Shown: one piece after another, positions 1-64,000 of the stretch
Numbering within the stretch: the stretch's first letter is position 1
How the letters are laid out: every line of letters starts with the position of its first letter
IMG/VR virus record: IMGVR_UViG_3300036832_000548
Location: 18,592-82,591 of that record
Length of the DNA stretch: 64,000 nucleotides
Strand: one strand, 5' to 3'
Origin: a virus
Position numbers and translations under genes: made by a program
Notes under the pieces: model-generated
The model's database searches: none
What the model saw: only the letters and a program-made list of their open reading frames with translations
Told to the model about the DNA's origin: nothing

Positions 1-26
1 CGCTGCGGCGATGAGCAGAAGGCGCT

Positions 27-440
27 TCATTGTCGGGGTCCGTTGTTGGTTGAGCTGCCGACAAAGCGGCCCTGATCGTCATAGAACGAGCGCGAGTTGC
101 CAATCCGCACGGAGCTGCCCGCGAACGAACCTTGGCGATCATAGAAGCTCCGCGAGTTGCCGCGTTCCACGGACGACCCAGAGAACTGGCCCTGAGCGTC
201 GTAGAACGAGCGCGTCTGCGCGTGGGCCGCGCCAATGAGGATGCTCATCAGCCAAAGCAGGATCGCCCAGAACACCGCTTTCTTGAAATAGAACCAGACC
301 CAGAAGGCATTGGCCTGATGGATCTCGCTGCGGACCTGAGCGAGACGAGCGCGGACGAGTTCCAGTTCCAGCGCCGCCAGTTCATCACGGGGCGGTAGCG
401 GCTGCGGTCGATGCCGCCCCGGAAATTTGATGAGGGTCAT
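27..440 (-). CDS. Membrane-anchored protein with three 20-aa C-terminal repeats (RSFYDxQGxFxGSS)
   Basis: Open frame from ATG 440, hydrophobic segment ending AHA, three 60-nt repeats at about 40-215. Confidence 0.6.
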   Translation of the reverse strand: MTLIKFPGRHRPQPLPPRDELAALELELVRARLAQVRSEIHQANAFWVWFYFKKAVFWAILLWLMSILIGAAHAQTRSFYDAQGQFSGSSVERGNSRSFYDRQGSFAGSSVRIGNSRSFYDDQGRFVGSSTNNGPRQ

Positions 441-595
441 GATCGCTTCGCCTCCAAAGGAGACACCAGACACAAAACGAGGATGATTATGAGGGCTGAC
501 TGCAGCACGATAAGTGGCATGTCGATGGGCCAAAGCACAACGAGCATACCGCCGCCCAGCACGCCATAAACGAAGAGGCGGATGAGGGTGCTCAT
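437..595 (-). CDS. Small membrane protein
   Basis: Two hydrophobic stretches; ATGA overlap with the next gene. Confidence 0.45.
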   Translation of the reverse strand: MSTLIRLFVYGVLGGGMLVVLWPIDMPLIVLQSALIIILVLCLVSPLEAKRS

Positions 596-708
596 GTTAG
601 CAATCCCAAGGTCAAAATACCGAAAATGATGAACAACGATGCGGCGGTTGACCAAAAACTCACCCAGCGGCTAAAGACGATCCTAGTTGCTTTCAACGTG
701 GTCATGAC

Positions 709-1002
709 TCAGCTTCCCATCGGATATTTGGCGGTGCCATAGATCTCATCGAGGAGTTCCGGGGGGCAGTGGAACGCGCGCTCGACACTGAACGGTTCCG
801 TCATCTGCTTGCCCTTGTGGTCAGCGAAATGCACTGGGCCACCTTTCCACAGACGGTCCTTGCTGGGATCAAATCCAAACTTGGCCTTGATCTCGCGCAC
901 GAACCCTTTCGGATCGTCGCCCTCGTAGAAGATGATGCGACCCTGTGGGAACAGCTCACGCCACGTTGGCGTGCGCTTGGTCTTGGTCTTACGTTTGGTC
1001 AT
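709..1002 (-). CDS. Hypothetical protein
   Basis: ATG 1002 with GGAGGA RBS; operon-like packing. Confidence 0.6.
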   Translation of the reverse strand: MTKRKTKTKRTPTWRELFPQGRIIFYEGDDPKGFVREIKAKFGFDPSKDRLWKGGPVHFADHKGKQMTEPFSVERAFHCPPELLDEIYGTAKYPMGS

Positions 1003-1013
1003 GACTTTCCTCC

Positions 1014-1385
1014 TTATTCCTCGATGAACGCGCCGCAATCGATGCAGCGGCCACGACTGTCGCTGCGATGGTGGCAATGCTTCTGGATCTCTTCGATCTG
1101 TTCGTTGACGAGGGTGAGCACCGCAGACCAATCATCAGTCTGCAATACGGGCAGGCCGTCATCAGCGAACTGGCCATCGCCGTCGAGGCGGTACACAGAA
1201 AAGCGGCAACCCTCCTGATGCTCGCGATCCGCTGGGTCGAGATAGTCAATCCAGATGCTCAGCGGGCACTCTGCGTGATCGAAATGCGGCATCGTGTCGT
1301 TGTGCCAAGAGTTGTCGAGCCACTCTGCAGGAAGCGCAGGCATGGTGGCGGGATCAAACTTTGGGAACTCTTCGCGATAGCTCAT
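1014..1385 (-). CDS. Hypothetical phage protein (C-terminal Cys/His cluster)
   Basis: ATGA overlap with the upstream gene; globular composition. Confidence 0.6.
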   Translation of the reverse strand: MSYREEFPKFDPATMPALPAEWLDNSWHNDTMPHFDHAECPLSIWIDYLDPADREHQEGCRFSVYRLDGDGQFADDGLPVLQTDDWSAVLTLVNEQIEEIQKHCHHRSDSRGRCIDCGAFIEE

Positions 1386-1567
1386 TTGGACACCTTGAGG
1401 TGGAACCACTCCACTATGAAATTGCACGGCTGCGAATAGTGGCGCATCTCGCTGGTGATTAAACGAGCCTTAAGCGCGTTGTAAATTTCCTGATCACTGT
1501 GGAAGAGCCGCAGCGCGTGATAGGTCGCCCCGTTAGGACAGCCCTGCAATCGTTCAAGAACGGTCAT
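1382..1567 (-). CDS. Hypothetical protein
   Basis: ATGA overlaps on both sides. Confidence 0.5.
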   Translation of the reverse strand: MTVLERLQGCPNGATYHALRLFHSDQEIYNALKARLITSEMRHYSQPCNFIVEWFHLKVSK

Positions 1568-2049
1568 TGTCCACCCCATGTCTCGCCAGCGGTGAGCGCG
1601 ACCTCATACGGATCAGGAGCAAGCTTGAACAACCGCTCCATGTCAGCATCGTACTCCGTGACCTGATCTGGGCTGAGAGCGGGCGAATAATCCGCGCCGC
1701 GTGTGTCAGGATGGAAACCAAGGCCAATCCTGACAGCCCACTTGCGGGCGATGCCGTACATCTCGCACCACTCAAGTGCGGCCTGCAGATTGGGGAGCGT
1801 GCCGTCAGCCAGAACGTCGCCCTCAAGACGGTAGAGGCCAACGAGATACGGTTCGTCCAACTTGTCGCCAAGGCCACTACCCTGATCGCAAATCCACAAG
1901 TAGCCATCTGGGACGATCTGCTCCCAACACAGGCACCCGCCGCCCGTGTGCGCGACCGTATAGTTGCCAGCAGCAGCAACCGCCTTGCCAACCTCGCTCG
2001 CTTGCGCGGCAGCAGTGGTCGCATCAAGCCAAGTGAAAAAGTTACTCAC
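1564..2049 (-). CDS. Hypothetical protein
   Basis: GTG start with GGAGG RBS overlapping the upstream stop. Confidence 0.55.
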   Translation of the reverse strand: MSNFFTWLDATTAAAQASEVGKAVAAAGNYTVAHTGGGCLCWEQIVPDGYLWICDQGSGLGDKLDEPYLVGLYRLEGDVLADGTLPNLQAALEWCEMYGIARKWAVRIGLGFHPDTRGADYSPALSPDQVTEYDADMERLFKLAPDPYEVALTAGETWGGQ

Positions 2050-2374
2050 GGGGATCCTCCTGCAGCGCCAATGGTGACTCTGAGTTCCAAGCCTCATCGC
2101 TCTCAGCGTCGTCGCAGCCGGGATCGAGGTGCGTGCCATACGGCGGCAAATAAACCTTGCCCTTCCATTCCTGCTGTAACGCTGCGGTGACTTTTTCGTC
2201 GTCCACGCTCACAAGCATGGCGCACCAAATTTCGTTGAGACCATTTTCAGCGATGGTGCCAACTGTGCCAGCGGGCACGATGCACTCTGGAAAGATGTCG
2301 AGCGGCTCCGCAAAGCGGACGCGCGTCCCTTCCGGGAGTTTCGCGAGTTCAAGCCAAGTCAATTGACGGGTCAT
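2042..2374 (-). CDS. Hypothetical protein
   Basis: ATGA overlap; globular composition. Confidence 0.55.
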   Translation of the reverse strand: MTRQLTWLELAKLPEGTRVRFAEPLDIFPECIVPAGTVGTIAENGLNEIWCAMLVSVDDEKVTAALQQEWKGKVYLPPYGTHLDPGCDDAESDEAWNSESPLALQEDPRE

Positions 2375-2538
2375 GACTTTCTCTTTCGCTGCTTCTGGCC
2401 ATCGCTGTGGCCCCAATCGTAAATCGCTTGATCCAAGCCACCGGGAAAATAGTCGCCTTGTTCGCCGTCTTGGAATCCGGTGCGATAGGTTTCGAGTTCC
2501 GTTCCGGTCAGTTCGTAGGCTTTGCGTTTCTTCTTCAT
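2371..2538 (-). CDS. Small hypothetical protein
   Basis: Fills the operon gap; overlaps the next start. Confidence 0.4.
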   Translation of the reverse strand: MKKKRKAYELTGTELETYRTGFQDGEQGDYFPGGLDQAIYDWGHSDGQKQRKRKS

Positions 2539-2542
2539 GATC

Positions 2543-2749
2543 TCAGTCCATGTAGCCGTGGGGATACTGAGTCTTGGCGTGGTCGCGGCACGAATGGCAC
2601 GGCTCGACGTGAGCGTTCCAACCTTTTGCAACACGCTTTTCGGTGCCGTCATATTTGGAGCGGTAGACATAGAATTTAGCGGTCTCGCGAACTAGTTCAC
2701 CGCGTGAGATACACGGGCCAACGGGAGAGAAGGTTCTAACGGTAGTCAT
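2543..2749 (-). CDS. Small hypothetical protein (CxxC)
   Basis: GAGGA RBS; ORF track. Confidence 0.55.
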   Translation of the reverse strand: MTTVRTFSPVGPCISRGELVRETAKFYVYRSKYDGTEKRVAKGWNAHVEPCHSCRDHAKTQYPHGYMD

Positions 2750-2803
2750 TTGGTTCCTCGTTTGTTTGATCGGTGGGGAGGGGCCGTAACCCCTCCGGGC
2801 TGA

Positions 2804-3001
2804 TCAAGCGCGGTACCTGTCGATATAGGCAACCGCCTCGTCTACGCTCTTAAATCCGTCCTTACAGTCATACATGCTGTTGAACTTGTTATAGATGCTG
2901 TAAGTGCCTGCGGCTTTAGTCGGATATTTTTCTGACCAGAACTCGATTGAATAGTTGCGGTAAGAGATCCGGCCAAATTCGTCTGTCTGTGCTTTGCTCA
3001 T
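2804..3001 (-). CDS. Small hypothetical protein, first gene of the leftward island
   Basis: ATG 3001 after a purine-rich RBS. Confidence 0.5.
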   Translation of the reverse strand: MSKAQTDEFGRISYRNYSIEFWSEKYPTKAAGTYSIYNKFNSMYDCKDGFKSVDEAVAYIDRYRA

Positions 3002-3148
3002 TTCTTTCTCTCTTTGTTGAAATGAATATAGGACAATCCGTCCTAGGACGCAAGGTCCTAGTGTGCGGCATCTTGGCTGGAATAACAGCCTGTTTTTCAA
3101 GGGGGTAACTACGACGGTAACCAGAGGTTGACAAGAGGAACACACACA

Positions 3149-3514
3149 ATGGACGACACGACCAATAAACCCGCCCCGGAAGAGGCCATCGATTTCGAGA
3201 GCAGCCCGCAGCTCGATCAGGAAGCAAACCTTGAGCACACGTTGTCGAAGCCCATCCAAGCGCATGGCGAGGAGTTGCGCATTCTCAGATGGCGCGAGCC
3301 AACCGGAGCTGACATCGAGCGCGCAGGCAATCCCATCGTGATCGATTTCTTTGGCGAGAAGCCCACCCTGACATTCAACGAAAAGAAGATGGGCGCGATG
3401 ATCTCCGCGCTCTGTCAGATCCCGCCCTCGAGCGTGCGCCAGCTAACCGCAGCGGACTGGAATTCCATCGCTTGGAAGCTAGTCCGTTTTTTTATGCCGC
3501 AGGGGGCGGCGTAA
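3149..3514 (+). CDS. Tail assembly chaperone (Mu gp41/gpE-like)
   Basis: LSKPI..HGE..LRWREPTGADI motif; lies directly upstream of tape-measure-like genes; GAGGA RBS. Confidence 0.85.
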   Translation: MDDTTNKPAPEEAIDFESSPQLDQEANLEHTLSKPIQAHGEELRILRWREPTGADIERAGNPIVIDFFGEKPTLTFNEKKMGAMISALCQIPPSSVRQLTAADWNSIAWKLVRFFMPQGAA

Positions 3515-3690
3515 TCGCGCCCGACAGCATCGTGCTGATGTGTTACGAGCTGGCGTATTTCTATCACATTGATCCGCGCTTGTTCCTTGAGCAGACCATC
3601 AGCGAGCTGGCGCGCCACAAGCTGTGGACTGCGCGCCTGACTGAACGGATTCGCGCTGCGCAAGAGGCAGAGTCCGGTTCTGAGAATTAG
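3487..3690 (+). CDS. -1 frameshift extension of the tail chaperone (GT/E' type)
   Basis: T7 slippery run at 3487-3493; -1 frame encodes LAYFYHIDP..FLEQTISEL, typical of gpE'/GT C-termini. Confidence 0.7.
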   Translation, partial: FFYAAGGGVIAPDSIVLMCYELAYFYHIDPRLFLEQTISELARHKLWTARLTERIRAAQEAESGSEN

Positions 3691-3693
3691 GCA

Positions 3694-5877
3694 ATGCCTG
3701 ACCAGACAGTCGAGATCAAACTAGTATTGCGGGACGAGCTGTCCAAGCAGCTTGCCCCTATTGTTGCGCAGGTCAGGCAGCTCAATCAGGCGATCGATAC
3801 TACCCGCCCGCAACAGCACATGGAGCGGTTCGGCGGGGCCGTCCAGGGCGTTCGCCGCGAACTCTCCGCACTATCGCAGATCACTTTCGGCGGGTTGATC
3901 GGCGGCGGCATTGTCGCTGGCTTAATGGCCACGGCAAAGGCGCTGGGCGACATGGCCAACCGTGGCCTCCAGCTCCGCTACAGTGCCGACGCGCTGGGCG
4001 TCACCACCGGGATGCTCAATCAATTTTCCGACGCCATGATGGGGCTCGGGAAATCGCGTGAGGCAGGTCAAGCAAGCATCGAGGCAGCAACCAAGTCGCT
4101 GCGCGAGCTACAGATCGAAGGAGGACAGTCAAAGCTTTTCACTGAACTCGAGCGCGCCGGCGGCGAAACCGGCCAACGCCTCGCGCAAGAACTGGCGAAG
4201 GAGATCGCTGGACCGCGCGGCCTGCAGGGCGGTCTTGAGTATGCGATGCGCCGCATGGCGGGGATGCGACAGGAGTCAGCCGCCAAGTTCGCAGAAATTC
4301 TGGGGCTGGGGCCGGGGTTCGGTCGGGAGGCCGCGCGGGATTATCTGCAAGTCCTCGGGCAGCTCCCCAAGCGACTCGAACTTTCGCATCAGCAGCAGCT
4401 CGAGCTGGCAAAGGCCAATGCGAGCCTCGGCATCTCTTGGGACAATATCAAGACTACGCTGGCCGGATCGCTGCTCCCGATCTTCGCGCAGCTCACTCAC
4501 ACGCTCGATCAGTTCCTGCAATCCAAGGCCGGTCAGGAATTCACCAAGCAGCTCGAATCATGGGGCCGCGAGATGAATGCCGCGCTCAAGGAGTGGCTTG
4601 AGGGCGGCGGCTTAACGCGACTGACCGAAACGCTCGGGACAGCGGTTGGCACGTTGAGGCAGGGATTTGAGGCCGCTGACAAAGTGGTCACGGCCATGGG
4701 AACGGATTGGGGGCACGTCCTAGGTGCGCTTGGGATCGCGGTGTTCGCCTCACAGTTGGCGGGCATTGCTTCTAGCCTCCGATTGATTGGAGGCATTCCC
4801 GGCATCGCCTTGATACTTGGTAGCCTCGCGCTCATCACAAAGCCAAAGATCGAGGACATCAAAGACCCGGCAAAACGTGCGCAAGCGGAAAAGGACGTAG
4901 CGGGCGGCGCAGCACAACCCGGCGACCCGTGGGCACTTTGGAATATTCTCAAGGATCTGTTGAAAGGCAACATCGATTGGAAATCGATGTTGCGCGAAGA
5001 TCCGCTCCTTCCCTTTCCGGGCAGTGGGCAATCCAAGACTCCATCAGAGAAGCGCGCCGACGACGCAGCAAAAAAGAACGCGCAACAGCGCATCACCGAA
5101 GAGTTCAGAGATCTCGATTACGAACTCCAGAAGCTCAATCAATACCTCGCGCCGGGTGGACCAGAAGGCAGCGCAGGATCAAGCGGTTTCCAACTGCCTC
5201 CGTATCAGCAAAAAGATTTCACGTTCTATTATCCCGGTGCCAGCGGTGCGAAGGGAATGGAAGGACCGTTTGAAACCGCGCGAGCGGGATTGGACAAGCA
5301 ATTCACTCCTAAAACACTTGATGATTTTCGGTTGGGGCTCACGCCCGCTGTTACGGTTGCTGGACCTGCGAGCAAATTGGGACAGTCGATCAACTTAGGC
5401 GATATCGAATATCGCAGCCCGATTGATGGCAAAGTCTATCAGGTCCCTAATGTGCCGGGTTATGTGCATGATCGCGGCGGGGCATTCACAGAAGATAAAC
5501 CAAACAAACGCGACATCGCCGTTGGCGATTTTCGTGGCCTCAATCCTGTCACCGGCTTGCCATTCAATGACGCTACCGCAGAAGCGTTCAGCCGCGGGAA
5601 CAAGCAATTTGCCGCCGGCACATTTCCAACAGCGTCAGGCTACGATGAAGCGGGCTTTACCGGCGAAGGCGTTGTCGGCACCGATCCGATCACGTCGCAT
5701 CTCGCCACGCGCGATTCTCAATCCGTCAATGGCACCGCTACCGTCGACATAGACGTTGGCGGCATGACGCAAGCGATGCGAAATCCGAATGACCTGTTCA
5801 AGCCGCAACCACTCGGCGGTTCAGTGCAAATGCAAAACGTGACGCGCCCAGACAACAATCCTATGAGTTTCCAGTAA
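3694..5877 (+). CDS. Tape-measure-like protein 1 with C-terminal 3D/DPBB-like lytic domain
   Basis: Helical Ala/Gly/Leu-rich N-terminal part after the chaperone; FTFYYP..VTVAG..VHDRGGAF..RDIAV motifs. Confidence 0.7.
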   Translation: MPDQTVEIKLVLRDELSKQLAPIVAQVRQLNQAIDTTRPQQHMERFGGAVQGVRRELSALSQITFGGLIGGGIVAGLMATAKALGDMANRGLQLRYSADALGVTTGMLNQFSDAMMGLGKSREAGQASIEAATKSLRELQIEGGQSKLFTELERAGGETGQRLAQELAKEIAGPRGLQGGLEYAMRRMAGMRQESAAKFAEILGLGPGFGREAARDYLQVLGQLPKRLELSHQQQLELAKANASLGISWDNIKTTLAGSLLPIFAQLTHTLDQFLQSKAGQEFTKQLESWGREMNAALKEWLEGGGLTRLTETLGTAVGTLRQGFEAADKVVTAMGTDWGHVLGALGIAVFASQLAGIASSLRLIGGIPGIALILGSLALITKPKIEDIKDPAKRAQAEKDVAGGAAQPGDPWALWNILKDLLKGNIDWKSMLREDPLLPFPGSGQSKTPSEKRADDAAKKNAQQRITEEFRDLDYELQKLNQYLAPGGPEGSAGSSGFQLPPYQQKDFTFYYPGASGAKGMEGPFETARAGLDKQFTPKTLDDFRLGLTPAVTVAGPASKLGQSINLGDIEYRSPIDGKVYQVPNVPGYVHDRGGAFTEDKPNKRDIAVGDFRGLNPVTGLPFNDATAEAFSRGNKQFAAGTFPTASGYDEAGFTGEGVVGTDPITSHLATRDSQSVNGTATVDIDVGGMTQAMRNPNDLFKPQPLGGSVQMQNVTRPDNNPMSFQ

Positions 5878-8775
5878 ATGGTAGCTCGCAAACCACAAAC
5901 CATCGAGGTCGTCGTTCGCGACGAGGTGACGCGCGCTCTTGAGCGTGCGCGCTCGCATATGCGCCAAGTCGGTGGCGGCAAGGAAACACTGGGCGGCATA
6001 ACGGGCGCGATCAAGGGACTCGAGGGTGGCATCGAGTCAGTCGCACGCGGCATCAGCCGCGAGTTTGGCACGCTGGCCCGCATGGCGGGCGGCAGCTTGC
6101 TGGGTGCTGGTTTTGTCGCTGGCCTCAACAGGACGGCGCAGGCGCTGGGCAATGTGGCGCGGGCCGCAACGCAGCAGCACTATCTCGCTGAACAAATCGG
6201 GCTGACGACGCAGCAGCTCGCAAATCTCACGGCTCGCGGTCGCGCGTTCGGCTTGGGTGTTGAGCAGACCACGGCTGGCATTTCGAGTCTCTCCAAAAAT
6301 CTGCGCGATCTGAAGATGCTCGGTCAGAACGCGCCCATTTATAAGTCACTCACGGAAGCGGGCGGCGGTAGTGGTCAGCGGTTTGGCGACAAGCTCATAG
6401 CAGCGGTCAGGGGACCTGGCGGCTACGACGCTGGCGTCCATACGTTTATCAAACTGATGTCGGAGACGAACGCTCAGGCGCAGAGCAAGCTCTCTGATAT
6501 GTTTAATCTAGGTTCGATTGCGTTCCGCGATCTCGATTCTCTTGGTCTGGGCGATCTTCCAAAGCCGATTGTATTGTCTGATTCGGCAGCGCGCGATCTC
6601 ACGCGCTCGACGGCGCTTGCAGATCAGTCGTGGACAAATATCAAAAACACTGTCGGCGGCGCGTTGATGCCGGCGGTCGAACAGTTGGCGCGAACGCTTG
6701 ACGCATTCCTGCAAGGACCTGGCGCAGGAATGCTCAAACAGTTTACAGACTGGGTTTCCAAGATCAACATCCCATGGGGAGCAATCGGCACCGCGCTGGC
6801 GAGTGCAGCCGGAATATTAAGCATGGCCTTCATCTGGGTGAAGAAGGCAATCGTGGAGGTCACTCCGATAGTCGATAAAATCGGCGGCTGGGGACCGCTT
6901 CTGCTCACGGCGGGTGCCGTGATCCAATACGGCAACGTCAACAAGGTCACGCTGAGCTTGTATGTCATCGGCGGTGCGTTGACCGTCATTGGCGAGCACG
7001 ACTGGGTACTCAAAGCACTCGCTGACGCCAGCAGATTGGCAATGGGGACGGGCAAACTGTCATCGCAGTTTGGATCGCCCTATTCGAGGAACATCGAGGA
7101 CCGTCGCGGGCAGCCGTCCATACAGATGCCGCCGAATGCCAAGGCCATGCGCGGCGGCTACAACCTCATGAGCAGCACCACTGGCTCGAGCGACGACGAT
7201 GACGATATCACCAATGCGTTGAGTAATCAGCTGCAAAGCACCAGCGCGCAAGTCATGCAGCTGGCCAATATCGTGGCAACGCAGGGACTGACTCCCGATC
7301 AGCTCGGCGGCGGGACTGCAGGAGGAGGACAGATCCGCATTCCCAGCGCTGGTGGCGGCGGTGGCGGGTACACGCCGCGCCCGCGAGCTGCACCGCCGCC
7401 TTCGACACCACGGACAACAACGCCACCGTCGACGCCACCGTCGACGCCGCCAGCACCGCCTCCATCGACGCCGCCAGTAACACCACCAACGCCATCTTCA
7501 ACACCGTCGAGGCCATCCTCGACAACGCCTCCAGGGCCGACACCGGGACCAACACAGCCGCCGCCCGGAGGTACTAATAAGGGCGTGTTGCTGTTCGCGC
7601 ACGGCCTTACCGGACGCTATGCGGGGATGCACGGCAGCATCGCGCAAGTCGAAGCAGACGTTAAGCGATACGCGGCAGCGCACGGCTATAGCAGCGTTGA
7701 GTTCATTTACGGCTCGCCCGCCGAACAAGAACGGCAAATGCTGGATCGGGTTAAGCGCGGAGGCGTCGGCGGCCTTTTGGGCTTTTCGGCTGGCGCTGGT
7801 CCTGCGCGACGGGTCAGCAATGCGACCGGTGTGCCGGCGGTTACGACCGGAGCACCAAGAGTTCCAGGCGACGTGAGCCCCGCGAAACGTCACATGGACC
7901 AAATCCGCGTGCTGGCGGAACAGGAAGAAAGGAAACGACTACAACAAAATCCGACCGCGCAGCCACAAGTGCCAACCGCGAACCCGCAACAGCCGACCAC
8001 CGGGCGGTCGGGATTGGTTTCGCCGGTCACCGGATCATTCGGTGAGAATTCGTCCAACCCATACGGCGCTGCTCGCAAGGGTGGGCGACCGCACTCCGGC
8101 GTCGATTGGCGCGCGGAGAATGGGACGCCAGCGGTTGCGATGATTGGCGGTGTCGTTACGCACGTCGGCTACGATAGAGGCGGTTACGACAACTATGCGG
8201 TGGTGAAGGGTGACGACGGCGTCTATCGTCGATATGCCTATCACGGGCGATCGCTTGTCCACAAAGGACAGCGGGTCGAGCAAAAGCAACCGCTTGGCAT
8301 CATTGATCGGCGCCATCTGCATTACGAAGAAATCCACCCGAAATTGGCGAATGGCAAACCGAATCCGGTGTATGCGGAATTTGAGCGGAATGGCAACGCC
8401 AGCACCAGCTATCAACGCGGCACGTCCGATCCGTCGCAGACGCTCAATATGCCATATCGGACCAGGGTCACCGCAGGCGAACCGCTTGGCGGCCAACCTG
8501 CAACGGCACAGCCTGCGCAAACGTCGCCAATCGTCTATTCGAACGAGGACGAGATCGAGCGGCTCAAATATAAAAAAGAATTGGACGAACAATATCCGCA
8601 GGGCGGCTATACGCCGATTCCAAAAGGTCGCATCAGCGGCCTTGTCAATCTCCAGATCAATGTGCGCGGGCCGCGCGGCGTGAAAGTATCTGGCGAAGGT
8701 GCCGGGGTCGTAGGGCCTGCGAGCATCGACCGATCCGATCCCAGCGGCGGCATCGAAGGCTTCTCACCGGCATAA
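5878..8775 (+). CDS. Tape-measure-like protein 2 with alpha/beta-hydrolase-like and M23 peptidase domains
   Basis: N-terminus paralogous to neighbours; Pro/Thr linker; LFAHGL and GFSAG; HSGVD and HLHY M23 motifs. Confidence 0.75.
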   Translation: MVARKPQTIEVVVRDEVTRALERARSHMRQVGGGKETLGGITGAIKGLEGGIESVARGISREFGTLARMAGGSLLGAGFVAGLNRTAQALGNVARAATQQHYLAEQIGLTTQQLANLTARGRAFGLGVEQTTAGISSLSKNLRDLKMLGQNAPIYKSLTEAGGGSGQRFGDKLIAAVRGPGGYDAGVHTFIKLMSETNAQAQSKLSDMFNLGSIAFRDLDSLGLGDLPKPIVLSDSAARDLTRSTALADQSWTNIKNTVGGALMPAVEQLARTLDAFLQGPGAGMLKQFTDWVSKINIPWGAIGTALASAAGILSMAFIWVKKAIVEVTPIVDKIGGWGPLLLTAGAVIQYGNVNKVTLSLYVIGGALTVIGEHDWVLKALADASRLAMGTGKLSSQFGSPYSRNIEDRRGQPSIQMPPNAKAMRGGYNLMSSTTGSSDDDDDITNALSNQLQSTSAQVMQLANIVATQGLTPDQLGGGTAGGGQIRIPSAGGGGGGYTPRPRAAPPPSTPRTTTPPSTPPSTPPAPPPSTPPVTPPTPSSTPSRPSSTTPPGPTPGPTQPPPGGTNKGVLLFAHGLTGRYAGMHGSIAQVEADVKRYAAAHGYSSVEFIYGSPAEQERQMLDRVKRGGVGGLLGFSAGAGPARRVSNATGVPAVTTGAPRVPGDVSPAKRHMDQIRVLAEQEERKRLQQNPTAQPQVPTANPQQPTTGRSGLVSPVTGSFGENSSNPYGAARKGGRPHSGVDWRAENGTPAVAMIGGVVTHVGYDRGGYDNYAVVKGDDGVYRRYAYHGRSLVHKGQRVEQKQPLGIIDRRHLHYEEIHPKLANGKPNPVYAEFERNGNASTSYQRGTSDPSQTLNMPYRTRVTAGEPLGGQPATAQPAQTSPIVYSNEDEIERLKYKKELDEQYPQGGYTPIPKGRISGLVNLQINVRGPRGVKVSGEGAGVVGPASIDRSDPSGGIEGFSPA

Positions 8776-8778
8776 AAA

Positions 8779-11292
8779 ATGGCTCAAGGCACCAGATCAC
8801 CCACCGTCGAGATCCTCGTCAGGGATGAGGCTACGGTTGCGCTCGAGCGCGAGCGCGCACGCATCCGAGCGGCTGCGGCCAATCATGAGCTATTTACTGG
8901 ACTCGAGTCAGCCTTCAAAGGATTCGAAGGCGCAATCCAGTCGCTGGCGCGGACGGTCAATCGTGAATTTAGAACGATATTGGGACTAACCGGCGCGGGC
9001 GGCTTTCTCGGAGCTGGCCTTGTCCTCGCCATCGACAAGACGGCACAAGCCGTCAGCGGCCTCGCGCGTTCCGCTGAGGAGAACAGATATCTAGCCGACA
9101 CGCTTGGCGTGACCACCGCGCAGCTCAACAACTTGGTTGCGCGCGGTCAGGCGCTCGGCATGAGCACGGAGCAAAGCAGATCAGGCATCGAGAGCCTGCT
9201 CCGCGCGATGCGCGATCTAAGACTGATGGGGCAGGATGCGCCGGTCTATAAGGCGCTGGTGGAGGCTGGCGGGGCGAGCGGCCAACGTGTTGGTGATCAG
9301 CTCATCGCTATGGTGAAGGGACCGGGCGGCTACGAGGCAGGCATCCGTCAATTTGCCAAACTGCAATCGGGGATGAACCTCGATGCCCAGCGTAAATTGT
9401 CGGAAATTTTCGGCACAAGTTCACTTGCATTCCGCGATCTCTATACCGTCAAGAATATCCCTTCGATTATCGATCTTGCTGGTCCACAGGCGCGCCGTCT
9501 CAGCATCGCGATGGCGAGTCTGAATGTCTCGTTCGATAATTTGAAGACCACGCTTGCTGGCGCGGTGATGCCAGCGTTCGAAGGATTATCGCAAACACTC
9601 GACAAGTTCTTGCAGGGTCCTGGCAAGAAGATCGTTCAGCAATTCGCGGATTGGCTGTCAACGCTCAATATCCCGTGGGACAGAATCGCCAAAGGCTTGG
9701 TGGGCGCGGTCGAGGCGCTGCGAGACATTTTTGCATGGGGCAAGAAAACCGCAGAGGATCTCGAGCCGATCATCGGGAAACCCAAATTGTGGGGACCCGT
9801 ATTGAAAAAGATGGCTGATCTGGTCATTCCCGGATTCGTCAATCATCTGCTGACTTTTGCCAAGGCATTGATGGCCGTTGGCCAGCATGCGGATGTGATC
9901 GCGAAGATAACCGCAGCCGTCCGCGGCGGCGAAGCTCCCGCGCCGCCAACTGCGAAGCCATCAGCATCACCGTTGCTGCCCATGCCGACGCCGCAACAAC
10001 TGCGTGGCACTGGCCGCACGCAAGGCCAGAGTCCGTCAGCGCCGCGAGCGATGGGCCTGCTATCGACTGGTGGTGGTTATACTCCCGGTGGAGGCGAGGA
10101 CCCGCAAGATACCGATCAACTGAGCGAACAGGTACACGCGACATCGCGGCAAGTGTTGCAGCTCGCGAACTACATATCTTCGCAGGCTCTCACCACGGAC
10201 GTGAGCGGTGCGGGCGGATTGGCTGGGCTGGCTGGACAAATCCGCACGGGCAGAGTTGGCCGCGCTGGCACAACAATCGGCGGCGGTGGTGGAGGCACGC
10301 GCGGCGGTGGTGGTGGCCGACGCGGCGGTGGTGGAGACAGTGGCATCCCTGACACCGGGACAAACGCAACCGGCACCACGAAAGGCGTCACGTCAGAAGG
10401 CATGGCACTGCTTGACACCATCGCGACTTGGGAAGCGGAGCCAGCTTTCAAAAACGGTCAGCGCGCTGGCTGGAATACAATGATTGGCAACGTCCGCTTC
10501 GATCCGAATACGGACGAGCACCCTAAAAGAGCCTATCCGTGGCTGCGCGGTTATGTTGGGGGGGCTGGTGTTTCCTATGCGTCTGGTCGCTATCAGGAAA
10601 CGATCAACACCTATTATGAGAACGTCGCGCGCAGCAAGCGATTGCACCCCGGCATGAAGGTTTCGGGCTGGTCGCCAGAGGCCCAGAACATTCGCAACTG
10701 GGACAAGGCACAAGATATTTACGCGCGCCGTTATAGAAATCTCGGCATTCCAAGTCTGACCGGCAACTTGCAAAAAGATTTGGAAGCCAACAAAAACAAC
10801 CCAGCAATGATTGGAAGGATGGCGCGGGCACTTAGTGGTGAATGGACGACGGCCCCTGGTGGACACGAACGCTCAAAACAAACGGGCAAGAGCGAGAGCC
10901 AATATTCAACGCAATATCTAAAAATGCTCGCGAGGACATCGCAAGATCCCGCGCTGGCCAATCAAAGCGATCCTGCCTCGCCGTCCTCATCGTCAGCATC
11001 GTCATCGCCAACAGCGCCGACATCGCCGCCTGCGCCAACGTCACCAATTGTCTGGTCGAACCTGGACGAGATCGCGCGTCTTGAGCGGGAAGCACGGGAG
11101 GCGGCAAGCCTACCAGCTGGCGGGTTCACCCCAATTCCGCGGCAAGGCGGCTCGAGCAGGATCAATCTGAACGTCAACGTGCGCGGGCGCAGTGCAAGGG
11201 TGTCGTCGGAAAGCAGCGGCGACATGGGATCGGCAACGATCAGCCGGGACAAAGACCCAAGCGGCGGCATCGAAGGCTTCTCACCGGGATAA
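8779..11292 (+). CDS. Tape-measure-like protein 3 with lysozyme-like domain
   Basis: Paralogous N-terminus; ALLDTIA..E, ASGRYQ, SPEAQ, LSGEWT motifs of lambda-lysozyme-like muramidases. Confidence 0.75.
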   Translation: MAQGTRSPTVEILVRDEATVALERERARIRAAAANHELFTGLESAFKGFEGAIQSLARTVNREFRTILGLTGAGGFLGAGLVLAIDKTAQAVSGLARSAEENRYLADTLGVTTAQLNNLVARGQALGMSTEQSRSGIESLLRAMRDLRLMGQDAPVYKALVEAGGASGQRVGDQLIAMVKGPGGYEAGIRQFAKLQSGMNLDAQRKLSEIFGTSSLAFRDLYTVKNIPSIIDLAGPQARRLSIAMASLNVSFDNLKTTLAGAVMPAFEGLSQTLDKFLQGPGKKIVQQFADWLSTLNIPWDRIAKGLVGAVEALRDIFAWGKKTAEDLEPIIGKPKLWGPVLKKMADLVIPGFVNHLLTFAKALMAVGQHADVIAKITAAVRGGEAPAPPTAKPSASPLLPMPTPQQLRGTGRTQGQSPSAPRAMGLLSTGGGYTPGGGEDPQDTDQLSEQVHATSRQVLQLANYISSQALTTDVSGAGGLAGLAGQIRTGRVGRAGTTIGGGGGGTRGGGGGRRGGGGDSGIPDTGTNATGTTKGVTSEGMALLDTIATWEAEPAFKNGQRAGWNTMIGNVRFDPNTDEHPKRAYPWLRGYVGGAGVSYASGRYQETINTYYENVARSKRLHPGMKVSGWSPEAQNIRNWDKAQDIYARRYRNLGIPSLTGNLQKDLEANKNNPAMIGRMARALSGEWTTAPGGHERSKQTGKSESQYSTQYLKMLARTSQDPALANQSDPASPSSSSASSSPTAPTSPPAPTSPIVWSNLDEIARLEREAREAASLPAGGFTPIPRQGGSSRINLNVNVRGRSARVSSESSGDMGSATISRDKDPSGGIEGFSPG

Positions 11293-11309
11293 ATTGAGGC
11301 TCGACTAAC

Positions 11310-11864
11310 TTGGCTTCCATACGTGATAATCATAACGTCTGGCGCGACAATCTGGTGCCCGCCTCGTTTCGCGGCGCGGTCTTTCATGTGGAGACGAGCG
11401 CGCGATCGAGCGGACGCAGGACAGTCGTCCATGAGTATCCGAAACGGAATAACCCCTATGCCGAGGACATGGGCCGCAGCGCGATCCGCTGGCAGATCAC
11501 GGGCTATTTGATCCTGCGCGACAAGGGCATTCGTGGCAACCTGCTCAGCCAGATTGGAGACATGATCAACGCGCTCGAGGCGGACGGCCCTGGCGTTTTG
11601 ATTCATCCGACGCTGGGCGAGATGCTGGTCCAGTGCGAGAGATATTCGTACAGCGACAAGCGCACGGCCGGCGGTTACATCGAGTGGGATATGCAGTTCG
11701 TGGAGGCGGGATCTGGGATATTGACTGCAGTGATCAATACTGCAGCCATGCTGGTCATGACCTCGACCGCAGCTGAGACAAGCGCAGCGACGGCAATCAA
11801 AAGCGATACAGCTCCGCTGCAGAGCACGATCAAACCTCAACCCAGCCAAACCGTAGCGGCATGA
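11310..11864 (+). CDS. Mu-like DNA circulation protein, N-terminal domain
   Basis: PASFRG..FHV..SGRRTVVHEYPKRN.PYAEDMGR; LIHPTLG. Confidence 0.9.
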   Translation: MASIRDNHNVWRDNLVPASFRGAVFHVETSARSSGRRTVVHEYPKRNNPYAEDMGRSAIRWQITGYLILRDKGIRGNLLSQIGDMINALEADGPGVLIHPTLGEMLVQCERYSYSDKRTAGGYIEWDMQFVEAGSGILTAVINTAAMLVMTSTAAETSAATAIKSDTAPLQSTIKPQPSQTVAA

Positions 11865-12532
11865 GCACGCCATCTGAACTAGCTGAAATCAACGGCATCG
11901 TTAGTCGGATAACTGCGAATTTGATGCGGTTTAACGGCATGCGCGGTCAGACCGGTTCTGCGTTGCGTCAAGCCTGCGGCGATCTTAATGCACGCACCAG
12001 CACCTATGTGGTTGATGGAACATTCGCCAATCGCTTGTTGAACTGCTTTCTCCTCGCAACCGTGGCCGGCATTAGTCTTGATTGGATGGACCAGGTCGTT
12101 GCTGGACTTATTGCTGAACAGCCGACCACTCTGATGTCGACCAGTGTCGTACAGAATGCGTTGATCATGGCTATCGCGCAGGAAGGGCGGATCATTGCAG
12201 CGACAGTCTATGTCAGTCGCGATGATGTCGATGCGACCATGCAACGGATGAATAATTGGTTCGAAACCATCAAGGACATCATCGCGGATACCATGAGCGG
12301 TCCAGGCTACGAGGCATTCATCACGCTTACGGGATCGATCACCCGGCATCTGACAGACAGCGCGCGACCGTTGCCGCGGATACTACGCTATCAGATGCCC
12401 ATGGTGATGCCGGGGTTGTTGGCCAGCCAATACATCTACGGCGACGGGAGCCGGGATGAAGAACTGGCGGCAGAAAACAAGGTCGTCCATCCCCTGTTCA
12501 TGCCACTGGCATTGCGGGCCTTGAGCGCGTGA
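11861..12532 (+). CDS. DNA circulation protein, C-terminal part
   Basis: LP..YGDGSRDEELAAENKVVHPLFMP motif. Confidence 0.8.
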   Translation: MSTPSELAEINGIVSRITANLMRFNGMRGQTGSALRQACGDLNARTSTYVVDGTFANRLLNCFLLATVAGISLDWMDQVVAGLIAEQPTTLMSTSVVQNALIMAIAQEGRIIAATVYVSRDDVDATMQRMNNWFETIKDIIADTMSGPGYEAFITLTGSITRHLTDSARPLPRILRYQMPMVMPGLLASQYIYGDGSRDEELAAENKVVHPLFMPLALRALSA

Positions 12533-12539
12533 GGCAATC

Positions 12540-13688
12540 GTGCCGTTCAGAGCTTCAGAAATCGCAGTCATTACTGTCGGTGGCATGGATTTCAAGGATT
12601 GGGAAAATGTCACGGTCAAGATGGTGGAAGGAGAATCGAACCACAGTTTCAAGCTGTCGGTGTCGGAAGGAGCCCCGCTGACCAAAGATTTTGGGAGTCT
12701 GAAGATCAAGCCAGGGGATCATTGTACGATCACGCTGGGCGGTGAGCTGGCCATTTCTGGATACGTCGAGACGCGGCAAGTCGGCTACAACGCAACACAG
12801 CATGGCATTCAGATCATTGGGCACAGCTACAATAAGGCGGCGGCTGATGGCTCCGTCATGCACAAGACGATGGAGTTCAAGAACCAATCGCTGCAACAAA
12901 TCGGGACGCAACTCCTGAAACCGTTCGGCATCCAGTTTGTCCCTAAGACGGCAATGCCTACCAAGCAATTTCCACGGGTGAACGTGGCGCCAGGTATGAG
13001 TGCGTGGCATCAACTCGATATCCTTGCGCGCCAGCGGCAGGTGACCCTAGGGACTGACAAGCAAGGCAACGTGACAGGACGGACGTTTTTTCAGGGCGGC
13101 GGCGATGCGCTGGTCGAGGGCGTAAATATTCTTGATGGTCAAGAGGTCATGACCATGAACATGGGCGACGGGCCGCTCAATGAGAAAAGTCAGACACCCG
13201 GCAGCAATTTCAATTTTGGGCGCGAGGCCGCAGGCCCAACGTCAAAAACCGATAGCCGACCACTGGGTGAGTCTGGGAAGGGCGTATATGCGCCGCAGGT
13301 TGGATTGACTGAGCATCACGGCGACAAGGACGACACCAAGGCGCGCGGCAATATGGAACAACAACGCCGCGGCCAAGAGCAGTTGCAAGTGACCATAGTG
13401 GTGCAGGGGTGGATGAGACCGTCAGGCGGCCTTTGGGAGCCGGGGACGAAGGTCATGGTGCAATCGCCCATGCTGTTGGTTAGTGAATCGCTCAAGCTCA
13501 TGTCAGCGACATTTACGCAAGACAACAAGTCAGGGACGCGCACGACGCTGGAGCTCACGCGCGAAACCGGCAGCGAACAGGACGCCAAGGACGGGAAGGC
13601 ACCTTACAACATGGATCCGAAAACCCCTGGCGGCGTGGACGATCCAAGCGATCCGTCCGGGGGCCGACCGGGATTCTCGCCGGGATAA
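12540..13688 (+). CDS. Baseplate hub protein (Mu gp44/gpP-like)
   Basis: IKPGD.CTITLGG..ISGYV; VVQGWMRPSGGLWEPG; FTQDNKSGTRTTLEL. Confidence 0.9.
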   Translation: MPFRASEIAVITVGGMDFKDWENVTVKMVEGESNHSFKLSVSEGAPLTKDFGSLKIKPGDHCTITLGGELAISGYVETRQVGYNATQHGIQIIGHSYNKAAADGSVMHKTMEFKNQSLQQIGTQLLKPFGIQFVPKTAMPTKQFPRVNVAPGMSAWHQLDILARQRQVTLGTDKQGNVTGRTFFQGGGDALVEGVNILDGQEVMTMNMGDGPLNEKSQTPGSNFNFGREAAGPTSKTDSRPLGESGKGVYAPQVGLTEHHGDKDDTKARGNMEQQRRGQEQLQVTIVVQGWMRPSGGLWEPGTKVMVQSPMLLVSESLKLMSATFTQDNKSGTRTTLELTRETGSEQDAKDGKAPYNMDPKTPGGVDDPSDPSGGRPGFSPG

Positions 13689-13704
13689 TGGGAGACATCG
13701 ACCG

Positions 13705-14616
13705 ATGGTGATGCGAAGCAACAGCGGCGACTCGGCTAACCGCATTCAAACTCATGCGTCCCGTGCGACTTTGCGCGAACTCGATTCGAGTCCGTTTTGG
13801 AGTGAGACAAAAGAACTCGATGTGATGGACAGCGAGACACATACCGGCGTCGAATTCGCTGAGAATTATGGGGGGACTTGTGTGCCGGCGAAACAGGACC
13901 AAGACGATCAGCAGCAACAACAAGGCCAACAGGACACTGGGGGTGGCAGCAGCGGTCCCGGAGGCGGCGGCGCTGGCTCGCAGGGCGAGGAAGGCCAACA
14001 GCCGCAGGGCGATGCCGCTGAGGCCATCGTGCTCTATCTCAATGGCTCGCGCAGCCATCCGGTCATCATATCGATGGGCGATCGGCGTCATCGCCTGATC
14101 GGATTAGAGGAAGGCGATGTTGCCAATCATCGGCTCCAGAGCGACCGGCAGCAATTTCTTCTGTCAAGCGACGGCACCTATCTATCGACGCGCGATGACA
14201 AGGTAATGCGGATCGCGCTGGTGCCGTCAGCGGATACTGGCACGCCGAAACCGCAACAGCCATCTGCGACACAAACAGCGGCGAGCGGAGGCAGCAGCGG
14301 CAGCTCGAGCAGCGGTGCAGGTCAGCAGAACCAACAAAAAAAGTACGGCCAGAAATCAGCCAAGAGCGACAACCAGAGTTCAAAGATCAGCATTCAACAA
14401 ACAAAGGACGCGACGACCGTTCAGCAAAACAGTGCATATTCACAGCAGGGGTCGGATCACAGCACGGTTTATTACGGAGACAAAACCAAGTCAGCGCAGG
14501 CGACCACCGACCACGCGCATTTGCGCACGGGCGGCAATCGCATATTCACCGACAGCGGTGGGTGCTGGTCGACGGTGCCGATCCAGCAAAAGAAGGATGG
14601 CTACTGCAAAGAATAA
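13705..14616 (+). CDS. Baseplate spike/assembly protein (Mu gp45-like)
   Basis: AEAIVLYLNGSRSHPV...DRRHR..GLEEGDVA. Confidence 0.85.
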   Translation: MVMRSNSGDSANRIQTHASRATLRELDSSPFWSETKELDVMDSETHTGVEFAENYGGTCVPAKQDQDDQQQQQGQQDTGGGSSGPGGGGAGSQGEEGQQPQGDAAEAIVLYLNGSRSHPVIISMGDRRHRLIGLEEGDVANHRLQSDRQQFLLSSDGTYLSTRDDKVMRIALVPSADTGTPKPQQPSATQTAASGGSSGSSSSGAGQQNQQKKYGQKSAKSDNQSSKISIQQTKDATTVQQNSAYSQQGSDHSTVYYGDKTKSAQATTDHAHLRTGGNRIFTDSGGCWSTVPIQQKKDGYCKE

Positions 14617-14620
14617 TCCC

Positions 14621-15808
14621 ATGCGCTGGTGGCTCAACACGGACGATCCGCAGATATTCGCGGTCGACAATGCGTCAGTCAGCGGGATGGATTTCTCGAC
14701 GCTGCCGATCAATTCGTGGATGGTGCAGTGGACGGATGGCAAGGGCGAGATCGAGAACCAGATTGACCCCAACACGAACGACAATGGCCTACGCGCAAGC
14801 TTTATCGATGTCACGCCTTATGCATCATTCTTTCAGCAGTTCCTTACGCTGTTGCCAGGTCTGACACTGGCGCAAGCGCAGAAGGTTCAAACCGATCTGA
14901 TCAAACAAATCTTCGAAAGCAAGCGGCAGGACCCATTTCACTATCCTGTCGCATCTGGGGACTACTCGTGGGACGCATCGGACGAGGCGCTGTTTTCGTC
15001 TCATGGAGCGCAACTACAAAACAATCTTACAGAGATCGGCGCATCCGTTGTCTCCTACACGGCTTCCGCTACCATCACGATTCCAGCGGAGCAGGCGTGG
15101 GTTCGCATGTGGGGCGGATCGGGCGCGTCGGGTGCTGGATCATCTGTGTCTTATTTGATCGGATCGCCGGGTGTTGGCGCACCGGGTTATCTTGAAAAAT
15201 TTCTGACCGGACTCACGCCAGGCCACACGCTCACCTACACGCGCGGCAATGGTGGCGCAGCGACGACAGGAGTGGGCGGCAACGGCACGCCATCGATCTT
15301 GGCGAGTGGCACGCAGACGATTCCTACGCTCACGGCGAATGGAAGCAACGGGACAAGCCTTAACAGCGCTGGCATGTATCCCACACAAGGCAGTGCAGGC
15401 GGGACGGCGACTGGTGGTGACATCAACCGTAAGGGTCAGATGGGAGGGCCGTCAGTTACTCAACAAGCAGATAGTACTGGCGTGTTGGCGCTGTTGTTTG
15501 GAACGGCTGGTCAGACCGGACTGGCGAGCGGCGTTGATGGTTCCTATACTAGCCCCGGCAATCCGGGCAATCCGGGCGGCATGATCGTGTCCTGGGGCAA
15601 CGTCGTCGTCACGACCGGCATGCAATGGATACCGATTGGTGCCAGCGCGCCGGTGGCCGTGACATCGACAGAGCAAACCGCAATTCTCAATGGCATCGCC
15701 GTGCGCACCAACACTCTTGCTGGCACGAAAAATACGAAAGTCGCGCAGGTCGAAGCGCTGACAGTGATCGCAGACGTAATCAATTACGACGTAACTGCGG
15801 GGTGGTGA
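14621..15808 (+). CDS. Gly-rich tail-associated protein
   Basis: Position in the baseplate operon; Gly-rich central domain. Confidence 0.6.
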   Translation: MRWWLNTDDPQIFAVDNASVSGMDFSTLPINSWMVQWTDGKGEIENQIDPNTNDNGLRASFIDVTPYASFFQQFLTLLPGLTLAQAQKVQTDLIKQIFESKRQDPFHYPVASGDYSWDASDEALFSSHGAQLQNNLTEIGASVVSYTASATITIPAEQAWVRMWGGSGASGAGSSVSYLIGSPGVGAPGYLEKFLTGLTPGHTLTYTRGNGGAATTGVGGNGTPSILASGTQTIPTLTANGSNGTSLNSAGMYPTQGSAGGTATGGDINRKGQMGGPSVTQQADSTGVLALLFGTAGQTGLASGVDGSYTSPGNPGNPGGMIVSWGNVVVTTGMQWIPIGASAPVAVTSTEQTAILNGIAVRTNTLAGTKNTKVAQVEALTVIADVINYDVTAGW

Positions 15809-15809
15809 A

Positions 15810-15992
15810 ATGGGCCAAGCATACCGACCCTCATGCGCCCAGTGTGGCTATGAGGCTCACGGCTTGCCGGATCGCAAGCAGGATCTGGTCCAGAAGCATG
15901 TCATGGGCGTGCTGGTCTGGCTCCATTTGCAGTGCGAGCAAATCTATCGACAGAACGCGGCGCCGCCGCCAGCACCGGCACCACAACAATGA
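15810..15992 (+). CDS. Small CxxC protein
   Basis: Fills the gap with ATGA overlap to the next gene. Confidence 0.4.
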   Translation: MGQAYRPSCAQCGYEAHGLPDRKQDLVQKHVMGVLVWLHLQCEQIYRQNAAPPPAPAPQQ

Positions 15993-16537
15993 CCGATATC
16001 TATCTGCAGGATCGGGTCAGTCTAGCCGGCACGTTCATGGATTGGCTGCAGAACGCTGATGGCTTGTCTGAGGAACAGGAGCTGGCCACGGCGGTGCGCG
16101 TGGCGATCGGTACGGACACCTTGGCCGCGATTGACGATCCGTTGCCTGATCTCGACAGCGAAGATCGCCGCGGCTGGTGGGGGGACTTGGACGCTGAGGA
16201 AATCTGGCAAGGCTGGCCAATAGGCTGCAAGAACTGGCTGCTGTTCCGCGCCAAGATTGCTGACCCTTATTCATGGGAAGGCGCAACCTTGGTGCGTGCC
16301 AAGGCTTACACCCGCCAAGCCCTGCAGCCGTTCATCGATCTGCACATCTGCAGTCGCATCGATGTCGACGCAACGCGCAGCGGTCGCGACCAGATCTCGG
16401 TGAGCGTCAGCATGTATCGCGGACCCAAGCGACTTATCGAGCTGCGCTTCCAAAGTCTGTGGGACGAAATCGGGCGCGATTATGTTCCGGTCGGATCGAA
16501 GGATCGATACGTCACCGGCCAACCCCTTAATCCTTAA
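15989..16537 (+). CDS. Baseplate protein (Mu gp46-like)
   Basis: LATAV..AIGTD..DRRGWWGD..GCKNWLL.RAK. Confidence 0.9.
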   Translation: MTDIYLQDRVSLAGTFMDWLQNADGLSEEQELATAVRVAIGTDTLAAIDDPLPDLDSEDRRGWWGDLDAEEIWQGWPIGCKNWLLFRAKIADPYSWEGATLVRAKAYTRQALQPFIDLHICSRIDVDATRSGRDQISVSVSMYRGPKRLIELRFQSLWDEIGRDYVPVGSKDRYVTGQPLNP

Positions 16538-16552
16538 TTTCGGATCTATCTC

Positions 16553-17641
16553 ATGCCGTGGACCACACCGTCACTCAAGACGGTCAGGCAGCTTACGCGC
16601 GATGCAATCACGGCCAACCTTTACGGTGCCGTCTTCGTCGGCAACAACGTGCTGCGCGTCATGGCAGACACGATGGCGGGGCTGGCGCATCATGTCCTGC
16701 GCTATATCGATTGGCTCGCGCTGCAGCTCCTGCCCGACACCGCTGAAACAGAATGGTTGGATCGGCATGGTTCCATCTGGCTGGTGAATTCAGATGGCAC
16801 CATCGGACGAAAGCTGGCAACGCTGGCATTCGGTTCCATCTCGGTCACTGGCACACCCGGCGTTGTTATTCCGCTGGGCGCGACTTTGGTCAGCCAGCCA
16901 GCGACAGGCGCTGTCACAAATTACGAGACCATGGAACAGAGCGTTGTCGGCCAGACTTCGACATCGCTCAGCGTGCGGGCACTCGATGCTGGCAGTAACG
17001 GCAACCAGGCCGCAGGCCAGTTCTTGCTATTCAATCCAGCATTGAACGGCGTAGATCCTCCCGCCTCTGTGATTACGATCACGGGCGGCGCTGACGATGA
17101 GACGGACGACGAGCTGCGGATGCGCGTTCTCAAGCGCATACAGCAGCCTCCGATGGGGGGAGATGCCACGGATTATGAAGCGTGGGCCTTGGCTGTGCCT
17201 GGAGTTACGCGAGCATGGGCATTTCCGCTAGAGCAAGGCATGGGCACGGTAACCATCCGCTTCATGATGGACGATCTTCGTGCCGACAATAACGGCTTCC
17301 CCTTGGCGGAAGACGTGACGGCGGTCGAAACCTACGTTGACTCGCAGCGCCCAGTGGCGGTCAAGGACATCTTCGTTGTCGCTCCAATTCCGTTTCCAAT
17401 CGATCTGCGCATCAATCAATTGGTCGTTGATAGTGGCGCTACACGCGAAGCAATCGAGCAATCGCTGGTCGAGATGCTTTTTGAAAAAGCCGTTCCTGGC
17501 GGCACGATATATGCCTCATGGGTCGAGGTGGCCATCGCTGACGCGCTAGGCGTCGATCATTTCGAACTGGTGTTTGCCACACAGGCGATGCCTAGTCCTG
17601 GACACTTGGCAATTCTGGGATCGATCATTTACGCGGGATAA
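16553..17641 (+). CDS. Baseplate J/gp47 protein
   Basis: LLPDTAETEWLDRHG; GGADDETDDELR.R; PPMGG..DYEAWALAVPGVTRAW. Confidence 0.95.
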   Translation: MPWTTPSLKTVRQLTRDAITANLYGAVFVGNNVLRVMADTMAGLAHHVLRYIDWLALQLLPDTAETEWLDRHGSIWLVNSDGTIGRKLATLAFGSISVTGTPGVVIPLGATLVSQPATGAVTNYETMEQSVVGQTSTSLSVRALDAGSNGNQAAGQFLLFNPALNGVDPPASVITITGGADDETDDELRMRVLKRIQQPPMGGDATDYEAWALAVPGVTRAWAFPLEQGMGTVTIRFMMDDLRADNNGFPLAEDVTAVETYVDSQRPVAVKDIFVVAPIPFPIDLRINQLVVDSGATREAIEQSLVEMLFEKAVPGGTIYASWVEVAIADALGVDHFELVFATQAMPSPGHLAILGSIIYAG

Positions 17642-17650
17642 GGGTTTGCG

Positions 17651-18367
17651 ATGCCGGATAGGCACATAAGGCGCGACGGTGATGCCTATGCGGTGCAATG
17701 TGCTGCGCTGTTGCCGCAAGGAGTAGCGTGGCCGCGAGAGCCTGATTCCGTCTTAATGAAAACGGTGCGTGGCCTCTCACAGATCTGGGGTTACGTCGAT
17801 GGTCGCGCCGCTGACTTACTGGAAAGGGAAAGCGATCCGCGTCTGACAATCGAGCTGCTCCCGGATTGGGAGCGCAACTGGGGACTTCCTGATCCCTGCT
17901 TCAAAAGTGCGCTGACCATCGAGCAGCGGCATACGTTGCTGCTGTTCAAGATGACGCTGTTGGGTGCGCAAAGCCGACAGTGGTTCATCGATATCTCAAA
18001 GTGGCTCGGCTATAGCATCACGATCACGGAATTCGCGCCATTTACTTGCGGGATCTCGCAATTAGGTGACACGCGCGGCATGGAGTTGTGGGACGACACG
18101 CCAGGTCAGCATCCTGAATTGATGGATGATTTTCGTTGGGAAATCGGCCCACCTGAAACTCGATTTTACTGGCAGGTCCACGTTCACCTTGCGCCATTGA
18201 TGTGGTTTCGATGTGGATCTGGCCGCGCCGGCGAGGACCCGCATCTGACGATCGGATATGCACAGGATCTTGAGTGTCTATTGAGGCGCTGGAAACCTGC
18301 TCAGACTGACATCGTTTTTGATTACAGCAACCTATCTCCGCCGAACAAGTACGCAGGATTGCCATGA
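17651..18367 (+). CDS. Baseplate protein YmfQ/Mu gp48-like (DUF2313)
   Basis: LLPQGVAWP; ELLPDWERNWGLPD; LECLLRRWKPAQT. Confidence 0.9.
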   Translation: MPDRHIRRDGDAYAVQCAALLPQGVAWPREPDSVLMKTVRGLSQIWGYVDGRAADLLERESDPRLTIELLPDWERNWGLPDPCFKSALTIEQRHTLLLFKMTLLGAQSRQWFIDISKWLGYSITITEFAPFTCGISQLGDTRGMELWDDTPGQHPELMDDFRWEIGPPETRFYWQVHVHLAPLMWFRCGSGRAGEDPHLTIGYAQDLECLLRRWKPAQTDIVFDYSNLSPPNKYAGLP

Positions 18368-20151
18368 AATACGAGCCGCCGCTCACCAGCTCTGATCCGA
18401 ATGCGCCGTATATCAACGCGCAGGAGGGAAAGGGCATACATGGCTCGGTTCCAACGGCGGCGACCGTCGAAAATCCGCTGCGAGAGATTACGAGTCTGAT
18501 CACGAACTCGGAACAGACGCCTGACGATGGTGACTTGATGCAGGTCACTCGCGGTGTCCGCGACGGACGATTGAACTTTCGCGTGGATCAAGGAACACCC
18601 GATGCACTTGTTGTCGCGCAACTGTCGCCGCCTATTACAGATTATGAGGCTGGCCTTGAAGTTCGTGTATTGGTGGCCCACAGCGCAAGCGGAACTGTGC
18701 CGGTTACAATTCAGATTGGCAATCTTGCGACGGCGGGTGTCGTAAAATTAGACGGCACTGATTTGAAGGCCAACGATTTGTTGGCCGGACAGATTGCAGA
18801 TTTGGTTTATGATGGTGTTAATTTTCAGGTCCAGAACCTTGGCATTGCCGATCAAGCTGGTTCTGGCAACATTGATCGATATGAAATTACGATCCCCTAC
18901 GTGCATGACACTGGTACTATCAATCATTTGATTGGTTTGTACGTTCCAAGTTTGCCCAATATAAATGAAGGGAGAACCGTTGAAATCAAACTGGCAAACA
19001 ATACGACTGGGCCAGTTGATTTCAAGCCCAACAATTTCCCAGTCTATCCAGTGCGTCATCCTGACGGTACTGACCTGTCCGCAGGCGACGGCGTCATCAA
19101 CCAGATTTTGCTTCTCGTTTGGGACGGCGGGCAGTGGCAGTTAATCAGCAGCCGCGCGGACCCGACTGCACTTATTGTAAGAACGCCAAAGCGATCGCTG
19201 CAGTTTCAGGACCCTAGCGCTGGATGGTGGGGAACCTACACGTCCTTCCCATTTATGATGCGCACGCCCAAGGCCGCTGGCAACAGCAGCCTATGGACGT
19301 TTAGTACGTTCATTCGTTGGCCGGTTTTGATCCCACGGCCTAATGTGGTTCCAGGCCATCAAACCGATCTTAGAGAGTTCGTCATATCCGCTGCCGACGC
19401 TACCGGACCTGCTACTGGTGGAGCTGGCGATGTGACCTGCCTGGAGTTTGAAGGCGCCGACATCGACACCTGTCTATCGACCTTTTGGGACAATACTAAC
19501 GTCCCAAAAAGCGGTTACGGCGACTCCACTACGCCTGCAACGCATAACGGTGTTTTTGCGTGGGGCTTATTCAAAGACACAAACTGGCATCATCTAATGT
19601 GGCGGGGAGACTCGATCAGCGCTCATCAAACTGAAGTGTGGATCGATGGCATTCTGGTAAATGCTGGTTCTGTGACTACTCCAAGCACGATGAATGCAGC
19701 ACGGTTGCACGCTCTCGGCACCGAAACTGGCCCGGATAATCCCGCTAACACGACTCCCACTCCTGTTGCGTTCCAACCATCAGTCTATGGCTGTCGTGCT
19801 CGCATGGCCGAGGTTGTCATGGTTGATGGGCAGTGGCTCGATTGGAGCGTCTTCGCCTATAACATCGGCGGCATAATGGTCCCGAAAGTGCTTAACATAC
19901 CGGCGATGAATTTCGGAGTGAACGGCTATTATTTGAACTGGTCGAATGCCACTGCCATGACAGAAACAACTTTAGGCTCCGACTACAGCGGCAAAGGCAA
20001 TAATTGGACGCCGGTCAACTTCACGGCTGCGCATCTGCATTTGGACTATCCCGGTAATCCTGACTCTACCGAGACCTTCGGAACCTTTACCAATGGCGGC
20101 ACATGGCCAACCGGCCTACCGCCAGGATGGCGCACGATTTCAGGACCGTGA
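18364..20151 (+). CDS. Tail fibre 1 (LamG/concanavalin-like C-terminus)
   Basis: Follows gp48; WTFSTF, NWHHL, VWIDG, FGVNGYYLNW..LGSDYSGKGNNWT. Confidence 0.8.
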   Translation: MKYEPPLTSSDPNAPYINAQEGKGIHGSVPTAATVENPLREITSLITNSEQTPDDGDLMQVTRGVRDGRLNFRVDQGTPDALVVAQLSPPITDYEAGLEVRVLVAHSASGTVPVTIQIGNLATAGVVKLDGTDLKANDLLAGQIADLVYDGVNFQVQNLGIADQAGSGNIDRYEITIPYVHDTGTINHLIGLYVPSLPNINEGRTVEIKLANNTTGPVDFKPNNFPVYPVRHPDGTDLSAGDGVINQILLLVWDGGQWQLISSRADPTALIVRTPKRSLQFQDPSAGWWGTYTSFPFMMRTPKAAGNSSLWTFSTFIRWPVLIPRPNVVPGHQTDLREFVISAADATGPATGGAGDVTCLEFEGADIDTCLSTFWDNTNVPKSGYGDSTTPATHNGVFAWGLFKDTNWHHLMWRGDSISAHQTEVWIDGILVNAGSVTTPSTMNAARLHALGTETGPDNPANTTPTPVAFQPSVYGCRARMAEVVMVDGQWLDWSVFAYNIGGIMVPKVLNIPAMNFGVNGYYLNWSNATAMTETTLGSDYSGKGNNWTPVNFTAAHLHLDYPGNPDSTETFGTFTNGGTWPTGLPPGWRTISGP

Positions 20152-20154
20152 CCC

Positions 20155-20649
20155 ATGTCAATTCTCACACACGACAGACCGGACCCGAGGTACTACACGA
20201 ATATCGTGCAGTACGACAATGGGGACTGGGCAGCTGATCCACTTCCAGTTGACGATACGATCATATATCCGACCAGGGGCGGATACACCGGAGCAGGCAT
20301 TCCATTTCCAGGCTTGCGCACGACCACTGCAGGCAGCGTGAAAACTATGGCGCAACAGCTGATCTACAAATACGCGCCCAACGACTTACAACGAAATGCT
20401 CTCTACATCTTGGTAACTCAAACATCCGGTACTGCTTGGACGAACGCCAAGGCGATGATGGACTGGATAGCTGCGGTCAATGCTTTCAGAGATACAACAA
20501 TTGCGAACATCAAAACATTAAACTTCAACCAGATTGTTATGTATATCCCGCCTCTTGGAATGCCGCCCTGGCCTGTGCCACCGGCTGGCTTGACGCCAGT
20601 ATCGGGAGCACGGGTGGGCAGTGCTACTTATGCGCTTCGCTATTCTTAA
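20155..20649 (+). CDS. Tail fibre-associated protein 1
   Basis: Paralogue of 22574-23020; C-terminal PPWP motif. Confidence 0.65.
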   Translation: MSILTHDRPDPRYYTNIVQYDNGDWAADPLPVDDTIIYPTRGGYTGAGIPFPGLRTTTAGSVKTMAQQLIYKYAPNDLQRNALYILVTQTSGTAWTNAKAMMDWIAAVNAFRDTTIANIKTLNFNQIVMYIPPLGMPPWPVPPAGLTPVSGARVGSATYALRYS

Positions 20650-20661
20650 AGGAGAGATGAC

Positions 20662-22407
20662 GTGCAATATCAGCCTCCATATGGTCCACCTGGCCTAATT
20701 GATCCGAACGCCTCTTACATAAATGGCGATCCTACAATCGGGCGTCAGGGCTCCGTGCCGCCCGCTTCAGCGTTCGAATATCCACAGCGCGAGATCGTCA
20801 ACCTGATCAGCAATTCGAAACAGGTCCCGACTGATCAGGATCTGATGCAGATGACGCGCGCCGTGCGCGACGGCAAGCTGATATATAGTCTCGATAGTGG
20901 TCCGCTGGATACTGTGGAGATTCCCAATTTCAACCCGCCGATCATTTCCTACACTCAAGGGCTGACATTACATGTTCTTATCGCCCATACGGTCACCGGG
21001 CCTACGACTATAGCCATCGGTAATCTAAATCCCACGGCCATCAAGCGCAGAGACGGGGCCGAACTTAATGCTAACGATATGGTGGCCGGCCAGATTGCCA
21101 CTTTGGTTTCGGACGGTAGTTTCTTTCAACTCCAAAATATGGGCGCGGATGGTGGCGTTGGTGGCGCAACGACGCTGCACAACGTCGATCTGCCTTATGT
21201 CCACGACACGGGCGCGCTCGATCCGAATTGGCAAGATCCAAAACAAACCACAAAGAATCATGTGATCGGACTATACAGTCCGGTGTTGCCTGACATCAAG
21301 GAAGGCCGCACGGTTGAGGTTAAGCTCGATCAAGTAATCCAAGGGCCAACTGATTTTGCGCCGAACTCATTTCCGATTCATCCTGTGGCACATCCTGACG
21401 GCTCTCCAATCGTAGCGGGCGATGGCGTTCCTAATCAGATTTGGCTTTTGGTGTTTGATTCAGCCCAATGGCAGTTGCTCGATGTTTTCAATTCAGGCGC
21501 TCAACCCGGACCTGAGCCAGCACCGAAAGCGTATGACGGCAGATCGCTTCAATTGATGCCTCCCGGTAGTCCTAGCTACGGCGCTTGTAACACTCCCCAG
21601 TGTTTGGATCGCATGCCTTCGTTGAATACGAATCGGCAAGTGTTCACGATCAGTGCCTTCGTAAAGACTCCTGTAGCAACAAATCAAATCTATGGGGGCG
21701 CTCAGTCGGGCGGCGGTCAATCTTGGGCGTTCACAGCCGGTGACGTTGGAGGGGCGTGGTGGGGTTGTAGTATGAATTTCTTTGGCGTGAACCTTGAAGG
21801 CGACACAACCAACAACAACATATGGACTGTCTGGTGGAATAACTCTGGCGGTCAAGTCTCAGGCGTAGGATCGTATGAATCTTACACAGGTGTGACGAAT
21901 GGGTACTACACGTCAGGCATAATGACTGACAATAAATGGCATCACTTTCTCTGCACCTCTGATGGAGCATTTATCTATGTCTATATGGACGGCATTCTGA
22001 AAAACAAGGGTGCTGTTTCGGGCAACAGTCCTTGGAATAGCACGCTGAAACAGAACATTGGAACAGATTGGTCTTGTACTGGCATGCCAACCTTAGGTGG
22101 CGCTGCCGGTAATTTCGGGTACAGCACATTGCGTTATGCAGAAGTGATCAACATAGATGGCCAATCGATAGGAGATTATACAAAGTTTGCTCAGGCAGTT
22201 AATGGCATTCTCGTTCCGCTCGATCCGAGCGAGATCATGAAGATGAACTTTGGTCCCAACGGATTTTACTTGAACTGGCAGAACGCAACCGACGCCACGC
22301 CGACTGGCTTAGGCAAGGACGCCAGCCCGAACAACAATAATTGGACGCCAAGAAATATGGATTTGACGCATCTTCAAACCGACTTCCCCGGCAAGCAGCA
22401 ATCATAA
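20662..22407 (+). CDS. Tail fibre 2 (paralogue of fibre 1)
   Basis: Shared N-terminus (YxPP..DPNA.YIN..GSVP..DLMQ.TR.VRDG) and LamG motifs. Confidence 0.8.
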   Translation: MQYQPPYGPPGLIDPNASYINGDPTIGRQGSVPPASAFEYPQREIVNLISNSKQVPTDQDLMQMTRAVRDGKLIYSLDSGPLDTVEIPNFNPPIISYTQGLTLHVLIAHTVTGPTTIAIGNLNPTAIKRRDGAELNANDMVAGQIATLVSDGSFFQLQNMGADGGVGGATTLHNVDLPYVHDTGALDPNWQDPKQTTKNHVIGLYSPVLPDIKEGRTVEVKLDQVIQGPTDFAPNSFPIHPVAHPDGSPIVAGDGVPNQIWLLVFDSAQWQLLDVFNSGAQPGPEPAPKAYDGRSLQLMPPGSPSYGACNTPQCLDRMPSLNTNRQVFTISAFVKTPVATNQIYGGAQSGGGQSWAFTAGDVGGAWWGCSMNFFGVNLEGDTTNNNIWTVWWNNSGGQVSGVGSYESYTGVTNGYYTSGIMTDNKWHHFLCTSDGAFIYVYMDGILKNKGAVSGNSPWNSTLKQNIGTDWSCTGMPTLGGAAGNFGYSTLRYAEVINIDGQSIGDYTKFAQAVNGILVPLDPSEIMKMNFGPNGFYLNWQNATDATPTGLGKDASPNNNNWTPRNMDLTHLQTDFPGKQQS

Positions 22408-22602
22408 ATGTGTACGTTTTGCGAGGAAACGAGACGCAGGGCGATAAGGTTGACCGCCATCGTCGAAGCTTGGACCAGAAGCCGACTGGGTGTCAATTCG
22501 CAGATTGTGACTGAAATTGATCGCTATTACCGTGAACAGTACAGACTGGCGGACTCAAACGCGGAAGGTCAAAATGGCGATAATCACGACAACCAAGCCT
22601 GA
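22408..22602 (+). CDS. Small CxxC protein
   Basis: ATG immediately after the upstream stop. Confidence 0.4.
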   Translation: MCTFCEETRRRAIRLTAIVEAWTRSRLGVNSQIVTEIDRYYREQYRLADSNAEGQNGDNHDNQA

Positions 22603-23020
22603 TCCGAGGTATTATCAAAATATCACGCAACTGCCCGACCTCACTTGGTCCTCTGATCAGAAGCTTCTTCCTGACCAACAACGTATTGCGCCCGGATATA
22701 CGAGTGCCAACCCTCAGAACATCGCAACCATTCCTGGGCTAACGTCAGAAACAGCATCGAATGTCACTGAATACGCTGCATCACTGGTCAACAAATACGC
22801 GCCTGCGGATGTGCAAAGAAACGCTCTCTATACATTGTCCCACACACCCACTGATGCGAACTCCAAGGCGACGATGGATTGGGTTGCTTCAGTCAACTCC
22901 TATCGGGACACGCAAATCGCCAACGTCAAGACATTAGATTTCAATGGATGTGTAGCGTACATCGTGCCTACTGGAATGCCACCGTGGCCAACACCCCCGT
23001 CCTTCCTGACACCCTCATAA
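22574..23020 (+). CDS. Tail fibre-associated protein 2
   Basis: PDPRYY..KYAP.D.QRNALY..MDW..PPWP shared with 20155-20649. Confidence 0.65.
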   Translation: MAIITTTKPDPRYYQNITQLPDLTWSSDQKLLPDQQRIAPGYTSANPQNIATIPGLTSETASNVTEYAASLVNKYAPADVQRNALYTLSHTPTDANSKATMDWVASVNSYRDTQIANVKTLDFNGCVAYIVPTGMPPWPTPPSFLTPS

Positions 23021-23033
23021 AAAGACCGTCATC

Positions 23034-23507
23034 ATGGCCTCGCAGCTTCTTTATTTGCCCGTCTGCGTGCTCGTTGCTGAAGCGGCAAACAATGCTGATT
23101 GGCTCGATGGCCTTGAATATTGGGATGCACCGCCGCCAGCCGGCAATCCGATAATGCTGGACGGCATCTCGTTCACGCTCGAGATGCGATCTGCGCCGCC
23201 AGCCGCAACCGTTGTGCTGCAGGCAAGCACAGTCAATGGGTTTCTCAAGGTCTATGACAACACTTGGCAATTGTCTGTTCCGGCTGCGACTATGCAGCTC
23301 GTCCCGCCAGGAGATTACGTTTTCGATCTGCTCGGGATGGCTGACGGATACACGCGCAATCTCGTGCAAGCGACGGTCACCATCGATCTGGGAATCACAC
23401 GAAGCATTATTCCAACAGCGACGATATTGCCGAGTGCCCAACCGATTCCATTTCCGGCATCAACAATCACTCGCGTCGTCGGAATCAATCCAGAGGCAGT
23501 GATATGA
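23034..23507 (+). CDS. Virion structural/adaptor protein
   Basis: NADW.DG..FTLEMR..PGDYVFDL pattern; operon position. Confidence 0.6.
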   Translation: MASQLLYLPVCVLVAEAANNADWLDGLEYWDAPPPAGNPIMLDGISFTLEMRSAPPAATVVLQASTVNGFLKVYDNTWQLSVPAATMQLVPPGDYVFDLLGMADGYTRNLVQATVTIDLGITRSIIPTATILPSAQPIPFPASTITRVVGINPEAVI

Positions 23508-24904
23508 CGATCCAATCAGTCACAGTCGTAAACGGCAGCGCCGGCAACATCGGCCCTCCTGGCCCTCCTGGTCCGAGTTATAACGGAAGCAGCACTTCAC
23601 CCTTCGTCATTGGCGTTGGTCCAAAAACTTTCATCACGCAACCCAATCTCGCATACCTGCCGGGGAGCAGAGTGCGTTTCTCATCGGCGGCGTTGCCAAT
23701 CGATGATTGGATGGAAGGTGTCGTCAATTCTTATTCTGCTGGCGTCATGCTGGTCACGATTGATCTAATTAGTCAGACACGGGACTCGAACAGTCATAGT
23801 GACTGGAATTTGACCGCTGCAGGACATCCCGGCGCACAAGGCAATCCCGGCGCGCAAGGTGTGGCTGGTCGTCCGGGTAATGTCATCTGGCAAGGAGTAG
23901 CCGCGCCGACAGGGAGTGCTCCGGCATCGCCCGTCGATGGTGACTATTATCTTCAAAACAATCCGGCTGTGCCGGGATCAGCGGCATATCTGTGGGGGCC
24001 ATATAATCATGCCGCCACGCCGTCGTGGGGCGCGTCTGGTTTGTTGCTTGCGGTTGGACCGCCCGGACCCATGGGACCTACAGGGGCGACTGGGGCGACC
24101 GGGGCGACTGGGCCTCAGGGATCTATCGGACCAGCGGGGCCTCAAGGTGTGCCGGGGCCATCCGGGAACCAAGGACTTCAAGGAAATCCTGGAGCAGGAT
24201 ATGGTGGCTTCTCCACAACATCAGCAACAGTCGGAATAGGAACATTCACGTTCATTTTGACTACGGCTGGATATGCTTATGTTGTTGGATCACGCATCCG
24301 CGCGACTTCGCAATCAAGCAATGAATGGATGGAAGGCGTTGTCACCAACTACACCGGTACGACCCTGGCGTTTACTGCCGATCTTGTTTCTGGTTCCGGG
24401 ACACACGCTGACTGGAATATCAGTATCGCTGGCCAACAGGGTCAGCAAGGCATCCCAGGACCTGCGGGAGCTGGCAGTGGCGACATGCTCCGCAGCAATA
24501 ATCTCTCAGATGTTTTGAGCGTTTCGACTGCGCGCAACAATCTCGGCCTCGCTGCCGTCGCTAACAGCGGTTCGTATGCGGATCTATCCGGCAAGCCACT
24601 GCCGCCAACGCAGCGCAGCGTCACGGCCTCACCAATCTCGCTCGTGGCAAATGATGAGATTATCAACTGCAACATCACGAGCGGTACGGCTTCATGCAAC
24701 TTGCCATCTGCCGCCACGCGCGCGGGCAGAGCACTCGTCTTCAAGGACGTTGGCGGGCAATTCTCCAACCATCCGCTGACGCTTACTTGCGCTGGCTCAG
24801 AAAGAATGGACGGGCTCGGCGGCATTACGCTCAACACCAACTATCAGTTCCTGCGGCTCGTACCCGCCAATGATGGGGTGAACACAGGATGGTCACTGCA
24901 ATAA
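23504..24904 (+). CDS. Collagen-repeat fibre protein
   Basis: GXY repeats; duplicated WMEGVV..DWN module; NNLSDV..ARNNLGL. Confidence 0.8.
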   Translation: MTIQSVTVVNGSAGNIGPPGPPGPSYNGSSTSPFVIGVGPKTFITQPNLAYLPGSRVRFSSAALPIDDWMEGVVNSYSAGVMLVTIDLISQTRDSNSHSDWNLTAAGHPGAQGNPGAQGVAGRPGNVIWQGVAAPTGSAPASPVDGDYYLQNNPAVPGSAAYLWGPYNHAATPSWGASGLLLAVGPPGPMGPTGATGATGATGPQGSIGPAGPQGVPGPSGNQGLQGNPGAGYGGFSTTSATVGIGTFTFILTTAGYAYVVGSRIRATSQSSNEWMEGVVTNYTGTTLAFTADLVSGSGTHADWNISIAGQQGQQGIPGPAGAGSGDMLRSNNLSDVLSVSTARNNLGLAAVANSGSYADLSGKPLPPTQRSVTASPISLVANDEIINCNITSGTASCNLPSAATRAGRALVFKDVGGQFSNHPLTLTCAGSERMDGLGGITLNTNYQFLRLVPANDGVNTGWSLQ

Positions 24905-25692
24905 GACTGCTCATCATCTTCGCAGCTCTGCTGCTTGGCCTCGATAGGGCGCAGGCGCAGTGCTCAGGCCAACCTAGCGCCAATCAATTCTGTGCTGGCC
25001 CGAGCTCAGGCGGCTCCGGTTTGCCAGGCTGGCGTGCGATGGTTGGCGCGGATCTGCCGACACCGATCAGCGCGCCGATCCAAGTGAACACGACAGTGAT
25101 CACCGGCGGCACGTCGGGCCGCACTCCGTACAACAATGCGGGGGTATATGGCGAATTCGTCATGGGCGGCGATTGTAGCCTCGCTGTGCCTAGCATTACT
25201 TGCACCAAGACGGGCGGCGCGGCATTCGTCGCATCAGCAACGACTGACGCGACCAACGCCAGCAACATCGGCACCGGCACGCTCGCCACGGCGCGGCTCA
25301 ACACGGCGGCAGCTGCGGATTTCGAGGCTGGCACTGCCGGTAAGGTTCTAGTCGCAGATCAGGTGTTTACTACCGAAGCAACGGTCGTGGCAGCGGCGAC
25401 CACAACTCTCAACTTTAGCAACTTCATCAACGTCCAAGTCACGATGGGTGCGTCGATCACGACGCTGAATTTTTCAAACGTCAAAGCCGGTCAGGCTGGA
25501 CTGATACGATTCGTGCAAGGAGCATCGGGCGGCCCATACACAATCCCGGCGACGATAAATTCAACATTAAAATGCGCGGGAGCGTGTAACTATACGCTAT
25601 CAACGGCAGCGAGCGCAGTCGATATCATTGGCTACACTTGTCTCTCGGCCACGTATTGTGTTGGTGGCGCATTGCTTAAGGACGTGAAATGA
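24889..25692 (+). CDS. Fibre-like protein with N-terminal signal peptide
   Basis: Hydrophobic N-terminus ending AQA; C-terminal GLIRFVQ..LSTAASAVDII fibre-type domain. Confidence 0.6.
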   Translation: MVTAIRLLIIFAALLLGLDRAQAQCSGQPSANQFCAGPSSGGSGLPGWRAMVGADLPTPISAPIQVNTTVITGGTSGRTPYNNAGVYGEFVMGGDCSLAVPSITCTKTGGAAFVASATTDATNASNIGTGTLATARLNTAAAADFEAGTAGKVLVADQVFTTEATVVAAATTTLNFSNFINVQVTMGASITTLNFSNVKAGQAGLIRFVQGASGGPYTIPATINSTLKCAGACNYTLSTAASAVDIIGYTCLSATYCVGGALLKDVK

Positions 25693-28652
25693 AAATGCGC
25701 TGGCGTTGGCTGCAAAATGTAGTGAGCGTCGCGGCGCTCTGCGGATTGTTTTCGCAGGGCGCGTTCGCGCAACTACCGGGGACGTTTCAGCCGCTCACTG
25801 CGGTGGCCGCTGGTGGTGGTGTCCAAGATTGTATTGGTGGGACTATCACCTATAACGCCGGACAAACGATACACACGTTCACGAATGCTGGAAGCAATGA
25901 TTTCGCATGTGCGTCCGCGCGAACCGTAAACTATTTGGTCGTTGCGGGCGGCGGTGCCAGTGGCGGTGCACAAAATGCAGGCGGTGGCGGTGCTGGAGGG
26001 ATGCTGACTGGCACTGGCACAATTCCTATTGGAACAAGTCAGGTCGTGGTTGGGGCAGGCGGCATCGCTGCCGTAGGGTTAACGAAAGGATCGAGCGGCG
26101 GCAATTCGCTGATACTAACACCGGGCGGTGCTGGATCGTGGTTTGGCATAATGCCAAGTCTATCACTTTCTAGCTTCGGGTCAGGGAGTGCCGGGTTCGA
26201 ATATCGCAGCCGCATCAATACGGCGGCATATGTAGGGGCACCTGTGCTAGGATCGCAACTGCGGATAACAATCGGTCAAGGTGCTAGTAGCCGCGCACTA
26301 TTCAATGCGATGTATTGCGGTCATGCGGCAGCGGCAAGCCCCAACTTAAATTACGATGGCAATCAGGTTCAGATCAAATGGGCAGGTGCCGCAAGCCCAT
26401 CTGGCGGCGTCCCAACCGGCTCGATTGTTTCCGATCCAGTCACCTTCGCGTTTTCCGGCAGCAAGGATTTAATCTGTGCAACAAATTGGAATGACAATTC
26501 TATTACTGGAAATGAAACGGCTGGCACTAATATCGTTGGTACTAATTGCTCAGGTGCGAATGCTGGCAACACGACATCGCCCTGCGCAACTGGTACTGCT
26601 CAGTACTGGCTGGTTCCGATTTTGCAGATCGAGGCCTTCGCCGCTGGCACGATTCTCGCGCAATCCACGGGTGGTGGAGGCGGCGGCGTCAACTCAGGAG
26701 GCTTGCAAGTTGGTCTCAACGGTGGGTCAGGTGGTGGTGGTAGTGGTGCCGCAACGGCGGCAGGGACTGGGATAGCTGGACAGGGTCACAACGGTGCATT
26801 TGCTGGCAGTGGTGTTAATTCTGGCAGCGGTGGTGGCGGGGCTGGTGCCGTTGGTGTTGTGGCTGTCGATCCTAACGGCGGCAACGGCGGCGCTGGTCTC
26901 TCGTCATCAATAACTGGCACATCGGTTTGCTACGCGGGCGGCGGTGCCGGCGGGCCGTGGACCGGTGTTGCGGGAACGGCCACTTGCGGCGGCGGCAACG
27001 GCGGAAGCTATTCGCCCTCGACCGCTTGCACGGTAGGAACACCAAACACTGGCGGCGGGGGCGGCGGCGGTAATGGCACCGGCGGCTCGTGCACTGGTGG
27101 AAGCGGCATCGTTGTCATCAGCTATCCGTCGTCTGGCGTGCCGTACGTGAATTGCATAGGCGGCACGATCACGACTTCCGGCGCGAACACTGTCCATACG
27201 TTCGCAACAGCCGGCACCTTCAGTATTAGCTGCGGAACGGGCAAGACAATTAACTATTTGATTGTTGCTGGCGGCGGTGCTGGTGGTGCTAATTCTGGCA
27301 GTGCAAGTGCTTCACCTGGCGCTGGTGGAGCAGGCGGATTTTTAACTGCTTCAGGCACATTCCTACCGGCTGGGGCGTCGTCTGTTGTTGTTGGAGCTGG
27401 GTCACCTGCGCCTACAGCTTATAATGTTGCGCCTTGCAATACGACTGGCACAGCAGGTAATTCATCAATTGGACCTATCGCAACCGCCATCGGCGGGGGC
27501 AACCCCGGTTGTAATCAATTTGCTGGTTCCAATGGTGGCTCGGGCGGCGGCAGTTCCTATGGTTACACCGTCGGGCTAGGTACTAGCGGACAAGGCAACA
27601 ATGGCGGAAAAGGCTTTGTGGCAGCACCTGGGGGCGGCGGCGGTGGTGGTGGTTGCGGCGCTATAGGCGTGGATGCTCTCACTGGCACTGTTGCCGGCAA
27701 TGGTGGGACTGGTTGCACCAGTTCGATCACTGGAACATCGGTTTGCTATTCCGGTGGCGGCGGCGGCGGCATTACGGGAGTTGGAACGCCGGGAACTGCA
27801 ACGTGCGGCGGCGGCAATGCCGGGGCCTCGGGTGGCGTCAACGTCGGAACTGCTGGGGTTAATGGAACTGGAGGCGGTGGCGGTGCCAGCAGTACAAATG
27901 CTGCAGCTCTTGGCGGATCAAAAGGTGGGGATGGAATTGTTGTCATCTCGTATGTCACAGGCTCCACGACGCCGCCACCACCTGTTCCTAATCTGACGCT
28001 TTTCGCTAATCCGGGGAAGAGTACTCAAACCACCACAGTCATTACAGCAACCACGACTGCGCCGATAGTTGCTGGCAACTTGGCCATCGTCGCATTTGGG
28101 AATGCGAGCAACAACGGCGCCGCAACAGTGTCAGTGTCGGATGGCACCAACAGTTACACAAAAGCAAAGAACCAAGGCACAGCGACGACAAATTATGCCG
28201 AGGTCTGGTACAAAGCCAATGCCGCTGCCGTGCCGAGTGGATCAACGATTTCTGTCACATACGCCAGTGCTCCCGGTGGAGCACCCTATGAGCGCCAAGT
28301 CATCATCGGTGCGCAGTCGCTAAATGTCATTACGACTTCGCCGCTGGATCAGACGGCGGGTGCGAACGGGACTGGCAGCACAGTGTCAGTGTCTATACCG
28401 GCACTCGCGCAGGCATCCGAGGTGATTGTTTGTATGTGGTGGGTAAATCAACCGGGCAGTCCTAGTTCATTGACTGCCTCTGGACCTGGCTTTACCAATG
28501 TAGCGACCGGATTTGATGCCACCAACTATCCAGATGGCTGGTCGCTCGACCAGAAGGTCACACAGAGCACTGCTGCGGTGACCTACAATCCAACTTGGAG
28601 CTCTGGTAACTCGGGCGCGCCGGCAGCGTGCGCCACGTTCAAGGGCATCTGA
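25689..28652 (+). CDS. Large glycine-rich domain protein with signal peptide
   Basis: Two copies of IHTF..YLVVAGGG..GGSGIVVISY; N-terminal AFA cleavage-like site. Confidence 0.75.
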   Translation: MKMRWRWLQNVVSVAALCGLFSQGAFAQLPGTFQPLTAVAAGGGVQDCIGGTITYNAGQTIHTFTNAGSNDFACASARTVNYLVVAGGGASGGAQNAGGGGAGGMLTGTGTIPIGTSQVVVGAGGIAAVGLTKGSSGGNSLILTPGGAGSWFGIMPSLSLSSFGSGSAGFEYRSRINTAAYVGAPVLGSQLRITIGQGASSRALFNAMYCGHAAAASPNLNYDGNQVQIKWAGAASPSGGVPTGSIVSDPVTFAFSGSKDLICATNWNDNSITGNETAGTNIVGTNCSGANAGNTTSPCATGTAQYWLVPILQIEAFAAGTILAQSTGGGGGGVNSGGLQVGLNGGSGGGGSGAATAAGTGIAGQGHNGAFAGSGVNSGSGGGGAGAVGVVAVDPNGGNGGAGLSSSITGTSVCYAGGGAGGPWTGVAGTATCGGGNGGSYSPSTACTVGTPNTGGGGGGGNGTGGSCTGGSGIVVISYPSSGVPYVNCIGGTITTSGANTVHTFATAGTFSISCGTGKTINYLIVAGGGAGGANSGSASASPGAGGAGGFLTASGTFLPAGASSVVVGAGSPAPTAYNVAPCNTTGTAGNSSIGPIATAIGGGNPGCNQFAGSNGGSGGGSSYGYTVGLGTSGQGNNGGKGFVAAPGGGGGGGGCGAIGVDALTGTVAGNGGTGCTSSITGTSVCYSGGGGGGITGVGTPGTATCGGGNAGASGGVNVGTAGVNGTGGGGGASSTNAAALGGSKGGDGIVVISYVTGSTTPPPPVPNLTLFANPGKSTQTTTVITATTTAPIVAGNLAIVAFGNASNNGAATVSVSDGTNSYTKAKNQGTATTNYAEVWYKANAAAVPSGSTISVTYASAPGGAPYERQVIIGAQSLNVITTSPLDQTAGANGTGSTVSVSIPALAQASEVIVCMWWVNQPGSPSSLTASGPGFTNVATGFDATNYPDGWSLDQKVTQSTAAVTYNPTWSSGNSGAPAACATFKGI

Positions 28653-28667
28653 GAATTCCATTGATGG

Positions 28668-29036
28668 ATGACGATGAGCACTTCCTTCCGCGAGGACTGG
28701 AAGGTCGGCAGCGCATTGCTCGCCGCGTTGTTGGCGCTTGGCATCATTGGCGCGGTCATCGTTTATTTAATGACTCCTGCGCCAGCACAACAAGTGTCAC
28801 CGCCGTCAGCAGATTTGTATGCCGACATTCCGTTCGATCCAAAGCTGTTGCAAATCGACAAGACGGCGCTGACTGAGGCATACCACGATCAGCTCAAGCA
28901 TCTATTTGACATCTGGCTCCGGGGACAGGCGCAGAGCACCAAGGAAATCACCACGGGGCTAAAGATCGCGCGGCGCGCATACGGCATTGCCGCTGGGCAG
29001 ATTGCCAAGCGCGAAGCAGAGGCCGGACTGAAATGA
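28668..29036 (+). CDS. Membrane-anchored hypothetical protein
   Basis: N-terminal TM segment. Confidence 0.6.
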   Translation: MTMSTSFREDWKVGSALLAALLALGIIGAVIVYLMTPAPAQQVSPPSADLYADIPFDPKLLQIDKTALTEAYHDQLKHLFDIWLRGQAQSTKEITTGLKIARRAYGIAAGQIAKREAEAGLK

Positions 29037-29051
29037 GCATCGAGGGCGCAT
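29033..29051 (+). repeat. 19-bp direct repeat, copy 1 (ATGAGCATCGAGGGCGCAT)
   Basis: Identical to 33516-33534. Confidence 0.85.
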
Positions 29052-29073
29052 ATGCCAAGGCAGAAGGAGAACG

Positions 29074-29454
29074 ATGATGGCTGTGAACTATTCCAATTCG
29101 ATCAAAGACCAAAGGATGACGGCAGCATTGAACGGCATCGACAACAATGCCGCGCCAGCCTACATCGAGATCTGCACGGCTGCGTTTGCCGCGGTGCTGG
29201 TGACGATCACGCTGGCCAAGCCAAGCTTCACTGAAGCCGCGCAAACGCTCACGATGGCGGGCGCGCCAAAGTCAGGCGTTGCTGGCGGGAACGGCACTGC
29301 TGCGGTCGCCCGTATCAAGGACGGCGGCGGCACGGTGCAGGTCAACAATCTGTCTGTTGGCACGTCAGGCTCTGACATCAATCTCAATAGCGTGGCTATA
29401 AGTTCTGGTCAGACCGTTACGCTTTCTTCGGGGACTGTGACCCACGCGCCGTGA
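29074..29454 (+). CDS. Virion structural protein
   Basis: GTAAVARI..VGTSGSDINLNSVAISSGQTVT pattern; AGGAG RBS. Confidence 0.7.
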   Translation: MMAVNYSNSIKDQRMTAALNGIDNNAAPAYIEICTAAFAAVLVTITLAKPSFTEAAQTLTMAGAPKSGVAGGNGTAAVARIKDGGGTVQVNNLSVGTSGSDINLNSVAISSGQTVTLSSGTVTHAP

Positions 29455-29466
29455 TAGAGTTACCGA

Positions 29467-30168
29467 ATGGGCGAAACAAAAATAGAGCGTCACCGTCGTC
29501 AATGCCGCGAAGCTACACGCCGATGGCGCGCACGGCACAAAGCGGGCATGCCAAAGCGCATCATGCAGGCTGCACCGGAGGGAATCGCACTGTATCCGAT
29601 CCCCGGTTACAGCAATTACATGATTGATGATGATGGCATCTTATATTCGCGGTTACCATTTCACGCGCCGCGAATAGAAGATGGCAACTTTGTCCCGTGG
29701 CGCGTTGTCCCGCTGAATAGATCGTTAAGAAAAGGGGCGAATGGTCACAACTATTTCACGGTGAGAATACGCGCCGATGCTGAGAAAAAACGAAAGCGCG
29801 TCTTAGTGCATCGGCTGGCAGCACTGGCATTCCTTGGTCCGCGTCCGACCGGAATGTTTGTTGCGCATGAACAACTAGGATTTGAAAATAATTCGCGTGC
29901 TAATCTGTCCTACAAAACGCCTAAACAAAACAAAGCAGATGAGCTTAGAGACGGCACGCGCTATCAGGGCGAAGAGCATCATGAAGTGCGGATACATAAT
30001 GCCATCTGGCCGGAGCTAGTGGTTCGATGGAATGCGGGCATAGAACGTAAATCGGATATTTGTCGCGAGTACAAGATCAGCCATCAGGCCGTGAGGCGTC
30101 GATTGGCGCGTGAAAATCCATACAGCAGGCCGGACTTCGCGGGTGCATTTGAAGGATTAGTAACATGA
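29467..30168 (+). CDS. HNH homing endonuclease (NUMOD4/HNH_3-like)
   Basis: IPGYSNY; VHRLAALAFLGPRP..H..NNSRANLSYKTPKQN. Confidence 0.85.
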   Translation: MGETKIERHRRQCREATRRWRARHKAGMPKRIMQAAPEGIALYPIPGYSNYMIDDDGILYSRLPFHAPRIEDGNFVPWRVVPLNRSLRKGANGHNYFTVRIRADAEKKRKRVLVHRLAALAFLGPRPTGMFVAHEQLGFENNSRANLSYKTPKQNKADELRDGTRYQGEEHHEVRIHNAIWPELVVRWNAGIERKSDICREYKISHQAVRRRLARENPYSRPDFAGAFEGLVT

Positions 30169-30332
30169 CGTTCGAACAAGAACTCAAGGCAGCAATCGAC
30201 CAACATCGCGGCGAAGGCTTCGAAAAGCTGCGGGCCGTAGTCGATGCGATCTTCGCCAAGCATGGTCGCGAGATCCCGCAACCGATCACCGGCACCATTG
30301 AGACAGTTGACCCTGGCGATAGGCTGCAATGA
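30165..30332 (+). CDS. Small hypothetical protein
   Basis: ATGA overlaps on both sides. Confidence 0.5.
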   Translation: MTFEQELKAAIDQHRGEGFEKLRAVVDAIFAKHGREIPQPITGTIETVDPGDRLQ

Positions 30333-30736
30333 CTCAGCAAACGATCGGCATTGGTTCCGCGCCCAACGACGGCACCGGCGATCCGGTTAGAACTGCGTTC
30401 GACAAGTGCAATAAAAATTTCACTGAGCTCTATCAGACCCAGCGGCGCGTCACGTCCTCGCCCATCACGATTACATCGACTGATGCGATCATAAATTGCA
30501 ACATCAGCAGCGGCTCGCCTACTTGTACCTTGCCGCCATCCGCCTCGCGCGGAGGCCTGCCGCTCATCTTCAAGGATGTCGGGGGTCATTTCGCCGCTAA
30601 CAACCTGACCATCACTGCGGCAGCTAGCGAATTTATCGACGGGCTGACCACCATCGTACTCAGCACGAATTACCAGAGGCTGAAGCTGCTTCCAGTCAAT
30701 GACGGCGTTGGAGTGGGGTGGATCATTGACCAATGA
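30329..30736 (+). CDS. Fibre/baseplate-associated protein
   Basis: IGIGSAPNDGTGDPVRTAFDKCNKNFTELY N-terminal motif; C-terminal domain paralogous to the end of 23504-24904. Confidence 0.75.
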   Translation: MTQQTIGIGSAPNDGTGDPVRTAFDKCNKNFTELYQTQRRVTSSPITITSTDAIINCNISSGSPTCTLPPSASRGGLPLIFKDVGGHFAANNLTITAAASEFIDGLTTIVLSTNYQRLKLLPVNDGVGVGWIIDQ

Positions 30737-33519
30737 CATTCCCAACTGCCGATCTCACAACGATCACGGCAGACAGAACTGATTTCACTGCCGACGCTTC
30801 CGTTACGCTAACTGCCGACACGACGAAATTCACGGCGGATAGCACCAGCATATCCGCCGATATGATCATGCTGCCGGGTGCCGTGGGCACACTGGCGGCG
30901 ACGGAAGCGGCAGACGGCGCGACATTTGCTGGTGCGGTTGCGTGGCCGGTCATCACCGGCACGTTGGTCGCAACCGACGTTGCTGATGGCGCAGCATTCA
31001 GCGCAACGTCAGTCACGCTCGGGGCATTGGCGGCGACTGAGAGCAGCGACACTGCGGCATTTTCCGGTGCGGCGGCTACTCTTGGATCGCTAGCGGCGAC
31101 AGACGCTAGTGACGCCACGACGTTCGCCGGTCAAGTCGCTTGGCTCGGAACAATCGCCGCGACGGAAGGCGCGGATACCAGCACATTCTCTGGCATCATC
31201 GGATTGCTCGGCTCGCTGGCGGCTGAAGAGATCGATGATGCGGCAAGTTTCACCGGCTCTGCAGTTACGTTTGGATCGTTCGCTGCGAACGAGGCTATCG
31301 ATACCGCAGCGTTTGCTGGCACTGCCGTCACGCTCGGCAGCTTTGCGCTCACTGAAGATGTCGACACGGCGGATTTCGCGGGCGGTCTCGTTGGCCTCTC
31401 GACGCTGACGGCACAGGAAGGCCCGGATAGTGCTGCGGTCAGCGGCCAGGTCGAATGGTTCGTAACTCTAACGGCGACGGAAGGCGCGGATAGCGGTTCG
31501 TTTGCGGGTCTGACCGGTCTGCTTGGTTCGCTCGCGGCGACTGACGATCTCGATACGGCGGCAATCGACGGCGCGGTTGATTGGCAGCTCGAACTCGCGG
31601 CTGTTGAGGGCTCTGACGCTGCAGCGTTCAGCGGGCAGAGCGAATGGATCGCCACCCTAGCCGCGACTGAAGGCGCGGACGTTGCGGCCTTTGTCGTATC
31701 GTCAGCGTTCAGCGGCATCCTCGCCGCGACTGATGATCTCGACACCGCAGTGTTCAGCGGACTTGCTGGTGCGATCGGCCAGGTCGCGGCGGTCGAGGCG
31801 GGCGACAGCGCGTCGTTCAGCGGCCAAGTCGAAACCGTTGTGGCGCTGGCCGCGACGGAGGACGCAGATGCAGCCGCGTTCGCTGGCGAGCTGGTCTGGG
31901 CCGGGACGCTGGCAGCGGTTGAAGCCAGCGATATCGTGGCCTTCGCTGGCGGGATCTCAACGGCCGGCGCGTTGGCGGCGACTGAGGACATCGATACCGC
32001 AGCGTTCTCCGGTTCTGGCTATCTGATCTATGCCAGCCTCGCCGCCACAGACGCGGTCGATGCTGCGGCATTCAGCGGACTGGCTGGTGTGCTGGGATCG
32101 CTGACGGCGCTCGAGGGCGCTGATCAGGCGACGTTCGCGGTCACAGCCACATGGCTTGGCACGCTGGCCGCGACTGAGCGCGCTGACGACGCCTATTTCC
32201 CCGGCGAGTCGATTACGTTTGGCACGGTCGCCGCGACTGACGGGCAAGACGCGCCGTCCTTCAGCGGCACGGTCGCATGGCAAGGTGCCCTTGCTGCGGC
32301 AGAGATTGGCGACCGTGCGGGATTTGCCGGTCAAGCGGCCTTTCTAGCCACGCTGGCTGCAATCGAGCTGCCAGACGCCGCCAGCCTCACGGGCGCGGTA
32401 GCGTGGCTGGGCACGCTGGCCGCTCAGGAGGCGGCGACCGATACAGCCTCGATCCAGGGGCTTGTAAGCGCCTACGGTGCGCTAGCTGCCAACGAGGCAG
32501 GCGACAGGGCCAGCCTAACCGCCAGCGTGCAGACCCTCGGGTCTCTGGCAGCAACGGAACTCCGTGACACCGCTGCGTTCAGTTCGCAGGTCGGGGTCAG
32601 CGGAACCCTAGCGGCGAATGAGACCGCCAGCGACACTGCCAGTTTCGGGCTGTCTGCCCAAACGCTCGGTGTCATAAGCGCGATTGAAGCAGCCGGTGAT
32701 GCCGCCGCGTTCAGCGGGGAGGCTGGTCGCGTCGGCACGCTGGCCGCGACTGAGACGACGGTCGATGCCGCGCAGTTTCAGGGTCAAGTCGTTTGGGTCG
32801 CCACGCTGGCGGCGGTCGATGGTCCCGACAGCGCGCAGCTTGCGGGGCGCGTTACCTGGTTCGCCACTCTGGCGGCGAACGAAGGTCCTGACGCCGCCAG
32901 CTTCAGTGTCACCCTCGGATGGCTGGGTGCGCTCGCCGCGCATGAGGCGCCTGACAGCGCCAGCATCACGGCTGTTGCCCAGACGTTTGCAACGCTCGAG
33001 GCGGTCGAGCGTCCAGACAGCGCGGCGATATACGGCATAGCCGGCATAGTCGGTTCGCTCAATGCGCACGAAGCGCCCGACACATTTCAGGCCAGCGCGG
33101 TGGCCGGCGCGATCGGCGCGCTCGCCGCGCTCGAGGCACCGGATCGCGCGAGCTTCACGTCAGCTGACGTTCAGACGGTTCAGTTCGTTGCAAGGAAAAT
33201 CCCGCTCGATGTCACGGTCACCGTCAAGCCACGGATTGTCGCCGTCGTCAGGCAGGTCGACACGGCGTGGCAAACCAATGTCACAGCGTCAGGCTATAGC
33301 GATGCTGTTCAAAGCAAGCAAACGCGCATCACGGCGACCAATCGGCAGACTGAGTTTACTGGCCAGAGCACGCCGCTCGATAATGTTATTACGTTCAAAC
33401 CAAGCGGCCTGAGTTCTACAAGCAAAAAGATCGGCGCAACTGCCGACATGAAGATCACTGCATCTGGCTATCAGGCGACGGCGCAAGGCAAGCGGACGGG
33501 GTGGAAAGGAAAGCCATGA
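30733..33519 (+). CDS. Long tandem-repeat structural protein (about 23-aa GxLAATExxDxAxFxG repeats)
   Basis: More than 30 imperfect repeats visible in translation. Confidence 0.8.
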   Translation: MTFPTADLTTITADRTDFTADASVTLTADTTKFTADSTSISADMIMLPGAVGTLAATEAADGATFAGAVAWPVITGTLVATDVADGAAFSATSVTLGALAATESSDTAAFSGAAATLGSLAATDASDATTFAGQVAWLGTIAATEGADTSTFSGIIGLLGSLAAEEIDDAASFTGSAVTFGSFAANEAIDTAAFAGTAVTLGSFALTEDVDTADFAGGLVGLSTLTAQEGPDSAAVSGQVEWFVTLTATEGADSGSFAGLTGLLGSLAATDDLDTAAIDGAVDWQLELAAVEGSDAAAFSGQSEWIATLAATEGADVAAFVVSSAFSGILAATDDLDTAVFSGLAGAIGQVAAVEAGDSASFSGQVETVVALAATEDADAAAFAGELVWAGTLAAVEASDIVAFAGGISTAGALAATEDIDTAAFSGSGYLIYASLAATDAVDAAAFSGLAGVLGSLTALEGADQATFAVTATWLGTLAATERADDAYFPGESITFGTVAATDGQDAPSFSGTVAWQGALAAAEIGDRAGFAGQAAFLATLAAIELPDAASLTGAVAWLGTLAAQEAATDTASIQGLVSAYGALAANEAGDRASLTASVQTLGSLAATELRDTAAFSSQVGVSGTLAANETASDTASFGLSAQTLGVISAIEAAGDAAAFSGEAGRVGTLAATETTVDAAQFQGQVVWVATLAAVDGPDSAQLAGRVTWFATLAANEGPDAASFSVTLGWLGALAAHEAPDSASITAVAQTFATLEAVERPDSAAIYGIAGIVGSLNAHEAPDTFQASAVAGAIGALAALEAPDRASFTSADVQTVQFVARKIPLDVTVTVKPRIVAVVRQVDTAWQTNVTASGYSDAVQSKQTRITATNRQTEFTGQSTPLDNVITFKPSGLSSTSKKIGATADMKITASGYQATAQGKRTGWKGKP

Positions 33520-33534
33520 GCATCGAGGGCGCAT
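33516..33534 (+). repeat. 19-bp direct repeat, copy 2
   Basis: Identical to 29033-29051. Confidence 0.85.
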
Positions 33535-33731
33535 TGCCGCCGCATCCGCCACCGCTCGAGCCCACGCCTTCGTATGCGATCAAGGAGCTGCTCACTGAGG
33601 CGAAAATCAGTGCGCTCAACGAAGGTCTCGCTGACCAGGGCGTCACGCCGGATCAGATCATTTCTATTCAGTACAGGCGTATGCATGGAAGCGCGCGTTA
33701 CCACGTCTTCTACAAAGGAACACAGACATGA
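33516..33731 (+). CDS. Small hypothetical protein
   Basis: ATGA overlaps with both neighbours. Confidence 0.55.
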   Translation: MSIEGALPPHPPPLEPTPSYAIKELLTEAKISALNEGLADQGVTPDQIISIQYRRMHGSARYHVFYKGTQT

Positions 33732-35011
33732 GCAAAGCTATCGCCATCAGCTCTGGCCATGCGCAGGATGTGCCAGGCGCATCAGGCGAATGCGACGAGG
33801 TCACAGAAGCCCGCAAAATTGTCGACCGCGTCCATGAACTGCTGCAGCAAGCAAACGTGCCGTGCGTCAAGTTCCACGATAACGAATCGCAATCGCAGTC
33901 AGAAAATTTAGACGCCATAGTATCCTGGCATAATCAGCAGGACCGGCAGAGAGACATCAGCGTCCACCTAAATGCTGGAGGCAATGATGGTCCAATGGGC
34001 TGTGAGGTGCTTTGGGTCACGCAGGAAGAACTCGCTGGCGAGATCTCCGCGGCTATCGCAGCTGCAGGTCATCTCAAAAACAGAGGGCCGAAGGAACGCA
34101 CTGATCTGGCGTTCCTGAACGGGACCGACATGCCTAGTTGCTTGCTCGAGGTAATATTTTGCGATAGCAGTGCCGACACTGAGTTGCTGAACGAGCACCA
34201 TGAAGCGATCTGCGTTGCGATTGCGGAGAGCATCGCTGACGTGAGGCTCGAGCAACAGCCACCAGCAGAGAGGCCACCAATCGATATGCCAGATCGGCCA
34301 CCGCCCGAACCCGCTGAGGAGCAAAGCCGCGTCAATATCGTGGGCCGCGCGCAGGGAGATGTTCAAGTCACCATCAACGGCGTCGTCGTCTATGGGCACG
34401 GTCGACGGGGGCGCGGTCAGCGTTGTCCGAATAGGGTGGACATGGTCGCCACGATGCAGGGTGATGTCATCGTCGTGCTGAACGGCGAAGAGTTTCACAA
34501 CAAACCTGTCGCTATCCCGCCAGAGCCGCCGCCTGACGAACTCCAACCGGAGATCAAAGCGAACCACAAGAACGTATTCGCGACCACGTTCGGCGGCGAA
34601 GCGGACAACGAACACAGTGCCTATCCACCCTATGACAGCGACGGCATGGGCGAGTATTTGGACGATGAGAGCTTCTATGTATCGCTGCCAGTTGCTGTCG
34701 ACGATGCGGAGGACCGCGAGCGCGGGGTCACGGTGTTCAATCGCGCGAACGGCAAGAGCGCGCCGGCGCCGGTGAAGGACAAGGGACCATGGGTTATCAA
34801 TGACGATGCGTATGTGTTTGGTGACGAGCGACCGATCGCGGAGCAATGCTACAACGATCATGAGCCGCTGCCGCAGGGATCAGGAAATAACGCTGGGAAG
34901 ATCCCGGCGAATCCCGCTGGCATCGATCTGTCGCCGGGACTGATGAAAGAACTCGGGATGACCGACAACGGCCCAGTTGATTGGCGCTGGAACGAGGCTG
35001 AGATCGCCTAA
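33728..35011 (+). CDS. Endolysin: N-acetylmuramoyl-L-alanine amidase (Amidase_3) plus RlpA/DPBB-like C-terminal domain
   Basis: ISSGH..E, ISVHLNA, LLEV Zn-amidase motifs; ATTFGG..VKDKGPW..IDLSP. Confidence 0.85.
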   Translation: MSKAIAISSGHAQDVPGASGECDEVTEARKIVDRVHELLQQANVPCVKFHDNESQSQSENLDAIVSWHNQQDRQRDISVHLNAGGNDGPMGCEVLWVTQEELAGEISAAIAAAGHLKNRGPKERTDLAFLNGTDMPSCLLEVIFCDSSADTELLNEHHEAICVAIAESIADVRLEQQPPAERPPIDMPDRPPPEPAEEQSRVNIVGRAQGDVQVTINGVVVYGHGRRGRGQRCPNRVDMVATMQGDVIVVLNGEEFHNKPVAIPPEPPPDELQPEIKANHKNVFATTFGGEADNEHSAYPPYDSDGMGEYLDDESFYVSLPVAVDDAEDRERGVTVFNRANGKSAPAPVKDKGPWVINDDAYVFGDERPIAEQCYNDHEPLPQGSGNNAGKIPANPAGIDLSPGLMKELGMTDNGPVDWRWNEAEIA

Positions 35012-35123
35012 GTTCTGTTGACAACCAAGTGTTGCGCTATTGACGAACTGTCACAAGCGCGTAGCAATCACTAGCGTAACGTCAGACTCGTTTACCAACC
35101 AACCCAAAAGGAGCTTGACCGCG

Positions 35124-35777
35124 ATGAATCCTTTCCTCGCTATGATTATTCCCGTCAGTGGTGCTGGTGGTCCGGTTGATCCGGGGTTCGGCGTGCCCGG
35201 TTGGCCCGCGCATCCGATCGCACCGGGCGGCCCACCGGGGGTGCCGACACACCCGTGGGTTCCGCCAATGCCGCCAACGTGGGGCGGACGACCACCTCCC
35301 GGTTACATTTCTGGTGGTCCCGGATCGCTGCCGGGTGTCCCGCCTGGAACATGGGGCGGGGTTGCGCCGCCGTGGGTTGACCATACGCTGCCGGGTGTCC
35401 CGCCTGGAACATGGGGTGGAGTCGCGCCGCCGTGGGTTGACCACACGCTGCCCGGATGGCAACCACATCCGTCACATCCGATCGCGCCCGGTGGTGGTCA
35501 ACCTCCCGGCATTTGGGGCGGCCCCGGTTCATTGCCGCCTTGGGCCATGCCGCCGATCTATCTTCCGCCTGACGAAACGCCACCAGAGCCTGGTTCTGGC
35601 AATTCGCCAGCACATCCGATTTACATCCCGCCCCCGCACGGACAGCAGCCGGGTGGCGGCAAGTTCTTGGTCCATGTTTTTGTGCCGGGTGTCGGCGGTG
35701 TGTGGTTCCTAATCGAAGCGCCGCCAGCTCCAGCGCATCCGATTGTTGAACCGCCTCCAACGGGACCGAAGGCCTGA
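35124..35777 (+). CDS. Proline-rich protein with PxHPI motifs
   Basis: AGGAG RBS; 60-nt near-perfect tandem duplication at about 35327-35452. Confidence 0.7.
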   Translation: MNPFLAMIIPVSGAGGPVDPGFGVPGWPAHPIAPGGPPGVPTHPWVPPMPPTWGGRPPPGYISGGPGSLPGVPPGTWGGVAPPWVDHTLPGVPPGTWGGVAPPWVDHTLPGWQPHPSHPIAPGGGQPPGIWGGPGSLPPWAMPPIYLPPDETPPEPGSGNSPAHPIYIPPPHGQQPGGGKFLVHVFVPGVGGVWFLIEAPPAPAHPIVEPPPTGPKA

Positions 35778-35843
35778 ACACGACGGGACGAGCGGCAAGA
35801 ACGGCGGGATGACCGTCGTGCCGCCCGCCGCGACTGAGGTAAT

Positions 35844-35880
35844 AAAAAAGCGGGGCACCGACATGGTGCCCCGCATTATT
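35844..35880. terminator. Intrinsic terminator between convergent genes
   Basis: A6-GCGGGGCACC/GGTGCCCCGC hairpin. Confidence 0.7.
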
Positions 35881-36336
35881 TCATTCTGATTTTCTCGCTT
35901 CCATCTCAGCCTTGAAATCATCAGGCGTTCGCCGCGTCTTCCGTTTCGGCTCAGCCCCATCAGCCCTTGCAGGTCCGGGTGGGGCGGGAGGGGAACCGGC
36001 CTCGGTTGTGTTCCCCGAGGTCGGTTTCTTCTTCCTGCGCAACGACGGGACCTCGTCATTCAGCGGAGCCTCGACCGTCTTAGCGGCGATCGCCGTGATC
36101 AGCGCCGGCACTGCTGATGCGGTTGGGCCTCCATTGTGGGTGGCGATAGTCAGGCGGTCGAGCTTGTCGAGCCGCTTGCTGCTGCGGGTCACGGTACGGA
36201 TCTGGGCGTCGATCCGCTTTTCCTGCCGGACGAATGCCGCGAGCATTTTTTCCCGCTTGTCTCGCATCCGGTTCAGAAGGGCCACCTCGGCATTGTGTTT
36301 CCGTCGGGCACGTTCTAGTCTTGGACTGTCGGTCAT
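35881..36336 (-). CDS. Basic coiled-coil hypothetical protein
   Basis: AAGGA RBS; upstream hairpin at 36371-36400. Confidence 0.6.
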   Translation of the reverse strand: MTDSPRLERARRKHNAEVALLNRMRDKREKMLAAFVRQEKRIDAQIRTVTRSSKRLDKLDRLTIATHNGGPTASAVPALITAIAAKTVEAPLNDEVPSLRRKKKPTSGNTTEAGSPPAPPGPARADGAEPKRKTRRTPDDFKAEMEARKSE

Positions 36337-36579
36337 GATTGATATCCTTAGAAGGTTGGTTGCAGACCCCACCCCGGCTGGTTGACGCCCAGCCGGGGTT
36401 TCTTTGCTTTCCGATTTACATTTCAAAAAGCCCGGTCATTAACGACCGTGAGATAGAGTCTAGCACACGCGATTCCGCGTTCAGTTAGTTAGAAGATGAA
36501 TAGCAAACACTTAGCTCGGCGCGGTGTTTGATGTTGTTGATGAAAATACTTTCTAAAAATACCGTTTTGGAATTTCGGC

Positions 36580-36690
36580 ATGGATCGCGGCACCCGCAAC
36601 GCAGCCATCATTTTCCTGATCGTCGTCGCGATCCTAGTCGCGATGTGGTTTATCGGTGCGTATGTCTGGAACGGAGGAGACTACCAATGA
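36580..36690 (+). CDS. Small single-TM protein
   Basis: MDRGTRNAAIIFLIVVAILVAMWFIG; ATGA overlap. Confidence 0.45.
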   Translation: MDRGTRNAAIIFLIVVAILVAMWFIGAYVWNGGDYQ

Positions 36691-36866
36691 CAAGAGGTCT
36701 ACTGTTTTGGGTCGTCTATGTGATCTGCGTCATCGTTTGGCTAGGCGTTAGCTTTGGCGGCTTCGGCGGTCCATACGGCGCGCACCTAGCTGGCGGCAGC
36801 GTCATCGAGTTCATTCTGTTTGGTCTGCTCGGCTGGCAAGTATTTGGTCCGGTCGTTCACGGCTAA
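36687..36866 (+). CDS. Small two-TM membrane protein
   Basis: GGAGGAG RBS; two hydrophobic helices. Confidence 0.65.
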   Translation: MTRGLLFWVVYVICVIVWLGVSFGGFGGPYGAHLAGGSVIEFILFGLLGWQVFGPVVHG

Positions 36867-36912
36867 CGAGTTCCGCGTTACGCTCCGTGGCGCGGAAGAT
36901 TGCCCTCCCCAC

Positions 36913-36943
36913 TAGCCCCGGCTCACACCGGGGCTTTTTTTAT
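36913..36943 (+). terminator. Intrinsic terminator
   Basis: AGCCCCGG/CCGGGGCT hairpin followed by a T run. Confidence 0.75.
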
Positions 36944-37237
36944 TATGATCGCAGCATCCACATGGCGAGCCCAAACAATGCCGCGCCGAGTGACATGCCT
37001 ATGATGGCGATTGCCACGCCAAGCAGCATGAGTTGCCAGCCCTGGCGGCGGTTCATCCAACTGTCAATCCGCCCGATTGGTATTCGTTTGCTCATTGGTG
37101 GTGGATGTGCTGCATGAAGAGGTCACGCTTCGCGATCTCCATGAAGACCGCGCGCGTATCCTGCGGCAGCGGATTGAGCTTGGCCCAGCTCACCATCACG
37201 ACGGCGAAGACGAGCGGCAGCAGCACGGTGAGCCGGG

Positions 37238-37459
37238 TCATTTTGCCCATTTTGGCCGCTTGAGTTCGCCACTCGCCAGATCGATCAGAGCCGTGCCTAT
37301 CTTGGCGGCTTGCTCGCGCGGGATCAGCCAAGTGATCGTCATGTGCTCTGGGTGTTGCATACTCAGAAAAATGTGCTCGGACCCATCGAACATCACCTTG
37401 CCGACCTTCCAGCGCGGATCGAGTATGGCTTGCAGTATCTTTTCGTCATTGATGCTCAT
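37238..37459 (-). CDS. Hypothetical protein
   Basis: ATGA overlap with the upstream gene. Confidence 0.5.
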   Translation of the reverse strand: MSINDEKILQAILDPRWKVGKVMFDGSEHIFLSMQHPEHMTITWLIPREQAAKIGTALIDLASGELKRPKWAK

Positions 37460-37710
37460 GTGGTTCCTAAGCTCATCAGTTCATCTGCAAGCTTTTCCAT
37501 GAGCTTGCTGACCTCGCGTATCCTGCGTGCGGTCATTCGCAGGTTCAACCTGTGATCAGGTCTGCTGACCAACGCCGCGAATCGTTCCGCCTCTTTCCGG
37601 CTCTTAAATGTTTTGATCCGGCGTTTGCCATCAGCGTCAGTCCAATTAACGATCATCGCTATGCTGCGCACACCTTTGCTATTGTACCATGTACGCTCGC
37701 GGATGCTCAT
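37456..37710 (-). CDS. Stand-alone integrase arm-binding-like domain protein
   Basis: MSIRERTW..IVNWTDADGKRRIKTFKSRKEAERF resembles tyrosine-integrase N-termini. Confidence 0.55.
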   Translation of the reverse strand: MSIRERTWYNSKGVRSIAMIVNWTDADGKRRIKTFKSRKEAERFAALVSRPDHRLNLRMTARRIREVSKLMEKLADELMSLGTT

Positions 37711-37947
37711 TATGGCCGCATGGTTCGCGTTGTTCGATAGACGCCGTGGCCGACTTTGACCACAACGCCGTTGCGTCGAAGCGTGCGCAGCGTAGGAAAT
37801 TCAATCCCCTTAGCGCGTGCGCTTCCGCGTAGTTCGCGCCATTGCACCCATCGGAATTTTTGTGGTTGGACTCGTTTCATGGATTTCCCTTTGCCTTCCA
37901 CCCAGATCTTTGGCTAGTGTCGGCCCTCCTGTCAACTGGAGGTTGCC

Positions 37948-38367
37948 TTGCGCGCTTACCTGATCGACCCTGCCCTGCATCGGATCTCGGACATCGAGCT
38001 TAACGACCGGGACATTGTCGGGGATATGCACCGGATAATTGGTGCGGTGACGCTCGACAAATTAAAGATTAGTGACGCCGGCGACCGCATGTGGTGCGAT
38101 GACGGCGTGCTCGCTCGAGGTGTTCCCTGTTTCGCATTCAAGCTAAGGGGCAACGGACCCTTCGGCGGCAAGTGCATCATCATCGGACATGACAGACAGG
38201 GCGACGAGCGCGCTCCAGTCGTTCCGCTGGAAATGATTGAGAACGACGTTGATTGGCTCGATGAAATCGTCCCGGAAATCGTCTGGCTCCAAGAGCCCGC
38301 AACGGTCTTCGGGAAAGAGGGCACCCGGTTCCACAGCGTCGTCACCTACTCGCGCAAAAAAACCTAA
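37948..38367 (+). CDS. Hypothetical protein (DUF3846-like)
   Basis: MRAYLIDP..WCDDG..PFGGKCIIIG; GGAGG RBS. Confidence 0.6.
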   Translation: MRAYLIDPALHRISDIELNDRDIVGDMHRIIGAVTLDKLKISDAGDRMWCDDGVLARGVPCFAFKLRGNGPFGGKCIIIGHDRQGDERAPVVPLEMIENDVDWLDEIVPEIVWLQEPATVFGKEGTRFHSVVTYSRKKT

Positions 38368-38532
38368 AATGAAGCAGCGTAAGTTGCAGCTCCCGATGGT
38401 CGACGGCAGCTTAGTGGTGTGCGCGCGTTGTACGTTTCGCGCCGCCAGTCATTACATTGTGGAGATGGTTAGCGGCAGTTCAAAATATCGCGTCTTGTGT
38501 TGCCAGTGCTACGAGTGTTCTGAAGGAAAGAA

Positions 38533-38910
38533 ATGCAATCATGTGTAGCTTTTGCGATCAGGTCAGGAACTGGCCGCGCGCCATCGGGCGATGGATGGGA
38601 GATCGTTATGCAAATCCGCAGATTCAGCGACATACCGGAAATCGATTCCGACGAGGGGGCCAAGCAAGCGCAAGCAATCAAGCGGCAAATCAGGCCGCAC
38701 CTGGCCGGCCTTCCGTCAGAGGTTCAGGGAGCAATCCTAGCGGACCTTCTGTCCCTTTGGCTGGCGGGCCACATCGTTCCCGGCAACCGGCGCGAGACTG
38801 ATAGCCTGCGCTCCGTCTTGCTCAGGCAGCACGTCAAGGCGGTGCGGGAGATGATCCCATCGAGCGAGGCGGAAATTTTGGGGAACCTGCCTGTGGCTGG
38901 CAGTGGCTGA
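38533..38910 (+). CDS. Hypothetical protein (start probably at about 38608)
   Basis: LAGLPSEVQGAILADLLSLWLAGH helical pattern. Confidence 0.5.
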   Translation: MQSCVAFAIRSGTGRAPSGDGWEIVMQIRRFSDIPEIDSDEGAKQAQAIKRQIRPHLAGLPSEVQGAILADLLSLWLAGHIVPGNRRETDSLRSVLLRQHVKAVREMIPSSEAEILGNLPVAGSG

Positions 38911-39412
38911 CGGTAGCAACGCACGGTTGACAGGTTGCCGCAGGGTGCCAGAGTCCGCGTGTCTGCAAGGGATGGGGGATTTCATGAGACTAGTCACCGG
39001 AATGCTTTTGCTCGCGTGCAGCTCGAGCGCGATGGCGGCTGACCAGTGCATCAGGTCGCTGCCTGATCACCGTCAAGGCCACTGGCACTATCGCTATCAG
39101 GATGGTGCCAAGTGCTGGTACGGGCCGGGAGCGGAGTCGATTCGACTCTCGCGCCGGGAGGATCGTGAGCAGCTCGAGCCGCGTAGGCACCGCGAGCCTG
39201 AGCGGACGGCACCGCCTACACCGGTCGCCAGCATTGCACAATATATAGAAGAAGAGCCTGACCAGCCGCTCGATCCAACGGTGAAGCGCGTGCGCGTGGA
39301 ACCGTTTCGGATGCCGCTCAGCTCAAGCCGGCGAATCCAGCAAACTTTTGAGCAGCTCGTTGACGCTTGCCAGTTAAGCATCGAGGCGTGCGAGCGATTT
39401 GTCGGTCGCTGA
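38903..39412 (+). CDS. Secreted hypothetical protein (start probably at about 38984)
   Basis: Signal peptide; C..GHWHYR..KCWY motif. Confidence 0.55.
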   Translation: MADGSNARLTGCRRVPESACLQGMGDFMRLVTGMLLLACSSSAMAADQCIRSLPDHRQGHWHYRYQDGAKCWYGPGAESIRLSRREDREQLEPRRHREPERTAPPTPVASIAQYIEEEPDQPLDPTVKRVRVEPFRMPLSSSRRIQQTFEQLVDACQLSIEACERFVGR

Positions 39413-39752
39413 TATGTCTATATCCAATGATAGGGCAACTGGGAGTTGACGATTCTCGCGTTAGCGTCAGGGTGGGGACGGTGGGACAGTTGCGTTGCTA
39501 GTGCGCTCTTGCCCTGCCTGCGGCGGGCGACCTGGGGCCTCGGGTAAGCCCGCCGTATCATTCTTTTGTCTTAACCCCATAGCTCCCGGTTCAATTGCGG
39601 AAGCATCGCCTTCCATCCACAGCATTTTTTGTCCGCAACAAAAGGTTGACCCTTATACCTTTCGATATACGGACAACGCCGTAGTTTTGCGCATAGAGTT
39701 GCCTCGATGGGATTCCACGGGGAGGGCGACCCCTCCAGAAAGAAGGAACTGA

Positions 39753-40460
39753 ATGAAGACTCTATTACTAGGTGCAGCCGCGCTTGCCGCGTTAGCGTTC
39801 GTGACGCCCGCAAGCGCGCAAAGCGAAAGCGTGACTATCGACCTGACTAACATCAACCTTCCCGGTACTACGTTCTCGGTCTCCGGTAGCGTGACTCAGA
39901 ATGGTACGGGCGGCCTCAATGTCAGTTTGGTCACTGACGGGTTCAACACGCCGGACCTATTCTTCCACGGTTCGACGGGTCATCCGACGTTGGGCTTCGA
40001 TCTGGGTGGCCTCGTTGCCGGTCTTGGTATCGTCAATGGCGATATCTCGATTGCCAACGCGACCTTCTTCGACCCGACCCACAACGTGACGACGACCGCC
40101 GTTCTCGGCATCGGCAGTCAGCAATACGATGGGTTCGGCAATTTCACGTTCAACCTCACTTGCGGTCTTGCCTGCCAAGCGTCGACCACGGACGTGACGA
40201 CGTTGAACTTCACCATCAAGGACAGCGACGGCAGCTTGCTGTTGGCGAACCTCGTCAACAACGGTAACGGCAATCTGTTCGGTCTGGACGTTTGGACTGA
40301 TCAGGGCGGCGCAGGTGGCAACACCGTCGCCACTGGCTTCGCAGCCGTGCAACTCGCTGCGGCGGTTCCAGAACCCGCGACATGGGGCATGATGCTGCTC
40401 GGCTTCATTGGCCTCGCGGCTGCGTTTCGCACACGTCGCCGGATAGCTGGCTTCGCCTAA
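39753..40460 (+). CDS. PEP-CTERM (PEPxxWA-type) exosortase-target protein 1
   Basis: Signal peptide ending ASA; VPEPATWGMMLLGF-TM-RTRRR. Confidence 0.9.
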   Translation: MKTLLLGAAALAALAFVTPASAQSESVTIDLTNINLPGTTFSVSGSVTQNGTGGLNVSLVTDGFNTPDLFFHGSTGHPTLGFDLGGLVAGLGIVNGDISIANATFFDPTHNVTTTAVLGIGSQQYDGFGNFTFNLTCGLACQASTTDVTTLNFTIKDSDGSLLLANLVNNGNGNLFGLDVWTDQGGAGGNTVATGFAAVQLAAAVPEPATWGMMLLGFIGLAAAFRTRRRIAGFA

Positions 40461-40530
40461 TAAGAAACGGGCATCGATATCGGGACGGGCGCACGCGCCC
40501 CTCCAGCTTCCCTCCACTTAATCGGGTGAC

Positions 40531-41181
40531 ATGATGAAGAAAATCTTACTTGCTAGCGTGTTTGCTTTGGCGGTCGGACCCGCCCTCGCAGACTCGATCC
40601 AACTGACGGCAACCGCCGATGGCGGCGTTCCTATTGTTATCAATAGCGCCGATGGTTCGCTCACTGTGACGAACCAAGCATTCGGTGTGTTCAACTTGAA
40701 CAGTCTGTCGATCAACAGTCAGACGTTCCTTGCGCCTCCGGGCGTGTTATCGTCCAACACGTTGGACGTTGATCAAGCCACGACCGGCACTCACACGCTG
40801 GCCCTCGACATCATTGCATCTGGTCTCTCTGGGCCGAATGCAGTTGAGAACTTTCTGTCGAGCTTCAGCGTGAGCGGCCAAACGGCAGGATGGTCAGTGA
40901 TCGAGCGAACAACGATCAACGGCAATCCGTTGGCGACCACTCCCTTGTTTACTGGCGTTAGCGACTCGGCGTTCAGCAACAATCTCGCGTTTGCTGGCAC
41001 GCTGTTCACCGCCGACGAGCACTATCTGATCACCAGCGTGGGCCAAGGCAGTTTCAACGGCGGCATCGACATCGCCGTTGGCGTTCCTGAGCCTGCGACT
41101 TGGGGTATGATGTTGCTAGGCTTCGTCGGCTTGGCTGCAGCGTTCCGCACACGTCGGCGGATGAGCCACGGCATCGCGTAG
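40531..41181 (+). CDS. PEP-CTERM (PEPxxWA-type) exosortase-target protein 2
   Basis: Signal peptide ending ALA; VPEPATWGMMLLGF-TM-RTRRR. Confidence 0.9.
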   Translation: MMKKILLASVFALAVGPALADSIQLTATADGGVPIVINSADGSLTVTNQAFGVFNLNSLSINSQTFLAPPGVLSSNTLDVDQATTGTHTLALDIIASGLSGPNAVENFLSSFSVSGQTAGWSVIERTTINGNPLATTPLFTGVSDSAFSNNLAFAGTLFTADEHYLITSVGQGSFNGGIDIAVGVPEPATWGMMLLGFVGLAAAFRTRRRMSHGIA

Positions 41182-41240
41182 GCTTTAGTAACTTTCACTA
41201 CGCGACACCTCGCCGGGAGCCCACCGCTCCCGGCATTTTT

Positions 41241-41600
41241 ATGAGGCCCGCAATGTTATGGACTTACTCTCTGATCTTCTGCGCGGTCGTGGGCGCGCTC
41301 ATCATCTGGAAAATGTTTCAAGGCGAGAAGCGCATCGAGCTTCCGCGCTCGACGGGAACACCGCGATCGAACGAAGCTGGCAGCATCCTCTCCCGCAACG
41401 AGTGTCCGGTCTGCCGACAGGCAGGCGCGGATTTCTACTATGGCCCAGTCAATCCTGAGTTCCGCGTGCTGTATTGTGCAAACCCGGAGTGCCGCACGAC
41501 CTTCAAGGTCGAGAACTACGGCGGCGGTCGCGTCTATGCGGACATCGATGACGATGAAGCGCCAGCGTACCTGTACGGGCTGACTAAGCGGCGGTCCTAG
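41241..41600 (+). CDS. Membrane-anchored Zn-ribbon protein
   Basis: TM helix then CPVC..CANPEC. Confidence 0.6.
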   Translation: MRPAMLWTYSLIFCAVVGALIIWKMFQGEKRIELPRSTGTPRSNEAGSILSRNECPVCRQAGADFYYGPVNPEFRVLYCANPECRTTFKVENYGGGRVYADIDDDEAPAYLYGLTKRRS

Positions 41601-41829
41601 CTCGCCTCAGCCAGCCCGTGCCTTGGGGACCGGGCTGGCTGCTTCTGGGGCGGGCATTCGTCATGGGGTGGGGGTGGATATGACGCCTGCTGCTTCCATC
41701 AAGCCGCAGGACTCAAGGGGGGCGAGATTCCTGCGACCGCGAACAGTGTAACACGGATTCGCGCTGTTCCAACCACAGGTTGACATTCGCACACGAAAAT
41801 TCCACCCTGACAATCGAGGCTAATCCCCC

Positions 41830-42819
41830 ATGAGCGATTCTGCTGTCGAGAAGGCAATCACGAACTGCCGCGCAGGTGTTGAGCAAGCCGCGACCGGCAC
41901 GCGCGCCATTGAGAAGGCGCACGCTGACCTCAAGCCCATAGTGTTCCGCAGCCAGCCCGTGGGCCTCGCGATCGCCATGGGCGACTTGGAGCGTCAGCGC
42001 AACACGACGATCCGCGGCATGCTGCTGGCCAATGCCAAGGAGGCTGTCAGGCTTGACCGCCGCCCCGCTGCTGGCTTGGCCTTCTGCCAACTCCGTGAGA
42101 CCTTTGAGCGGCCCAGCGAGTGGCTGGCGTTTCTGCAGATGAACCTTGCTCCGCTACAGCTCACCAAGGTCGAGGCCCTGATGGGCGAGGTCCGGTTCCG
42201 GGGTGCGCTGATGACCTGCTCGCATCCGGGGTGTGACTGCACGGTCAAGGCACCCTGCTCCCACGGCAAGCCTTATATCGTTGACGGGTCGTGGCCTGAC
42301 GATACCGCCGTTGTGCCTGCAGCGCTTGTGACGACCGCCGCCATGGATCGCGCCCTTGAGGCCATCAAGGCTGACCGGAATAAGAGTAACCGTTTGATCG
42401 CACGAGAGATCGGCGCTTCTGAGTTCCTTGTCCGCAAGGCCCGCAAGGCAATCGCACCCGCAATCGCAGTTGCAGACGAGACGGCCCGCATCGGGCAGGA
42501 CGGTCGCGCTCGCCGCGCGCCCAAGCGCGGTCAGGGTTGGCAGGTCTTGCCCCCGGAAGGCCAAGGGGAATGCGATTACAATCCTGAATTTGAGCCAGCG
42601 TTCGACGGCATGTCTGACGCTGAGCTTCGCCAGCAGGCCCACAAGGCGCAGATGGCTGAGGCTGAGCGTCTGGGGCAGGAAGGTGCTTTTTTGCGCGCCG
42701 GCACCAAGAAAGGCGAGATCAACCGGGCGCGCCTGAAGGAGGTGCGGCGGGCGATCAGGTCATTGAAGACGTACTACGACAGGCTGCTCGAAATCGGAGA
42801 GATAAAGAAAGGGTCGTAA
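41830..42819 (+). CDS. Hypothetical DNA-binding protein (Cys cluster plus HTH)
   Basis: KSNRLIAREIGASEFLVRKAR HTH; TTGACA upstream. Confidence 0.65.
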   Translation: MSDSAVEKAITNCRAGVEQAATGTRAIEKAHADLKPIVFRSQPVGLAIAMGDLERQRNTTIRGMLLANAKEAVRLDRRPAAGLAFCQLRETFERPSEWLAFLQMNLAPLQLTKVEALMGEVRFRGALMTCSHPGCDCTVKAPCSHGKPYIVDGSWPDDTAVVPAALVTTAAMDRALEAIKADRNKSNRLIAREIGASEFLVRKARKAIAPAIAVADETARIGQDGRARRAPKRGQGWQVLPPEGQGECDYNPEFEPAFDGMSDAELRQQAHKAQMAEAERLGQEGAFLRAGTKKGEINRARLKEVRRAIRSLKTYYDRLLEIGEIKKGS

Positions 42820-42836
42820 CCAGAGAGGAGGCGCCG

Positions 42837-43412
42837 ATGGCGCGACAAAAGTACAAGAAGCTCTACACGGCTGACGATTGCTCGACGCACGTCTGGGCGC
42901 TCGTCAAAGACGCGCGGGAGAACGTCGAGTTCACGCTCAAGCTCGACGCCGCGTTCATCCAGGACTCGCGGCGCGGCGTGCCGTGGAAATGCCTGCTGGC
43001 CAACGGCACGGCTGCTATCGCCCATAGCGGTCACAATCCGTTCAGCCATCCGGTCAAGTTCGTTTACGTCGAGGGGTCGCACCTCTACGTCCTGACCCGC
43101 GTGTCAGGCCGCAACCGGCGTGAGTATCCGCTGGCCATGCGATATCGCCACAATTTCACAAAGACCTTGCGGCAATTCGACAACATGACCAAGGCCCAGT
43201 TTGTGGAGCTGTTTGGCGATGCGGGTGTACAGATCAGGCTGAAGCCACCCATCCGCCATCAGCGCAGTGCGGAGCAGACTGAGAGCCGCCAGCAGCCCGC
43301 GCGTGCGCCCTCGACTGAGCGCAGGCTGGTTGGGGCCATGCGGCGCGCCCGTGACGCGGGCCTGCTCAACCTTGAGCACCTTGGCGGGCCTAGCCCTGCC
43401 ACGGCGGCCTGA
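42837..43412 (+). CDS. Hypothetical protein
   Basis: GAGGAGG RBS. Confidence 0.7.
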   Translation: MARQKYKKLYTADDCSTHVWALVKDARENVEFTLKLDAAFIQDSRRGVPWKCLLANGTAAIAHSGHNPFSHPVKFVYVEGSHLYVLTRVSGRNRREYPLAMRYRHNFTKTLRQFDNMTKAQFVELFGDAGVQIRLKPPIRHQRSAEQTESRQQPARAPSTERRLVGAMRRARDAGLLNLEHLGGPSPATAA

Positions 43413-43445
43413 CGACCCTCTCCCGGAGGGGAGGTGCGGCGGTGA

Positions 43446-43476
43446 ACCGGGTGCCCGAAAGGGTGCCCGGTTTTTT
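43446..43476 (+). terminator. Intrinsic terminator
   Basis: ACCGGGTGCCC-GAAA-GGGTGCCCGGT hairpin followed by a T run. Confidence 0.75.
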
Positions 43477-43494
43477 ATGGGGAGAGAGACGTAT

Positions 43495-43598
43495 CGTCTC
43501 GGCCAAGGCGCTCTTGATACCCATGTCCCGGATGCCGAGACGGGCCGCCATCGGCCACAAGGGGAATGATGCCCACCTGCTTGATGCCGGTGGCGGCC
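43495..43598 (+). ncRNA. Orphan TIGR-like guide doublet (2 dual-spacer stem-loop units)
   Basis: CGTCTCGGC-CA-N9-TGATACCCA-N9-T-GCCGAGACG then GGCCGCCATCGGC-CA-N9-TGATGCCCA-N9-T-GCCGGTGGCGGCC. Confidence 0.8.
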
Positions 43599-43942
43599 AC
43601 CTAAAAGAACGAGCCGACCTCCGGGGCGTTAAGAGGCCGGCTCGTCCTGCTTGGTAACCCGGCTGGTCGAGGGCTGGGCAACCGCGGGGATCATCGCACC
43701 GGCGCGGCTGTGTTGTCTAGGCCTATCCCTGCCGTTGCCGGCCCATCCACAAGAAACAAACGTAGACCCGACATTTGGCCCGACAGAAACTGGAAAGGTT
43801 GGTGTATTCAAGGTGTTGAAGCACCCTATAAGGGCGAAATAGACCATCAATCGCTGCCCATCGCTGCCAAAAGCATTGTGATTGCAATGGGACTTATTAT
43901 CTGGTCTGATGTCAGCAACCACCGACCCGACAAGGACCAGAC

Positions 43943-45136
43943 ATGGATAAGATCGATACCAAGGGCGCCCGCGAGAAGCTCCCCGCACGCGGGCGCGCAT
44001 ACTTCCTAAACACTGTCGCCAGTGGCATCACGCTGGGCTATCGCCGCCTGCCGGCTGGCCCTGGCTCCTGGCTCATTCGTAAGGCCGACGGCAAGGGCGG
44101 GGCCGTCCTCGTCACCTTCGCCAAGGCGGACGACCTGGTGCCAGCCGACGGCAAAACCATCCTCGACTTTGATCAAGCCCTCTTGCGAGCCCGCGAGGTT
44201 GCGGTCGACCTCATGAGCGACGTTGGCCCGCTGTCTATCGACAGGGCACTCACCGACTTTGCCAACGATCTGGCTGGCCGCGATTCGAACCCCGATAATG
44301 CCCGCCGCGTTCGCAAGCATTTGTCCTCGACTATGCTTGCCAAGCCCGTGGGCGCGCTCACCGCGCGCGAGCTTAAGCGATGGCGTGACGATCTCCTGAA
44401 GAAGATGACGCGGCCGACGGCCGTACGAACAATCAAGATGTTCCGCGCCGCGCTTAATCTCGCTGCCGATCTCGATAGCAAAATCACCAACCGCAATGAC
44501 TGGCGGATCGGCCTTAAGACGCGAGACGACTATCGGCCGGTTGATCGGGTACTTGAGGATGATCAGGTGCTACAGCTGATCGACGCGGCCTATGCGTTCG
44601 ACTATCAGTACGGCTTGCTGCTTGAGGTGTTGGCGTTCACCGGAACGCGCACCAAGCAGGCGACGCGCCTGATGGTCAGCGATCTTGATATCGCTGACAA
44701 GGACAAGCCGCGCCTGATGATGCCCGTGAGCCGCAAAGGCAAGTATCGCAAGACCGAGGTCAATCGGTCGATCCCGATTCCTGTCGATCTCGCTGGCAGG
44801 CTGCGTGCAGCTGCTGGCACTCGGCCGCGCAATACAGCGTTACTAGTCGACGGCAAGGGCAACCCGTGGAAACCGGCCGGCAACGAGATACGCAGGATGT
44901 GGAAGCGCGTCGCCGAGCAAGGCGGAATCAAAGAAACCATGTACGCCCTGCGGCACTCGTTCATCACGCGCAGTCTTAAGGCTGGCATTCCGCCAAGCGT
45001 GCTGGCGAACAGCGTCGACACATCGGTGGCAATGATCGAGAAAACCTATGGGCGCTTCGTCGCCAATCATGCGGACGACATCATGCGTCGTGCCCTGCTG
45101 CCATCAAGCAAGAGGATCCTTCGGATTGTGCCGTAG
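43943..45136 (+). CDS. int: Tyrosine recombinase/integrase
   Basis: Arm-binding N-terminus; TGTR, YALRHS, EKTYG catalytic motifs. Confidence 0.9.
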   Translation: MDKIDTKGAREKLPARGRAYFLNTVASGITLGYRRLPAGPGSWLIRKADGKGGAVLVTFAKADDLVPADGKTILDFDQALLRAREVAVDLMSDVGPLSIDRALTDFANDLAGRDSNPDNARRVRKHLSSTMLAKPVGALTARELKRWRDDLLKKMTRPTAVRTIKMFRAALNLAADLDSKITNRNDWRIGLKTRDDYRPVDRVLEDDQVLQLIDAAYAFDYQYGLLLEVLAFTGTRTKQATRLMVSDLDIADKDKPRLMMPVSRKGKYRKTEVNRSIPIPVDLAGRLRAAAGTRPRNTALLVDGKGNPWKPAGNEIRRMWKRVAEQGGIKETMYALRHSFITRSLKAGIPPSVLANSVDTSVAMIEKTYGRFVANHADDIMRRALLPSSKRILRIVP

Positions 45137-45334
45137 CCGCTCAATGCGGCGGGCCCACTCCGCGTCGGCCTCGCGTGTAATGCTGATCTTCCCGCCTCGC
45201 GACAGTTGCACAATAGCTGGCGCGAGGCCTTTCTTTTGTAACTTCGTGAACCGGGTGCGCGAGACACGCCGCTTCACCAGCCATTCGGCCAATGTGTAGT
45301 CGCGGTCAGCCGCGATGGCCTCTTTTTTTGGCAC
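45104..45334 (-). CDS. Excisionase/AlpA-like DNA-binding protein
   Basis: YTLAEW..VSRTRFTKL.K.GLAP..ISITREADAEW; convergent on the integrase. Confidence 0.7.
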   Translation of the reverse strand: MPKKEAIAADRDYTLAEWLVKRRVSRTRFTKLQKKGLAPAIVQLSRGGKISITREADAEWARRIERLRHNPKDPLA

Positions 45335-45554
45335 GTTTCCGTCCTTTCCGCTTGATTCTCGCTTGTCTCAATCTCGTCGCGTAGCCGCCCATCATCTCAT
45401 CGTTGATGCGACCGCTCGTCTGCCACCAATCCTTGGCTATTTTTGCGCGCTTGCCCTCAAACAAACCGCCGCAACCGCCGCAATAAAAATTGCCGTTGAG
45501 TTCCAGCGGGAGCTGCAGGGCTCGCCGCAGATCGCAGGCGCAGATCGCGGTCAT
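45306..45554 (-). CDS. Small Zn-finger protein
   Basis: CAC..CGGC. Confidence 0.45.
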   Translation of the reverse strand: MTAICACDLRRALQLPLELNGNFYCGGCGGLFEGKRAKIAKDWWQTSGRINDEMMGGYATRLRQARIKRKGRKRAKKRGHRG

Positions 45555-45806
45555 CGCTTCAGCCCTTTGCGTTGCCGCCGCTTCGGTGCCGTCGCTTCCA
45601 AATGCCGACTTGCAAGTGCAGCGAACACGCGCAGCTGTTCGTGCAACTCGCGCGGATACATCACGACGATGCGTTGCTTGCGGCCTTTGCCGATGGTCCG
45701 TACTTTGATTGTTTCATTGTCGCTATTCATCGGAACACCGTCAGCGACGCGATCGCGACCAGCAAAAGCGCCAGCACGATCAGCACCAATGCGAGCTGCA
45801 TCCCCA

Positions 45807-45998
45807 TCACTGTTTCACCGGTCTGAGAATGTTGAACATCGGTTCCTCGCACGCTTCGCAGTAAACCCACATCACGCCACCGCCATCGGCCCACAAGATT
45901 AGCGGCACATGCTCCTCAGGAATTTCCTTGCCGCATTTCGAGCACAGGTCCGTGTGCTTGCGCGGCGTGCCGAGGGTTCGATGTGGATCATCCATCAC
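45807..45998 (-). CDS. Small Zn-finger protein
   Basis: CSKC..CEAC; ATGA overlap. Confidence 0.55.
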   Translation of the reverse strand: MMDDPHRTLGTPRKHTDLCSKCGKEIPEEHVPLILWADGGGVMWVYCEACEEPMFNILRPVKQ

Positions 45999-46216
45999 CC
46001 TAGCTCGCTCTCGTCGCAGGCCACGTAGGCGTCGGGAGCTGGCACGATGGGCTCAAGGCCAACGTCAATCCGCTGCGGATTAACGCGGTCGACGCATGCC
46101 CGACAAATCGGCTTGCGGTCACCCTGGTGTCGAATGCTAGGCACCCGCATCGGGTTGTAGCTGAAAATGCGGTGGCATCCGAAGCACTCGGACGTGCACA
46201 AAGCGTAGCCCATCAT
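45995..46216 (-). CDS. Small Zn-finger protein
   Basis: CFGC..CRAC. Confidence 0.6.
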   Translation of the reverse strand: MMGYALCTSECFGCHRIFSYNPMRVPSIRHQGDRKPICRACVDRVNPQRIDVGLEPIVPAPDAYVACDESELG

Positions 46217-46488
46217 GCACGTCCCTTCATTTCCGGCTGGCCTTCGAAGCGTTTAATCATTTCCTTGAAAAGCACGACTACATCGCGACGATCAGCACCA
46301 TTGCTGATGAAATTGCACCGGTCGCCCTCTTTGCGGACGCCGTACTCATACACGAGCAACACGAAGCCTACCTTGCGATCCTTGCCCTTGGCCTCGCCGT
46401 TGAAAAACCCGTCGAGCACTTGCGCGACGGCATTCATCTGCGCGATATATTCCGGGTCAATTGGAGCGTCGCCTAATCGTTCTGCCAT
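46213..46488 (-). CDS. Conserved phage hypothetical protein
   Basis: GFVLLV..NFISNGADR.DVV..FKE..RFEG; AGGA RBS. Confidence 0.7.
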   Translation of the reverse strand: MAERLGDAPIDPEYIAQMNAVAQVLDGFFNGEAKGKDRKVGFVLLVYEYGVRKEGDRCNFISNGADRRDVVVLFKEMIKRFEGQPEMKGRA

Positions 46489-46697
46489 GCTGGCTTTCCT
46501 TTCTTATGCCGGGCCTCGTGGGCTTTTGATTTCCCGGTTATCGCTTTTCTGTCGCATCCCACTTGAAGCAAGTCCTTGCACTACGCCTTGGACTTGCATC
46601 GCCCTGACTACCTTGCGGTAGAGCGTAGCGGCGTGAACTGTTCCGGCGACGCCCATCGGTACGCTTGGCGGTTAACCGTGAGCGCCGCCGGCAAGGG

Positions 46698-46973
46698 TCA
46701 GTCTCTCGTCCGACCCAAGATCTTTCGTCTCCAATAACTGCGATTCCTCAACACATCCTTAACTTTCTCCTGATTTGTAATTTTGTCCCATTCTTCGAAT
46801 GTCGGCTCGCGCAGCGTTTGGTCCGCGTTATAGATCGAGATCAGCCCGCAATAGACACACATTGAAATGTCGCCTTCCCCTGGCACCGTTCCGTCTTCCA
46901 TCGGTCGCGCCCGTTCAAGTGGCTCATTGCACTTGCGGCATCGACTGAGCGGGACATCCAAGCTCTCGCTCAT
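46698..46973 (-). CDS. Small Zn-finger protein
   Basis: CRKC..PGEGDISMCVYCG. Confidence 0.6.
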   Translation of the reverse strand: MSESLDVPLSRCRKCNEPLERARPMEDGTVPGEGDISMCVYCGLISIYNADQTLREPTFEEWDKITNQEKVKDVLRNRSYWRRKILGRTRD

Positions 46974-47152
46974 GGTCGTCCCATGCGCGCTTTGACCTCT
47001 GTCGGTTCATCGAGCACATATTTAACCGCTGGTCTGCCGCATTCGCATTTTCCCCACACATTGTCCTCGCACCACTGGCGACCATCAGGGTTTTTGCAAT
47101 CGTCGCACCACGGTTGCAGCCAGATGGTTTTGTGTTCGGTCATGGGGTTCAT
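46970..47152 (-). CDS. Small Cys-rich protein
   Basis: IWLQPWC..RQWCEDNVW. Confidence 0.55.
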   Translation of the reverse strand: MNPMTEHKTIWLQPWCDDCKNPDGRQWCEDNVWGKCECGRPAVKYVLDEPTEVKARMGRP

Positions 47153-47312
47153 TTGCTCACCAACTCAATCTCGGCGCGCAGCCGGTCAATTAGCTTTTGT
47201 TGCTCCTGTCCCCACGCCCATAGGTCGTGGATCAATACCGCCGCAGTCGAAAAGGCCATGTGATGCGGCAATTCCCGCTCCACCCGCTTGCGCAAGTCGT
47301 CCATCTTGTCGC

Positions 47313-47717
47313 TCATGCGCGCTCCTTAAACCATGGCGCGATGCGCTCGCCGTTGTAGTAGATGCGATAAGGCTCGGCGTCTTTTTCCTCGATCACATAA
47401 GCCACGCATTCCGCAAATCCTATGCGATGCAAGGCACGCAGCCGGTGGTGCCCGTCGATCAGCCAATCCTTTCCGCCGTCGCCAACAAGGATCAGCGGCG
47501 GCGCATCTCCCATGTGATCTGTGGCTAGCGAGCGGACTTTGGCTGGATCGACCTCGACGCGCTTGTTGTGCTCATAAAGCTCCCGCACATCGACCAAATA
47601 GAGTTTGTGCTTGCCAGCTTGGCAATCGTTCTTGGCCCGCGTTACGTTCCAACTGCCGACATCAGAGTCAAATGTCTCATCGCCAAGCTTCATGTTGGAC
47701 ACGATCAAGGGCTTCAT
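47313..47717 (-). CDS. ParB/Srx N-terminal-like domain protein
   Basis: PPLILV..WLIDGHHRLRA motif; GAGG RBS. Confidence 0.75.
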   Translation of the reverse strand: MKPLIVSNMKLGDETFDSDVGSWNVTRAKNDCQAGKHKLYLVDVRELYEHNKRVEVDPAKVRSLATDHMGDAPPLILVGDGGKDWLIDGHHRLRALHRIGFAECVAYVIEEKDAEPYRIYYNGERIAPWFKERA

Positions 47718-47890
47718 CGTTGTTGCACCTCATGCACTACCATTATGTCCTCGCGGATTTCTTCCTCTTTGGTAGGCGTGCAGCGCCAAGCGCGGCGGAT
47801 GGCATCGTCCTGATCATCGGCCTCGATCCGGTAAGTGCGGCGCACCAGCGCATTGATGACGACGTGCCAATGTTTCATCAGTCTTCGTCC

Positions 47891-48319
47891 TCAGTGTCGT
47901 TCGTGCGCCAAGGTTTTGTATCGTTCAAGCCATTGCTCGTAAGACACTGACCTATACAACTGTTTCATTTGCCAGATCGCACAAGCAACGCCGCTTGCAG
48001 GATCAGTAATTTCCAGACCACTGTCTTCAACCGGATGATACGGAGTGGCACCGATTGAACGCGACACCCACACCAATCCGATTCGCGCCCTTCGCATCGA
48101 AGATAGTTTGTCAAACAGTCCAGTCGGTTCAGCCAATTTCCACAGCTGCCAATCGCTCAGGCCTGAAACGGACTGCAGTGTTTCATAAGTCCATTTCTCT
48201 TGGGCGAGCACACGTTTGGCTCGCGGCCTTTTTGCCCCGGAGCGACTGGGTTTGCTGTGGCTTTGAAACGGCAACGGTCGATGAGAGAACAGATCATCGT
48301 CGTCGCTGCGGTCTTTCAT
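47891..48319 (-). CDS. Hypothetical protein (possible winged helix)
   Basis: GAGG RBS before ATG 48319. Confidence 0.5.
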   Translation of the reverse strand: MKDRSDDDDLFSHRPLPFQSHSKPSRSGAKRPRAKRVLAQEKWTYETLQSVSGLSDWQLWKLAEPTGLFDKLSSMRRARIGLVWVSRSIGATPYHPVEDSGLEITDPASGVACAIWQMKQLYRSVSYEQWLERYKTLAHERH

Positions 48320-48427
48320 TGCCTGCCTCGTATTTGAACCGCCGCCGCCACGGGGGACTGAACAAACAGATTCCATGACGACGGCGGCCACAGCCACGAC
48401 ACGCACTTGTGAGGGTACAAGCCGCAG

Positions 48428-49045
48428 CTATTCGGATGCAGTATTTTTGTCCGTTTTGAGTGGGATCATCGGCGGATCGATATTCTCAAGCGCTTCAGCA
48501 ACAAGCCGGTCGCTCAGGTTCATCCGCGCCGTCAGATCCTTGATCGTATCGGTGACTTGCGTGCCGATCTTCGATGACATCTCGACCTCACGGAACGCCT
48601 CCGCGCCTTTCTGCCGAATGAGCCGCGCGGTATCGATGACTGTCTTGAGCACGGTTTGCGCTTGGTCGTGATACTCGCGGCCCATCTGCTCCAGTGTTTG
48701 CGCGCATTGTTCGTAGCCGATCACGACGGCATGCGCGGCGATGGCGGCACTGCGGGACACGTCAGGCGCGTGCGTAACGTAGTCAGGCAGCGGCCCCAGC
48801 ACCTTAGTGGCATTGTCCTGCCGCTGCTCAGGCGGCGCGTAATCGGCTGGGACCGGGACGTGTGGATCATCGAAGGTTGGACCTTTGATCCGCTCAGTCA
48901 CCATTCTTGGCGCGCGCTTTCCTGCCGCATTGACCTCAGCTTCAAGCGCCGCAGCAACGGCGGCAAACCCTTTCTCTTCCGGCGCTGCGTTCGGCAACAG
49001 TGCTTTCAAAGGGCTCTTCCCACGCACCACTGATGTGTCAGTCAT
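48428..49045 (-). CDS. Hypothetical protein
   Basis: AGGAG RBS; coiled-coil C-terminus. Confidence 0.65.
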   Translation of the reverse strand: MTDTSVVRGKSPLKALLPNAAPEEKGFAAVAAALEAEVNAAGKRAPRMVTERIKGPTFDDPHVPVPADYAPPEQRQDNATKVLGPLPDYVTHAPDVSRSAAIAAHAVVIGYEQCAQTLEQMGREYHDQAQTVLKTVIDTARLIRQKGAEAFREVEMSSKIGTQVTDTIKDLTARMNLSDRLVAEALENIDPPMIPLKTDKNTASE

Positions 49046-49222
49046 TTCGATCTCACTCCTTTGGTTGATCTTTGCAGGTTCCGAGGCGTATCAAGCGACC
49101 CTACCCACCACAGGTCGTCGCGCCGATTGGCTTCCGCCCACACAACGGCATCGTGTTCGCTCTGGAACGGCCCCAGATAGCTGAACCCGTCCTGCGGATT
49201 GCCGATGATAATGATGCAGATC

Positions 49223-50344
49223 TTAGGAACGCCCATCGGTTCCCTCAGGATGCGCTTGCTGCTCGTCCCAGCCTGCGCGCCACTCAAGGGCTTCGCGCGC
49301 CCGTGTTGGATCTCGATACTCGATCGGGGTTGCTTTGCGCTGCATGCCCTTGGCTTGGTCAGCGCGACCGCGTTCGCGCGCAATCACCAGCAAATCTGGG
49401 GCGGTCGCCTGTTGGGGTTCTACTTTCGTTTCGGATTTTGCAGCCGTTTGCTGCGGTTCCTGATTCGTTTCCGTGTTCGAATCATCGGAGTGCTGCTCGC
49501 TTGGCGGCGATTCCGGTTCTGTCAAGTGGTCGACGATGGTTCGGTCAGCGTGGGCTTGGTCGTGCGCTTCCTGCACGGTGTCTGCTGGTGGACCGGCGAA
49601 ATGATCGAGCGTCGCGCCGCGGGCGGTCTCACTGCGAGCGCGGGACTGGGCGGTCGTCTCGCCCTCTTCATCTTCGTACATCTCCTCATCTTTGCGGATC
49701 AGATCATCGAGGTCAGACGACATGGGCAGAAGCCGCGACAGGACCCGGATCGCGGTCTTCATCTCCATTTCTTCCGTCCACATTTTCCAAGGCGCGTCCT
49801 CGCGCGAGGCGCGGCTCATGTTGCGGCGCTTGGCAATCTCACTAGGCGATAGTGGCGCGATAAAAACCCCGCCGTCCTTGGTCCCGGCTGCGGCGTAGAC
49901 AAGACGCTTCTTCTTGTCGGTGTGATCGTCGCCCGGAATATGTTTGAAATGCGGGCCGTTCTCGTCAGTCCAGTGTTCCCAATGGTCGCCATCGTAAACG
50001 ATATCCGTCGTCACCCATTTAAATTGCCCGCTATTGCGGAATTTTTTGAGCAGGCCTTGGTACATCGGCAGGTATTGGACCTTGTTCTTAAATGGCACCA
50101 ACGCGGCCTCGCGACCGTCAGGCAGCAAACCGTCCTGGGCACAACGCAGTGCGGAGTTGAACAGCGAGCCGCGGTCACAGGTGAGCAGGTCGTTATTGAG
50201 CTGCACGGCGGTCAGCACAACGCGGAAGAACCGTTCGGCTGGCATGTGCTTCGGGAGCGCATGTTGAAATTGCACACTGCGATCGTTGAGTTGATCGCGC
50301 AGGACCACCATCGGGTGCGCGGGTTTGTTGGCTTGATCGTTCAT
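49223..50344 (-). CDS. recT: RecT-family single-strand annealing protein
   Basis: ALPKHM..ERF.RV..SL..CAQDGLLPDGREAALVPF..MYQGLLK..PW...EEM..KT.IR.L. Confidence 0.92.
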   Translation of the reverse strand: MNDQANKPAHPMVVLRDQLNDRSVQFQHALPKHMPAERFFRVVLTAVQLNNDLLTCDRGSLFNSALRCAQDGLLPDGREAALVPFKNKVQYLPMYQGLLKKFRNSGQFKWVTTDIVYDGDHWEHWTDENGPHFKHIPGDDHTDKKKRLVYAAAGTKDGGVFIAPLSPSEIAKRRNMSRASREDAPWKMWTEEMEMKTAIRVLSRLLPMSSDLDDLIRKDEEMYEDEEGETTAQSRARSETARGATLDHFAGPPADTVQEAHDQAHADRTIVDHLTEPESPPSEQHSDDSNTETNQEPQQTAAKSETKVEPQQATAPDLLVIARERGRADQAKGMQRKATPIEYRDPTRAREALEWRAGWDEQQAHPEGTDGRS

Positions 50345-50368
50345 TCGTTTTTCTCCTTTTGATTAGGT

Positions 50369-51038
50369 GCCGCCGAGGGCAGTCGAGCGTCGGGCATCAA
50401 GGCCTCGCAGGCCCTCGGCGGCGATCTCGGCACCGATTTCCTGGGCATCATAGGACGTTTGGCCGAGATTTCTTTTTGGTGCCGCCGAGGGCAACTTGAA
50501 CTTGGGCATCATGGGTGACATGGCCCTCGGCGGCTTGCTCGGCGTGCAGTTTTTGGGAACCCACTAATTTCTGGCCAAGCAATTTCTTGGAGTTGGTGCC
50601 GCCGCGGGCAACCCGAAGGGGGGGATCATTCGGGGCATGGCCCGCAGCGGCGGTCTCGGCAGGGGATGCATGGGCATCACGAAGTTCGTGGCCGAGATTT
50701 TTGCGCTTGCGTTTTTTGGGGCCGCCGACGGCGCTTGCGATTTGGGGATCAACCGAGCAATGGCCATCGGCAGCGACCTCGGCACCCATGCCATGGGCAT
50801 CAAGAACTACATGGCCGAGATCATTGGTGCCGCCGAGGGCAGAGGAATCCTGGGCATCATGCGCTGCTTGGCCATCGGCGGCGATCTCGGCAAAGCGTCG
50901 CTGGGCATCATGGATCCGTTGGCCGAGACCATTCGAATAGATGCCGCCGGCATGGCTCCTCTGGGCATCAGCCGCATGCTGGCCGACGGCGATCTCGGCA
51001 GCGCCATTTTGGGCATCATTGCTCATGTGGCCGAGATC
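50369..51038 (-). ncRNA. TIGR-like stem-loop array A (6 doublets, 12 dual-spacer units)
   Basis: Repeated GATCTCGGC-CA-N9-TGATGCCCA-N9-T-GCCGAGATC / GCCGCCGAGGGC-CA-N9-TGATGCCCA-N9-T-GCCCTCGGCGGC with unique spacers. Confidence 0.88.
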
Positions 51039-51974
51039 ATTCGTGGCTTGATCGACCCACTGTTCCCACAGGTCCACCAAGAATTGTTTGAAGGCGATCC
51101 GCAATCCGTCCTGGCGGCGATGACCGGGCGTCCATTCGGGATGCGATATCTCAGTGCGTATTCGGCGCGCGGCATAGACCTCGCCATAGCGTCCGTTGGG
51201 ATGACCTTCATCGGCCCCGGCCTTCGCTGCCGATATCCACTGCTTGTTCACGAGCCACAAGGCGATCGTGTACATCGTGGCGTATCGCTCACCCGAAAAC
51301 GGATTCGCGATCCATTCCTCCTTATCCAACTTACGCGGCCGCCACGTTTCCCGTTTCCAAGTCGATCCGGCGTGGCCATCATACGGTGCAAAGCCGAGAC
51401 GCTTCCAAAGCTTCTCCGGGTTCGCGTAGTTATCGAGCGGGCCCGCCTCCGCAACGATCAGGGCAAGGCCGAGGATGCCCGCGCCGGGGATCGACTCAAC
51501 CCACGGTGCAACGGGCAACTGCGCCGCGAGTTCCTCTATTCCAGCCGTTGAGTCGTCTCGCACTTCATCCATTGGCCCACGCGCGATGTCAGTCTTCTGC
51601 ACAATCGTGAGCAGATCGTGGGGCAAGTCCGTTTGAACAATCTCGCCGCTGCCGTTGGCGGCCTTCTTGTACACCGCGCGCGCCTCCTTGATCATCGCGG
51701 CAACCTTCTTGTTGTATTCCGCGCGAATGGCTTCCGACTCAGTCGGCTTCCAATCTGTAAAGTTGCGCCGGATATAGGACTCAAGAGCGCGGTCGATCTT
51801 TTGTTGAACTTTGATCGCGAACTTGCGCCGTCGCGCCAGCGTCACGATGTTCTTCACCAGCTCGTCGCGAGCACGAATTTGCAGCACCAGCGAAGGCAAG
51901 CCAATGGCGGAATTGCGCGCATCAATCAAAGCTTGAGCGCGGCGAGTGCGGTCGGCATTTGTTTGCTGTGTCAT
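50448..51974 (-). CDS. tasA: IS110/Nop-domain RNA-binding protein without nuclease domain (TasA-like); C-terminal about 195 aa read through array A
   Basis: Coiled coil, then LPVAPWVESIPGAGILGLALIVAEAG..YANPEKLWKRLGFAP..YGEVY..GHRRQDGLRIAFKQFLVDLW; no N-terminal DEDD/RuvC; AAGGGA RBS. Confidence 0.8.
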   Translation of the reverse strand: MTQQTNADRTRRAQALIDARNSAIGLPSLVLQIRARDELVKNIVTLARRRKFAIKVQQKIDRALESYIRRNFTDWKPTESEAIRAEYNKKVAAMIKEARAVYKKAANGSGEIVQTDLPHDLLTIVQKTDIARGPMDEVRDDSTAGIEELAAQLPVAPWVESIPGAGILGLALIVAEAGPLDNYANPEKLWKRLGFAPYDGHAGSTWKRETWRPRKLDKEEWIANPFSGERYATMYTIALWLVNKQWISAAKAGADEGHPNGRYGEVYAARRIRTEISHPEWTPGHRRQDGLRIAFKQFLVDLWEQWVDQATNDLGHMSNDAQNGAAEIAVGQHAADAQRSHAGGIYSNGLGQRIHDAQRRFAEIAADGQAAHDAQDSSALGGTNDLGHVVLDAHGMGAEVAADGHCSVDPQIASAVGGPKKRKRKNLGHELRDAHASPAETAAAGHAPNDPPLRVARGGTNSKKLLGQKLVGSQKLHAEQAAEGHVTHDAQVQVALGGTKKKSRPNVL

Positions 51975-51998
51975 ATTGTGTGTCCCTTGTTGTTAGGT

Positions 51999-52100
51999 GC
52001 CGCCGAGGACATTCGACGTATGGGTATCACCCGAGCAACGGCCCTCGGCGGCGATCTCGGCGATCATACAATGGGCATCACTGGGGCTGTAGCCGAGATC
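51999..52100 (-). ncRNA. TIGR-like array B (1 doublet)
   Basis: Same repeat architecture, intergenic upstream of tas. Confidence 0.85.
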
Positions 52101-52102
52101 AT

Positions 52103-52795
52103 TTAGTGTCCTTCGATATACTTTTGCAGGCTCGCCACCGTCGCAACGACTGCGGTGTTCAACGCAGCCGGGGCTTGCTCGCGAGCTTCCCGATCAAACT
52201 GCTCGAGCACATTTGCTGGGACGATATCGCGGACCCGCGCATCCGTATTTGGCACGCGCGCGTAGCTGCGGATCTTGCACATGAGCAGCGTGTCGGCAGT
52301 CTCCTGCAGTGTGCTCAACACGGTCGAACCGACGACCGCAATGCGCTCCTCAATCGCGGCGTCCAGCTCCCGCCAGTGCAGGTCGCCAACCGGCGCGCCG
52401 TTGATCCTGCGGCGGTCATAGATGAGGCCAACGCTGCGCATCATCGCGGTTCGGTTGATCGCCTTGTCGCGGGCTGTGGGTGATTTGGTGCCGCCGCTGG
52501 CGTTTCTGCTTTGGGCATCAAGTCCACGCTGGCCAGCGGCAGCGGTCTTGGCACGCAGCGTGTGGGCATCAGCATGTACGCGGCCAAGATCATTCGAAAT
52601 GCGTTTGAGATAATCCAGCGCGAGCCCGCCGAGTAATTCCGGGCGGCGTTGAATTTTCTTGACGAAGCCGGTCAAGACTTTCGTCGGGTCGTTTTTGTTG
52701 TCATTCAACAAATTGACGGCAGCGACCCGCAGCTCGTTAGCGACGGTGTCGAGGCCGGCTTTCTTCAGAGCAGCTCCGATAGATGTGTCAGTCAT
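52103..52795 (-). CDS. Hypothetical helical protein containing an in-frame guide doublet
   Basis: GGAG RBS before ATG 52795; open across array C. Confidence 0.7.
   Translation of the reverse strand: MTDTSIGAALKKAGLDTVANELRVAAVNLLNDNKNDPTKVLTGFVKKIQRRPELLGGLALDYLKRISNDLGRVHADAHTLRAKTAAAGQRGLDAQSRNASGGTKSPTARDKAINRTAMMRSVGLIYDRRRINGAPVGDLHWRELDAAIEERIAVVGSTVLSTLQETADTLLMCKIRSYARVPNTDARVRDIVPANVLEQFDREAREQAPAALNTAVVATVASLQKYIEGH
52490..52591 (-). ncRNA. TIGR-like array C (1 intragenic doublet)
   Basis: Same architecture with compensatory stem changes. Confidence 0.8.
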
Positions 52796-52818
52796 TTTGT
52801 GTTCTCCGTTCAAAAGGT

Positions 52819-53033
52819 GCCGCTGAGGGCACCAGTCCCGTAGGCATCAACAAACAGATGGCCCGCAGCGGCGATCTCGGCAAAACTTGGTTGGGCATCA
52901 TGGATGCGATAGCCGAGATCATTTGTGTGGGTGCCGCCGAGGGCATTGCGTCGTTGGGCATCAGGCGTTCCTGGGCCCCCGGCGGCGGTCTCGGCACCGA
53001 TCCTCTGGGCATCAACGCGCGGATGGCCGAGAT
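52819..53033 (-). ncRNA. TIGR-like array D (2 doublets)
   Basis: Same repeat architecture. Confidence 0.87.
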
Positions 53034-53038
53034 TTGTG

Positions 53039-53734
53039 TCATATCGTTACCCTGAAGATTTCGCTGAATGGCGGGCGGTGCGCCGCGTCAGATAGCTCGT
53101 TGCTGACGACTAGCACGCGATATCGAAAGCCGCGGCTTTGATTGATTACGCTGGTTCGCGCGAGATAGTTTTTCTGGAGCTGTTGCAGCCAAAAACTGGC
53201 GTGTTGCAGTTCCCCGTAAATCTTCTGCCGTCGGGCTGCATGATTGATCCGACGAAGAACGGACCCCTCATTGAACACAACGATGAAATCGCTGGCTGCA
53301 ACGTCGCGCGCCACGATCCGCATCGCGCCAACGCCATGCCCGGTGTAGCCGCAGGGATCTGATAGCCATAGGACGTAATCGTACCCACCGGCGCGTACGA
53401 CATCGACGACATCGGAATGCGTCTCGGCAATGAGGGCACTCGGAAACCGTTTGCGCAGCAAAAGCCGTTGCCTCCGACTCGCATCGCACAGGCAAACGTC
53501 CGCGCTCACGGCGAAGGCGATGTTGGTGACAATCTGCGGCGTTGGCGTCGACACAACGCCGTCATGCAAAACGCCGATACCATCACCAGCATTGGCATCG
53601 ATCAAAAGAAGTTTGTCGTGCAGATGAGCGGTCCTGACTTGCGCTTCAACGATCTTGCTCAACAACGAGTGTTTGATCCACGACCCCTCGCTGCGGCCCG
53701 CATTAGCGCGTTCGTTGGTCGAGGCGTGGGTCAT
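53039..53734 (-). CDS. SAM-dependent methyltransferase-fold protein (TcmP/GMT-like)
   Basis: SWIKHSLL..LIDANAGDG..LSDPCG, similar to the KH/IDxxAGxG/DPxG motifs of TcmP-like proteins. Confidence 0.55.
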   Translation of the reverse strand: MTHASTNERANAGRSEGSWIKHSLLSKIVEAQVRTAHLHDKLLLIDANAGDGIGVLHDGVVSTPTPQIVTNIAFAVSADVCLCDASRRQRLLLRKRFPSALIAETHSDVVDVVRAGGYDYVLWLSDPCGYTGHGVGAMRIVARDVAASDFIVVFNEGSVLRRINHAARRQKIYGELQHASFWLQQLQKNYLARTSVINQSRGFRYRVLVVSNELSDAAHRPPFSEIFRVTI

Positions 53735-53743
53735 CGTGTAGGT

Positions 53744-54406
53744 GCCGCCGCAGGCAGAGGCCGAGTGGGCATCATCGTCGTTGTGGCCCGCGGCGGCGAT
53801 CTCGGCGTTCCGCGTTTGGGCATCAAGCGATCGTTGGCCGAGAATTGTTGAAAGGCTGCCGCCGAGGGCATGACGATTTTGGGCATCAACGAACGACTGG
53901 CCATCGGCGGCGATCTCGGCAAGCGCCTTCTGGGCATCATCTGGCCTGTGGCCGAGATCATTCGAATGGGGGCCGCCGAGGGCAAGCACAGGATGGGCAT
54001 CACGGGTCGCGTGGCCCCCGACGGCGATCTCGGCACCCGAGTCATGGGCATCAAGTGGTCATGGGCCGAGATTATAGGTGCCGCCGAGGGCAACGATCCA
54101 TTGGGCATCACGCTGGCAACGGCCCTCGGCGGCGATCTCGGCATTCCATCATTGGACAGCAAGTCGTCGTTGGCCGAGAAGATTTTAGGTGCCGCCGAGG
54201 GCGCACCTCCCATGGGCATCAAGGACGGCGTGGCCCGCGGCGGCGATCTCGGCAACGGGTGGCTGGGCATCAGCCGTCTACTGGCCGAGATCATTCTGAT
54301 AGATGCCGCCGAGGGCATGAGCTGCTTGGGCATCAGCCAGCTTCTGGTCCTCGACGGCGATCTCGGCAGAGCTCGTATGGGCATCACTGGTGGATTGGCC
54401 GAGATC
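53744..54406 (-). ncRNA. TIGR-like array E (6 doublets, 12 units)
   Basis: Same repeat architecture; starts at the stop codon of the YqaJ gene. Confidence 0.9.
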
Positions 54407-55325
54407 ATTTGGTTGCTTCTTTACGTTCGTGAATTCGGAGAACGCGGACCTCGCGTGGGAGGACCGTATAGCCGGAAAAATTCGAGGTTTTGTAGGTGAC
54501 TTTCCATCCGTTAACGCCGGAGACTTGGGCCGCGTCACCCAATTTGTATTTTATCTGAGCCTCGATCTCGTCTTTGCGTTGGTCGAGCGAAGCGATCCGT
54601 TGCATCAGGGCGGCGCGTTCCGCGAGGATTTCCGGCAGCTCGTTGTCGCCAGACATGTCGACCATCTTATCGGTGGCTTCGCGTGGACTGATCAACTTGA
54701 TCAGCTCAGCATCCTTGCCGAAATCGGGCGCCGGCTCGTGACCGATCCGCATTAGCTCCCAAAAATTCTGGGCGGCTGTCTTGATCCGCTCCTCGGCACC
54801 GGCGTGGCGTGGCAATTCCCTGATGCAGACATCGAGATCATAGTTGTAAACCACGGCGGCCACCCCGAAGGCGGCGTCGGCCAGCAGCATCTCGGTGAGC
54901 AGCTGCAGCTCGATCCACAATGGGGTGATATTTCCGTTGTCCCAATCGCGCTCAAAGATGTGCGGATAGGCGGTTTTAGTTTGCAGGATGCCGAGGCCGC
55001 GCGGATCGCCGTGGATAAAGAAATCTGGCGTAGCGCCCAACTGCAGCTCAGGGGCACGGAAATATGTCTGGCATTTCTCAATGATCCAATCGTCGTGTTC
55101 CTCTCCGACACGCTGGGCAACGACGTTTTCGAGCAGGCGCCCGCGGCGGATCGGTTTCGTTTCCTCGAATTCGAACTCCATCCCATTGTGCTGATAGTAA
55201 AGCTTGAGCGCGGTGACATACGGGTGCAGGCCGAACAGCGCCGCCACCACGGAGGCGGTGATGTCCGGCTTGCGCAGCTCCAGCCACTGCGGGCGACTCA
55301 GGATTGGGATGCGTTCGACGATCAT
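54405..55325 (-). CDS. YqaJ/lambda-exonuclease family protein
   Basis: WLELRKPDITAS..RGRLLE..GATPDF..LQTKT..QL. Confidence 0.9.
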   Translation of the reverse strand: MIVERIPILSRPQWLELRKPDITASVVAALFGLHPYVTALKLYYQHNGMEFEFEETKPIRRGRLLENVVAQRVGEEHDDWIIEKCQTYFRAPELQLGATPDFFIHGDPRGLGILQTKTAYPHIFERDWDNGNITPLWIELQLLTEMLLADAAFGVAAVVYNYDLDVCIRELPRHAGAEERIKTAAQNFWELMRIGHEPAPDFGKDAELIKLISPREATDKMVDMSGDNELPEILAERAALMQRIASLDQRKDEIEAQIKYKLGDAAQVSGVNGWKVTYKTSNFSGYTVLPREVRVLRIHERKEATK

Positions 55326-55372
55326 GGGTGTTCCGAATCGAATAGGGCAATCTTGCCTCTGAGCCGCGCGGC

Positions 55373-55389
55373 GTCAACAAGGAGTTGAC
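55373..55389. promoter_or_regulatory. Palindromic operator-like site in the divergent early control region
   Basis: GTCAAC-AAGGA-GTTGAC; contains TTGAC -35-like hexamers on both strands; another TTGACA at about 55432. Confidence 0.5.
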
Positions 55390-55493
55390 TCTTTCCCCGC
55401 TGTCCTTTCTCCGGGGGTGGCAACCCTAGTTTGACAACGTTAGGGCTACTCGGTTAATTTTTTCTTGCTTGGTAACCCTTGGTCGATATTCAC

Positions 55494-55763
55494 ATGGCAA
55501 AAGAGAGACTTGACGCAGCCATTCTGGCGCTGCGGGAAGAGAATTGGCTACCTAGAATCGCGCAGCGACTCAATTTGACCCGGCAGGCGACCTCGAAATG
55601 GCGCCGCGTTCCGGCAGATCGTGTGCGCGAGGTCGCCAAGATCACGGATTATCCCCTGGCATTTTTACGTCCTGATCTTTACGAGGACATGCCATCCAAG
55701 CCGCCCAAGCTGGCGAAGCCGAAAGCTCGCCGCCGCAATCATCGTGCTGTTGCGCATGCTTGA
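55494..55763 (+). CDS. Cro/YdaS-like HTH regulator
   Basis: IAQRLNLTRQATSKWRRVPADRV..LRPDLY. Confidence 0.85.
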   Translation: MAKERLDAAILALREENWLPRIAQRLNLTRQATSKWRRVPADRVREVAKITDYPLAFLRPDLYEDMPSKPPKLAKPKARRRNHRAVAHA

Positions 55764-56359
55764 GGGGTATTATGGGCCAGCCATTCGACGGTCTTCCGCG
55801 CGCCCATTTCCGCGCAATCCTGGCTGACCCGCCGTGGAACTTTGAGACCTATAGCGAGGCTGGTCGCGATCGTTCTCCCAATTATCCGCTGATGACGGCG
55901 CAGGGCTTGCGCGATCTGCCGGTCAAAGACCTCGCGGCGCCTGATTGCGTGCTGTTCATGTGGGTTACATGGCCAATGCTCGAGCAATCGCTGGCGCTGA
56001 TTCGCGCGTGGGGGTTCACCTACAAGACGTGCGGGTTTGACTGGATGAAGGCGCACGCGGGCCAGATCGATATGTTCCGCGACGACGCGGATGGCCAGGT
56101 TGGGCTTGGCTACTGGACGCGCAGCAACAGCGAGCCGTGCCTGTTGGCAACGCGCGGCAAGCCCAGACGGGTCAACGCTGATGTCCGCATGGGCATCATC
56201 GAGCCGCGGCGCGAGCACAGCCGCAAGCCTTATTGCATCTATGACCGCATCGAGCGGCTCGTCCAAGGACCATATATTGAATTATTTGCTCGCTGGCAGC
56301 GTCCGGGCTGGACCGCTTGGGGCAATGAGACTGACCGATTCAAGGAGGCTGCGGAGTGA
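55760..56359 (+). CDS. MT-A70 family adenine methyltransferase
   Basis: ILADPPW; LFMWVT; AWGFTYKT; GLGYWTRSNSEPCL; REHSRKP; IELFAR. Confidence 0.92.
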   Translation: MRGIMGQPFDGLPRAHFRAILADPPWNFETYSEAGRDRSPNYPLMTAQGLRDLPVKDLAAPDCVLFMWVTWPMLEQSLALIRAWGFTYKTCGFDWMKAHAGQIDMFRDDADGQVGLGYWTRSNSEPCLLATRGKPRRVNADVRMGIIEPRREHSRKPYCIYDRIERLVQGPYIELFARWQRPGWTAWGNETDRFKEAAE

Positions 56360-56995
56360 ATGTCCTCGATTTATTCAGCGGGATCGGCGGCTTCTCACTC
56401 GGACTCGAACGGGCCGGAATGCGAACTACCGCTTTTTGCGAGTCTGATGCGTTCTGCCGGCGCGTCCTCGCCAAGCACTGGCCCGACATCCTCTGCTACG
56501 ACGATGTCACAACTCTCACTGCCGCTCGACTTAGCGCCGATGGCATTGACAGCATTGATCTCATCTGCGGCGGATTTCCCTGCCAAGACATCTCCGTTGC
56601 CGGCAAAGGCGCAGGACTTGCTGGCGAGCGATCGGGCCTATGGCTCGAGTTCGCGCGAATTGTTGGCGAGCTACGACCCCGTTACGTCATCGTGGAGAAC
56701 GTCGCAGCTCTGCTTGGACGGGGACTATCAACAATTCTCGGAGACCTGGCCGCGCTCGGGTTTGATGCGGAATGTGGGTCGAGTGGTTGATGGGCCTGCC
56801 GCTCGAGTGGACCGTCGTAAGCGGCTCATCGCGCTTGGAAACGGACTCGTCCCGCAAATCCCGGAAATCATTGGACGCGCCATAATGGATGCTGAGCGCC
56901 CATACGACTTGCACGATGACATCAACAAGTCGCTGAAGGTTTGTTACGACGAGATCAAGGCGCGGCAGGCTGCGGGCGGTCCCGGCTGGCCATGA
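56356..56995 (+). pseudogene. C5-cytosine methyltransferase split over two frames with an apparent internal deletion
   Basis: Motifs I (DLFSGIGG), IV (GFPCQD) and VI (ENV) in 56356-56790; motif X (LGNGLVPQI) in the +1 frame; motif VIII and TRD absent. Confidence 0.7.
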
Positions 56996-57408
56996 GCGCG
57001 CTGCAACAAAAAGATCTTTTCACTAAACGCTGGCGGCATGTTCGCGAGCTGGACCCGTATGAAGATCAGATACAGGAAGCCCTGGTTGCGCAATTGCAAT
57101 GGGGCAAGCTGCGCGCCGGCGTGGTGTTCTTTCATGTTCCCAATGGCGGCAAGCGCGATAAGCGCACTGCTGCCAAGCTGAAACGTATGGGAGTGTTGCC
57201 GGGTGTCGCTGATCTAATATTTCTGTGGGCAACCGGCATGATCCCGCGCGTGTTATTTCTTGAGCTGAAGGCCAAGGGCGAAGGTTTATCGAAGGAACAG
57301 AGACTGTTCCGCGACAATGTGAAGACGGTGCGGTGCTACTTTGAGTGCGCTGACAACATCGATGACGCGCTGACGATTCTGGATAGATACAAGTTGCTGC
57401 GTGGTTGA
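56992..57408 (+). CDS. VRR-NUC domain nuclease
   Basis: EDQIQ..FHVPNGG..GVLPGVADL..LELK..LSKEQ. Confidence 0.88.
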   Translation: MSALQQKDLFTKRWRHVRELDPYEDQIQEALVAQLQWGKLRAGVVFFHVPNGGKRDKRTAAKLKRMGVLPGVADLIFLWATGMIPRVLFLELKAKGEGLSKEQRLFRDNVKTVRCYFECADNIDDALTILDRYKLLRG

Positions 57409-57414
57409 GCGGAG

Positions 57415-58998
57415 TTGCAAAACAATGAGGCGGTTGTGGTCGAGGAACACATCGGCGGTGTGGACGAGCACACGTCTGAGGAGACGACGGTTGGCGAAAC
57501 CTATCAGCGGGCATTTTCATCGATAGGCCGAACGATCTCTCTCGCGGACGGATTCGAGGCGAAGCTTGCAGCTTGGCGCAACGGGCTGCATGAGGCGCTG
57601 GTCTATTGGCATGGCATCGAGCGTCCCGACATATTTGATGAATGCTATCGGCTGGCGGAAGCATATGGTCTGGTCGATCAATTTGGCGACGAGAAGATTC
57701 AAGAGACTCTAGCGGCGGAAGCGCAGACGGCCAAGAAGCCGCAACAGACCAACGGCAAATATGCTGACGAGGAGGTGCCGCACACGCAAGCGCAGGCTGC
57801 GCCTGTTGTGCCGCATCCCACGTTCTACGTTGCGCCGGACGAGGCGAGCATTCCGCAGCGGGCTTGGTTGCTGGGCGGGCACTACATACGGCAGGCGGCG
57901 ACGGCGACGGTTGCACCGGGCGGCTGGGGCAAGACCACGCTGACCTTGTACGAGGCGATCACCATGGTCGCTGCTGGGTTGGCGGTCTGGTACTTGAGCG
58001 GGGAGGACCCGCGCGTGGAGATCGACCGGCGCATTGCGGCGCACTGCCGCCAGCACGGCATCACCTTGAGTGAACTGCCGGGGAAACTATTCGTGGACGA
58101 CCGCTCGTCGTTTCCCATGTTCATTGCCAAGAGTCCGCGAGCTGCAGCGGTGACGTTCGATGACAAATCGCTCGAGCAATTTGAGCACGCGATTGTTATG
58201 GCTGAGATCGATGTCGTGATGCTCGATCCGTTCGTGTCGTTTCATTCCGTGCCTGAGAACGACAACGGCTGCGTCGATGCCGTGGTCAAGCGGATCGCCG
58301 CCATTGCGCAGCGCACCAACTCCTGCATCGAGATTTCGCATCATGTTCGCAAGATGATGATGGGCTTCCATCAATCGATCACGGTGGACGACAGCCGCGG
58401 CGGCGGTGCGATCATCAATGCGGTGAGATCGGGGCGCGTGATCAATCGCATGAACAGTACGGAAGCTGATCAGGCGCACATCGATCCCGATCAGCGGCAT
58501 TTTTACCTGCGGGTCGACAAGGGCAAGCGCAACATGGCCCCGCCTGACAAGGCGGTTTGGTACGAGCTCAAGAGCGTCGAGCTGGCCAACGGCGATCACG
58601 TTCAGGCGCTGGCAACGTGGGACTTTCCCAAGGTGCTGGACAACGTGTCGATTGAGGACACGGACTGGGTGCGCGATCTGGTGCGGCGCAAGGCCTATCG
58701 CGTGGATACGCGGTCATCGCGTTGGCTGGGCTTGGAGTTGGCGCGACGGTTCAAGAAAAATCCGCAGCAAAAGGCTGACATTAGCTGGATGAACAAGTTG
58801 ATAGGCATCTGGCTGATAGCTGATCCGCCGCCGTTCAAGAAAATGGAGATGCGCGACCAGGACGAGCGCAAGAAGCGGATGTTTTATGTCTCGCTCGATG
58901 CCAAGGGCGACACGCCATATGAGAGTGCTGGCAATGTGGTAGAACTGTTCCCGCATCCGCGCGGTGACGTTGATGATGATGGCAATGGCGATCACTGA
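57415..58998 (+). CDS. AAA_25/RepA-like replicative helicase (primase-helicase)
   Basis: Walker A APGGWGKT; Walker B VVMLDP; ENDN; HHVRK; DSRGG. Confidence 0.88.
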   Translation: MQNNEAVVVEEHIGGVDEHTSEETTVGETYQRAFSSIGRTISLADGFEAKLAAWRNGLHEALVYWHGIERPDIFDECYRLAEAYGLVDQFGDEKIQETLAAEAQTAKKPQQTNGKYADEEVPHTQAQAAPVVPHPTFYVAPDEASIPQRAWLLGGHYIRQAATATVAPGGWGKTTLTLYEAITMVAAGLAVWYLSGEDPRVEIDRRIAAHCRQHGITLSELPGKLFVDDRSSFPMFIAKSPRAAAVTFDDKSLEQFEHAIVMAEIDVVMLDPFVSFHSVPENDNGCVDAVVKRIAAIAQRTNSCIEISHHVRKMMMGFHQSITVDDSRGGGAIINAVRSGRVINRMNSTEADQAHIDPDQRHFYLRVDKGKRNMAPPDKAVWYELKSVELANGDHVQALATWDFPKVLDNVSIEDTDWVRDLVRRKAYRVDTRSSRWLGLELARRFKKNPQQKADISWMNKLIGIWLIADPPPFKKMEMRDQDERKKRMFYVSLDAKGDTPYESAGNVVELFPHPRGDVDDDGNGDH

Positions 58999-59007
58999 GA
59001 GCGCATC

Positions 59008-59217
59008 ATGAGTGACGATGATGATGAGATCACTGAAGAGATGGTCGAGGGCATCTATGCGGAGCATCAGCACAAGATTGAAACTATTTCCGGTTATGCC
59101 GAAGCGTTCCAGCGCCTGTATGAGCTAATGCACAAGGTGATGCTTGGCGAGCAGGTCGATCCCAAGGCCATCAACGAGGCAATGCTAGAATTATTTTTGG
59201 CAACTATGGTTGGTTGA
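59008..59217 (+). CDS. Small acidic hypothetical protein
   Basis: ORF directly after the helicase. Confidence 0.5.
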   Translation: MSDDDDEITEEMVEGIYAEHQHKIETISGYAEAFQRLYELMHKVMLGEQVDPKAINEAMLELFLATMVG

Positions 59218-59473
59218 TTGCATGGCTGACTTGGCGTTCATGTGGCGACCGTTTAAGAGTACGCTGCCGGGAATGAGCGCGTGGGTGACGTTCGCGGGGC
59301 CATTTCAATATGCGGTGGCGAGGGATAGTGCGGGTGCGTGGTTTGCGTCCGTGCGGCTAATGAAGGGCGGCGCTGTGATGACGGACCTGAGTGGCGGCGT
59401 GGCGTTTGAATCGGAAACAGCGGCCAAGAATGCGTGTCGGCGGCACTGGGATGCGAACCGGCTACAGTTCTAG
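59210..59473 (+). CDS. Hypothetical protein
   Basis: AAKNACRRHW C-terminal pattern; operon position. Confidence 0.5.
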   Translation: MVDCMADLAFMWRPFKSTLPGMSAWVTFAGPFQYAVARDSAGAWFASVRLMKGGAVMTDLSGGVAFESETAAKNACRRHWDANRLQF

Positions 59474-59480
59474 TTTCATT

Positions 59481-59816
59481 TCAGTGTTTTGGTCCCAGCG
59501 CACGACAAAGCTTATCGATCAAGTGCGGCGGCGTTTTTGGATGATGCAGCCAATCGCGCACAGCTTTGAGGGTAACGGCAAAATCGTCAGCTGACATCGA
59601 GCCCTTTCTGGTTCGTGTCATTTTCTGCATACGCTTGAGCGCCGCCTTACCATGACAAAACGCTATCAAGCGGCCCGCAGCCAACTCGCCCTGTAGTTCC
59701 TCTGGCGTAAAATTCATCCGTTCAGCGAAATAGCCGAGCGGGAAATATCCTTGCTCTGGTGCCTCAGTGATGATGCGCTCCAATTCAGGACCCGGCTTCA
59801 CTGGTTTGAATTTCAT
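59481..59816 (-). CDS. Hypothetical protein
   Basis: AGGAG RBS. Confidence 0.55.
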   Translation of the reverse strand: MKFKPVKPGPELERIITEAPEQGYFPLGYFAERMNFTPEELQGELAAGRLIAFCHGKAALKRMQKMTRTRKGSMSADDFAVTLKAVRDWLHHPKTPPHLIDKLCRALGPKH

Positions 59817-59822
59817 GGGCTC

Positions 59823-60068
59823 CTAATCGTCCTTGGTCATCATGTGCTCGCAATAATCGCAAAGGCCGTCTCTGGTGCAATCGCACAGATACAATCGCCA
59901 TTCGCTGGCGGCACTATTCCCATCAAGATCGTAATGCTCTGCGGCGAATTGTATGGTTTCGATGGCTTCTTGCTCATCCACGAAGATTGCCTCGCCGCAA
60001 CGCGCGCACTCGATCTTCATCGCGTATTTCGCCCATCGCGCAACATCGTGGTCCGATAGCGTGCCCAT
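59823..60068 (-). CDS. Small Cys-rich protein
   Basis: CARC..CDC..CDYC; GGAG RBS. Confidence 0.5.
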   Translation of the reverse strand: MGTLSDHDVARWAKYAMKIECARCGEAIFVDEQEAIETIQFAAEHYDLDGNSAASEWRLYLCDCTRDGLCDYCEHMMTKDD

Positions 60069-60278
60069 GTTATTGCTCCGGTTGCTTCTTCTATGTGGCT
60101 CAGCGTCCTTGCGGCCAAGTCTCATATTGTTCGATTTGATCAGCAATTTCCCGCACACCTTTGGCCAAGCTGAGCCGCACCGCTTGCGGCAGCTCAGCAA
60201 GAAGTTTGTGACAGTCTTCAGACATCATGATCGCCAAAGGTTCGCTTTGCGGCCCCTTCGATACCGTCAGATAGAAGA

Positions 60279-60698
60279 TCATTGCTGTTCCCTAGCTGCG
60301 AGTGTGGCTTCCTTGGCGGCAAGATCCGTCGCCAACTCCTGCTTGTATGCATTCACTTGCGCGATGAATTTGTCGATGCCTGTGATCTGTTCGCGGATGT
60401 GTTGCATCTGATTGGGATATGGTTCAGGTACATCAGCATAACTTGCGTTCGATATCGTGACATCCATAGATAGCGCAACGTCACCGGGTCCAACGCCGAT
60501 CAGAGCGTCAGCGCCATCGTTGGAAAAATCGATCCAACAACGCGAACCTTCAAGGCGCGCCTCGATGAATTTGTCCACCGCTTCGCAGACGGCGTCATGC
60601 CAAAGCGCATCTGATAATGCTTCTTTGACCGCCTCTGATAGTAGTTTTGCTGTCTCTGGTTTCAGCGTCGGCAATGATCGCTGCATGCGCTCCGACAT
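60279..60698 (-). CDS. Hypothetical protein
   Basis: Tight operon packing. Confidence 0.55.
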   Translation of the reverse strand: MSERMQRSLPTLKPETAKLLSEAVKEALSDALWHDAVCEAVDKFIEARLEGSRCWIDFSNDGADALIGVGPGDVALSMDVTISNASYADVPEPYPNQMQHIREQITGIDKFIAQVNAYKQELATDLAAKEATLAAREQQ

Positions 60699-61022
60699 TT
60701 ATTTCTCCTGCAATTGTTGTTGCCATTTTAAGATCATATCGAAGAAATCACGCAATTGCCGAACTGTGTCCCACTCTAATGTTGTGGTGAGAACTGCATG
60801 GAACGCCCTTTTGGTATCGTCGTTTTCGACGTGAAAAACTCTGTGGTGAATTTTTACGTTGTGCTCGTCATCAACAATGATAGTCAATTCAAAATCATCT
60901 ACTGTTTTCTCTATGAGGCGATTATTGTTTGGATAAAAACCGTCAGCGGATCGCTCGCCACGCTCAGTCAAATCTATTTCTCCAGACAAATCCTCAAAAG
61001 AAATTGTGCATTCTGCTGTCAT
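60699..61022 (-). CDS. Hypothetical protein
   Basis: ATGA overlap. Confidence 0.55.
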   Translation of the reverse strand: MTAECTISFEDLSGEIDLTERGERSADGFYPNNNRLIEKTVDDFELTIIVDDEHNVKIHHRVFHVENDDTKRAFHAVLTTTLEWDTVRQLRDFFDMILKWQQQLQEK

Positions 61023-61546
61023 TGCAGCGTTCCCCGTCTGGGCAGCAGGCCGACAAACCGGCCCTCTGATCTGCTGATGTCATCGTGCAGGATCAGCGGC
61101 CCTAGATACGCGCTGCCACGATTTGGCCGAATGATGTCGCGATGGTAGCTGAGACAGTTGGTGGCATCCTCGGCATGGATCACCACCACCTCGCGTCGAT
61201 TGGGATGATGCTCTAATCCAACCAGTGCGGCCATGTTCGTGACGCTGTCAGCATCCTTCATGCTGGCTTCAACGACCCATGCCTCGTCCACGAAAATGTA
61301 GGCAACCACGTCCCTTTCTTGGAAAATGAAGCGCACGAATTGCGCCTGCAGATCCTTGTTGGGTAGTATGCCGTCGAGCGTAAAGTGCTCGCCGTCTGCC
61401 CGAAACGCGAACCAGACCGGCTCAAGCTGCCCGTGCTTGGAAAATTTTATGTCAGCCGCTCGCGATATCCGCTCAATCGCTTTGCGCAGGTCAAGCATGG
61501 CGGCGGCGGCGGGTTTCATTACGATAGTCCCGCAGCTCAGCGTCAT
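61019..61546 (-). CDS. Conserved phage hypothetical protein
   Basis: YIFVDEAW..HPNRREVV..EGRF motifs. Confidence 0.65.
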   Translation of the reverse strand: MTLSCGTIVMKPAAAAMLDLRKAIERISRAADIKFSKHGQLEPVWFAFRADGEHFTLDGILPNKDLQAQFVRFIFQERDVVAYIFVDEAWVVEASMKDADSVTNMAALVGLEHHPNRREVVVIHAEDATNCLSYHRDIIRPNRGSAYLGPLILHDDISRSEGRFVGLLPRRGTLQ

Positions 61547-61825
61547 GCTCGGCGCGCTCTTGCGGGTTCATGGCGCGCACGCGGCGGCGGTGGCGCCTCG
61601 CAAGCCACTTGTGAATGATATCGTTGTTCACCGCCGTGAAATGCTTGGGCTCGCGCATTGGACGATTATCGTTGTGAATATTCACCTGTCGGCTTCCGTG
61701 CTCTGAGTACGGATCAAGCAATGCATCGATGATCTCCAAGCACTGCTTGACAGTGAGCTGCTGCTCGCTGGCGAGGCTGTGAGCCCCAAACTGGATGTGT
61801 TCTGATGCGTTCACTGGTGTTCCTC

Positions 61826-62077
61826 CTATCTTTGGCCGCGTCGTTGGCGTCGTGCAAGAAAGTGACTGTTACGCCGCACGATGGCTTGCATCTGATCGAG
61901 AGCACCAATCGGAACCTCGCCGCCACGACACACCTTGCCGGTGCGATCACGCCACGCGAGCTTTACCGAAAATGCCGTATTGCTTCCGTCATCCCACGAC
62001 GCAATTCCAAAACGGATTTCCTCATTCGGCTCGCTGGCGTGCCGATAGGCCTCTTTCGCTATTACCTTCATCGACAA
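61826..62077 (-). CDS. Hypothetical protein, first gene of a leftward unit
   Basis: AAGGAG RBS. Confidence 0.55.
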   Translation of the reverse strand: MSMKVIAKEAYRHASEPNEEIRFGIASWDDGSNTAFSVKLAWRDRTGKVCRGGEVPIGALDQMQAIVRRNSHFLARRQRRGQR

Positions 62078-62449
62078 GTCTCCTTCTGTTGAGACTGTCT
62101 TGATACTACGGAGTTAGTGCGCGCTACGATCTATCGTCCGGTATAGATGGCTCCCCGCCGTTTCCGCACCGTCTCGTCACGGCTGACCCCTAACCAGGGC
62201 TTCGAGGGTCATTGACCGGATCAATCGCGCGGGTCCGCACGATCCAAGGGGAGCCTGCCCGTGGCGCGACCTCTGACCCTGCTACGGGAAGGAAAGGTCG
62301 ACACCACGGACAACCCACGCAAGCGTCCTCACTAGAATCGTGGGCGCTCTATCGTGCCCGTGGGCCTCAATTCCTGTCAACCGTTCGTTGCAGATGTGGA
62401 TAATCCGGCCAATCCAGCCCCACCCGTTGATTTTCCTCAAATTTTTCTG

Positions 62450-62824
62450 ACTGGCGCACTGACTGGCGCAGACTGGCGCGTTCGTTGCCCTGAGCAATCA
62501 ATTGCGTTACGCGCGGTAGCGGTGCTCGTCGGTGAGTCGCAGCCCGTTTTTGCCGTTCCGGCACCCTAACCCTCGAAAAAGCTCGAAAATGCTGGATTCA
62601 CAACTGGCGCAACACTGGCGCACGACTGGCGCACCTATTTTTTGAAAGCGCCGCCGTTGTGTTAGAGGGATTGACACAGGCCTACGGCTGCGCCAGTCGT
62701 TAGCCGGGGACCCGCCAGGGCACCCACGGCTAAAACGAACTGGCGCACCCATCCGAAGAGATGGGCTGTGTCGGAATCCCTCCAACACACATAGGCGGTT
62801 CTCACTGGCGCAACACTCGGCGCA
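62450..62824. repeat. Cluster of ACTGGCGCA motifs (iteron-like)
   Basis: Copies at 62450, 62462, 62472 (ACTGGCGCG), 62603, 62614, 62625, 62689 (inverted), 62739, 62804 and a degenerate copy at 62815. Confidence 0.8.
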
Positions 62825-62869
62825 TGTTGAACAACTTGACGGTCATCAAACAGTTTTCTAAAAATCCGC

Positions 62870-63346
62870 ATGCCGTACTGGAGCGTTGCGCAGTGCGAAA
62901 CCCATCGTGAGCCAGTCGCGGCTCAGTTCCTCAAGGCTGGTGGCTTTGAGTGCTATTTCCCACGCATCAAAATCCAGCAACGTGTCGCCCCGTTATTTCC
63001 CGGATACGTCTTCGTTCAAATCGTGGATCGATGGTGGTCAATCTCCAACACCGTGGGCGTCATCCGCTTGCTCAATTCCGGCGATCGACCTGCTCGCCTC
63101 CGTGACGAAATCGTCAACTCCATCAAAGCAAAAGAACGAAACGGCCTTGTGAAATTACCGCAACGCCCTGGTCTCAAAGTAGGCGACAAAATCCGCATCA
63201 TCCGCGGTTCGTTCGAAGGCCACCTCGGCATCTACGCAGGCATGTCAGGCAAAGCCCGCGAACGCATCTTGCTCGAGCTGCTCGGTAGACACGTCACCGT
63301 CGAACTCTCAGCCAAAGACTTCCAACCCCTAAATGTAGCGTCCTGA
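62870..63346 (+). CDS. NusG/RfaH-family transcription antitermination protein
   Basis: PLFPGYVFV NGN motif; GDKIRIIRGSFEG KOW motif. Confidence 0.92.
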   Translation: MPYWSVAQCETHREPVAAQFLKAGGFECYFPRIKIQQRVAPLFPGYVFVQIVDRWWSISNTVGVIRLLNSGDRPARLRDEIVNSIKAKERNGLVKLPQRPGLKVGDKIRIIRGSFEGHLGIYAGMSGKARERILLELLGRHVTVELSAKDFQPLNVAS

Positions 63347-63549
63347 ATATTGCACGACGCCTTTGCTTGATGTAAAAGCCACATCTAAGGCTAATCCGAT
63401 AACTCCAGAATTGCTCACAGCTTTCTCACCAAAATCGAGAGAGCCATCGTGCAGCGCGTTTTTGGCCACGCAACGGAAAGTGCTTCGGCCAAGGCGCAAG
63501 GTCCATCAGCGAGCTGTCGGATTAGCCTCCTAGTCAGCGGAGTCGGACC

Positions 63550-63900
63550 TTGCGCCCCTCCTACCACCAGCGCACCGGTCAATGGCACCACCTCTATGTC
63601 ACTGGCCGCTGGGTCCGTAAAAGGAGGACCCAACTCAAACACCGCCCCCTGTGCGTGATGTGCCTAGCCAAGGGCATCCCAGAACCAGCCACCGTCGCTG
63701 ACCACATCCATCCACACAACGGTGATGAGCACGCGTTCTTCTTTGGTGCCCTGCAGTCCCTTTGCAAACACTGCCACGATCAACGCAAGAAGATCGAAGA
63801 GATCCATGGATACCAGAGCGATGTAGGTGAGGACGGTTGGCCGATCGACCCGCGTCATCCTGCTAACAGACCCAGTACCTTCAAGCCTAAACTCAAATAG
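63550..63900 (+). CDS. Packaging-associated HNH endonuclease
   Basis: PLCVMC..ATVADHIHPH.GD..LQSLCKHCHD..DGWPIDPRHP. Confidence 0.88.
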   Translation: MRPSYHQRTGQWHHLYVTGRWVRKRRTQLKHRPLCVMCLAKGIPEPATVADHIHPHNGDEHAFFFGALQSLCKHCHDQRKKIEEIHGYQSDVGEDGWPIDPRHPANRPSTFKPKLK

Positions 63901-64000
63901 CACTCAGGGTCCCCCCGCGCGGGGATTGGAACTTTAAATCAAATTCAAAAACGGGCCGGGGGGGTGCATCGGAAAAAAAGAGGGCCGCCGCGCTTAAGAC

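What the first reader, a model, noticed from the sequence alone, without database searches (positions are those of the whole stretch)
50369..53033. Compensatory changes show the repeats are selected as RNA stems in a strict short-stem/long-stem alternation
Units always come as a 9-bp stem (GATCTCGGC/GCCGAGATC) followed by a 12-bp stem (GCCGCCGAGGGC/GCCCTCGGCGGC). Variants keep pairing. At 52490-52591 the plus strand reads GCCGCCGCTGGC/GCCAGCGGCAGC and GGTCTTGGC/GCCAAGATC. At about 50943-50990 three bases are lost from both arms. At about 50598-50651 GCGGGC pairs with GCCCGC. Spacer length stays at 9 throughout. The doublet appears to be the unit of duplication or processing.
Basis: seen in the sequence. 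Interest (0 to 1): 0.7.

Follow-up and report, generated by a model that had tools for sequence, protein, structure and literature searches.

The report
Phage guide-RNA hairpin arrays (TIGR-TasA)
The paired hairpin repeats are the guide-RNA genes of a recently described RNA-guided DNA-binding system (TIGR-Tas) carried by a soil phage; the kind is known, but here the guides come in fixed pairs and lie inside open reading frames.

Summary
The window has 33 well-formed hairpin units and 1 degenerate unit. Twenty lie in 50369-53033, 12 in 53744-54409 and 2 at 43492-43597. Short-stem and long-stem units alternate strictly, and spacers are always 9 nt.

The stems are selected. They covary within the window and strongly across 26 related phage loci. 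G-U exceeds A-C 55:24 on the gene-sense strand.

Read on the sense (minus) strand, each unit is: stem, CCA, N9, UG-AWRC-CCA, N9, UG, stem. That is the published stem-loop TIGR unit: two 9-nt spacers framed by box C (CCA) and box D (UG), with a 9-nt loop repeat (PMC12045711; bioRxiv 10.64898/2026.09.09.750476).

The gene at 51046-51974 is a nuclease-less Tas/IS110-Nop homologue. So this is a new member of a known kind. This scan has noted the kind on other DNA in at least 121 genomes.

Local extras:
- Tight two-unit doublets whose neighbours almost never share a stem (271 of 276).
- Arrays at every gene junction between the exonuclease and RecT genes.
- One doublet in frame inside an unrelated gene.
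- Arrays kept open in a sense reading frame (30 of 34 against 16 expected).

Expression, processing and targets are untested or not found.

The parts
53744..54409 (-). TIGR stem-loop array, 12 units (6 short/long doublets), between the YqaJ-like exonuclease gene and gene 53039-53734
   Evidence: Units listed. Spacings are 51/63/51/60/51/57/51/63/51/63/51. The whole array lies in ORF 53731-54408, which overlaps both neighbouring genes by ATGA.
52819..53037 (-). TIGR array, 4 units (2 doublets)
   Evidence: The minimum-free-energy fold of the sense RNA reproduces all four unit stems. ORF 52788-53042 spans the array; it starts with an ATGA overlap on the stop of the upstream gene.
52490..52594 (-). 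Single doublet lying in frame in the inter-domain linker of an unrelated gene (52103-52795)
   Evidence: In the 77%-identical relative P0122 the doublet keeps its place and length, while the spacer-coded residues differ. Six of the 10 aligned homologues lack the doublet.
51999..52103 (-). Single doublet just upstream of tasA
51046..51974 (-). tasA-like gene core (309 aa), with no nuclease domain found. The ORF runs on to 50448 through 10 units (9 well-formed, 1 degenerate).
   Evidence: NCBIfam NF052498 TIGR_Tas_endo, E 1.8e-12, 47.7 bits (cut-off 100), and the IS110 model at 7.2e-8. Pfam Transposase_20 matches 21 of 26 family members. The PDB profile search hits TasR 9MTY at 9.5e-4 and TasH at 3.2e-3. 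It is the only match in the 82.6-kb record.
50369..51041 (-). TIGR array, 11 well-formed units plus one degenerate unit (50535-50582), between the tasA core and recT
   Evidence: Nine of the well-formed units and the degenerate unit are read in frame by the 508-aa ORF 50448-51974.
43492..43597 (+). Isolated doublet after the last gene of the + strand (late) operon. It is sense on the + strand and has covaried stems (CGTCTCGGC/GCCGAGACG and GCCGCCATCGGC/GCCGGTGGCGGC).
54405..55325 (-). YqaJ-like exonuclease gene, first gene of the array-bearing operon
   Evidence: Pfam PF09588, E 3.5e-10.
49223..50344 (-). recT gene, just downstream of the last array
   Evidence: Pfam PF03837, E 2e-31.

Best explanation
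The repeats are a stem-loop TIGR (tandem interspaced guide RNA) system of a temperate-type soil phage. The host is probably a member of the Xanthobacteraceae.

How it most likely works. The minus-strand early operon (exonuclease to recT) is transcribed as one RNA. Each hairpin in it is one guide unit. A G+C-rich stem closes a 30-nt loop that reads CCA (box C), 9-nt spacer A, UG (box D) AWRC CCA (box C), 9-nt spacer B, UG (box D). The nuclease-less Tas protein encoded at 51046-51974 (TasA class) binds the box C/D motifs as a dimer. The unit is cut out of the transcript. The two spacers then pair with opposite strands of a DNA target, so the complex sits on DNA and blocks transcription without cutting.

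Shown here:
- The anatomy of the units.
- Selection on the stems.
- The sense-strand bias in wobble pairs.
- Sequence homology of the protein to Tas and IS110.
- The same design beside homologues of this protein in 25 of 26 related loci.

Taken from the literature, not from this locus: binding by Tas, processing, split-spacer targeting and repression by TasA.

My inferences:
(a) The two alternating stem types exist so that a 3' arm never lies next to a complementary 5' arm. With one stem type, that neighbouring pairing would compete with the long-loop hairpin.
(b) The arrays are kept free of stop codons in one sense frame, so ribosomes read through them and the operon has no long untranslated gaps.
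For: Anatomy. Over 336 distinct units, the box positions are C 0.98, C 0.95, A 0.87, then N9, then T 0.97, G 1.00, A 0.94, W, R, C, C 0.99, C 0.97, A 0.93, then N9, then T 0.95, G 0.98. Both spacers are 9 nt and the loop repeat is 9 nt.

Match to print. Faure et al. state that edge and loop repeats 'start with UG and end with CCA'. [quoted passage not shown] Xu et al. report a loop of mostly 9 nt, arrays inside coding sequence without breaking the frame, and TasA acting as a repressor (sections 5, 7 and 12).

Protein. See, as listed under parts. No RuvC, DEDD or HNH family was found.

Stems.

Sense RNA. G-U to A-C is 55:24, p 6e-4, with a detection rule that treats both strands alike. Of the 392 hits, relatives contribute 7 hits on the strand opposite tasA, and in the window 32 of 35 hits lie on the tasA strand. 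The sense fold gives the four expected stems, z -3.25.

Association. Of 25 loci fetched through the protein alone, 24 carry at least 4 units on the tasA strand; L033 has 1.

Alternation. 271 of 276 adjacent units differ in stem class.

Open frames.
Against: - No RNA data exist for this DNA, so transcription, processing and ends are unknown.
- The match to the NCBIfam Tas model is below its curated cut-off. That model also gives sub-cut-off matches in 5 of 14 control genomes, so sequence alone does not separate Tas from IS110 C-terminal domains.
- No target was found. The window's 33 units have no convincing split match in the phage's own 82.6 kb. The 281 units of all loci have no exact match in 870 kb, and one-mismatch hits are as common in control arrangements as in real ones.
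- The CUU processing motif reported for other stem-loop arrays is present in only 2 of 10 window linkers and 7 of 11 L015 linkers (my count).
- Some stems carry uncompensated mismatches.
Confidence: 0.85

Rival explanations
1. The repeats are primarily protein-coding: a repetitive peptide (frame 'NDLG..DAQ..AEIAAEGH..DAQ..ALGGT' or frame 'MISA..LMP..LPRSPPRA') whose DNA happens to be palindromic.
For: ORFs run through the arrays in frame with flanking genes. Doublet periods are multiples of 3 in 122 of 155 cases. Sense-frame stop codons are depleted.
Against: The reading frame is not constant. Tails of TasA homologues are read in the DAQ frame in some proteins and in the LKP frame in others.

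Of 336 units, 46 carry a stop in the first frame and 29 in the second.

Conservation is at the base level. The loop codon third position is C in 99% of units, whereas GCC is only 219 of 896 Ala codons in this phage's genes. GAC is 4% at the Asp/Glu position, whereas GAT:GAC is 233:232 in genes.

The arm peptides change between phages (DLG/AEI, AAEG/ALGG, GGG/APA) while base complementarity is kept.
Confidence: 0.03
2. They are REP/BIME-like operon punctuation: hairpins that stabilise or process the polycistronic mRNA, with no guide function.
For: They are intergenic, transcribed-strand, G+C-rich hairpins at every gene junction of one operon.
Against: A stabilising hairpin needs neither a fixed 30-nt loop, nor invariant CCA/UG anchors around two exactly 9-nt hypervariable stretches, nor a 9-nt conserved centre. 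Co-occurrence with a Tas homologue in 24 of 25 loci found through the protein is left unexplained. The features of REP/BIME are recalled here, not taken from a call.
Confidence: 0.05
3. They act as DNA: cruciform or single-strand hairpin sites for the neighbouring Exo/RecT recombination proteins or another DNA-binding protein, or linker sequences for module exchange.
For: The arrays lie inside a recombination module. CAN9TG is its own reverse complement.
Against: The orientation follows the direction of transcription on both strands: 43.5 kb on +, the rest on -. The excess of G-U over A-C is specific to the sense strand.
Confidence: 0.03
4. They are selfish palindromic insertion elements that spread in frame, like the Rickettsia palindromic elements (recalled, not from a call), and have no function for the phage.
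For: One doublet sits in frame in the linker of a two-domain protein whose other homologues lack it. Arrays are tolerated inside ORFs.
Against: Copies of a recently spreading element would share their interior. Here the interior spacers are all different, while the stems and boxes are kept. This is the pattern of long purifying selection on a scaffold.
Confidence: 0.04

Closest known systems
Stem-loop TIGR arrays with nuclease-less TasA (PlTasA from a Peromyscus leucopus gut contig, Bifidobacterium longum BlTasA, Minisyncoccota MbTasA; Faure et al. 2025, PMC12045711; Xu et al. 2026, bioRxiv 10.64898/2026.09.09.750476; Guan et al. 2026, bioRxiv 10.64898/2026.08.11.744272)
   Same: Palindromic stems framing two 9-nt spacers. 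Box C (CCA) and box D (UG) anchors. A 9-nt loop. Sub-arrays upstream, downstream and inside coding sequence without breaking the frame. A solo Nop/IS110-type protein. A phage setting.
   Different: - Here the stems are conserved and of exactly two alternating kinds, joined with no linker into doublets. Xu et al. section 7 describes stems that mostly diverge within an array.
- The arrays occupy five successive gene junctions of an exo-recT operon, plus one site in the late operon.
- One doublet lies inside a non-tas gene.
- The CUU motif is not conserved.

I could not see the figures, Extended Data or supplements, which may already show this clade.
Dual-repeat TIGR arrays (TaTasR, SpTasH, FpTasA; Faure et al. 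2025)
   Same: Two 9-nt spacers. A loop repeat starting with UG and ending with CCA. A Tas dimer as partner.
   Different: No stems in those arrays: short edge repeats and 36-nt tigRNAs. Many of them have a RuvC or HNH nuclease domain.
IS110/IS621 bridge RNA
   Same: A homologous C-terminal (Nop-like) protein domain. The Fig. 7E legend of Faure et al. [quoted passage not shown]
   Different: No DEDD/RuvC domain was found. There are many doublets instead of one RNA per element. There are no transposon ends.
Archaeal/eukaryotic box C/D s(no)RNAs
   Same: Two guide stretches anchored by C and D boxes and bound by a Nop-domain protein (relation as stated by Faure et al.).
   Different: No k-turn or L7Ae partner is shown. 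Published Tas systems target DNA, not RNA.
Rickettsia palindromic elements and REP/BIME (recalled, not from a call)
   Same: Palindromic repeats tolerated in frame inside genes or between the genes of an operon.
   Different: Those have no fixed box-spacer-box interior and no dedicated Nop-type protein.

Membership tests
Stem-loop TIGR-Tas (TasA class) | Two spacers of 8-12 nt, each preceded by box C (CCA) and followed by box D (UG) | tested here: met
   Both spacers are 9 nt in 33 of 33 window units. Box positions are 0.87-1.00 conserved over 336 units. The definition was read.
Stem-loop TIGR-Tas (TasA class) | Loop between the spacers of conserved length (mostly 9 nt), starting with UG and ending with CCA | tested here: met
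   UGAWRCCCA, 9 nt. Xu et al. section 7.
Stem-loop TIGR-Tas (TasA class) | Palindromic arms flanking each spacer pair, supported by covariation | tested here: met
   Of 326 box-only hits, 317 have at least 6 of 8 Watson-Crick pairs, while the slid control never exceeds 5.
Stem-loop TIGR-Tas (TasA class) | Adjacent gene for a protein with a Nop (IS110 C-terminal type) RNA-binding domain | tested here: met
   By sequence only. NF052498 at E 1.8e-12, but 47.7 bits against a cut-off of 100. Transposase_20 matches 21 of 26 members. The top two PDB profile hits are TasR 9MTY and TasH.
Stem-loop TIGR-Tas (TasA class) | No nuclease domain (TasA, as against TasR or TasH) | tested here: met
   No RuvC, DEDD or HNH family appears in Pfam or NCBIfam for the 309-aa core or the 508-aa ORF. 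Absence of a hit is weak evidence.
Stem-loop TIGR-Tas (TasA class) | Array transcribed and processed into unit RNAs bound by Tas | not testable with these tools
   No RNA holder is listed for this DNA.
Stem-loop TIGR-Tas (TasA class) | Conserved CUU at the base of the stem as the processing site (Xu et al. section 11) | tested here: inconclusive
   CTT occurs in 2 of 10 window linkers and 7 of 11 L015 linkers (my count). The linkers share ACC..Y-rich..GAAT instead.
Stem-loop TIGR-Tas (TasA class) | Spacers A and B match opposite strands of adjacent DNA in a target | tested here: inconclusive
   No match above the control arrangements in the phage's own genome or in 870 kb of related loci. Host genomes were not searched.
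IS110-family bridge-RNA transposon | N-terminal DEDD/RuvC catalytic domain fused to the C-terminal domain | tested here: not met
   Only the C-terminal part of the IS110 model aligns (model 113-278 of 343). There is no DEDD family in Pfam.
CRISPR array | One repeat of 25-36 nt alternating with single spacers of similar size | tested here: not met
   The spacers are 9 nt and come in pairs. Three conserved elements alternate.

The most novel reading that the evidence does not exclude
The mature, functional RNA may be the doublet rather than the single unit. Two stem-loops would stay joined because no linker lies between them, giving four independent 9-nt guides and binding two TasA dimers. That would be a natural, nuclease-free counterpart of the two-loop IS110 bridge RNA, able to bring two DNA sites together. 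Here it sits between the phage's exonuclease and RecT genes. It would also be a living intermediate between TIGR guides and bridge RNAs.

A second part of this reading is that the arrays are really translated, so that guide genes double as open reading frames that keep the operon's translation continuous.

Not excluded by the evidence:
- 262 of 339 units sit in an exclusive tight pair, spacing 47-54 nt.
- Published stem-loop arrays are 'processed at linker regions' (Fig. 7C legend of Faure et al., read), and there is no linker inside a doublet.
- The four spacers of a doublet are unrelated to each other.
Probability: 0.2. Interest if true: 0.65.

Novelty: new member of a known kind. Interest (0 to 1): 0.35.

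Why it matters
It turns an unexplained 4-kb repeat field into an annotated system: 33 guide RNAs and their TasA protein in a phage early operon.

It also gives a natural clade for three open questions about TIGR systems. The clade comprises at least 26 soil-phage loci and one Xanthobacteraceae genome bin.
- How are stem-loop guides cut out when two units abut?
- Why do guide arrays sit inside reading frames?
- What do phage TasA guides target?

The rule that neighbouring units have different stems (271 of 276) is a simple design constraint. It could help array finders and people who build synthetic multi-guide arrays.

Tried and rejected
- Rfam. Nothing relevant in 49500-55500: two chance hits at E 0.3-0.5.
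- Exact pattern scans of IMG/VR. The window's own stems were found in no other record. The two-centre pattern gave 12 loci, of which only L012 was a real relative by my reading.
- Close-relative scans with the TasA core found nothing in viral contigs or metagenome contigs. The contig of the nearest relative (P0002/P0122, 58,751 bases) could therefore not be fetched.
- Before the TIGR lead I considered several readings: antitermination RNA of the HK022 put type, RNase III sites, integron attC, centromere repeats and RiPP precursors. All were recalled ideas. None explains the fixed box-spacer-box loop.
- Loop pairing. Spacer A and spacer B are neither complementary nor alike, within units or across the doublet (151 doublets, all |z| at most 2.25).
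- Self-targets and targets in related phages: none above the controls.
- Recent duplication of units: none seen.
- Sequencing runs: no RNA holder listed. Two soil-metagenome DNA runs hold the stretch, one of which may be the source and the other only a small share that I did not lay.
- Promoter and terminator scan of 49000-55600: no sigma-70-like site and no minus-strand terminator-like site. This is weak support at best for one transcription unit. The hairpin plus T-run that I read at 43447-43478 was not listed by the scan.
- Supplements, figures and Extended Data of the TIGR papers were not available to me. They may already list this clade, the doublets or arrays in non-tas genes. The words 'doublet' (0 occurrences) and 'alternat' (other senses only) were searched in two preprints, not in the Science paper.
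Full report
OBSERVATION. On the + strand each doublet is GCCGCCGAGGGC-A-N9-TGGGCATCA-N9-TG-GCCCTCGGCGGC, followed at once by GATCTCGGC-A-N9-TGGGCATCA-N9-TG-GCCGAGATC.

I count 31 well-formed units on the minus strand. They lie at 50369-51041 (11 units), 51999-52103 (2), 52490-52594 (2), 52819-53037 (4) and 53744-54409 (12). There is one degenerate unit at 50535-50582, and one further doublet at 43492-43597 in the opposite orientation. Twenty of the 34 lie inside the stated coordinates.

A pattern made only of the centre and three stem bases on each side has 30 matches, against 0.43 expected. The rest of the 82.6-kb virus record has none. The 33 good units align without a gap, so both variable stretches are always 9 nt.

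From short-stem unit to long-stem unit the distance is 51 nt in 15 of 16 minus-strand doublets and 48 in one. From a long-stem unit to the next short-stem unit it is 57-72 nt. Nine of 10 such spacings are multiples of three.

ARE THE STEMS SELECTED? Within the window, 86.9% of cells pair, against 67.8% in shuffles. The covariation score is 0.479 against 0.180, with 0 of 500 shuffles as high, and slid controls give 31-55% paired. Much of that signal is the difference between the two stem classes, so I also listed departures from each class consensus:
- 15 cells changed on both sides and still pairing.
- 13 one-sided changes to G-U.
- 9 changes to A-C, 8 of them in the two outermost pairs of the short stem.
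- 7 other mismatches.

The stronger evidence comes from relatives. A profile of homologues of the gene at 51046-51974 brought in 24 IMG/VR loci and one Xanthobacteraceae genome-bin contig. A pattern scan brought in L012. All but L033 carry the same design with other stem sequences. Examples are GCGGTCGC/GCGACCGC with GAGCCCGGC/GCCGGGCTC, GCGCGCCCGGC/GCCGGGCGCGC, GGCGGGGGC/GCCCCCGCC, and many unique stems in L021, L028, L031, L034, L036 and L037.

When units are found from the loop motifs alone, with no demand on the arms, 317 of 326 have at least 6 of 8 Watson-Crick pairs and 217 have 8 of 8. With the 3' arm slid by two bases, none exceeds 5.

I aligned 150 units: all 33 from the window plus 117 sampled evenly from 224 distinct units of relatives. 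On these, 7 of 8 pairs change on both sides. The covariation score is 0.879 against 0.186, 0 of 500 shuffles as high. Those units had been picked with a pairing rule, so the 97.9% paired figure is inflated. The covariation and one search are not affected.

WHICH STRAND? All genes from 55325 down to 45995 are on the minus strand. The 43.5-kb doublet follows the last + strand gene and is sense on +.

With a detection rule that treats both strands alike, the non-Watson-Crick pairs in 282 distinct units are 55 G-U, 24 A-C and 29 other when read on the gene-sense strand (p 6e-4). The sense RNA of 52810-53045 folds into exactly the four expected stems (z -3.25). The antisense RNA folds partly otherwise.

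WHAT IT IS. On the sense strand the unit reads: 5' arm ending ..GC, then C-A, N9, U-G-A-W-R-C-C-C-A, N9, U, then G-C.. of the 3' arm. Over 336 distinct units the anchor bases are 87-100% conserved, while the two N9 stretches are close to random.

My own reading up to one search was a REP-like or antitermination hairpin of unknown function. A note from this scan on the same stretch (e1-6123025) proposed a TIGR-Tas-like system, and I tested that.

Faure et al. (PMC12045711; passages read) define TIGR units as two spacers, usually 9 nt, separated by a loop repeat. Both the edge and loop elements 'start with UG and end with CCA' (box D and box C). They also describe a stem-loop form in which palindromic sequences replace the edge repeats. 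Xu et al. (bioRxiv 10.64898/2026.09.09.750476; sections 5, 7, 11, 12 read) report the following:
- 2,559 stem-loop arrays.
- A loop that is mostly 9 nt.
- Arrays upstream of, downstream of or inside the tas coding sequence 'without disrupting the reading frame'.
- Processing at a CUU motif.
- RNA-guided transcriptional repression by TasA.

Every sequence feature of that definition is met here (see Membership tests).

The protein fits too:
- NCBIfam TIGR_Tas_endo matches at E 1.8e-12 over residues 129-306, though below the curated cut-off.
- The IS110 model matches at 7.2e-8 over its C-terminal part only.
- Pfam Transposase_20 matches 21 of 26 family members.
- The two best PDB profile hits are 9MTY, which is the TasR structure, and TasH.
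- No nuclease family was found.
- It is the only such gene in the record.

The same call shows that this NCBIfam model also gives sub-cut-off matches in 5 of 14 control genomes. So the protein evidence is homology to the Tas/IS110 Nop-type domain, not proof of the Tas clade. The fold could not be tested.

THE ALTERNATION. In the window the class string is a strict ABAB once the degenerate unit is counted. Over 26 locus strands, 271 of 276 neighbours no more than 80 nt apart have different stem classes. This holds where only two classes exist (13 or more loci) and where many exist.

The first unit of a pair abuts the second with about 0-1 nt between the arms (spacing 48-52). The second is followed by a linker of about 10-16 nt (spacing 57-65) with a loose ACC..pyrimidine-rich..GAAT pattern.

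Of 339 units, 262 sit in an exclusive tight pair, 17 have tight neighbours on both sides and 60 have none. Sixty-five arrays are even in number, 12 are odd, and 31 units stand alone. Some of those singles may be false hits or have degenerate partners.

My explanation is inferred. In a tandem array of identical palindromic stems, each 3' arm would lie next to a complementary 5' arm and would pair with it across a short linker, instead of closing its own 30-nt loop. Two alternating stems, or all-different stems, remove that competitor.

In L013 the two classes also differ in their loop repeat. TGATG occurs in 5 of 6 long-stem units and 0 of 7 short-stem units.

READING FRAMES. ORFs run through the arrays.
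- The tasA ORF continues for 199 codons through 10 units.
- The doublet at 52490-52594 is in frame inside ORF 52103-52795.
- Arrays 53744-54409 and 52819-53037 are each spanned by an ORF in the other sense frame. Each such ORF starts on an ATGA overlap with the preceding gene. The first also ends on an ATGA overlap with the next gene; the second ends 8 nt into the next gene.
- In L015, a 441-codon ORF with the same ATGA start spans 24 units.
- Homologues of TasA carry such tails at the N or C terminus, in one frame in some proteins and in the other frame in others.

The third sense frame has the loop's UGA in every unit.

The loops are not uniformly coding. Forty-six of 336 units have a stop in the first frame and 29 in the second. 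Conservation is at the base level, not the codon level.

There is, however, a sense-specific constraint:
- The doublet period is a multiple of three in 122 of 155 cases.
- Thirty of 34 arrays of at least 4 units have a sense frame open from end to end. After shuffling bases within each spacer the figure is 16.0 +/- 2.7, with 0 of 300 shuffles as high.
- On the antisense strand the figures are 24 against 20.2 +/- 2.2, with 20 of 300 as high.
- Stop triplets inside spacers are depleted in the second frame (28 against 49.7, z -3.4). They are depleted much less in the other two frames (z -1.2 and -1.3).

I infer that the arrays are kept translatable. This is known for arrays inside tas and appears to extend here to arrays between and inside other genes. 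It is perhaps needed so that the operon has no long untranslated stretch. No translation data exist.

THE DOUBLET IN A NON-TAS GENE. The C-terminal 127 residues of ORF 52103-52795 have 43 relatives. Most are 200-290 aa long, with the match in their C-terminal half. In an alignment of the window's protein with 10 of them, by my reading:
- Three have a doublet-like segment in the inter-domain linker (P0122, P0128 and probably P0129).
- One has a single unit (P0124).
- Six have none.

In the 77%-identical relative P0122 the segment keeps its place and length, but the spacer-coded residues differ while the flanks are well conserved.

SPACERS AND TARGETS. The 66 window spacers are all different. 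The four spacers of a doublet show no identity or complementarity to each other. No target was found in the phage or in related loci. The papers also state that natural targets are unknown (discussion passages).

LIMITS.
- There are no RNA data.
- There is no structure prediction.
- The nearest relative's contig could not be fetched.
- Figures and supplements of the papers were not seen.
- The units of related phages are not independent samples, so the p-values are rough.

VERDICT. The hairpins are real, selected and RNA-level, and the alternation is real. They are the guide units of a stem-loop TIGR-TasA system, a kind published in 2025-2026 and noted by this scan on other DNA in at least 121 genomes. 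I file this as a new member of a known kind.

Three local features are not stated in the texts I could read: fixed two-stem doublets without an inner linker, arrays at every junction of an exo-recT operon and inside a non-tas gene, and a sense-frame constraint on whole arrays.

Noticed in passing
window 52103-52795 (-): A two-domain protein family of unknown function (43 relatives). The window's member, and a few others, carry a TIGR doublet in frame in the inter-domain linker. Six of the 10 aligned homologues lack it.
   Followed up: yes
window 53731-54408 (-) and 52788-53042 (-); L015 5989-7314 (+): Whole arrays are spanned by ORFs in the proline-rich frame (MISA..LMP..). Each ORF starts on an ATGA overlap with the stop of the upstream gene and ends overlapping the next gene's start, like translationally coupled genes.
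   Followed up: partly
window 43440-43660 (+): The isolated doublet is preceded by a G+C-rich hairpin plus a T-run (43447-43478 by my reading; the consensus scan did not list it). It is followed by another inverted repeat. It lies between the last late gene and a 397-aa ORF (43943-45136) that I did not identify.
   Followed up: partly
window 50535-50582: A degenerate unit. The arms still pair with one mismatch and box C is kept, but the loop repeat has lost its UG (GGGTTCCCA on the sense strand).
   Followed up: yes
L013 2400-5800 (+): The two unit classes differ not only in stem but also in loop repeat. TGATG occurs in 5 of 6 long-stem units, and TGAAG, TGAAA or TGGAG in all 7 short-stem units. 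This hints at two guide classes.
   Followed up: partly
proteins P0053, P0088, P0098, P0060 (homologues of the TasA-like protein): Their C-terminal tails are repeats read in the other sense frame (..LKP..VP..RPA..). So gene callers extend tasA through arrays in either frame.
   Followed up: partly
window 30880-33166 (+): An ORF of 928 codons (30733-33519) holds many copies of a 63-nt (21-codon) periodic repeat (families D5-D9 and D12).
   Followed up: no
window 40354-40444 and 41072-41162 (+): A 91-nt stretch occurs in two neighbouring ORFs at 78% identity (family D14).
   Followed up: no
window 55760-57408 (+): ORFs downstream of the divergent early region look, by eye, like an MT-A70-type and a C5 DNA methyltransferase and a VRR-NUC nuclease. 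I ran no family search on them.
   Followed up: no

Follow-up and report, generated by a model that had tools for sequence, protein, structure and literature searches.

A soil phage TasA gene whose open reading frame continues through ten and a half of its own guide units

TIGR-Tas systems are compact RNA-guided DNA binders. A TIGR unit is recognised by two spacers of 8–12 nt, each flanked by a box C (CCA-like) and a box D (TG or CG), and the published stem-loop type combines a CCA box C and a TG box D with 9-nt spacers, as in the locus presented here (Xu et al. 2026; Faure et al. 2025). Intragenic stem-loop tigRNAs lying within tas genes, including BlTasA of Bifidobacterium longum, have been described in a preprint (Xu et al. 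2026, bioRxiv 10.64898/2026.09.09.750476), which shows processed guides from within the BlTasA gene. According to the same authors, intragenic arrays typically fall in disordered regions and may link guide maturation to Tas translation. In the TIGR-TasA array of a Peromyscus leucopus gut contig, processing was reported at the linkers (Faure et al. 2025, Science, PMC12045711), and guide excision at linkers has been shown in E. coli for other stem-loop arrays (Faure et al. 2025; Xu et al. 2026). A further known case of a guide inside the message of its own binder is SNORD86, which acts in cis as a sensor of the level of its Nop-domain protein (PMC11028025). In a full-text literature search on tigRNAs inside genes, the preprint of Xu et al. 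was the sole tigRNA match. Guides inside tas are thus a kind of arrangement already in print, and the locus described here adds an extreme, clean case of it.

The locus lies on the minus strand of the window, the 64,000-nt stretch of DNA analysed here, which forms the final 64 kb of a virus record 82,591 bases long; the record is complete by CheckV and also encodes an integrase. An operon-like row on this strand consists of a YqaJ/RecE-like exonuclease gene, two unknown genes, tasA and recT, with guide units placed between and inside the genes. The features are as follows, in window coordinates and with the evidence for each in brackets.

49223–50344, minus strand: gene for a RecT-family annealing protein, which comes after tasA in the operon (PF03837, E = 2e-31; phrog_148, E = 6e-59)
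50369–50422, minus strand: guide unit T12, 3′ of the tasA stop, with an AAGGAG ribosome-binding site and the start of recT after it (unit layout)
50424–50469, minus strand: guide unit T11, which supplies the tasA stop codon (unit layout)
50448–51044, minus strand: in-frame tail of tasA, residues 311–508 plus stop, holding T1–T10 and the first half of T11 (ORF, unit layout, pLDDT)
50481–51037, minus strand: guide units T1–T10, five type I/type II pairs in one codon phase (layout, covariation, fold)
51045–51974, minus strand: tasA core, residues 1–310, predicted as long N-terminal helices followed by a Nop-type RNA-binding domain (AF2, Foldseek, family profile, Pfam; start shared by homologues)
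51998–52104, minus strand: array D, two units directly upstream of the tasA start (unit layout)
52103–52795, minus strand: gene upstream of tasA with an in-frame guide pair inside, at about 52489–52595 (ORF and unit layout)
52818–53038, minus strand: array B, four units, spanned by ORF 52788–53042 (unit layout, ORF list)
53743–54410, minus strand: array A, 12 units, spanned by ORF 53731–54408 (unit layout, ORF list)
54405–55325, minus strand: gene for a YqaJ/RecE-like exonuclease, heading the studied stretch (PF09588, E = 3.5e-10; phrog_434, E = 1.6e-44)

The gene at 52103–52795 had no Pfam or PHROG match. Between 49000 and 56500 we found no promoter-like site and no minus-strand terminator-like site; a single transcript across the operon is plausible, the promoter scan being weak evidence because it covers sigma-70-type sites only. 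The ORF that spans array A forms ATGA overlaps with the exonuclease stop and with the start of the gene that follows. Such overlaps of array-spanning ORFs were considered as proof of translational coupling and dropped, because type I units begin with ATGA by consensus, and any upstream gene in the third frame would therefore terminate at that point in any case.

The minus-strand ORF at 50448–51974, with an ATG start at 51974, encodes a protein of 508 aa. A sequence-only reading of the window had labelled it Tas-like and Nop-like, and both labels are borne out by profile and fold comparisons. The profile of the family (51 members) matched TasR 9mty (E = 3.2e-4) and TasH chains (E = 2.1e-3) when compared with all PDB sequences, and the AF2 model made on the family alignment has pLDDT > 90 over residues 1–315, with long N-terminal helices and then a helical C-terminal domain. 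Foldseek fills ranks 1–10 exclusively with TasR (9mty, E = 7.2e-4) and TasH chains (9w02–9w04), with TM ≤ 0.63 on the target; the IS621 recombinase, Prp31 and Nop5/56/58 come next. A phmmer comparison of the core with PDB sequences gave a chance match only (E = 0.63). Pfam returned PF02371 (Transposase_20) alone, at a sub-threshold E of 0.0013, and PHROGs matches were confined to residues 141–306, with a ‘transposase’ family over residues 146–306 (E = 1.3e-7). No nuclease domain (HNH or RuvC) was detected, residues 1–150 being modelled as long helices only and Pfam giving nothing besides PF02371, which points to TasA and not to TasH or TasR. On family profile and modelled fold, then, the protein is the TasA of a stem-loop TIGR-TasA system.

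Two other identities were considered and did not fit. An IS110-family transposase is rejected since the N-terminal RuvC-like catalytic domain was not detected in the protein: PF01548 (RuvC-like DEDD) was not found at E up to 1, and the model shows a coiled coil at the N-terminus. A box C/D snoRNP core protein is rejected since the boxes are CCA/TG and not RUGAUGA/CUGA, and since Nop5, Nop56 and Prp31 rank lower than the Tas chains, at TM values of at most 0.26.

At the DNA level each unit is laid out as stem-CCA-N9-TG-ATGC-CCA-N9-TG-stem, and CCA-N9-TG-N4-CCA-N9-TG is present in all 34 aligned units with a few single-base departures. Two stem types alternate, type I with arms ATCTCGG / CCGAGAT and type II with arms GCCGCCGnGGG / CCCtCGGCGGC; within a pair the type I and type II units adjoin without a gap, and linkers of 7 to 22 nt lie between the pairs. 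We count 32 minus-strand units between 50369 and 54410, within 2.5 kb of tasA, and one further unit pair on the plus strand at 43491–43598. The array after the Nop domain comprises 12 units, T1 to T12, the last of them beyond the tasA stop. Using the motif set that Xu et al. give in their methods, a strict motif-plus-stem finder picks up 20 of these 32 units, along with one likely false match at 53426. Across 24 related loci, the units stand almost exclusively on the tas strand.

The guide hairpins are real. In the aligned stems 82.8% of cells are paired, compared with 26–58% in slid controls, and stem covariation scores 0.425, whereas shuffles score 0.152 and none of 500 reaches the observed value. 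Nine of the 14 stem pairs change on both sides, and compensating changes preserve the stem of unit T9, whose boxes are degenerate. For the 701-nt tail region the folding energy is −314 kcal/mol (z = −5.0). Xu et al. (2026) describe CUU at the base of the stem as a processing mark that is frequent but not defining; the corresponding CTT occurs in three of the 34 aligned units (A5, C1, and T9), and the stems are mostly TCTCGG or GCCGCCG.

The reading frame of tasA does not close where the fold does, near residue 315. The sequence-only reading had placed no stop after DLWEQW, and this is correct: DLWEQW occupies residues 301–306 and ends near 51057, the 508-aa frame stays open past it, and the last turn of the final helix of the TasA fold is already encoded by the 5′ arm of the first hairpin. 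The tail that follows, residues 311–508, amounts to 198 codons (594 nt), against about 195 in that reading, and the ORF takes in T1–T10 whole and T11 up to its loop, that is, 10.5 guide units and not the 11 first counted. As had also been noticed, the tail is a repeat with Lys-rich linkers; it encodes five copies of DLGH...DAQ...AEIAA.GQ...DAQ...ALGG, and its distal linkers (PKKRKRKN, TNSKK, and TKKKS) are rich in Lys and Arg. Each peptide motif corresponds to two units: read as codons, the 5′ stem and box C give LG(H/Q), box D with the loop and the second box C gives DA(Q/H), the type I 3′ stem and the type II 5′ stem into which it runs give AEIAA, and the type II 3′ stem gives A.GG. The stop codon, TGA at 50448–50450, is made of the T11 box D (TG) and the first loop base, and the frame meets it because the spacing from T10 to T11 is 61 nt, which breaks the 3n phase. 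In the AF2 model pLDDT falls below 50 for residues 324–358 and 368–508, and the tail is predicted to be intrinsically disordered.

We compared stop positions among homologues, a check that the sequence-only reading had proposed. A search with the core returned 251 proteins at E ≤ 0.001; among the 120 of these that were listed, 23 are at least 340 aa long and 97 are shorter. The best eight (P0003–P0010; 52–82% identity, 89–100% of the query covered) all pass the junction without a stop and continue in the same frame. Their tails repeat the LGH...DAQ...AEIAA...GG pattern with different spacer-encoded residues, and extend over about 3.5 to 10 units, roughly as expected from a stop rate of ∼0.23 per unit. 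The suggestion that the protein has a guide-encoded variable tail fits the sequence to this extent, as the ORF is real, the tails of all eight closest homologues differ in their spacer-encoded residues and disorder is predicted for the tail. In other lineages, for example at loci L022, L044, and L056, tas is joined to the array in the second open frame and the tails are KP...P-rich; what is conserved is thus not the peptide pattern.

Related loci were sought at the DNA level in metagenomes (n = 63 returned, a set that lacks the contig of the closest homologue, P0003, at 82% identity) and in viral contigs, where a scan with the core as a single protein gave no match and an alignment-based scan gave the 24 loci mentioned above. 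We examined 57 non-redundant related loci, 55 of them with a stop inside the locus. A run of guide units stands just after tas in 44 of these 55, and the tas ORF contains at least one whole unit in 17, at least two in 11 and at least four in 4, with a maximum of six; the ten in-ORF units of the window are the most observed at this level. Read-through into the array is therefore recurrent, and fixed in the nearest clade, but not universal in the wider family.

Is the open frame more than chance? A neutral account would hold that the array happens to abut the end of tasA, that the ORF runs on to a chance stop or frameshift, and that the tail is tolerated junk whose openness is unselected. Several observations agree with it. 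The hairpin consensus is itself stop-free in two of three frames, and when bases were permuted within each spacer and linker of the tail, the frame stayed open in 8.2% of 20,000 trials (mean of 2.3 stops), so that the open frame of the window tail taken alone could be chance (P = 0.082). Among relatives the stretch after W303 is anywhere from 8 to 228 residues long, and in most of them the ORF closes ahead of the array. The tail's disorder and the end of the ORF at the frameshifting 61-nt spacing are in line with the same account. So is the antisense strand, which is stop-poor too: 17 of the arrays examined below are open in antisense against 11.3 expected, and stop poverty thus comes partly from base composition.

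Against the neutral account stand, first, the unit spacings, which preserve the frame and do so with compensating lengths. In the window, 26 of the 27 within-array spacings are multiples of 3, the 61-nt step from T10 to T11 being the exception. Among 279 spacings of ≤ 135 nt in the 24 related loci and the window, a count that kept near-duplicate loci, 178 are 3n, 65 are 3n+1, and 36 are 3n+2; an intra-pair spacing of 49 or 52 nt mostly pairs with a linker spacing of 62 or 65 nt, so the pair period is again 3n. Among arrays of at least four units, 21 of 32 are fully open in some sense frame compared with 8.7 expected under within-segment permutation, near-duplicate loci (L014, L018, L023, and L026) having been dropped from this set, and one of the open arrays has 23 units and is stop-free over 1,303 nt. 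The open junction in all eight of the closest homologues and the Lys/Arg-rich composition of the in-ORF linkers also speak against neutrality.

A further test, which avoids the compositional bias, concerns the spacers themselves. We chose the frame of each array from all units but one and counted stops in the spacers of the left-out unit, using 379 distinct units from 62 arrays. Stops occurred at 15 of 1,572 positions (0.95%) in the chosen frame and at 118 of 3,734 (3.2%) in the other phases (P = 6e-7), counts from which exact duplicates were removed and which near-identical spacers may inflate. Split by phase, the latter count is 58 of 1,628 for the second frame free of a built-in TGA, and 60 of 2,106 for the third phase. 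The controls were not significant: antisense stops were found at 33 of 1,380 against 77 of 2,834 positions (P = 0.61), and stops spelled backwards showed no effect (P = 0.39). The window units alone gave 0 of 76 against 3 of 176, a sample with too few usable units to have power. From these counts we conclude that spacers in this phage lineage appear to be filtered, specifically in sense and in frame, against stop codons in one sense frame, which would mean that the arrays are translated often enough to matter. Weighing both sides, we regard the neutral account as unlikely.

The reading we prefer is that the ORF is real and translated, that it is kept open by selection, and that the tail is mostly a passenger; we give it a probability of about 0.55. 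From the 3n phasing and the spacer stop avoidance we infer that guide arrays in this phage lineage are under selection to stay translatable, and the tail would then be translated mainly as a by-product of that constraint.

Alternatively, the tail could be a working part of the protein, a disordered, partly basic and spacer-dependent extension that aids nucleic-acid binding, oligomerisation or localisation. The linkers speak for this. Linkers inside tas ORFs contain 14 Lys or Arg among 40 residues (10 linkers from 6 sources, a small sample), compared with 8–13% in any frame of 126 linkers outside those ORFs, and KSKKR-like linkers recur in homologue tails in both frames; the linkers alone look tuned at the protein level towards Lys and Arg, on this small sample. 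Conservation of the junction in the closest clade and the analogy with charged tails on other RNA-binding proteins point the same way. However, the tail as a whole has a pI of 7.2 compared with 9.4 for the core and hence no net basic charge, its conserved residues all map to RNA elements, its pLDDT is below 50, and its frame, length and presence vary between lineages. A working tail is, in our judgement, quite improbable.

That an error hides a stop right after the domain, or that the array sits on a separate transcript and the true product has ∼310 aa, is very improbable indeed: although the record comes from a single metagenome, a Logan contig built by a different assembler (6,958 nt, depth 15) is identical over 50300–52100 with 0 differing letters and 0 gaps (a check on the assembly and not an independent sample, since the only public run that contains this DNA, a DNA run, is probably the source of the record), eight independent homologues share the open junction, and the promoter scan gave no site within the core or beyond it. 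The sequencing error that the sequence-only reading had named as its own refutation is rejected on these grounds.

If selection does keep the tasA frame open, translation would carry ribosomes over 0.6 kb of hairpins to a point about 100 nt from the recT start. The likely purpose would be passage of ribosomes through long structured arrays on a polycistronic message, such that recT downstream is still served. Translation on the one hand, and hairpin folding and guide maturation on the other, would compete on one RNA. Were guides to be cut out of the tail, the remaining tas message would lack a stop codon, and Tas output would thus fall as Tas and guide processing rise. The sequence-only reading had offered as its second alternative that guide processing cuts the gene's own mRNA, giving negative autoregulation; this is plausible, and would follow if guides are excised from that transcript.

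A stronger version is possible but tentative, namely that the arrays are obligately translated, that spacers double as guides and stop-free codons, that TasA thereby carries a hypervariable tail, and that guide maturation throttles Tas synthesis. If it holds, each spacer would be at once 9 nt of guide and a set of stop-free codons, and the tail would be rewritten with each spacer change.

Matches to the guides were sought in the virus's own genome and in related phages. Self-targets, searched with spacer A joined to spacer B in two strand arrangements over the whole 82.6-kb genome, were not convincing, the eight matches at ≤ 3 mismatches (one of them at 2) being near chance level. Guides T1–T11 had no match at ≤ 2 mismatches in 0.49 Mb of related loci. 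For 627 distinct spacer pairs searched against 1.15 Mb, spacer A joined to the reverse complement of spacer B gave six one-mismatch matches from three independent guides, compared with 0 to 2 apiece for the alternative arrangement and for four controls. These numbers offer hints that some guides may aim at the tas genes of rival phages.

Read in this arrangement, the guide of the array A unit at 54079–54134 agrees at 17 of 18 bases with a site in tas of a related phage, L042, that encodes the conserved WLVNAQWI; the tasA of the window differs there (WLVNKQWIS). An unrelated guide from locus L039 matches an adjacent site, 8 nt away, in tas of L040 and L046–L048 at one mismatch and of L052 and L072 at two mismatches. 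The 17/18 match of the array A guide is a hint that the guides may be in use.

Compared with the intragenic arrays of Xu et al. (2026), the locus agrees in that units lie within the tas ORF, including its 3′ end, in that the frame is kept, and in that the units map to a predicted disordered segment. It differs from BlTasA, in which the embedded segment maps to the wedge loop, since here 10.5 units form a C-terminal tail of 198 residues. In the text of that preprint, whose supplementary tables and TIGRSafari may cover this clade, we found no mention of 3n phasing, spacer stop avoidance or basic linkers. The sense-only avoidance of stops in spacers suggests selected translation through the arrays, a point that we did not find in the text of either Faure et al. 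(2025) or Xu et al. (2026). If translation is indeed selected, it would limit which spacers can exist and would tie guide maturation to translation of the effector and of neighbouring genes. For annotation the locus carries a warning: long repeat-like tails on Tas proteins may be guide arrays read as protein.

The TIGR-TasA array of the Peromyscus leucopus gut contig (Faure et al. 2025) resembles the present one in having subarrays split by other sequence. In that contig three subarrays lie between genes, whereas here the stem types alternate and the units are spread through a recombination operon, partly inside ORFs. With IS110-family recombinases and their bridge RNA (PDB 8wt6, 8wt9), the protein appears to share the RNA-binding C-terminal domain (weak PF02371 match, Foldseek ranks 12–13). 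Unlike them, it has no detected RuvC-like N-terminal domain, and its RNAs are arrayed dual-spacer hairpins and not one bridge RNA.

The arrangement is also like that of SNORD86 in the NOP56 pre-mRNA (PMC11028025), where a box C/D-type guide is located inside the message of its Nop-domain binder. SNORD86 is eukaryotic and intronic and works via alternative splicing and NMD, whereas the guides described here lie in a phage coding frame and their feedback on Tas would be exerted through excision. Should the arrays prove to be obligately translated, the locus would be a prokaryotic counterpart of the SNORD86–NOP56 sensor.

Open reading frames run through guide arrays A and B, which lie upstream of tasA, the stem-loop TIGR-TasA gene of the window, and through an array in a related locus, L012. 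In-frame guide units also occur inside the gene directly upstream of tasA. The features concerned are:

53731–54408, minus strand: ORF spanning all of array A (12 guide units), in the second open frame
52788–53042, minus strand: ORF spanning all of array B (4 guide units), in the second open frame
L012:3001–4303: 23-unit guide array (1,303 nt) preceding a related tas gene
52489–52595, minus strand: in-frame guide pair inside the ORF at 52103–52795

Each of the two array-spanning ORFs overlaps the stop of the preceding gene as ATGA, although this upstream ATGA alone is weak evidence because the type I unit consensus itself contains it. At its downstream end, the array A ORF also shares an ATGA overlap with the start of the following gene. 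The ORF over array B reaches five bases into the gene that follows it. The 23-unit array of L012 has one sense frame without any stop; its best antisense frame has eight. The pair at 52489–52595 shows compensating changes in its stem, and its host ORF belongs to an unknown family.

Many short-tailed tas homologues (L010, L014, L017, L038, L041, L043, L046, L052, L054, and others) end in ...AAE followed by a stop. This terminal AAE looks like the 5′ stem of a type II unit (GCC GCC GAG) read as codons, so that even in short-tailed homologues the final codons of tas may form part of the first hairpin. Repetitive tas tails of 101–228 residues are found in the homologues L061 (1008–1695), L069, L089, and L094. 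The unit finder detected no CCA/TG units in these four tails, which may contain arrays with other box motifs.

One further guide pair lies on the strand opposite to all other guide units, ∼350 nt upstream of an integrase gene:

43491–43598, plus strand: type I/type II hairpin guide pair, with the same kind of units as elsewhere in the window
43943–45136: integrase gene (PF00589, E = 1.2e-10)

Matches to guides were also found within tas genes of related loci:

54079–54134, minus strand: guide unit A6
L042:1116–1133, L040:4727–4744, and L046:1964–1981: putative target sites in tas genes

Read as spacer A plus the reverse complement of spacer B, A6 matches the tas gene of L042, a related phage, at 17 of 18 bases, and the matched site is the conserved WLVNAQWI site, where the window's own tasA has a different sequence. 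With one mismatch, an independent guide from L039 matches the adjacent site in four further loci, again within tas. Judged from these base matches, the tas genes of rival phages may be what such guides are aimed at.

Follow-up and report, generated by a model that had tools for sequence, protein, structure and literature searches.

We describe a pair of guide RNA units that lies, in frame, inside the gene directly upstream of tas in a soil phage. The 102-nt segment in question (52490–52591, minus strand) is probably a genuine tigRNA gene pair of the phage's apparently nuclease-less TasA system, nested in the linker of a companion protein; we put the probability of this reading at roughly 0.6. 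The case for it is built on unit-family membership, stem covariation, a two-domain host gene, linker disorder, synteny with tasA and recurrence in relatives. Two things appear to be new here: guide units are hosted by a gene that is not tas itself, and the host gene belongs to a previously unrecognised family of companion proteins.

The window (i.e. the whole 64,000-nt stretch of DNA analysed) is part of the complete 82.6-kb IMG/VR virus record IMGVR_UViG_3300036832_000548. The units lie in a densely packed minus-strand block bounded by a YqaJ-type exonuclease gene and a RecT gene. Its features are as follows, where R1 is a covariance model of the doublets and P0002 the closest orthologue of the companion protein, both treated below.

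54405–55325, minus strand: YqaJ-type exonuclease gene, flanking the block
53740–54412, minus strand: array between the exonuclease gene and the 231-aa gene
53039–53734, minus strand: 231-aa gene, between arrays
52815–53040, minus strand: two canonical doublets, directly upstream of the companion gene (R1, 106.2 and 98.2 bits)
52804–52807, minus strand: GGAG ribosome-binding site, 8 nt ahead of the ATG at 52795 (read from the sequence)
52103–52795, minus strand: companion gene of tasA (P0001, 230 aa), with N-terminal helical domain, linker and C-terminal helical domain (ORF, translation, homologues)
52598–52795, minus strand: N-terminal domain, aa 1–66, four helices (AlphaFold2 pLDDT about 90; 85% identity to P0002)
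52484–52597, minus strand: inter-domain linker, aa 67–104, encoded by the guide doublet (pLDDT 47–64; 42% identity to P0002)
52544–52591, minus strand: TIGR unit 1, stem GATCT(C>T)GGC / GCC(G>A)AGACC, with CCG as box C, both spacers 9 nt long and UG as box D
52493–52540, minus strand: TIGR unit 2, 12-bp stem including two compensated pairs, with CCA as box C, both spacers 9 nt long and CG as the second box D
52103–52483, minus strand: C-terminal domain, aa 105–230, plus stop codon (helices 108–229; 83% identity to P0002)
51995–52106, minus strand: canonical doublet, filling the gap from the companion stop codon to the tas start (R1, 105.7 bits)
51045–51974, minus strand: tasA-like core (NF052498, PF02371); the ORF continues through arrays to 50448
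49223–50344, minus strand: RecT gene, flanking the block

At the thresholds applied, the product of the 231-aa gene had no match in Pfam, PHROGs, NCBIfam or PADLOC. The tas gene starts 129 nt downstream of the companion gene. Its core matches NCBIfam model NF052498 (TIGR_Tas_endo) with an E value of 1.8e-12 and 47.7 bits, under the curated cut-off of 100, and weakly matches PF02371, the IS110 C-terminal domain (E = 0.0013). Only matches of the Nop/IS110-C type were found, with the N-terminal 130 residues outside the model, and 142 homologues were recovered. Past the Nop-like domain, the tas frame stays open and runs on through about 5.5 doublets with Lys-rich joints (50448–51044); three Tas relatives (P0120, P0121 and P0124) read through into doublets in the same way.

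Units in this locus are paired, with two alternating stem types, and the general minus-strand unit reads stem / CCA / 9 nt / UG-AUG-CCCA / 9 nt / UG / stem. The intragenic doublet comprises two complete stem-loop TIGR units of the form stem / CCx / 9 nt / TGATGCCCA / 9 nt / YG / stem, a layout shared with all 28 remaining units there. Copies of the loop octamer number 29 in the window, where 4.3 would be expected, and none of 100 shuffles reaches that count; both intragenic loops match the octamer exactly. We built R1 from 15 other minus-strand doublets, leaving the intragenic one out. The model nevertheless finds it at 52486–52597 on the minus strand, with 91.8 bits and an E value of 1.5e-17. 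The training doublets score 89.0–107.7 bits for the 13 of 15 that are among the matches listed (54076–54187 and 50717–50828 are not among them), and the intragenic doublet exceeds two of those 13. A lone plus-strand doublet about 7 kb away (43489–43601) scores 83.0 bits; the next match in the window reaches 21.7 bits.

The stems of the intragenic copy have diverged from those of its neighbours yet still pair, as the sequence-only reading of this DNA had proposed. Pairing is kept at 8 of 9 positions in unit 1 and at all 12 in unit 2. Relative to the consensus there are six stem substitutions, with 20 of 21 pairs intact, and three compensated pairs are unique to this copy. The compensated U-A pair of unit 1 occurs in 1 of 17 doublets (C-G in 15 of them), and unit 2 has C-G and U-A at its two variable pairs. 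When all 17 doublets are aligned on a two-hairpin structure, pairing holds in 94.9% of cells, and at eight pairs both partners vary. None of 500 shuffles reaches any of five covariation measures, and slid partners pair in only 35–55% of cells. The minimum-free-energy fold of the doublet RNA consists of two adjacent hairpins (−46.5 kcal/mol, z = −2.38). On the R1 score, layout and stem covariation, the doublet is a genuine member of the locus unit family.

Boxes C and D, as defined by Faure et al. 2025 (PMC12045711), deviate once each. Box C is CCA at three of four spacers and CCG at spacer A of unit 1; variants (CCT, CCG, CTA, CCC) occur in 6 of the 28 other units. Box D is UG at three of four spacers and CG at spacer B of unit 2, a variant found in 4 of the 28. 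The spacers are 9 + 9 nt in both units (criterion, 8–12 nt), and all four are unique within the locus. A 151-nt contig from a second soil-metagenome study covers 52453–52603 with 0 differences, and the two studies may share one sampling campaign. In a search of sequencing runs, none of RNA contained the stretch, and the two runs compared with it proved to be DNA contigs. We also looked for self-targets in the 82.6-kb phage genome, taken as adjacent matches to spacer A and to spacer B in reverse complement, in either order, separated by 0–3 nt and allowing up to three mismatches. There were 33 matches, compared with 9–38 in 20 shuffles, and one with two or fewer mismatches, compared with 0–6; hence no signal was seen.

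Two other units of the locus, at 54134–54181 and 50537–50588, have degenerate loops (TGCTGTCC and GGGTTCCC), and in the second the stems are altered on both sides with pairing kept. Across 50365–54412, the distance from one loop to the next is divisible by 3 in 26 of 27 cases. For the distances between doublets the count is 10 of 11 (57, 60, 63, 66 and 72; the exception is 61). In related loci this spacing varies by lineage (L005, 25/25; L014, 15/16; L010, 0/10), with 106 of 175 overall. Stop codons in the spacers of the 30 units are not significantly depleted, either in the frame used (2, versus 4.05 expected from shuffled spacers, P = 0.21) or in the other open frame (3 versus 3.45).

The host ORF (52103–52795, minus strand) runs from the ATG at 52795 through the doublet without a stop and encodes 230 residues; residues 68–103 are the string quoted in the sequence-only reading. 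A profile search of 1.84 billion representatives gave 115 homologues at E ≤ 0.001 and 40 at E ≤ 1e-10, most of them 200–260 residues long. With separate HMMs for residues 1–66 and 108–230, both domains were found in one chain in 91 of 118 sequences, the remainder being short pieces or ORFs that read through arrays. GC content at codon positions 1, 2 and 3 is 0.58, 0.36 and 0.67 in the N-domain and 0.66, 0.47 and 0.76 in the C-domain, compared to 0.71, 0.61 and 0.55 in the insert and 0.74, 0.48 and 0.60 in the translated array of the tas tail. In this respect, the domains resemble neighbouring genes and the insert resembles translated array.

AlphaFold2 predicts helices at residues 5–83 and 108–229 of P0001, with pLDDT below 50 at 78–100. 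Since this low-confidence stretch falls between the two helical domains, the model indicates that the doublet encodes a floppy linker. The suggestion that the doublet sits in frame in mid-gene, between helical regions, is thus borne out by the ORF with its homologues, and the structure prediction, asked whether the insert is a loop, returned a low-confidence stretch between helices. The identity of the family is another matter. P0001 matched nothing in Pfam, PHROGs, NCBIfam or PADLOC, showed no Tas, IS110 or Nop similarity in the first three of these, and had no tblastn match in the phages collection, no Foldseek match in the PDB at E ≤ 0.001 and no usable match in the ESM Atlas. A wide VIA-align search gave best Z scores of 7.1 (whole model) and 5.4 (N-domain alone), both within the range of common helical arrangements. 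The only hit of a PDB sequence profile, an archaeal transcription factor (E = 0.0067), is a lead rather than a finding.

The companion gene accompanies tas closely. Of 18 Tas-seeded IMG/VR loci, all 18 have an ORF carrying both family domains immediately ahead of tas and in the same orientation, and the C-domain HMM matches in every one. Gaps between the two genes range from −57 to 580 nt and hold 0–10 units. Among GTDB genomes there was a single match, on a contig of a Xanthobacteraceae metagenome-assembled genome (MAG; locus L030), with the same gene order; this locus hints at the host group. Starting from the family instead, tas was directly downstream of the companion gene in 9 of 9 loci. 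Eight of these are contigs already found via Tas; the ninth is L029, a locus truncated at its start, in which tas follows the family gene at a distance of 60 nt. In addition, five family proteins are linked to five Tas proteins through contigs that they presumably share. As every locus was reached via conserved Tas or family motifs, the synteny statement is one about this clade. Within it, the description of the host gene as unrelated does not hold, since the gene is conserved directly upstream of tasA in every readable locus. The host protein, suggested as a candidate Tas partner, has strict synteny with tas in its favour (18/18 IMG/VR loci, the MAG locus and 9/9 family-seeded loci).

We then asked how units are distributed, with a scanner independent of R1 that requires box C, a 9-nt spacer and box D, then the loop, then a further set of box C, spacer and box D, flanked by at least five consecutive pairs or 7 of 8 flanking pairs. 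In the window, the scanner finds 30 units on the minus strand and two on the plus strand, the latter being the orphan doublet. Across the 18 loci, there are 262 units on the tas strand and three on the opposite strand; 0 of the 262 lie inside the tas core. Among the 20 loci whose family gene is complete, 8 have linker units verified in DNA; with the pairs L015/L016 and L010/L012 each counted once, the figure is 7 of 18. The window, L015, its identical twin L016 and L020 have two each, L011, L017 and L018 have one each, and L030 has three. In L015, the intragenic doublet is the best R1 match of its locus (57.7 bits) and has stem sequences of its own. The three complete units of L030 lie at 1682–1831, in a locus that has 20 units in 4.6 kb.

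The reading frame, assigned by hand, is identical in every intragenic case, with box C read as xxC CAx. A matching peptide motif occurs in the linkers of 27 of 91 homologues (41 copies in 5,897 residues), compared to one copy in 15,108 residues inside the domains; over 1000 shuffles of the linkers, the number of members with the motif averaged 1.16 and never exceeded 5. One protein, P0033, has four copies, seen at the protein level only, as in the other motif-only cases. Unit number in the linker therefore ranges from 0 to 4 across the family, and what had been taken for a single insertion is a recurrent family trait. In 12 of 20 loci the linker is without any unit, and 64 of 91 members are without the motif. 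A tree of the domain parts (19 rows, poorly resolved) calls for at least three changes of state, of which the starred branches force only one. Either old inheritance with losses or repeated gain is possible.

Some ORFs outside this set also run into units. P0108 (344 aa, known as protein only) has a full YqaJ domain at 7–137, two array-type doublets at about 155–232 and 110 further residues; possibly it is another non-tas gene with nested units, or else a read-through into the next gene. In P0008, P0080 and P0114, a shared N-terminal protein without a Pfam name continues in frame into 4–9 doublets, and in P0008 the frame goes on into a companion-family protein. These ORFs suggest that, in other loci too, a gene is followed by an array and then by the companion gene.

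The closest orthologue allows a finer comparison. P0002 (230 aa) is 77% identical to P0001 in a gapless, colinear alignment; the N- and C-domains are 85% and 83% identical, the insert 42%. By hand count on the alignment, 12 of 14 spacer-encoded residues have changed, versus 4 of 14 stem-encoded ones. Ala replaces Asp in both loops, which means that at least one loop base has changed per unit, right after box D; such a change is compatible with intact boxes C and D. Judged from the protein alone, as are all base changes in the loops and stems of P0002, the linker loops may have the candidate form UGCUGCCCA. The Tas ORF of the same phage (P0120, presumed to be on the same 58,751-nt contig) has arrays that still read DAH/DAQ. 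Because the loop Asp residues are lost in the linker while the phage's own arrays keep them, the doublet may be dispensable or decaying in the P0002 lineage. No loci related to P0002 were found in viral or metagenome contigs, none related to P0003 in viral contigs, and none with alignment A4 in metagenome contigs.

Could the doublet be something other than a working guide pair? One alternative is a tolerated relic: an array unit that entered the linker, or reached it by inheritance, no longer serves as a guide and is kept only since a disordered linker accepts nearly any stop-free sequence. The changed loops of P0002 fit this, set against the intact arrays of its phage, as do the 12 of 20 loci without linker units, the at least three state changes on the tree, degenerate linker remnants (e.g. 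in P0005 and L011), and the single deviations in box C and box D. A random doublet would also often be stop-free in the frame used, given that shuffled spacers of 30 units contain just 4.05 stops. A relic is, however, hard to square with 20 of 21 pairs surviving six stem substitutions, two exact octamer loops, and an R1 score in the canonical range, above two training members among the matches listed. It is likewise at odds with L015, where the intragenic doublet is the top doublet of its locus. We take this alternative seriously and consider it unlikely on balance.

The other two alternatives concern the peptide and the gene model. Selection might have acted on the peptide, a Gly/Ala/Gln/Asp-rich stretch kept as a linker or as a TasA-contacting element, with the RNA fold incidental. 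In its favour, one reading frame serves in every intragenic case seen, and Tas ORFs read arrays in that frame as well. The other data speak against it: compensated stem changes alter amino acids, spacer-encoded residues have turned over almost completely between P0001 and P0002, GC by codon position in the insert is array-like, linker pLDDT is under 50, and the motif is absent from 64 of 91 family members. We regard peptide selection as very improbable. Finally, the ORF might be an annotation artefact, with two small genes flanking an intergenic doublet, or no gene at all. Any unit is open in two of three frames, long chance ORFs are common in the GC-rich DNA of the window, and 27 of the 118 sequences have only one domain. 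Yet 52795 to 52103 is stop-free from its ATG, GGAG stands 8 nt before that ATG, the domains are 83–85% identical to P0002 and have gene-like GC3, and 91 sequences, every one of the 18 IMG/VR loci and L030 have both domains in a single chain. On this family evidence, the two-gene and no-gene readings of 52103–52795 were rejected, and an artefact is scarcely credible.

Eukaryotic box C/D snoRNAs, which act as guides with Nop-domain proteins, are hosted in introns and processed out of the transcript of a protein-coding host gene, and they are never translated. The phage doublet was initially likened to such hosting. The likeness stands as an analogy, in that a guide RNA of a Nop-domain protein is nested in a protein-coding host transcript, and any release by processing is part of that analogy. 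It fails at the intron: here the guide is itself coding sequence, in a continuous ORF of a phage without introns.

Closer parallels are found among TIGR-Tas systems. Faure et al. 2025 (PMC12045711) describe stem-loop arrays with TasA, as well as an accessory gene, tasParB. The units described here resemble the stem-loop arrays of nuclease-less TasA in their two 9-nt spacers flanked by box C CCA and box D UG, their variable palindromic stems, their sub-arrays scattered around tas and their carriage by a phage. They differ in that one doublet is translated within another protein and that the stems alternate between two conserved types. Like tasParB, the companion is a conserved non-Tas gene in a tasA operon, with arrays upstream, downstream and between. 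However, the arrays that accompany tasParB are dual-repeat arrays, the parts of that paper considered here mention no units within tasParB itself, and no match to a ParB domain was found for P0001 in Pfam, PHROGs, NCBIfam, PADLOC or fold searches (the tasParB paper itself used HHpred). In the literature examined, in part, no accessory gene is described for stem-loop TasA systems.

A preprint by Xu et al. 2026 (10.64898/2026.09.09.750476) provides the nearest precedent. According to the parts of it considered here, stem-loop units occur inside the tas coding sequence, in disordered regions and with the frame unbroken; the embedded units of BlTasA (wedge loop) are processed; TasA is an RNA-guided transcription repressor; and a link between guide maturation and translation is proposed. 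In those parts, the host of intragenic units is always tas. The present units are like the intragenic tigRNAs of BlTasA in lying in frame, in a disordered stretch between secondary-structure elements. They are unlike them in that the host is the gene before tas, with 0 to 4 units in its linker, and that 0 of 262 scanned units fall in the tas core of the 18 related loci. We found no description of units hosted outside tas in the parts of the literature considered; the supplements of Faure et al. and Xu et al., and TIGRSafari, may list this clade or units in neighbouring genes.

If the doublet is a genuine guide pair, as we favour, the locus could work as follows. A minus-strand early operon would yield one RNA carrying the exonuclease gene, array, 231-aa gene, two doublets, companion gene, doublet, tasA, array and recT. 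We saw no promoter-like site and no minus-strand terminator-like site in 49000–56000, which weakly favours co-transcription. A host RNase would excise each hairpin unit on this RNA, including the two in the companion ORF, for loading onto a dimer of TasA. Through its pair of 9-nt spacers, each unit would then direct binding to both strands of a DNA target, leading to repression rather than cleavage. Nesting would be tolerated because a unit occupies 51 nt, or 17 codons, because the TGA of the loop is met in only one of three frames, and because the frame used gives a Gly/Ala/Gln/Asp-rich peptide suited to a floppy linker. A single transcript could be either translated into full companion protein or cut into guides, so guide output from the doublet would cost companion mRNA. 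Ribosome passage over the hairpins could, in turn, hinder their folding or processing. Co-transcription, processing, loading, repression and this trade-off between translation and processing are steps that we infer.

A bolder extension, which we hold to be rather doubtful, is that the companion is a working part of the TasA system (e.g. in guide processing, loading or target handling), that the linker units provide feedback, and that TIGR units are frame-tolerant modules for the linker of any operon gene. If this is true, each excision of the doublet as tigRNAs would destroy one companion mRNA, and guide and companion supply would set each other. Stem-loop TIGR units would then be codon-sized modules able to settle in the linker of any gene of the operon.

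TIGR-Tas is a young field. The units in frame inside the companion gene mean that guide RNAs can nest in a coding gene other than tas, and thus that array finders will overlook them if coding sequence is masked or the search is confined to the surroundings of tas. The work also adds a protein family strictly linked to one TasA clade, and the locus offers a compact natural test case for translation versus guide processing on one RNA.
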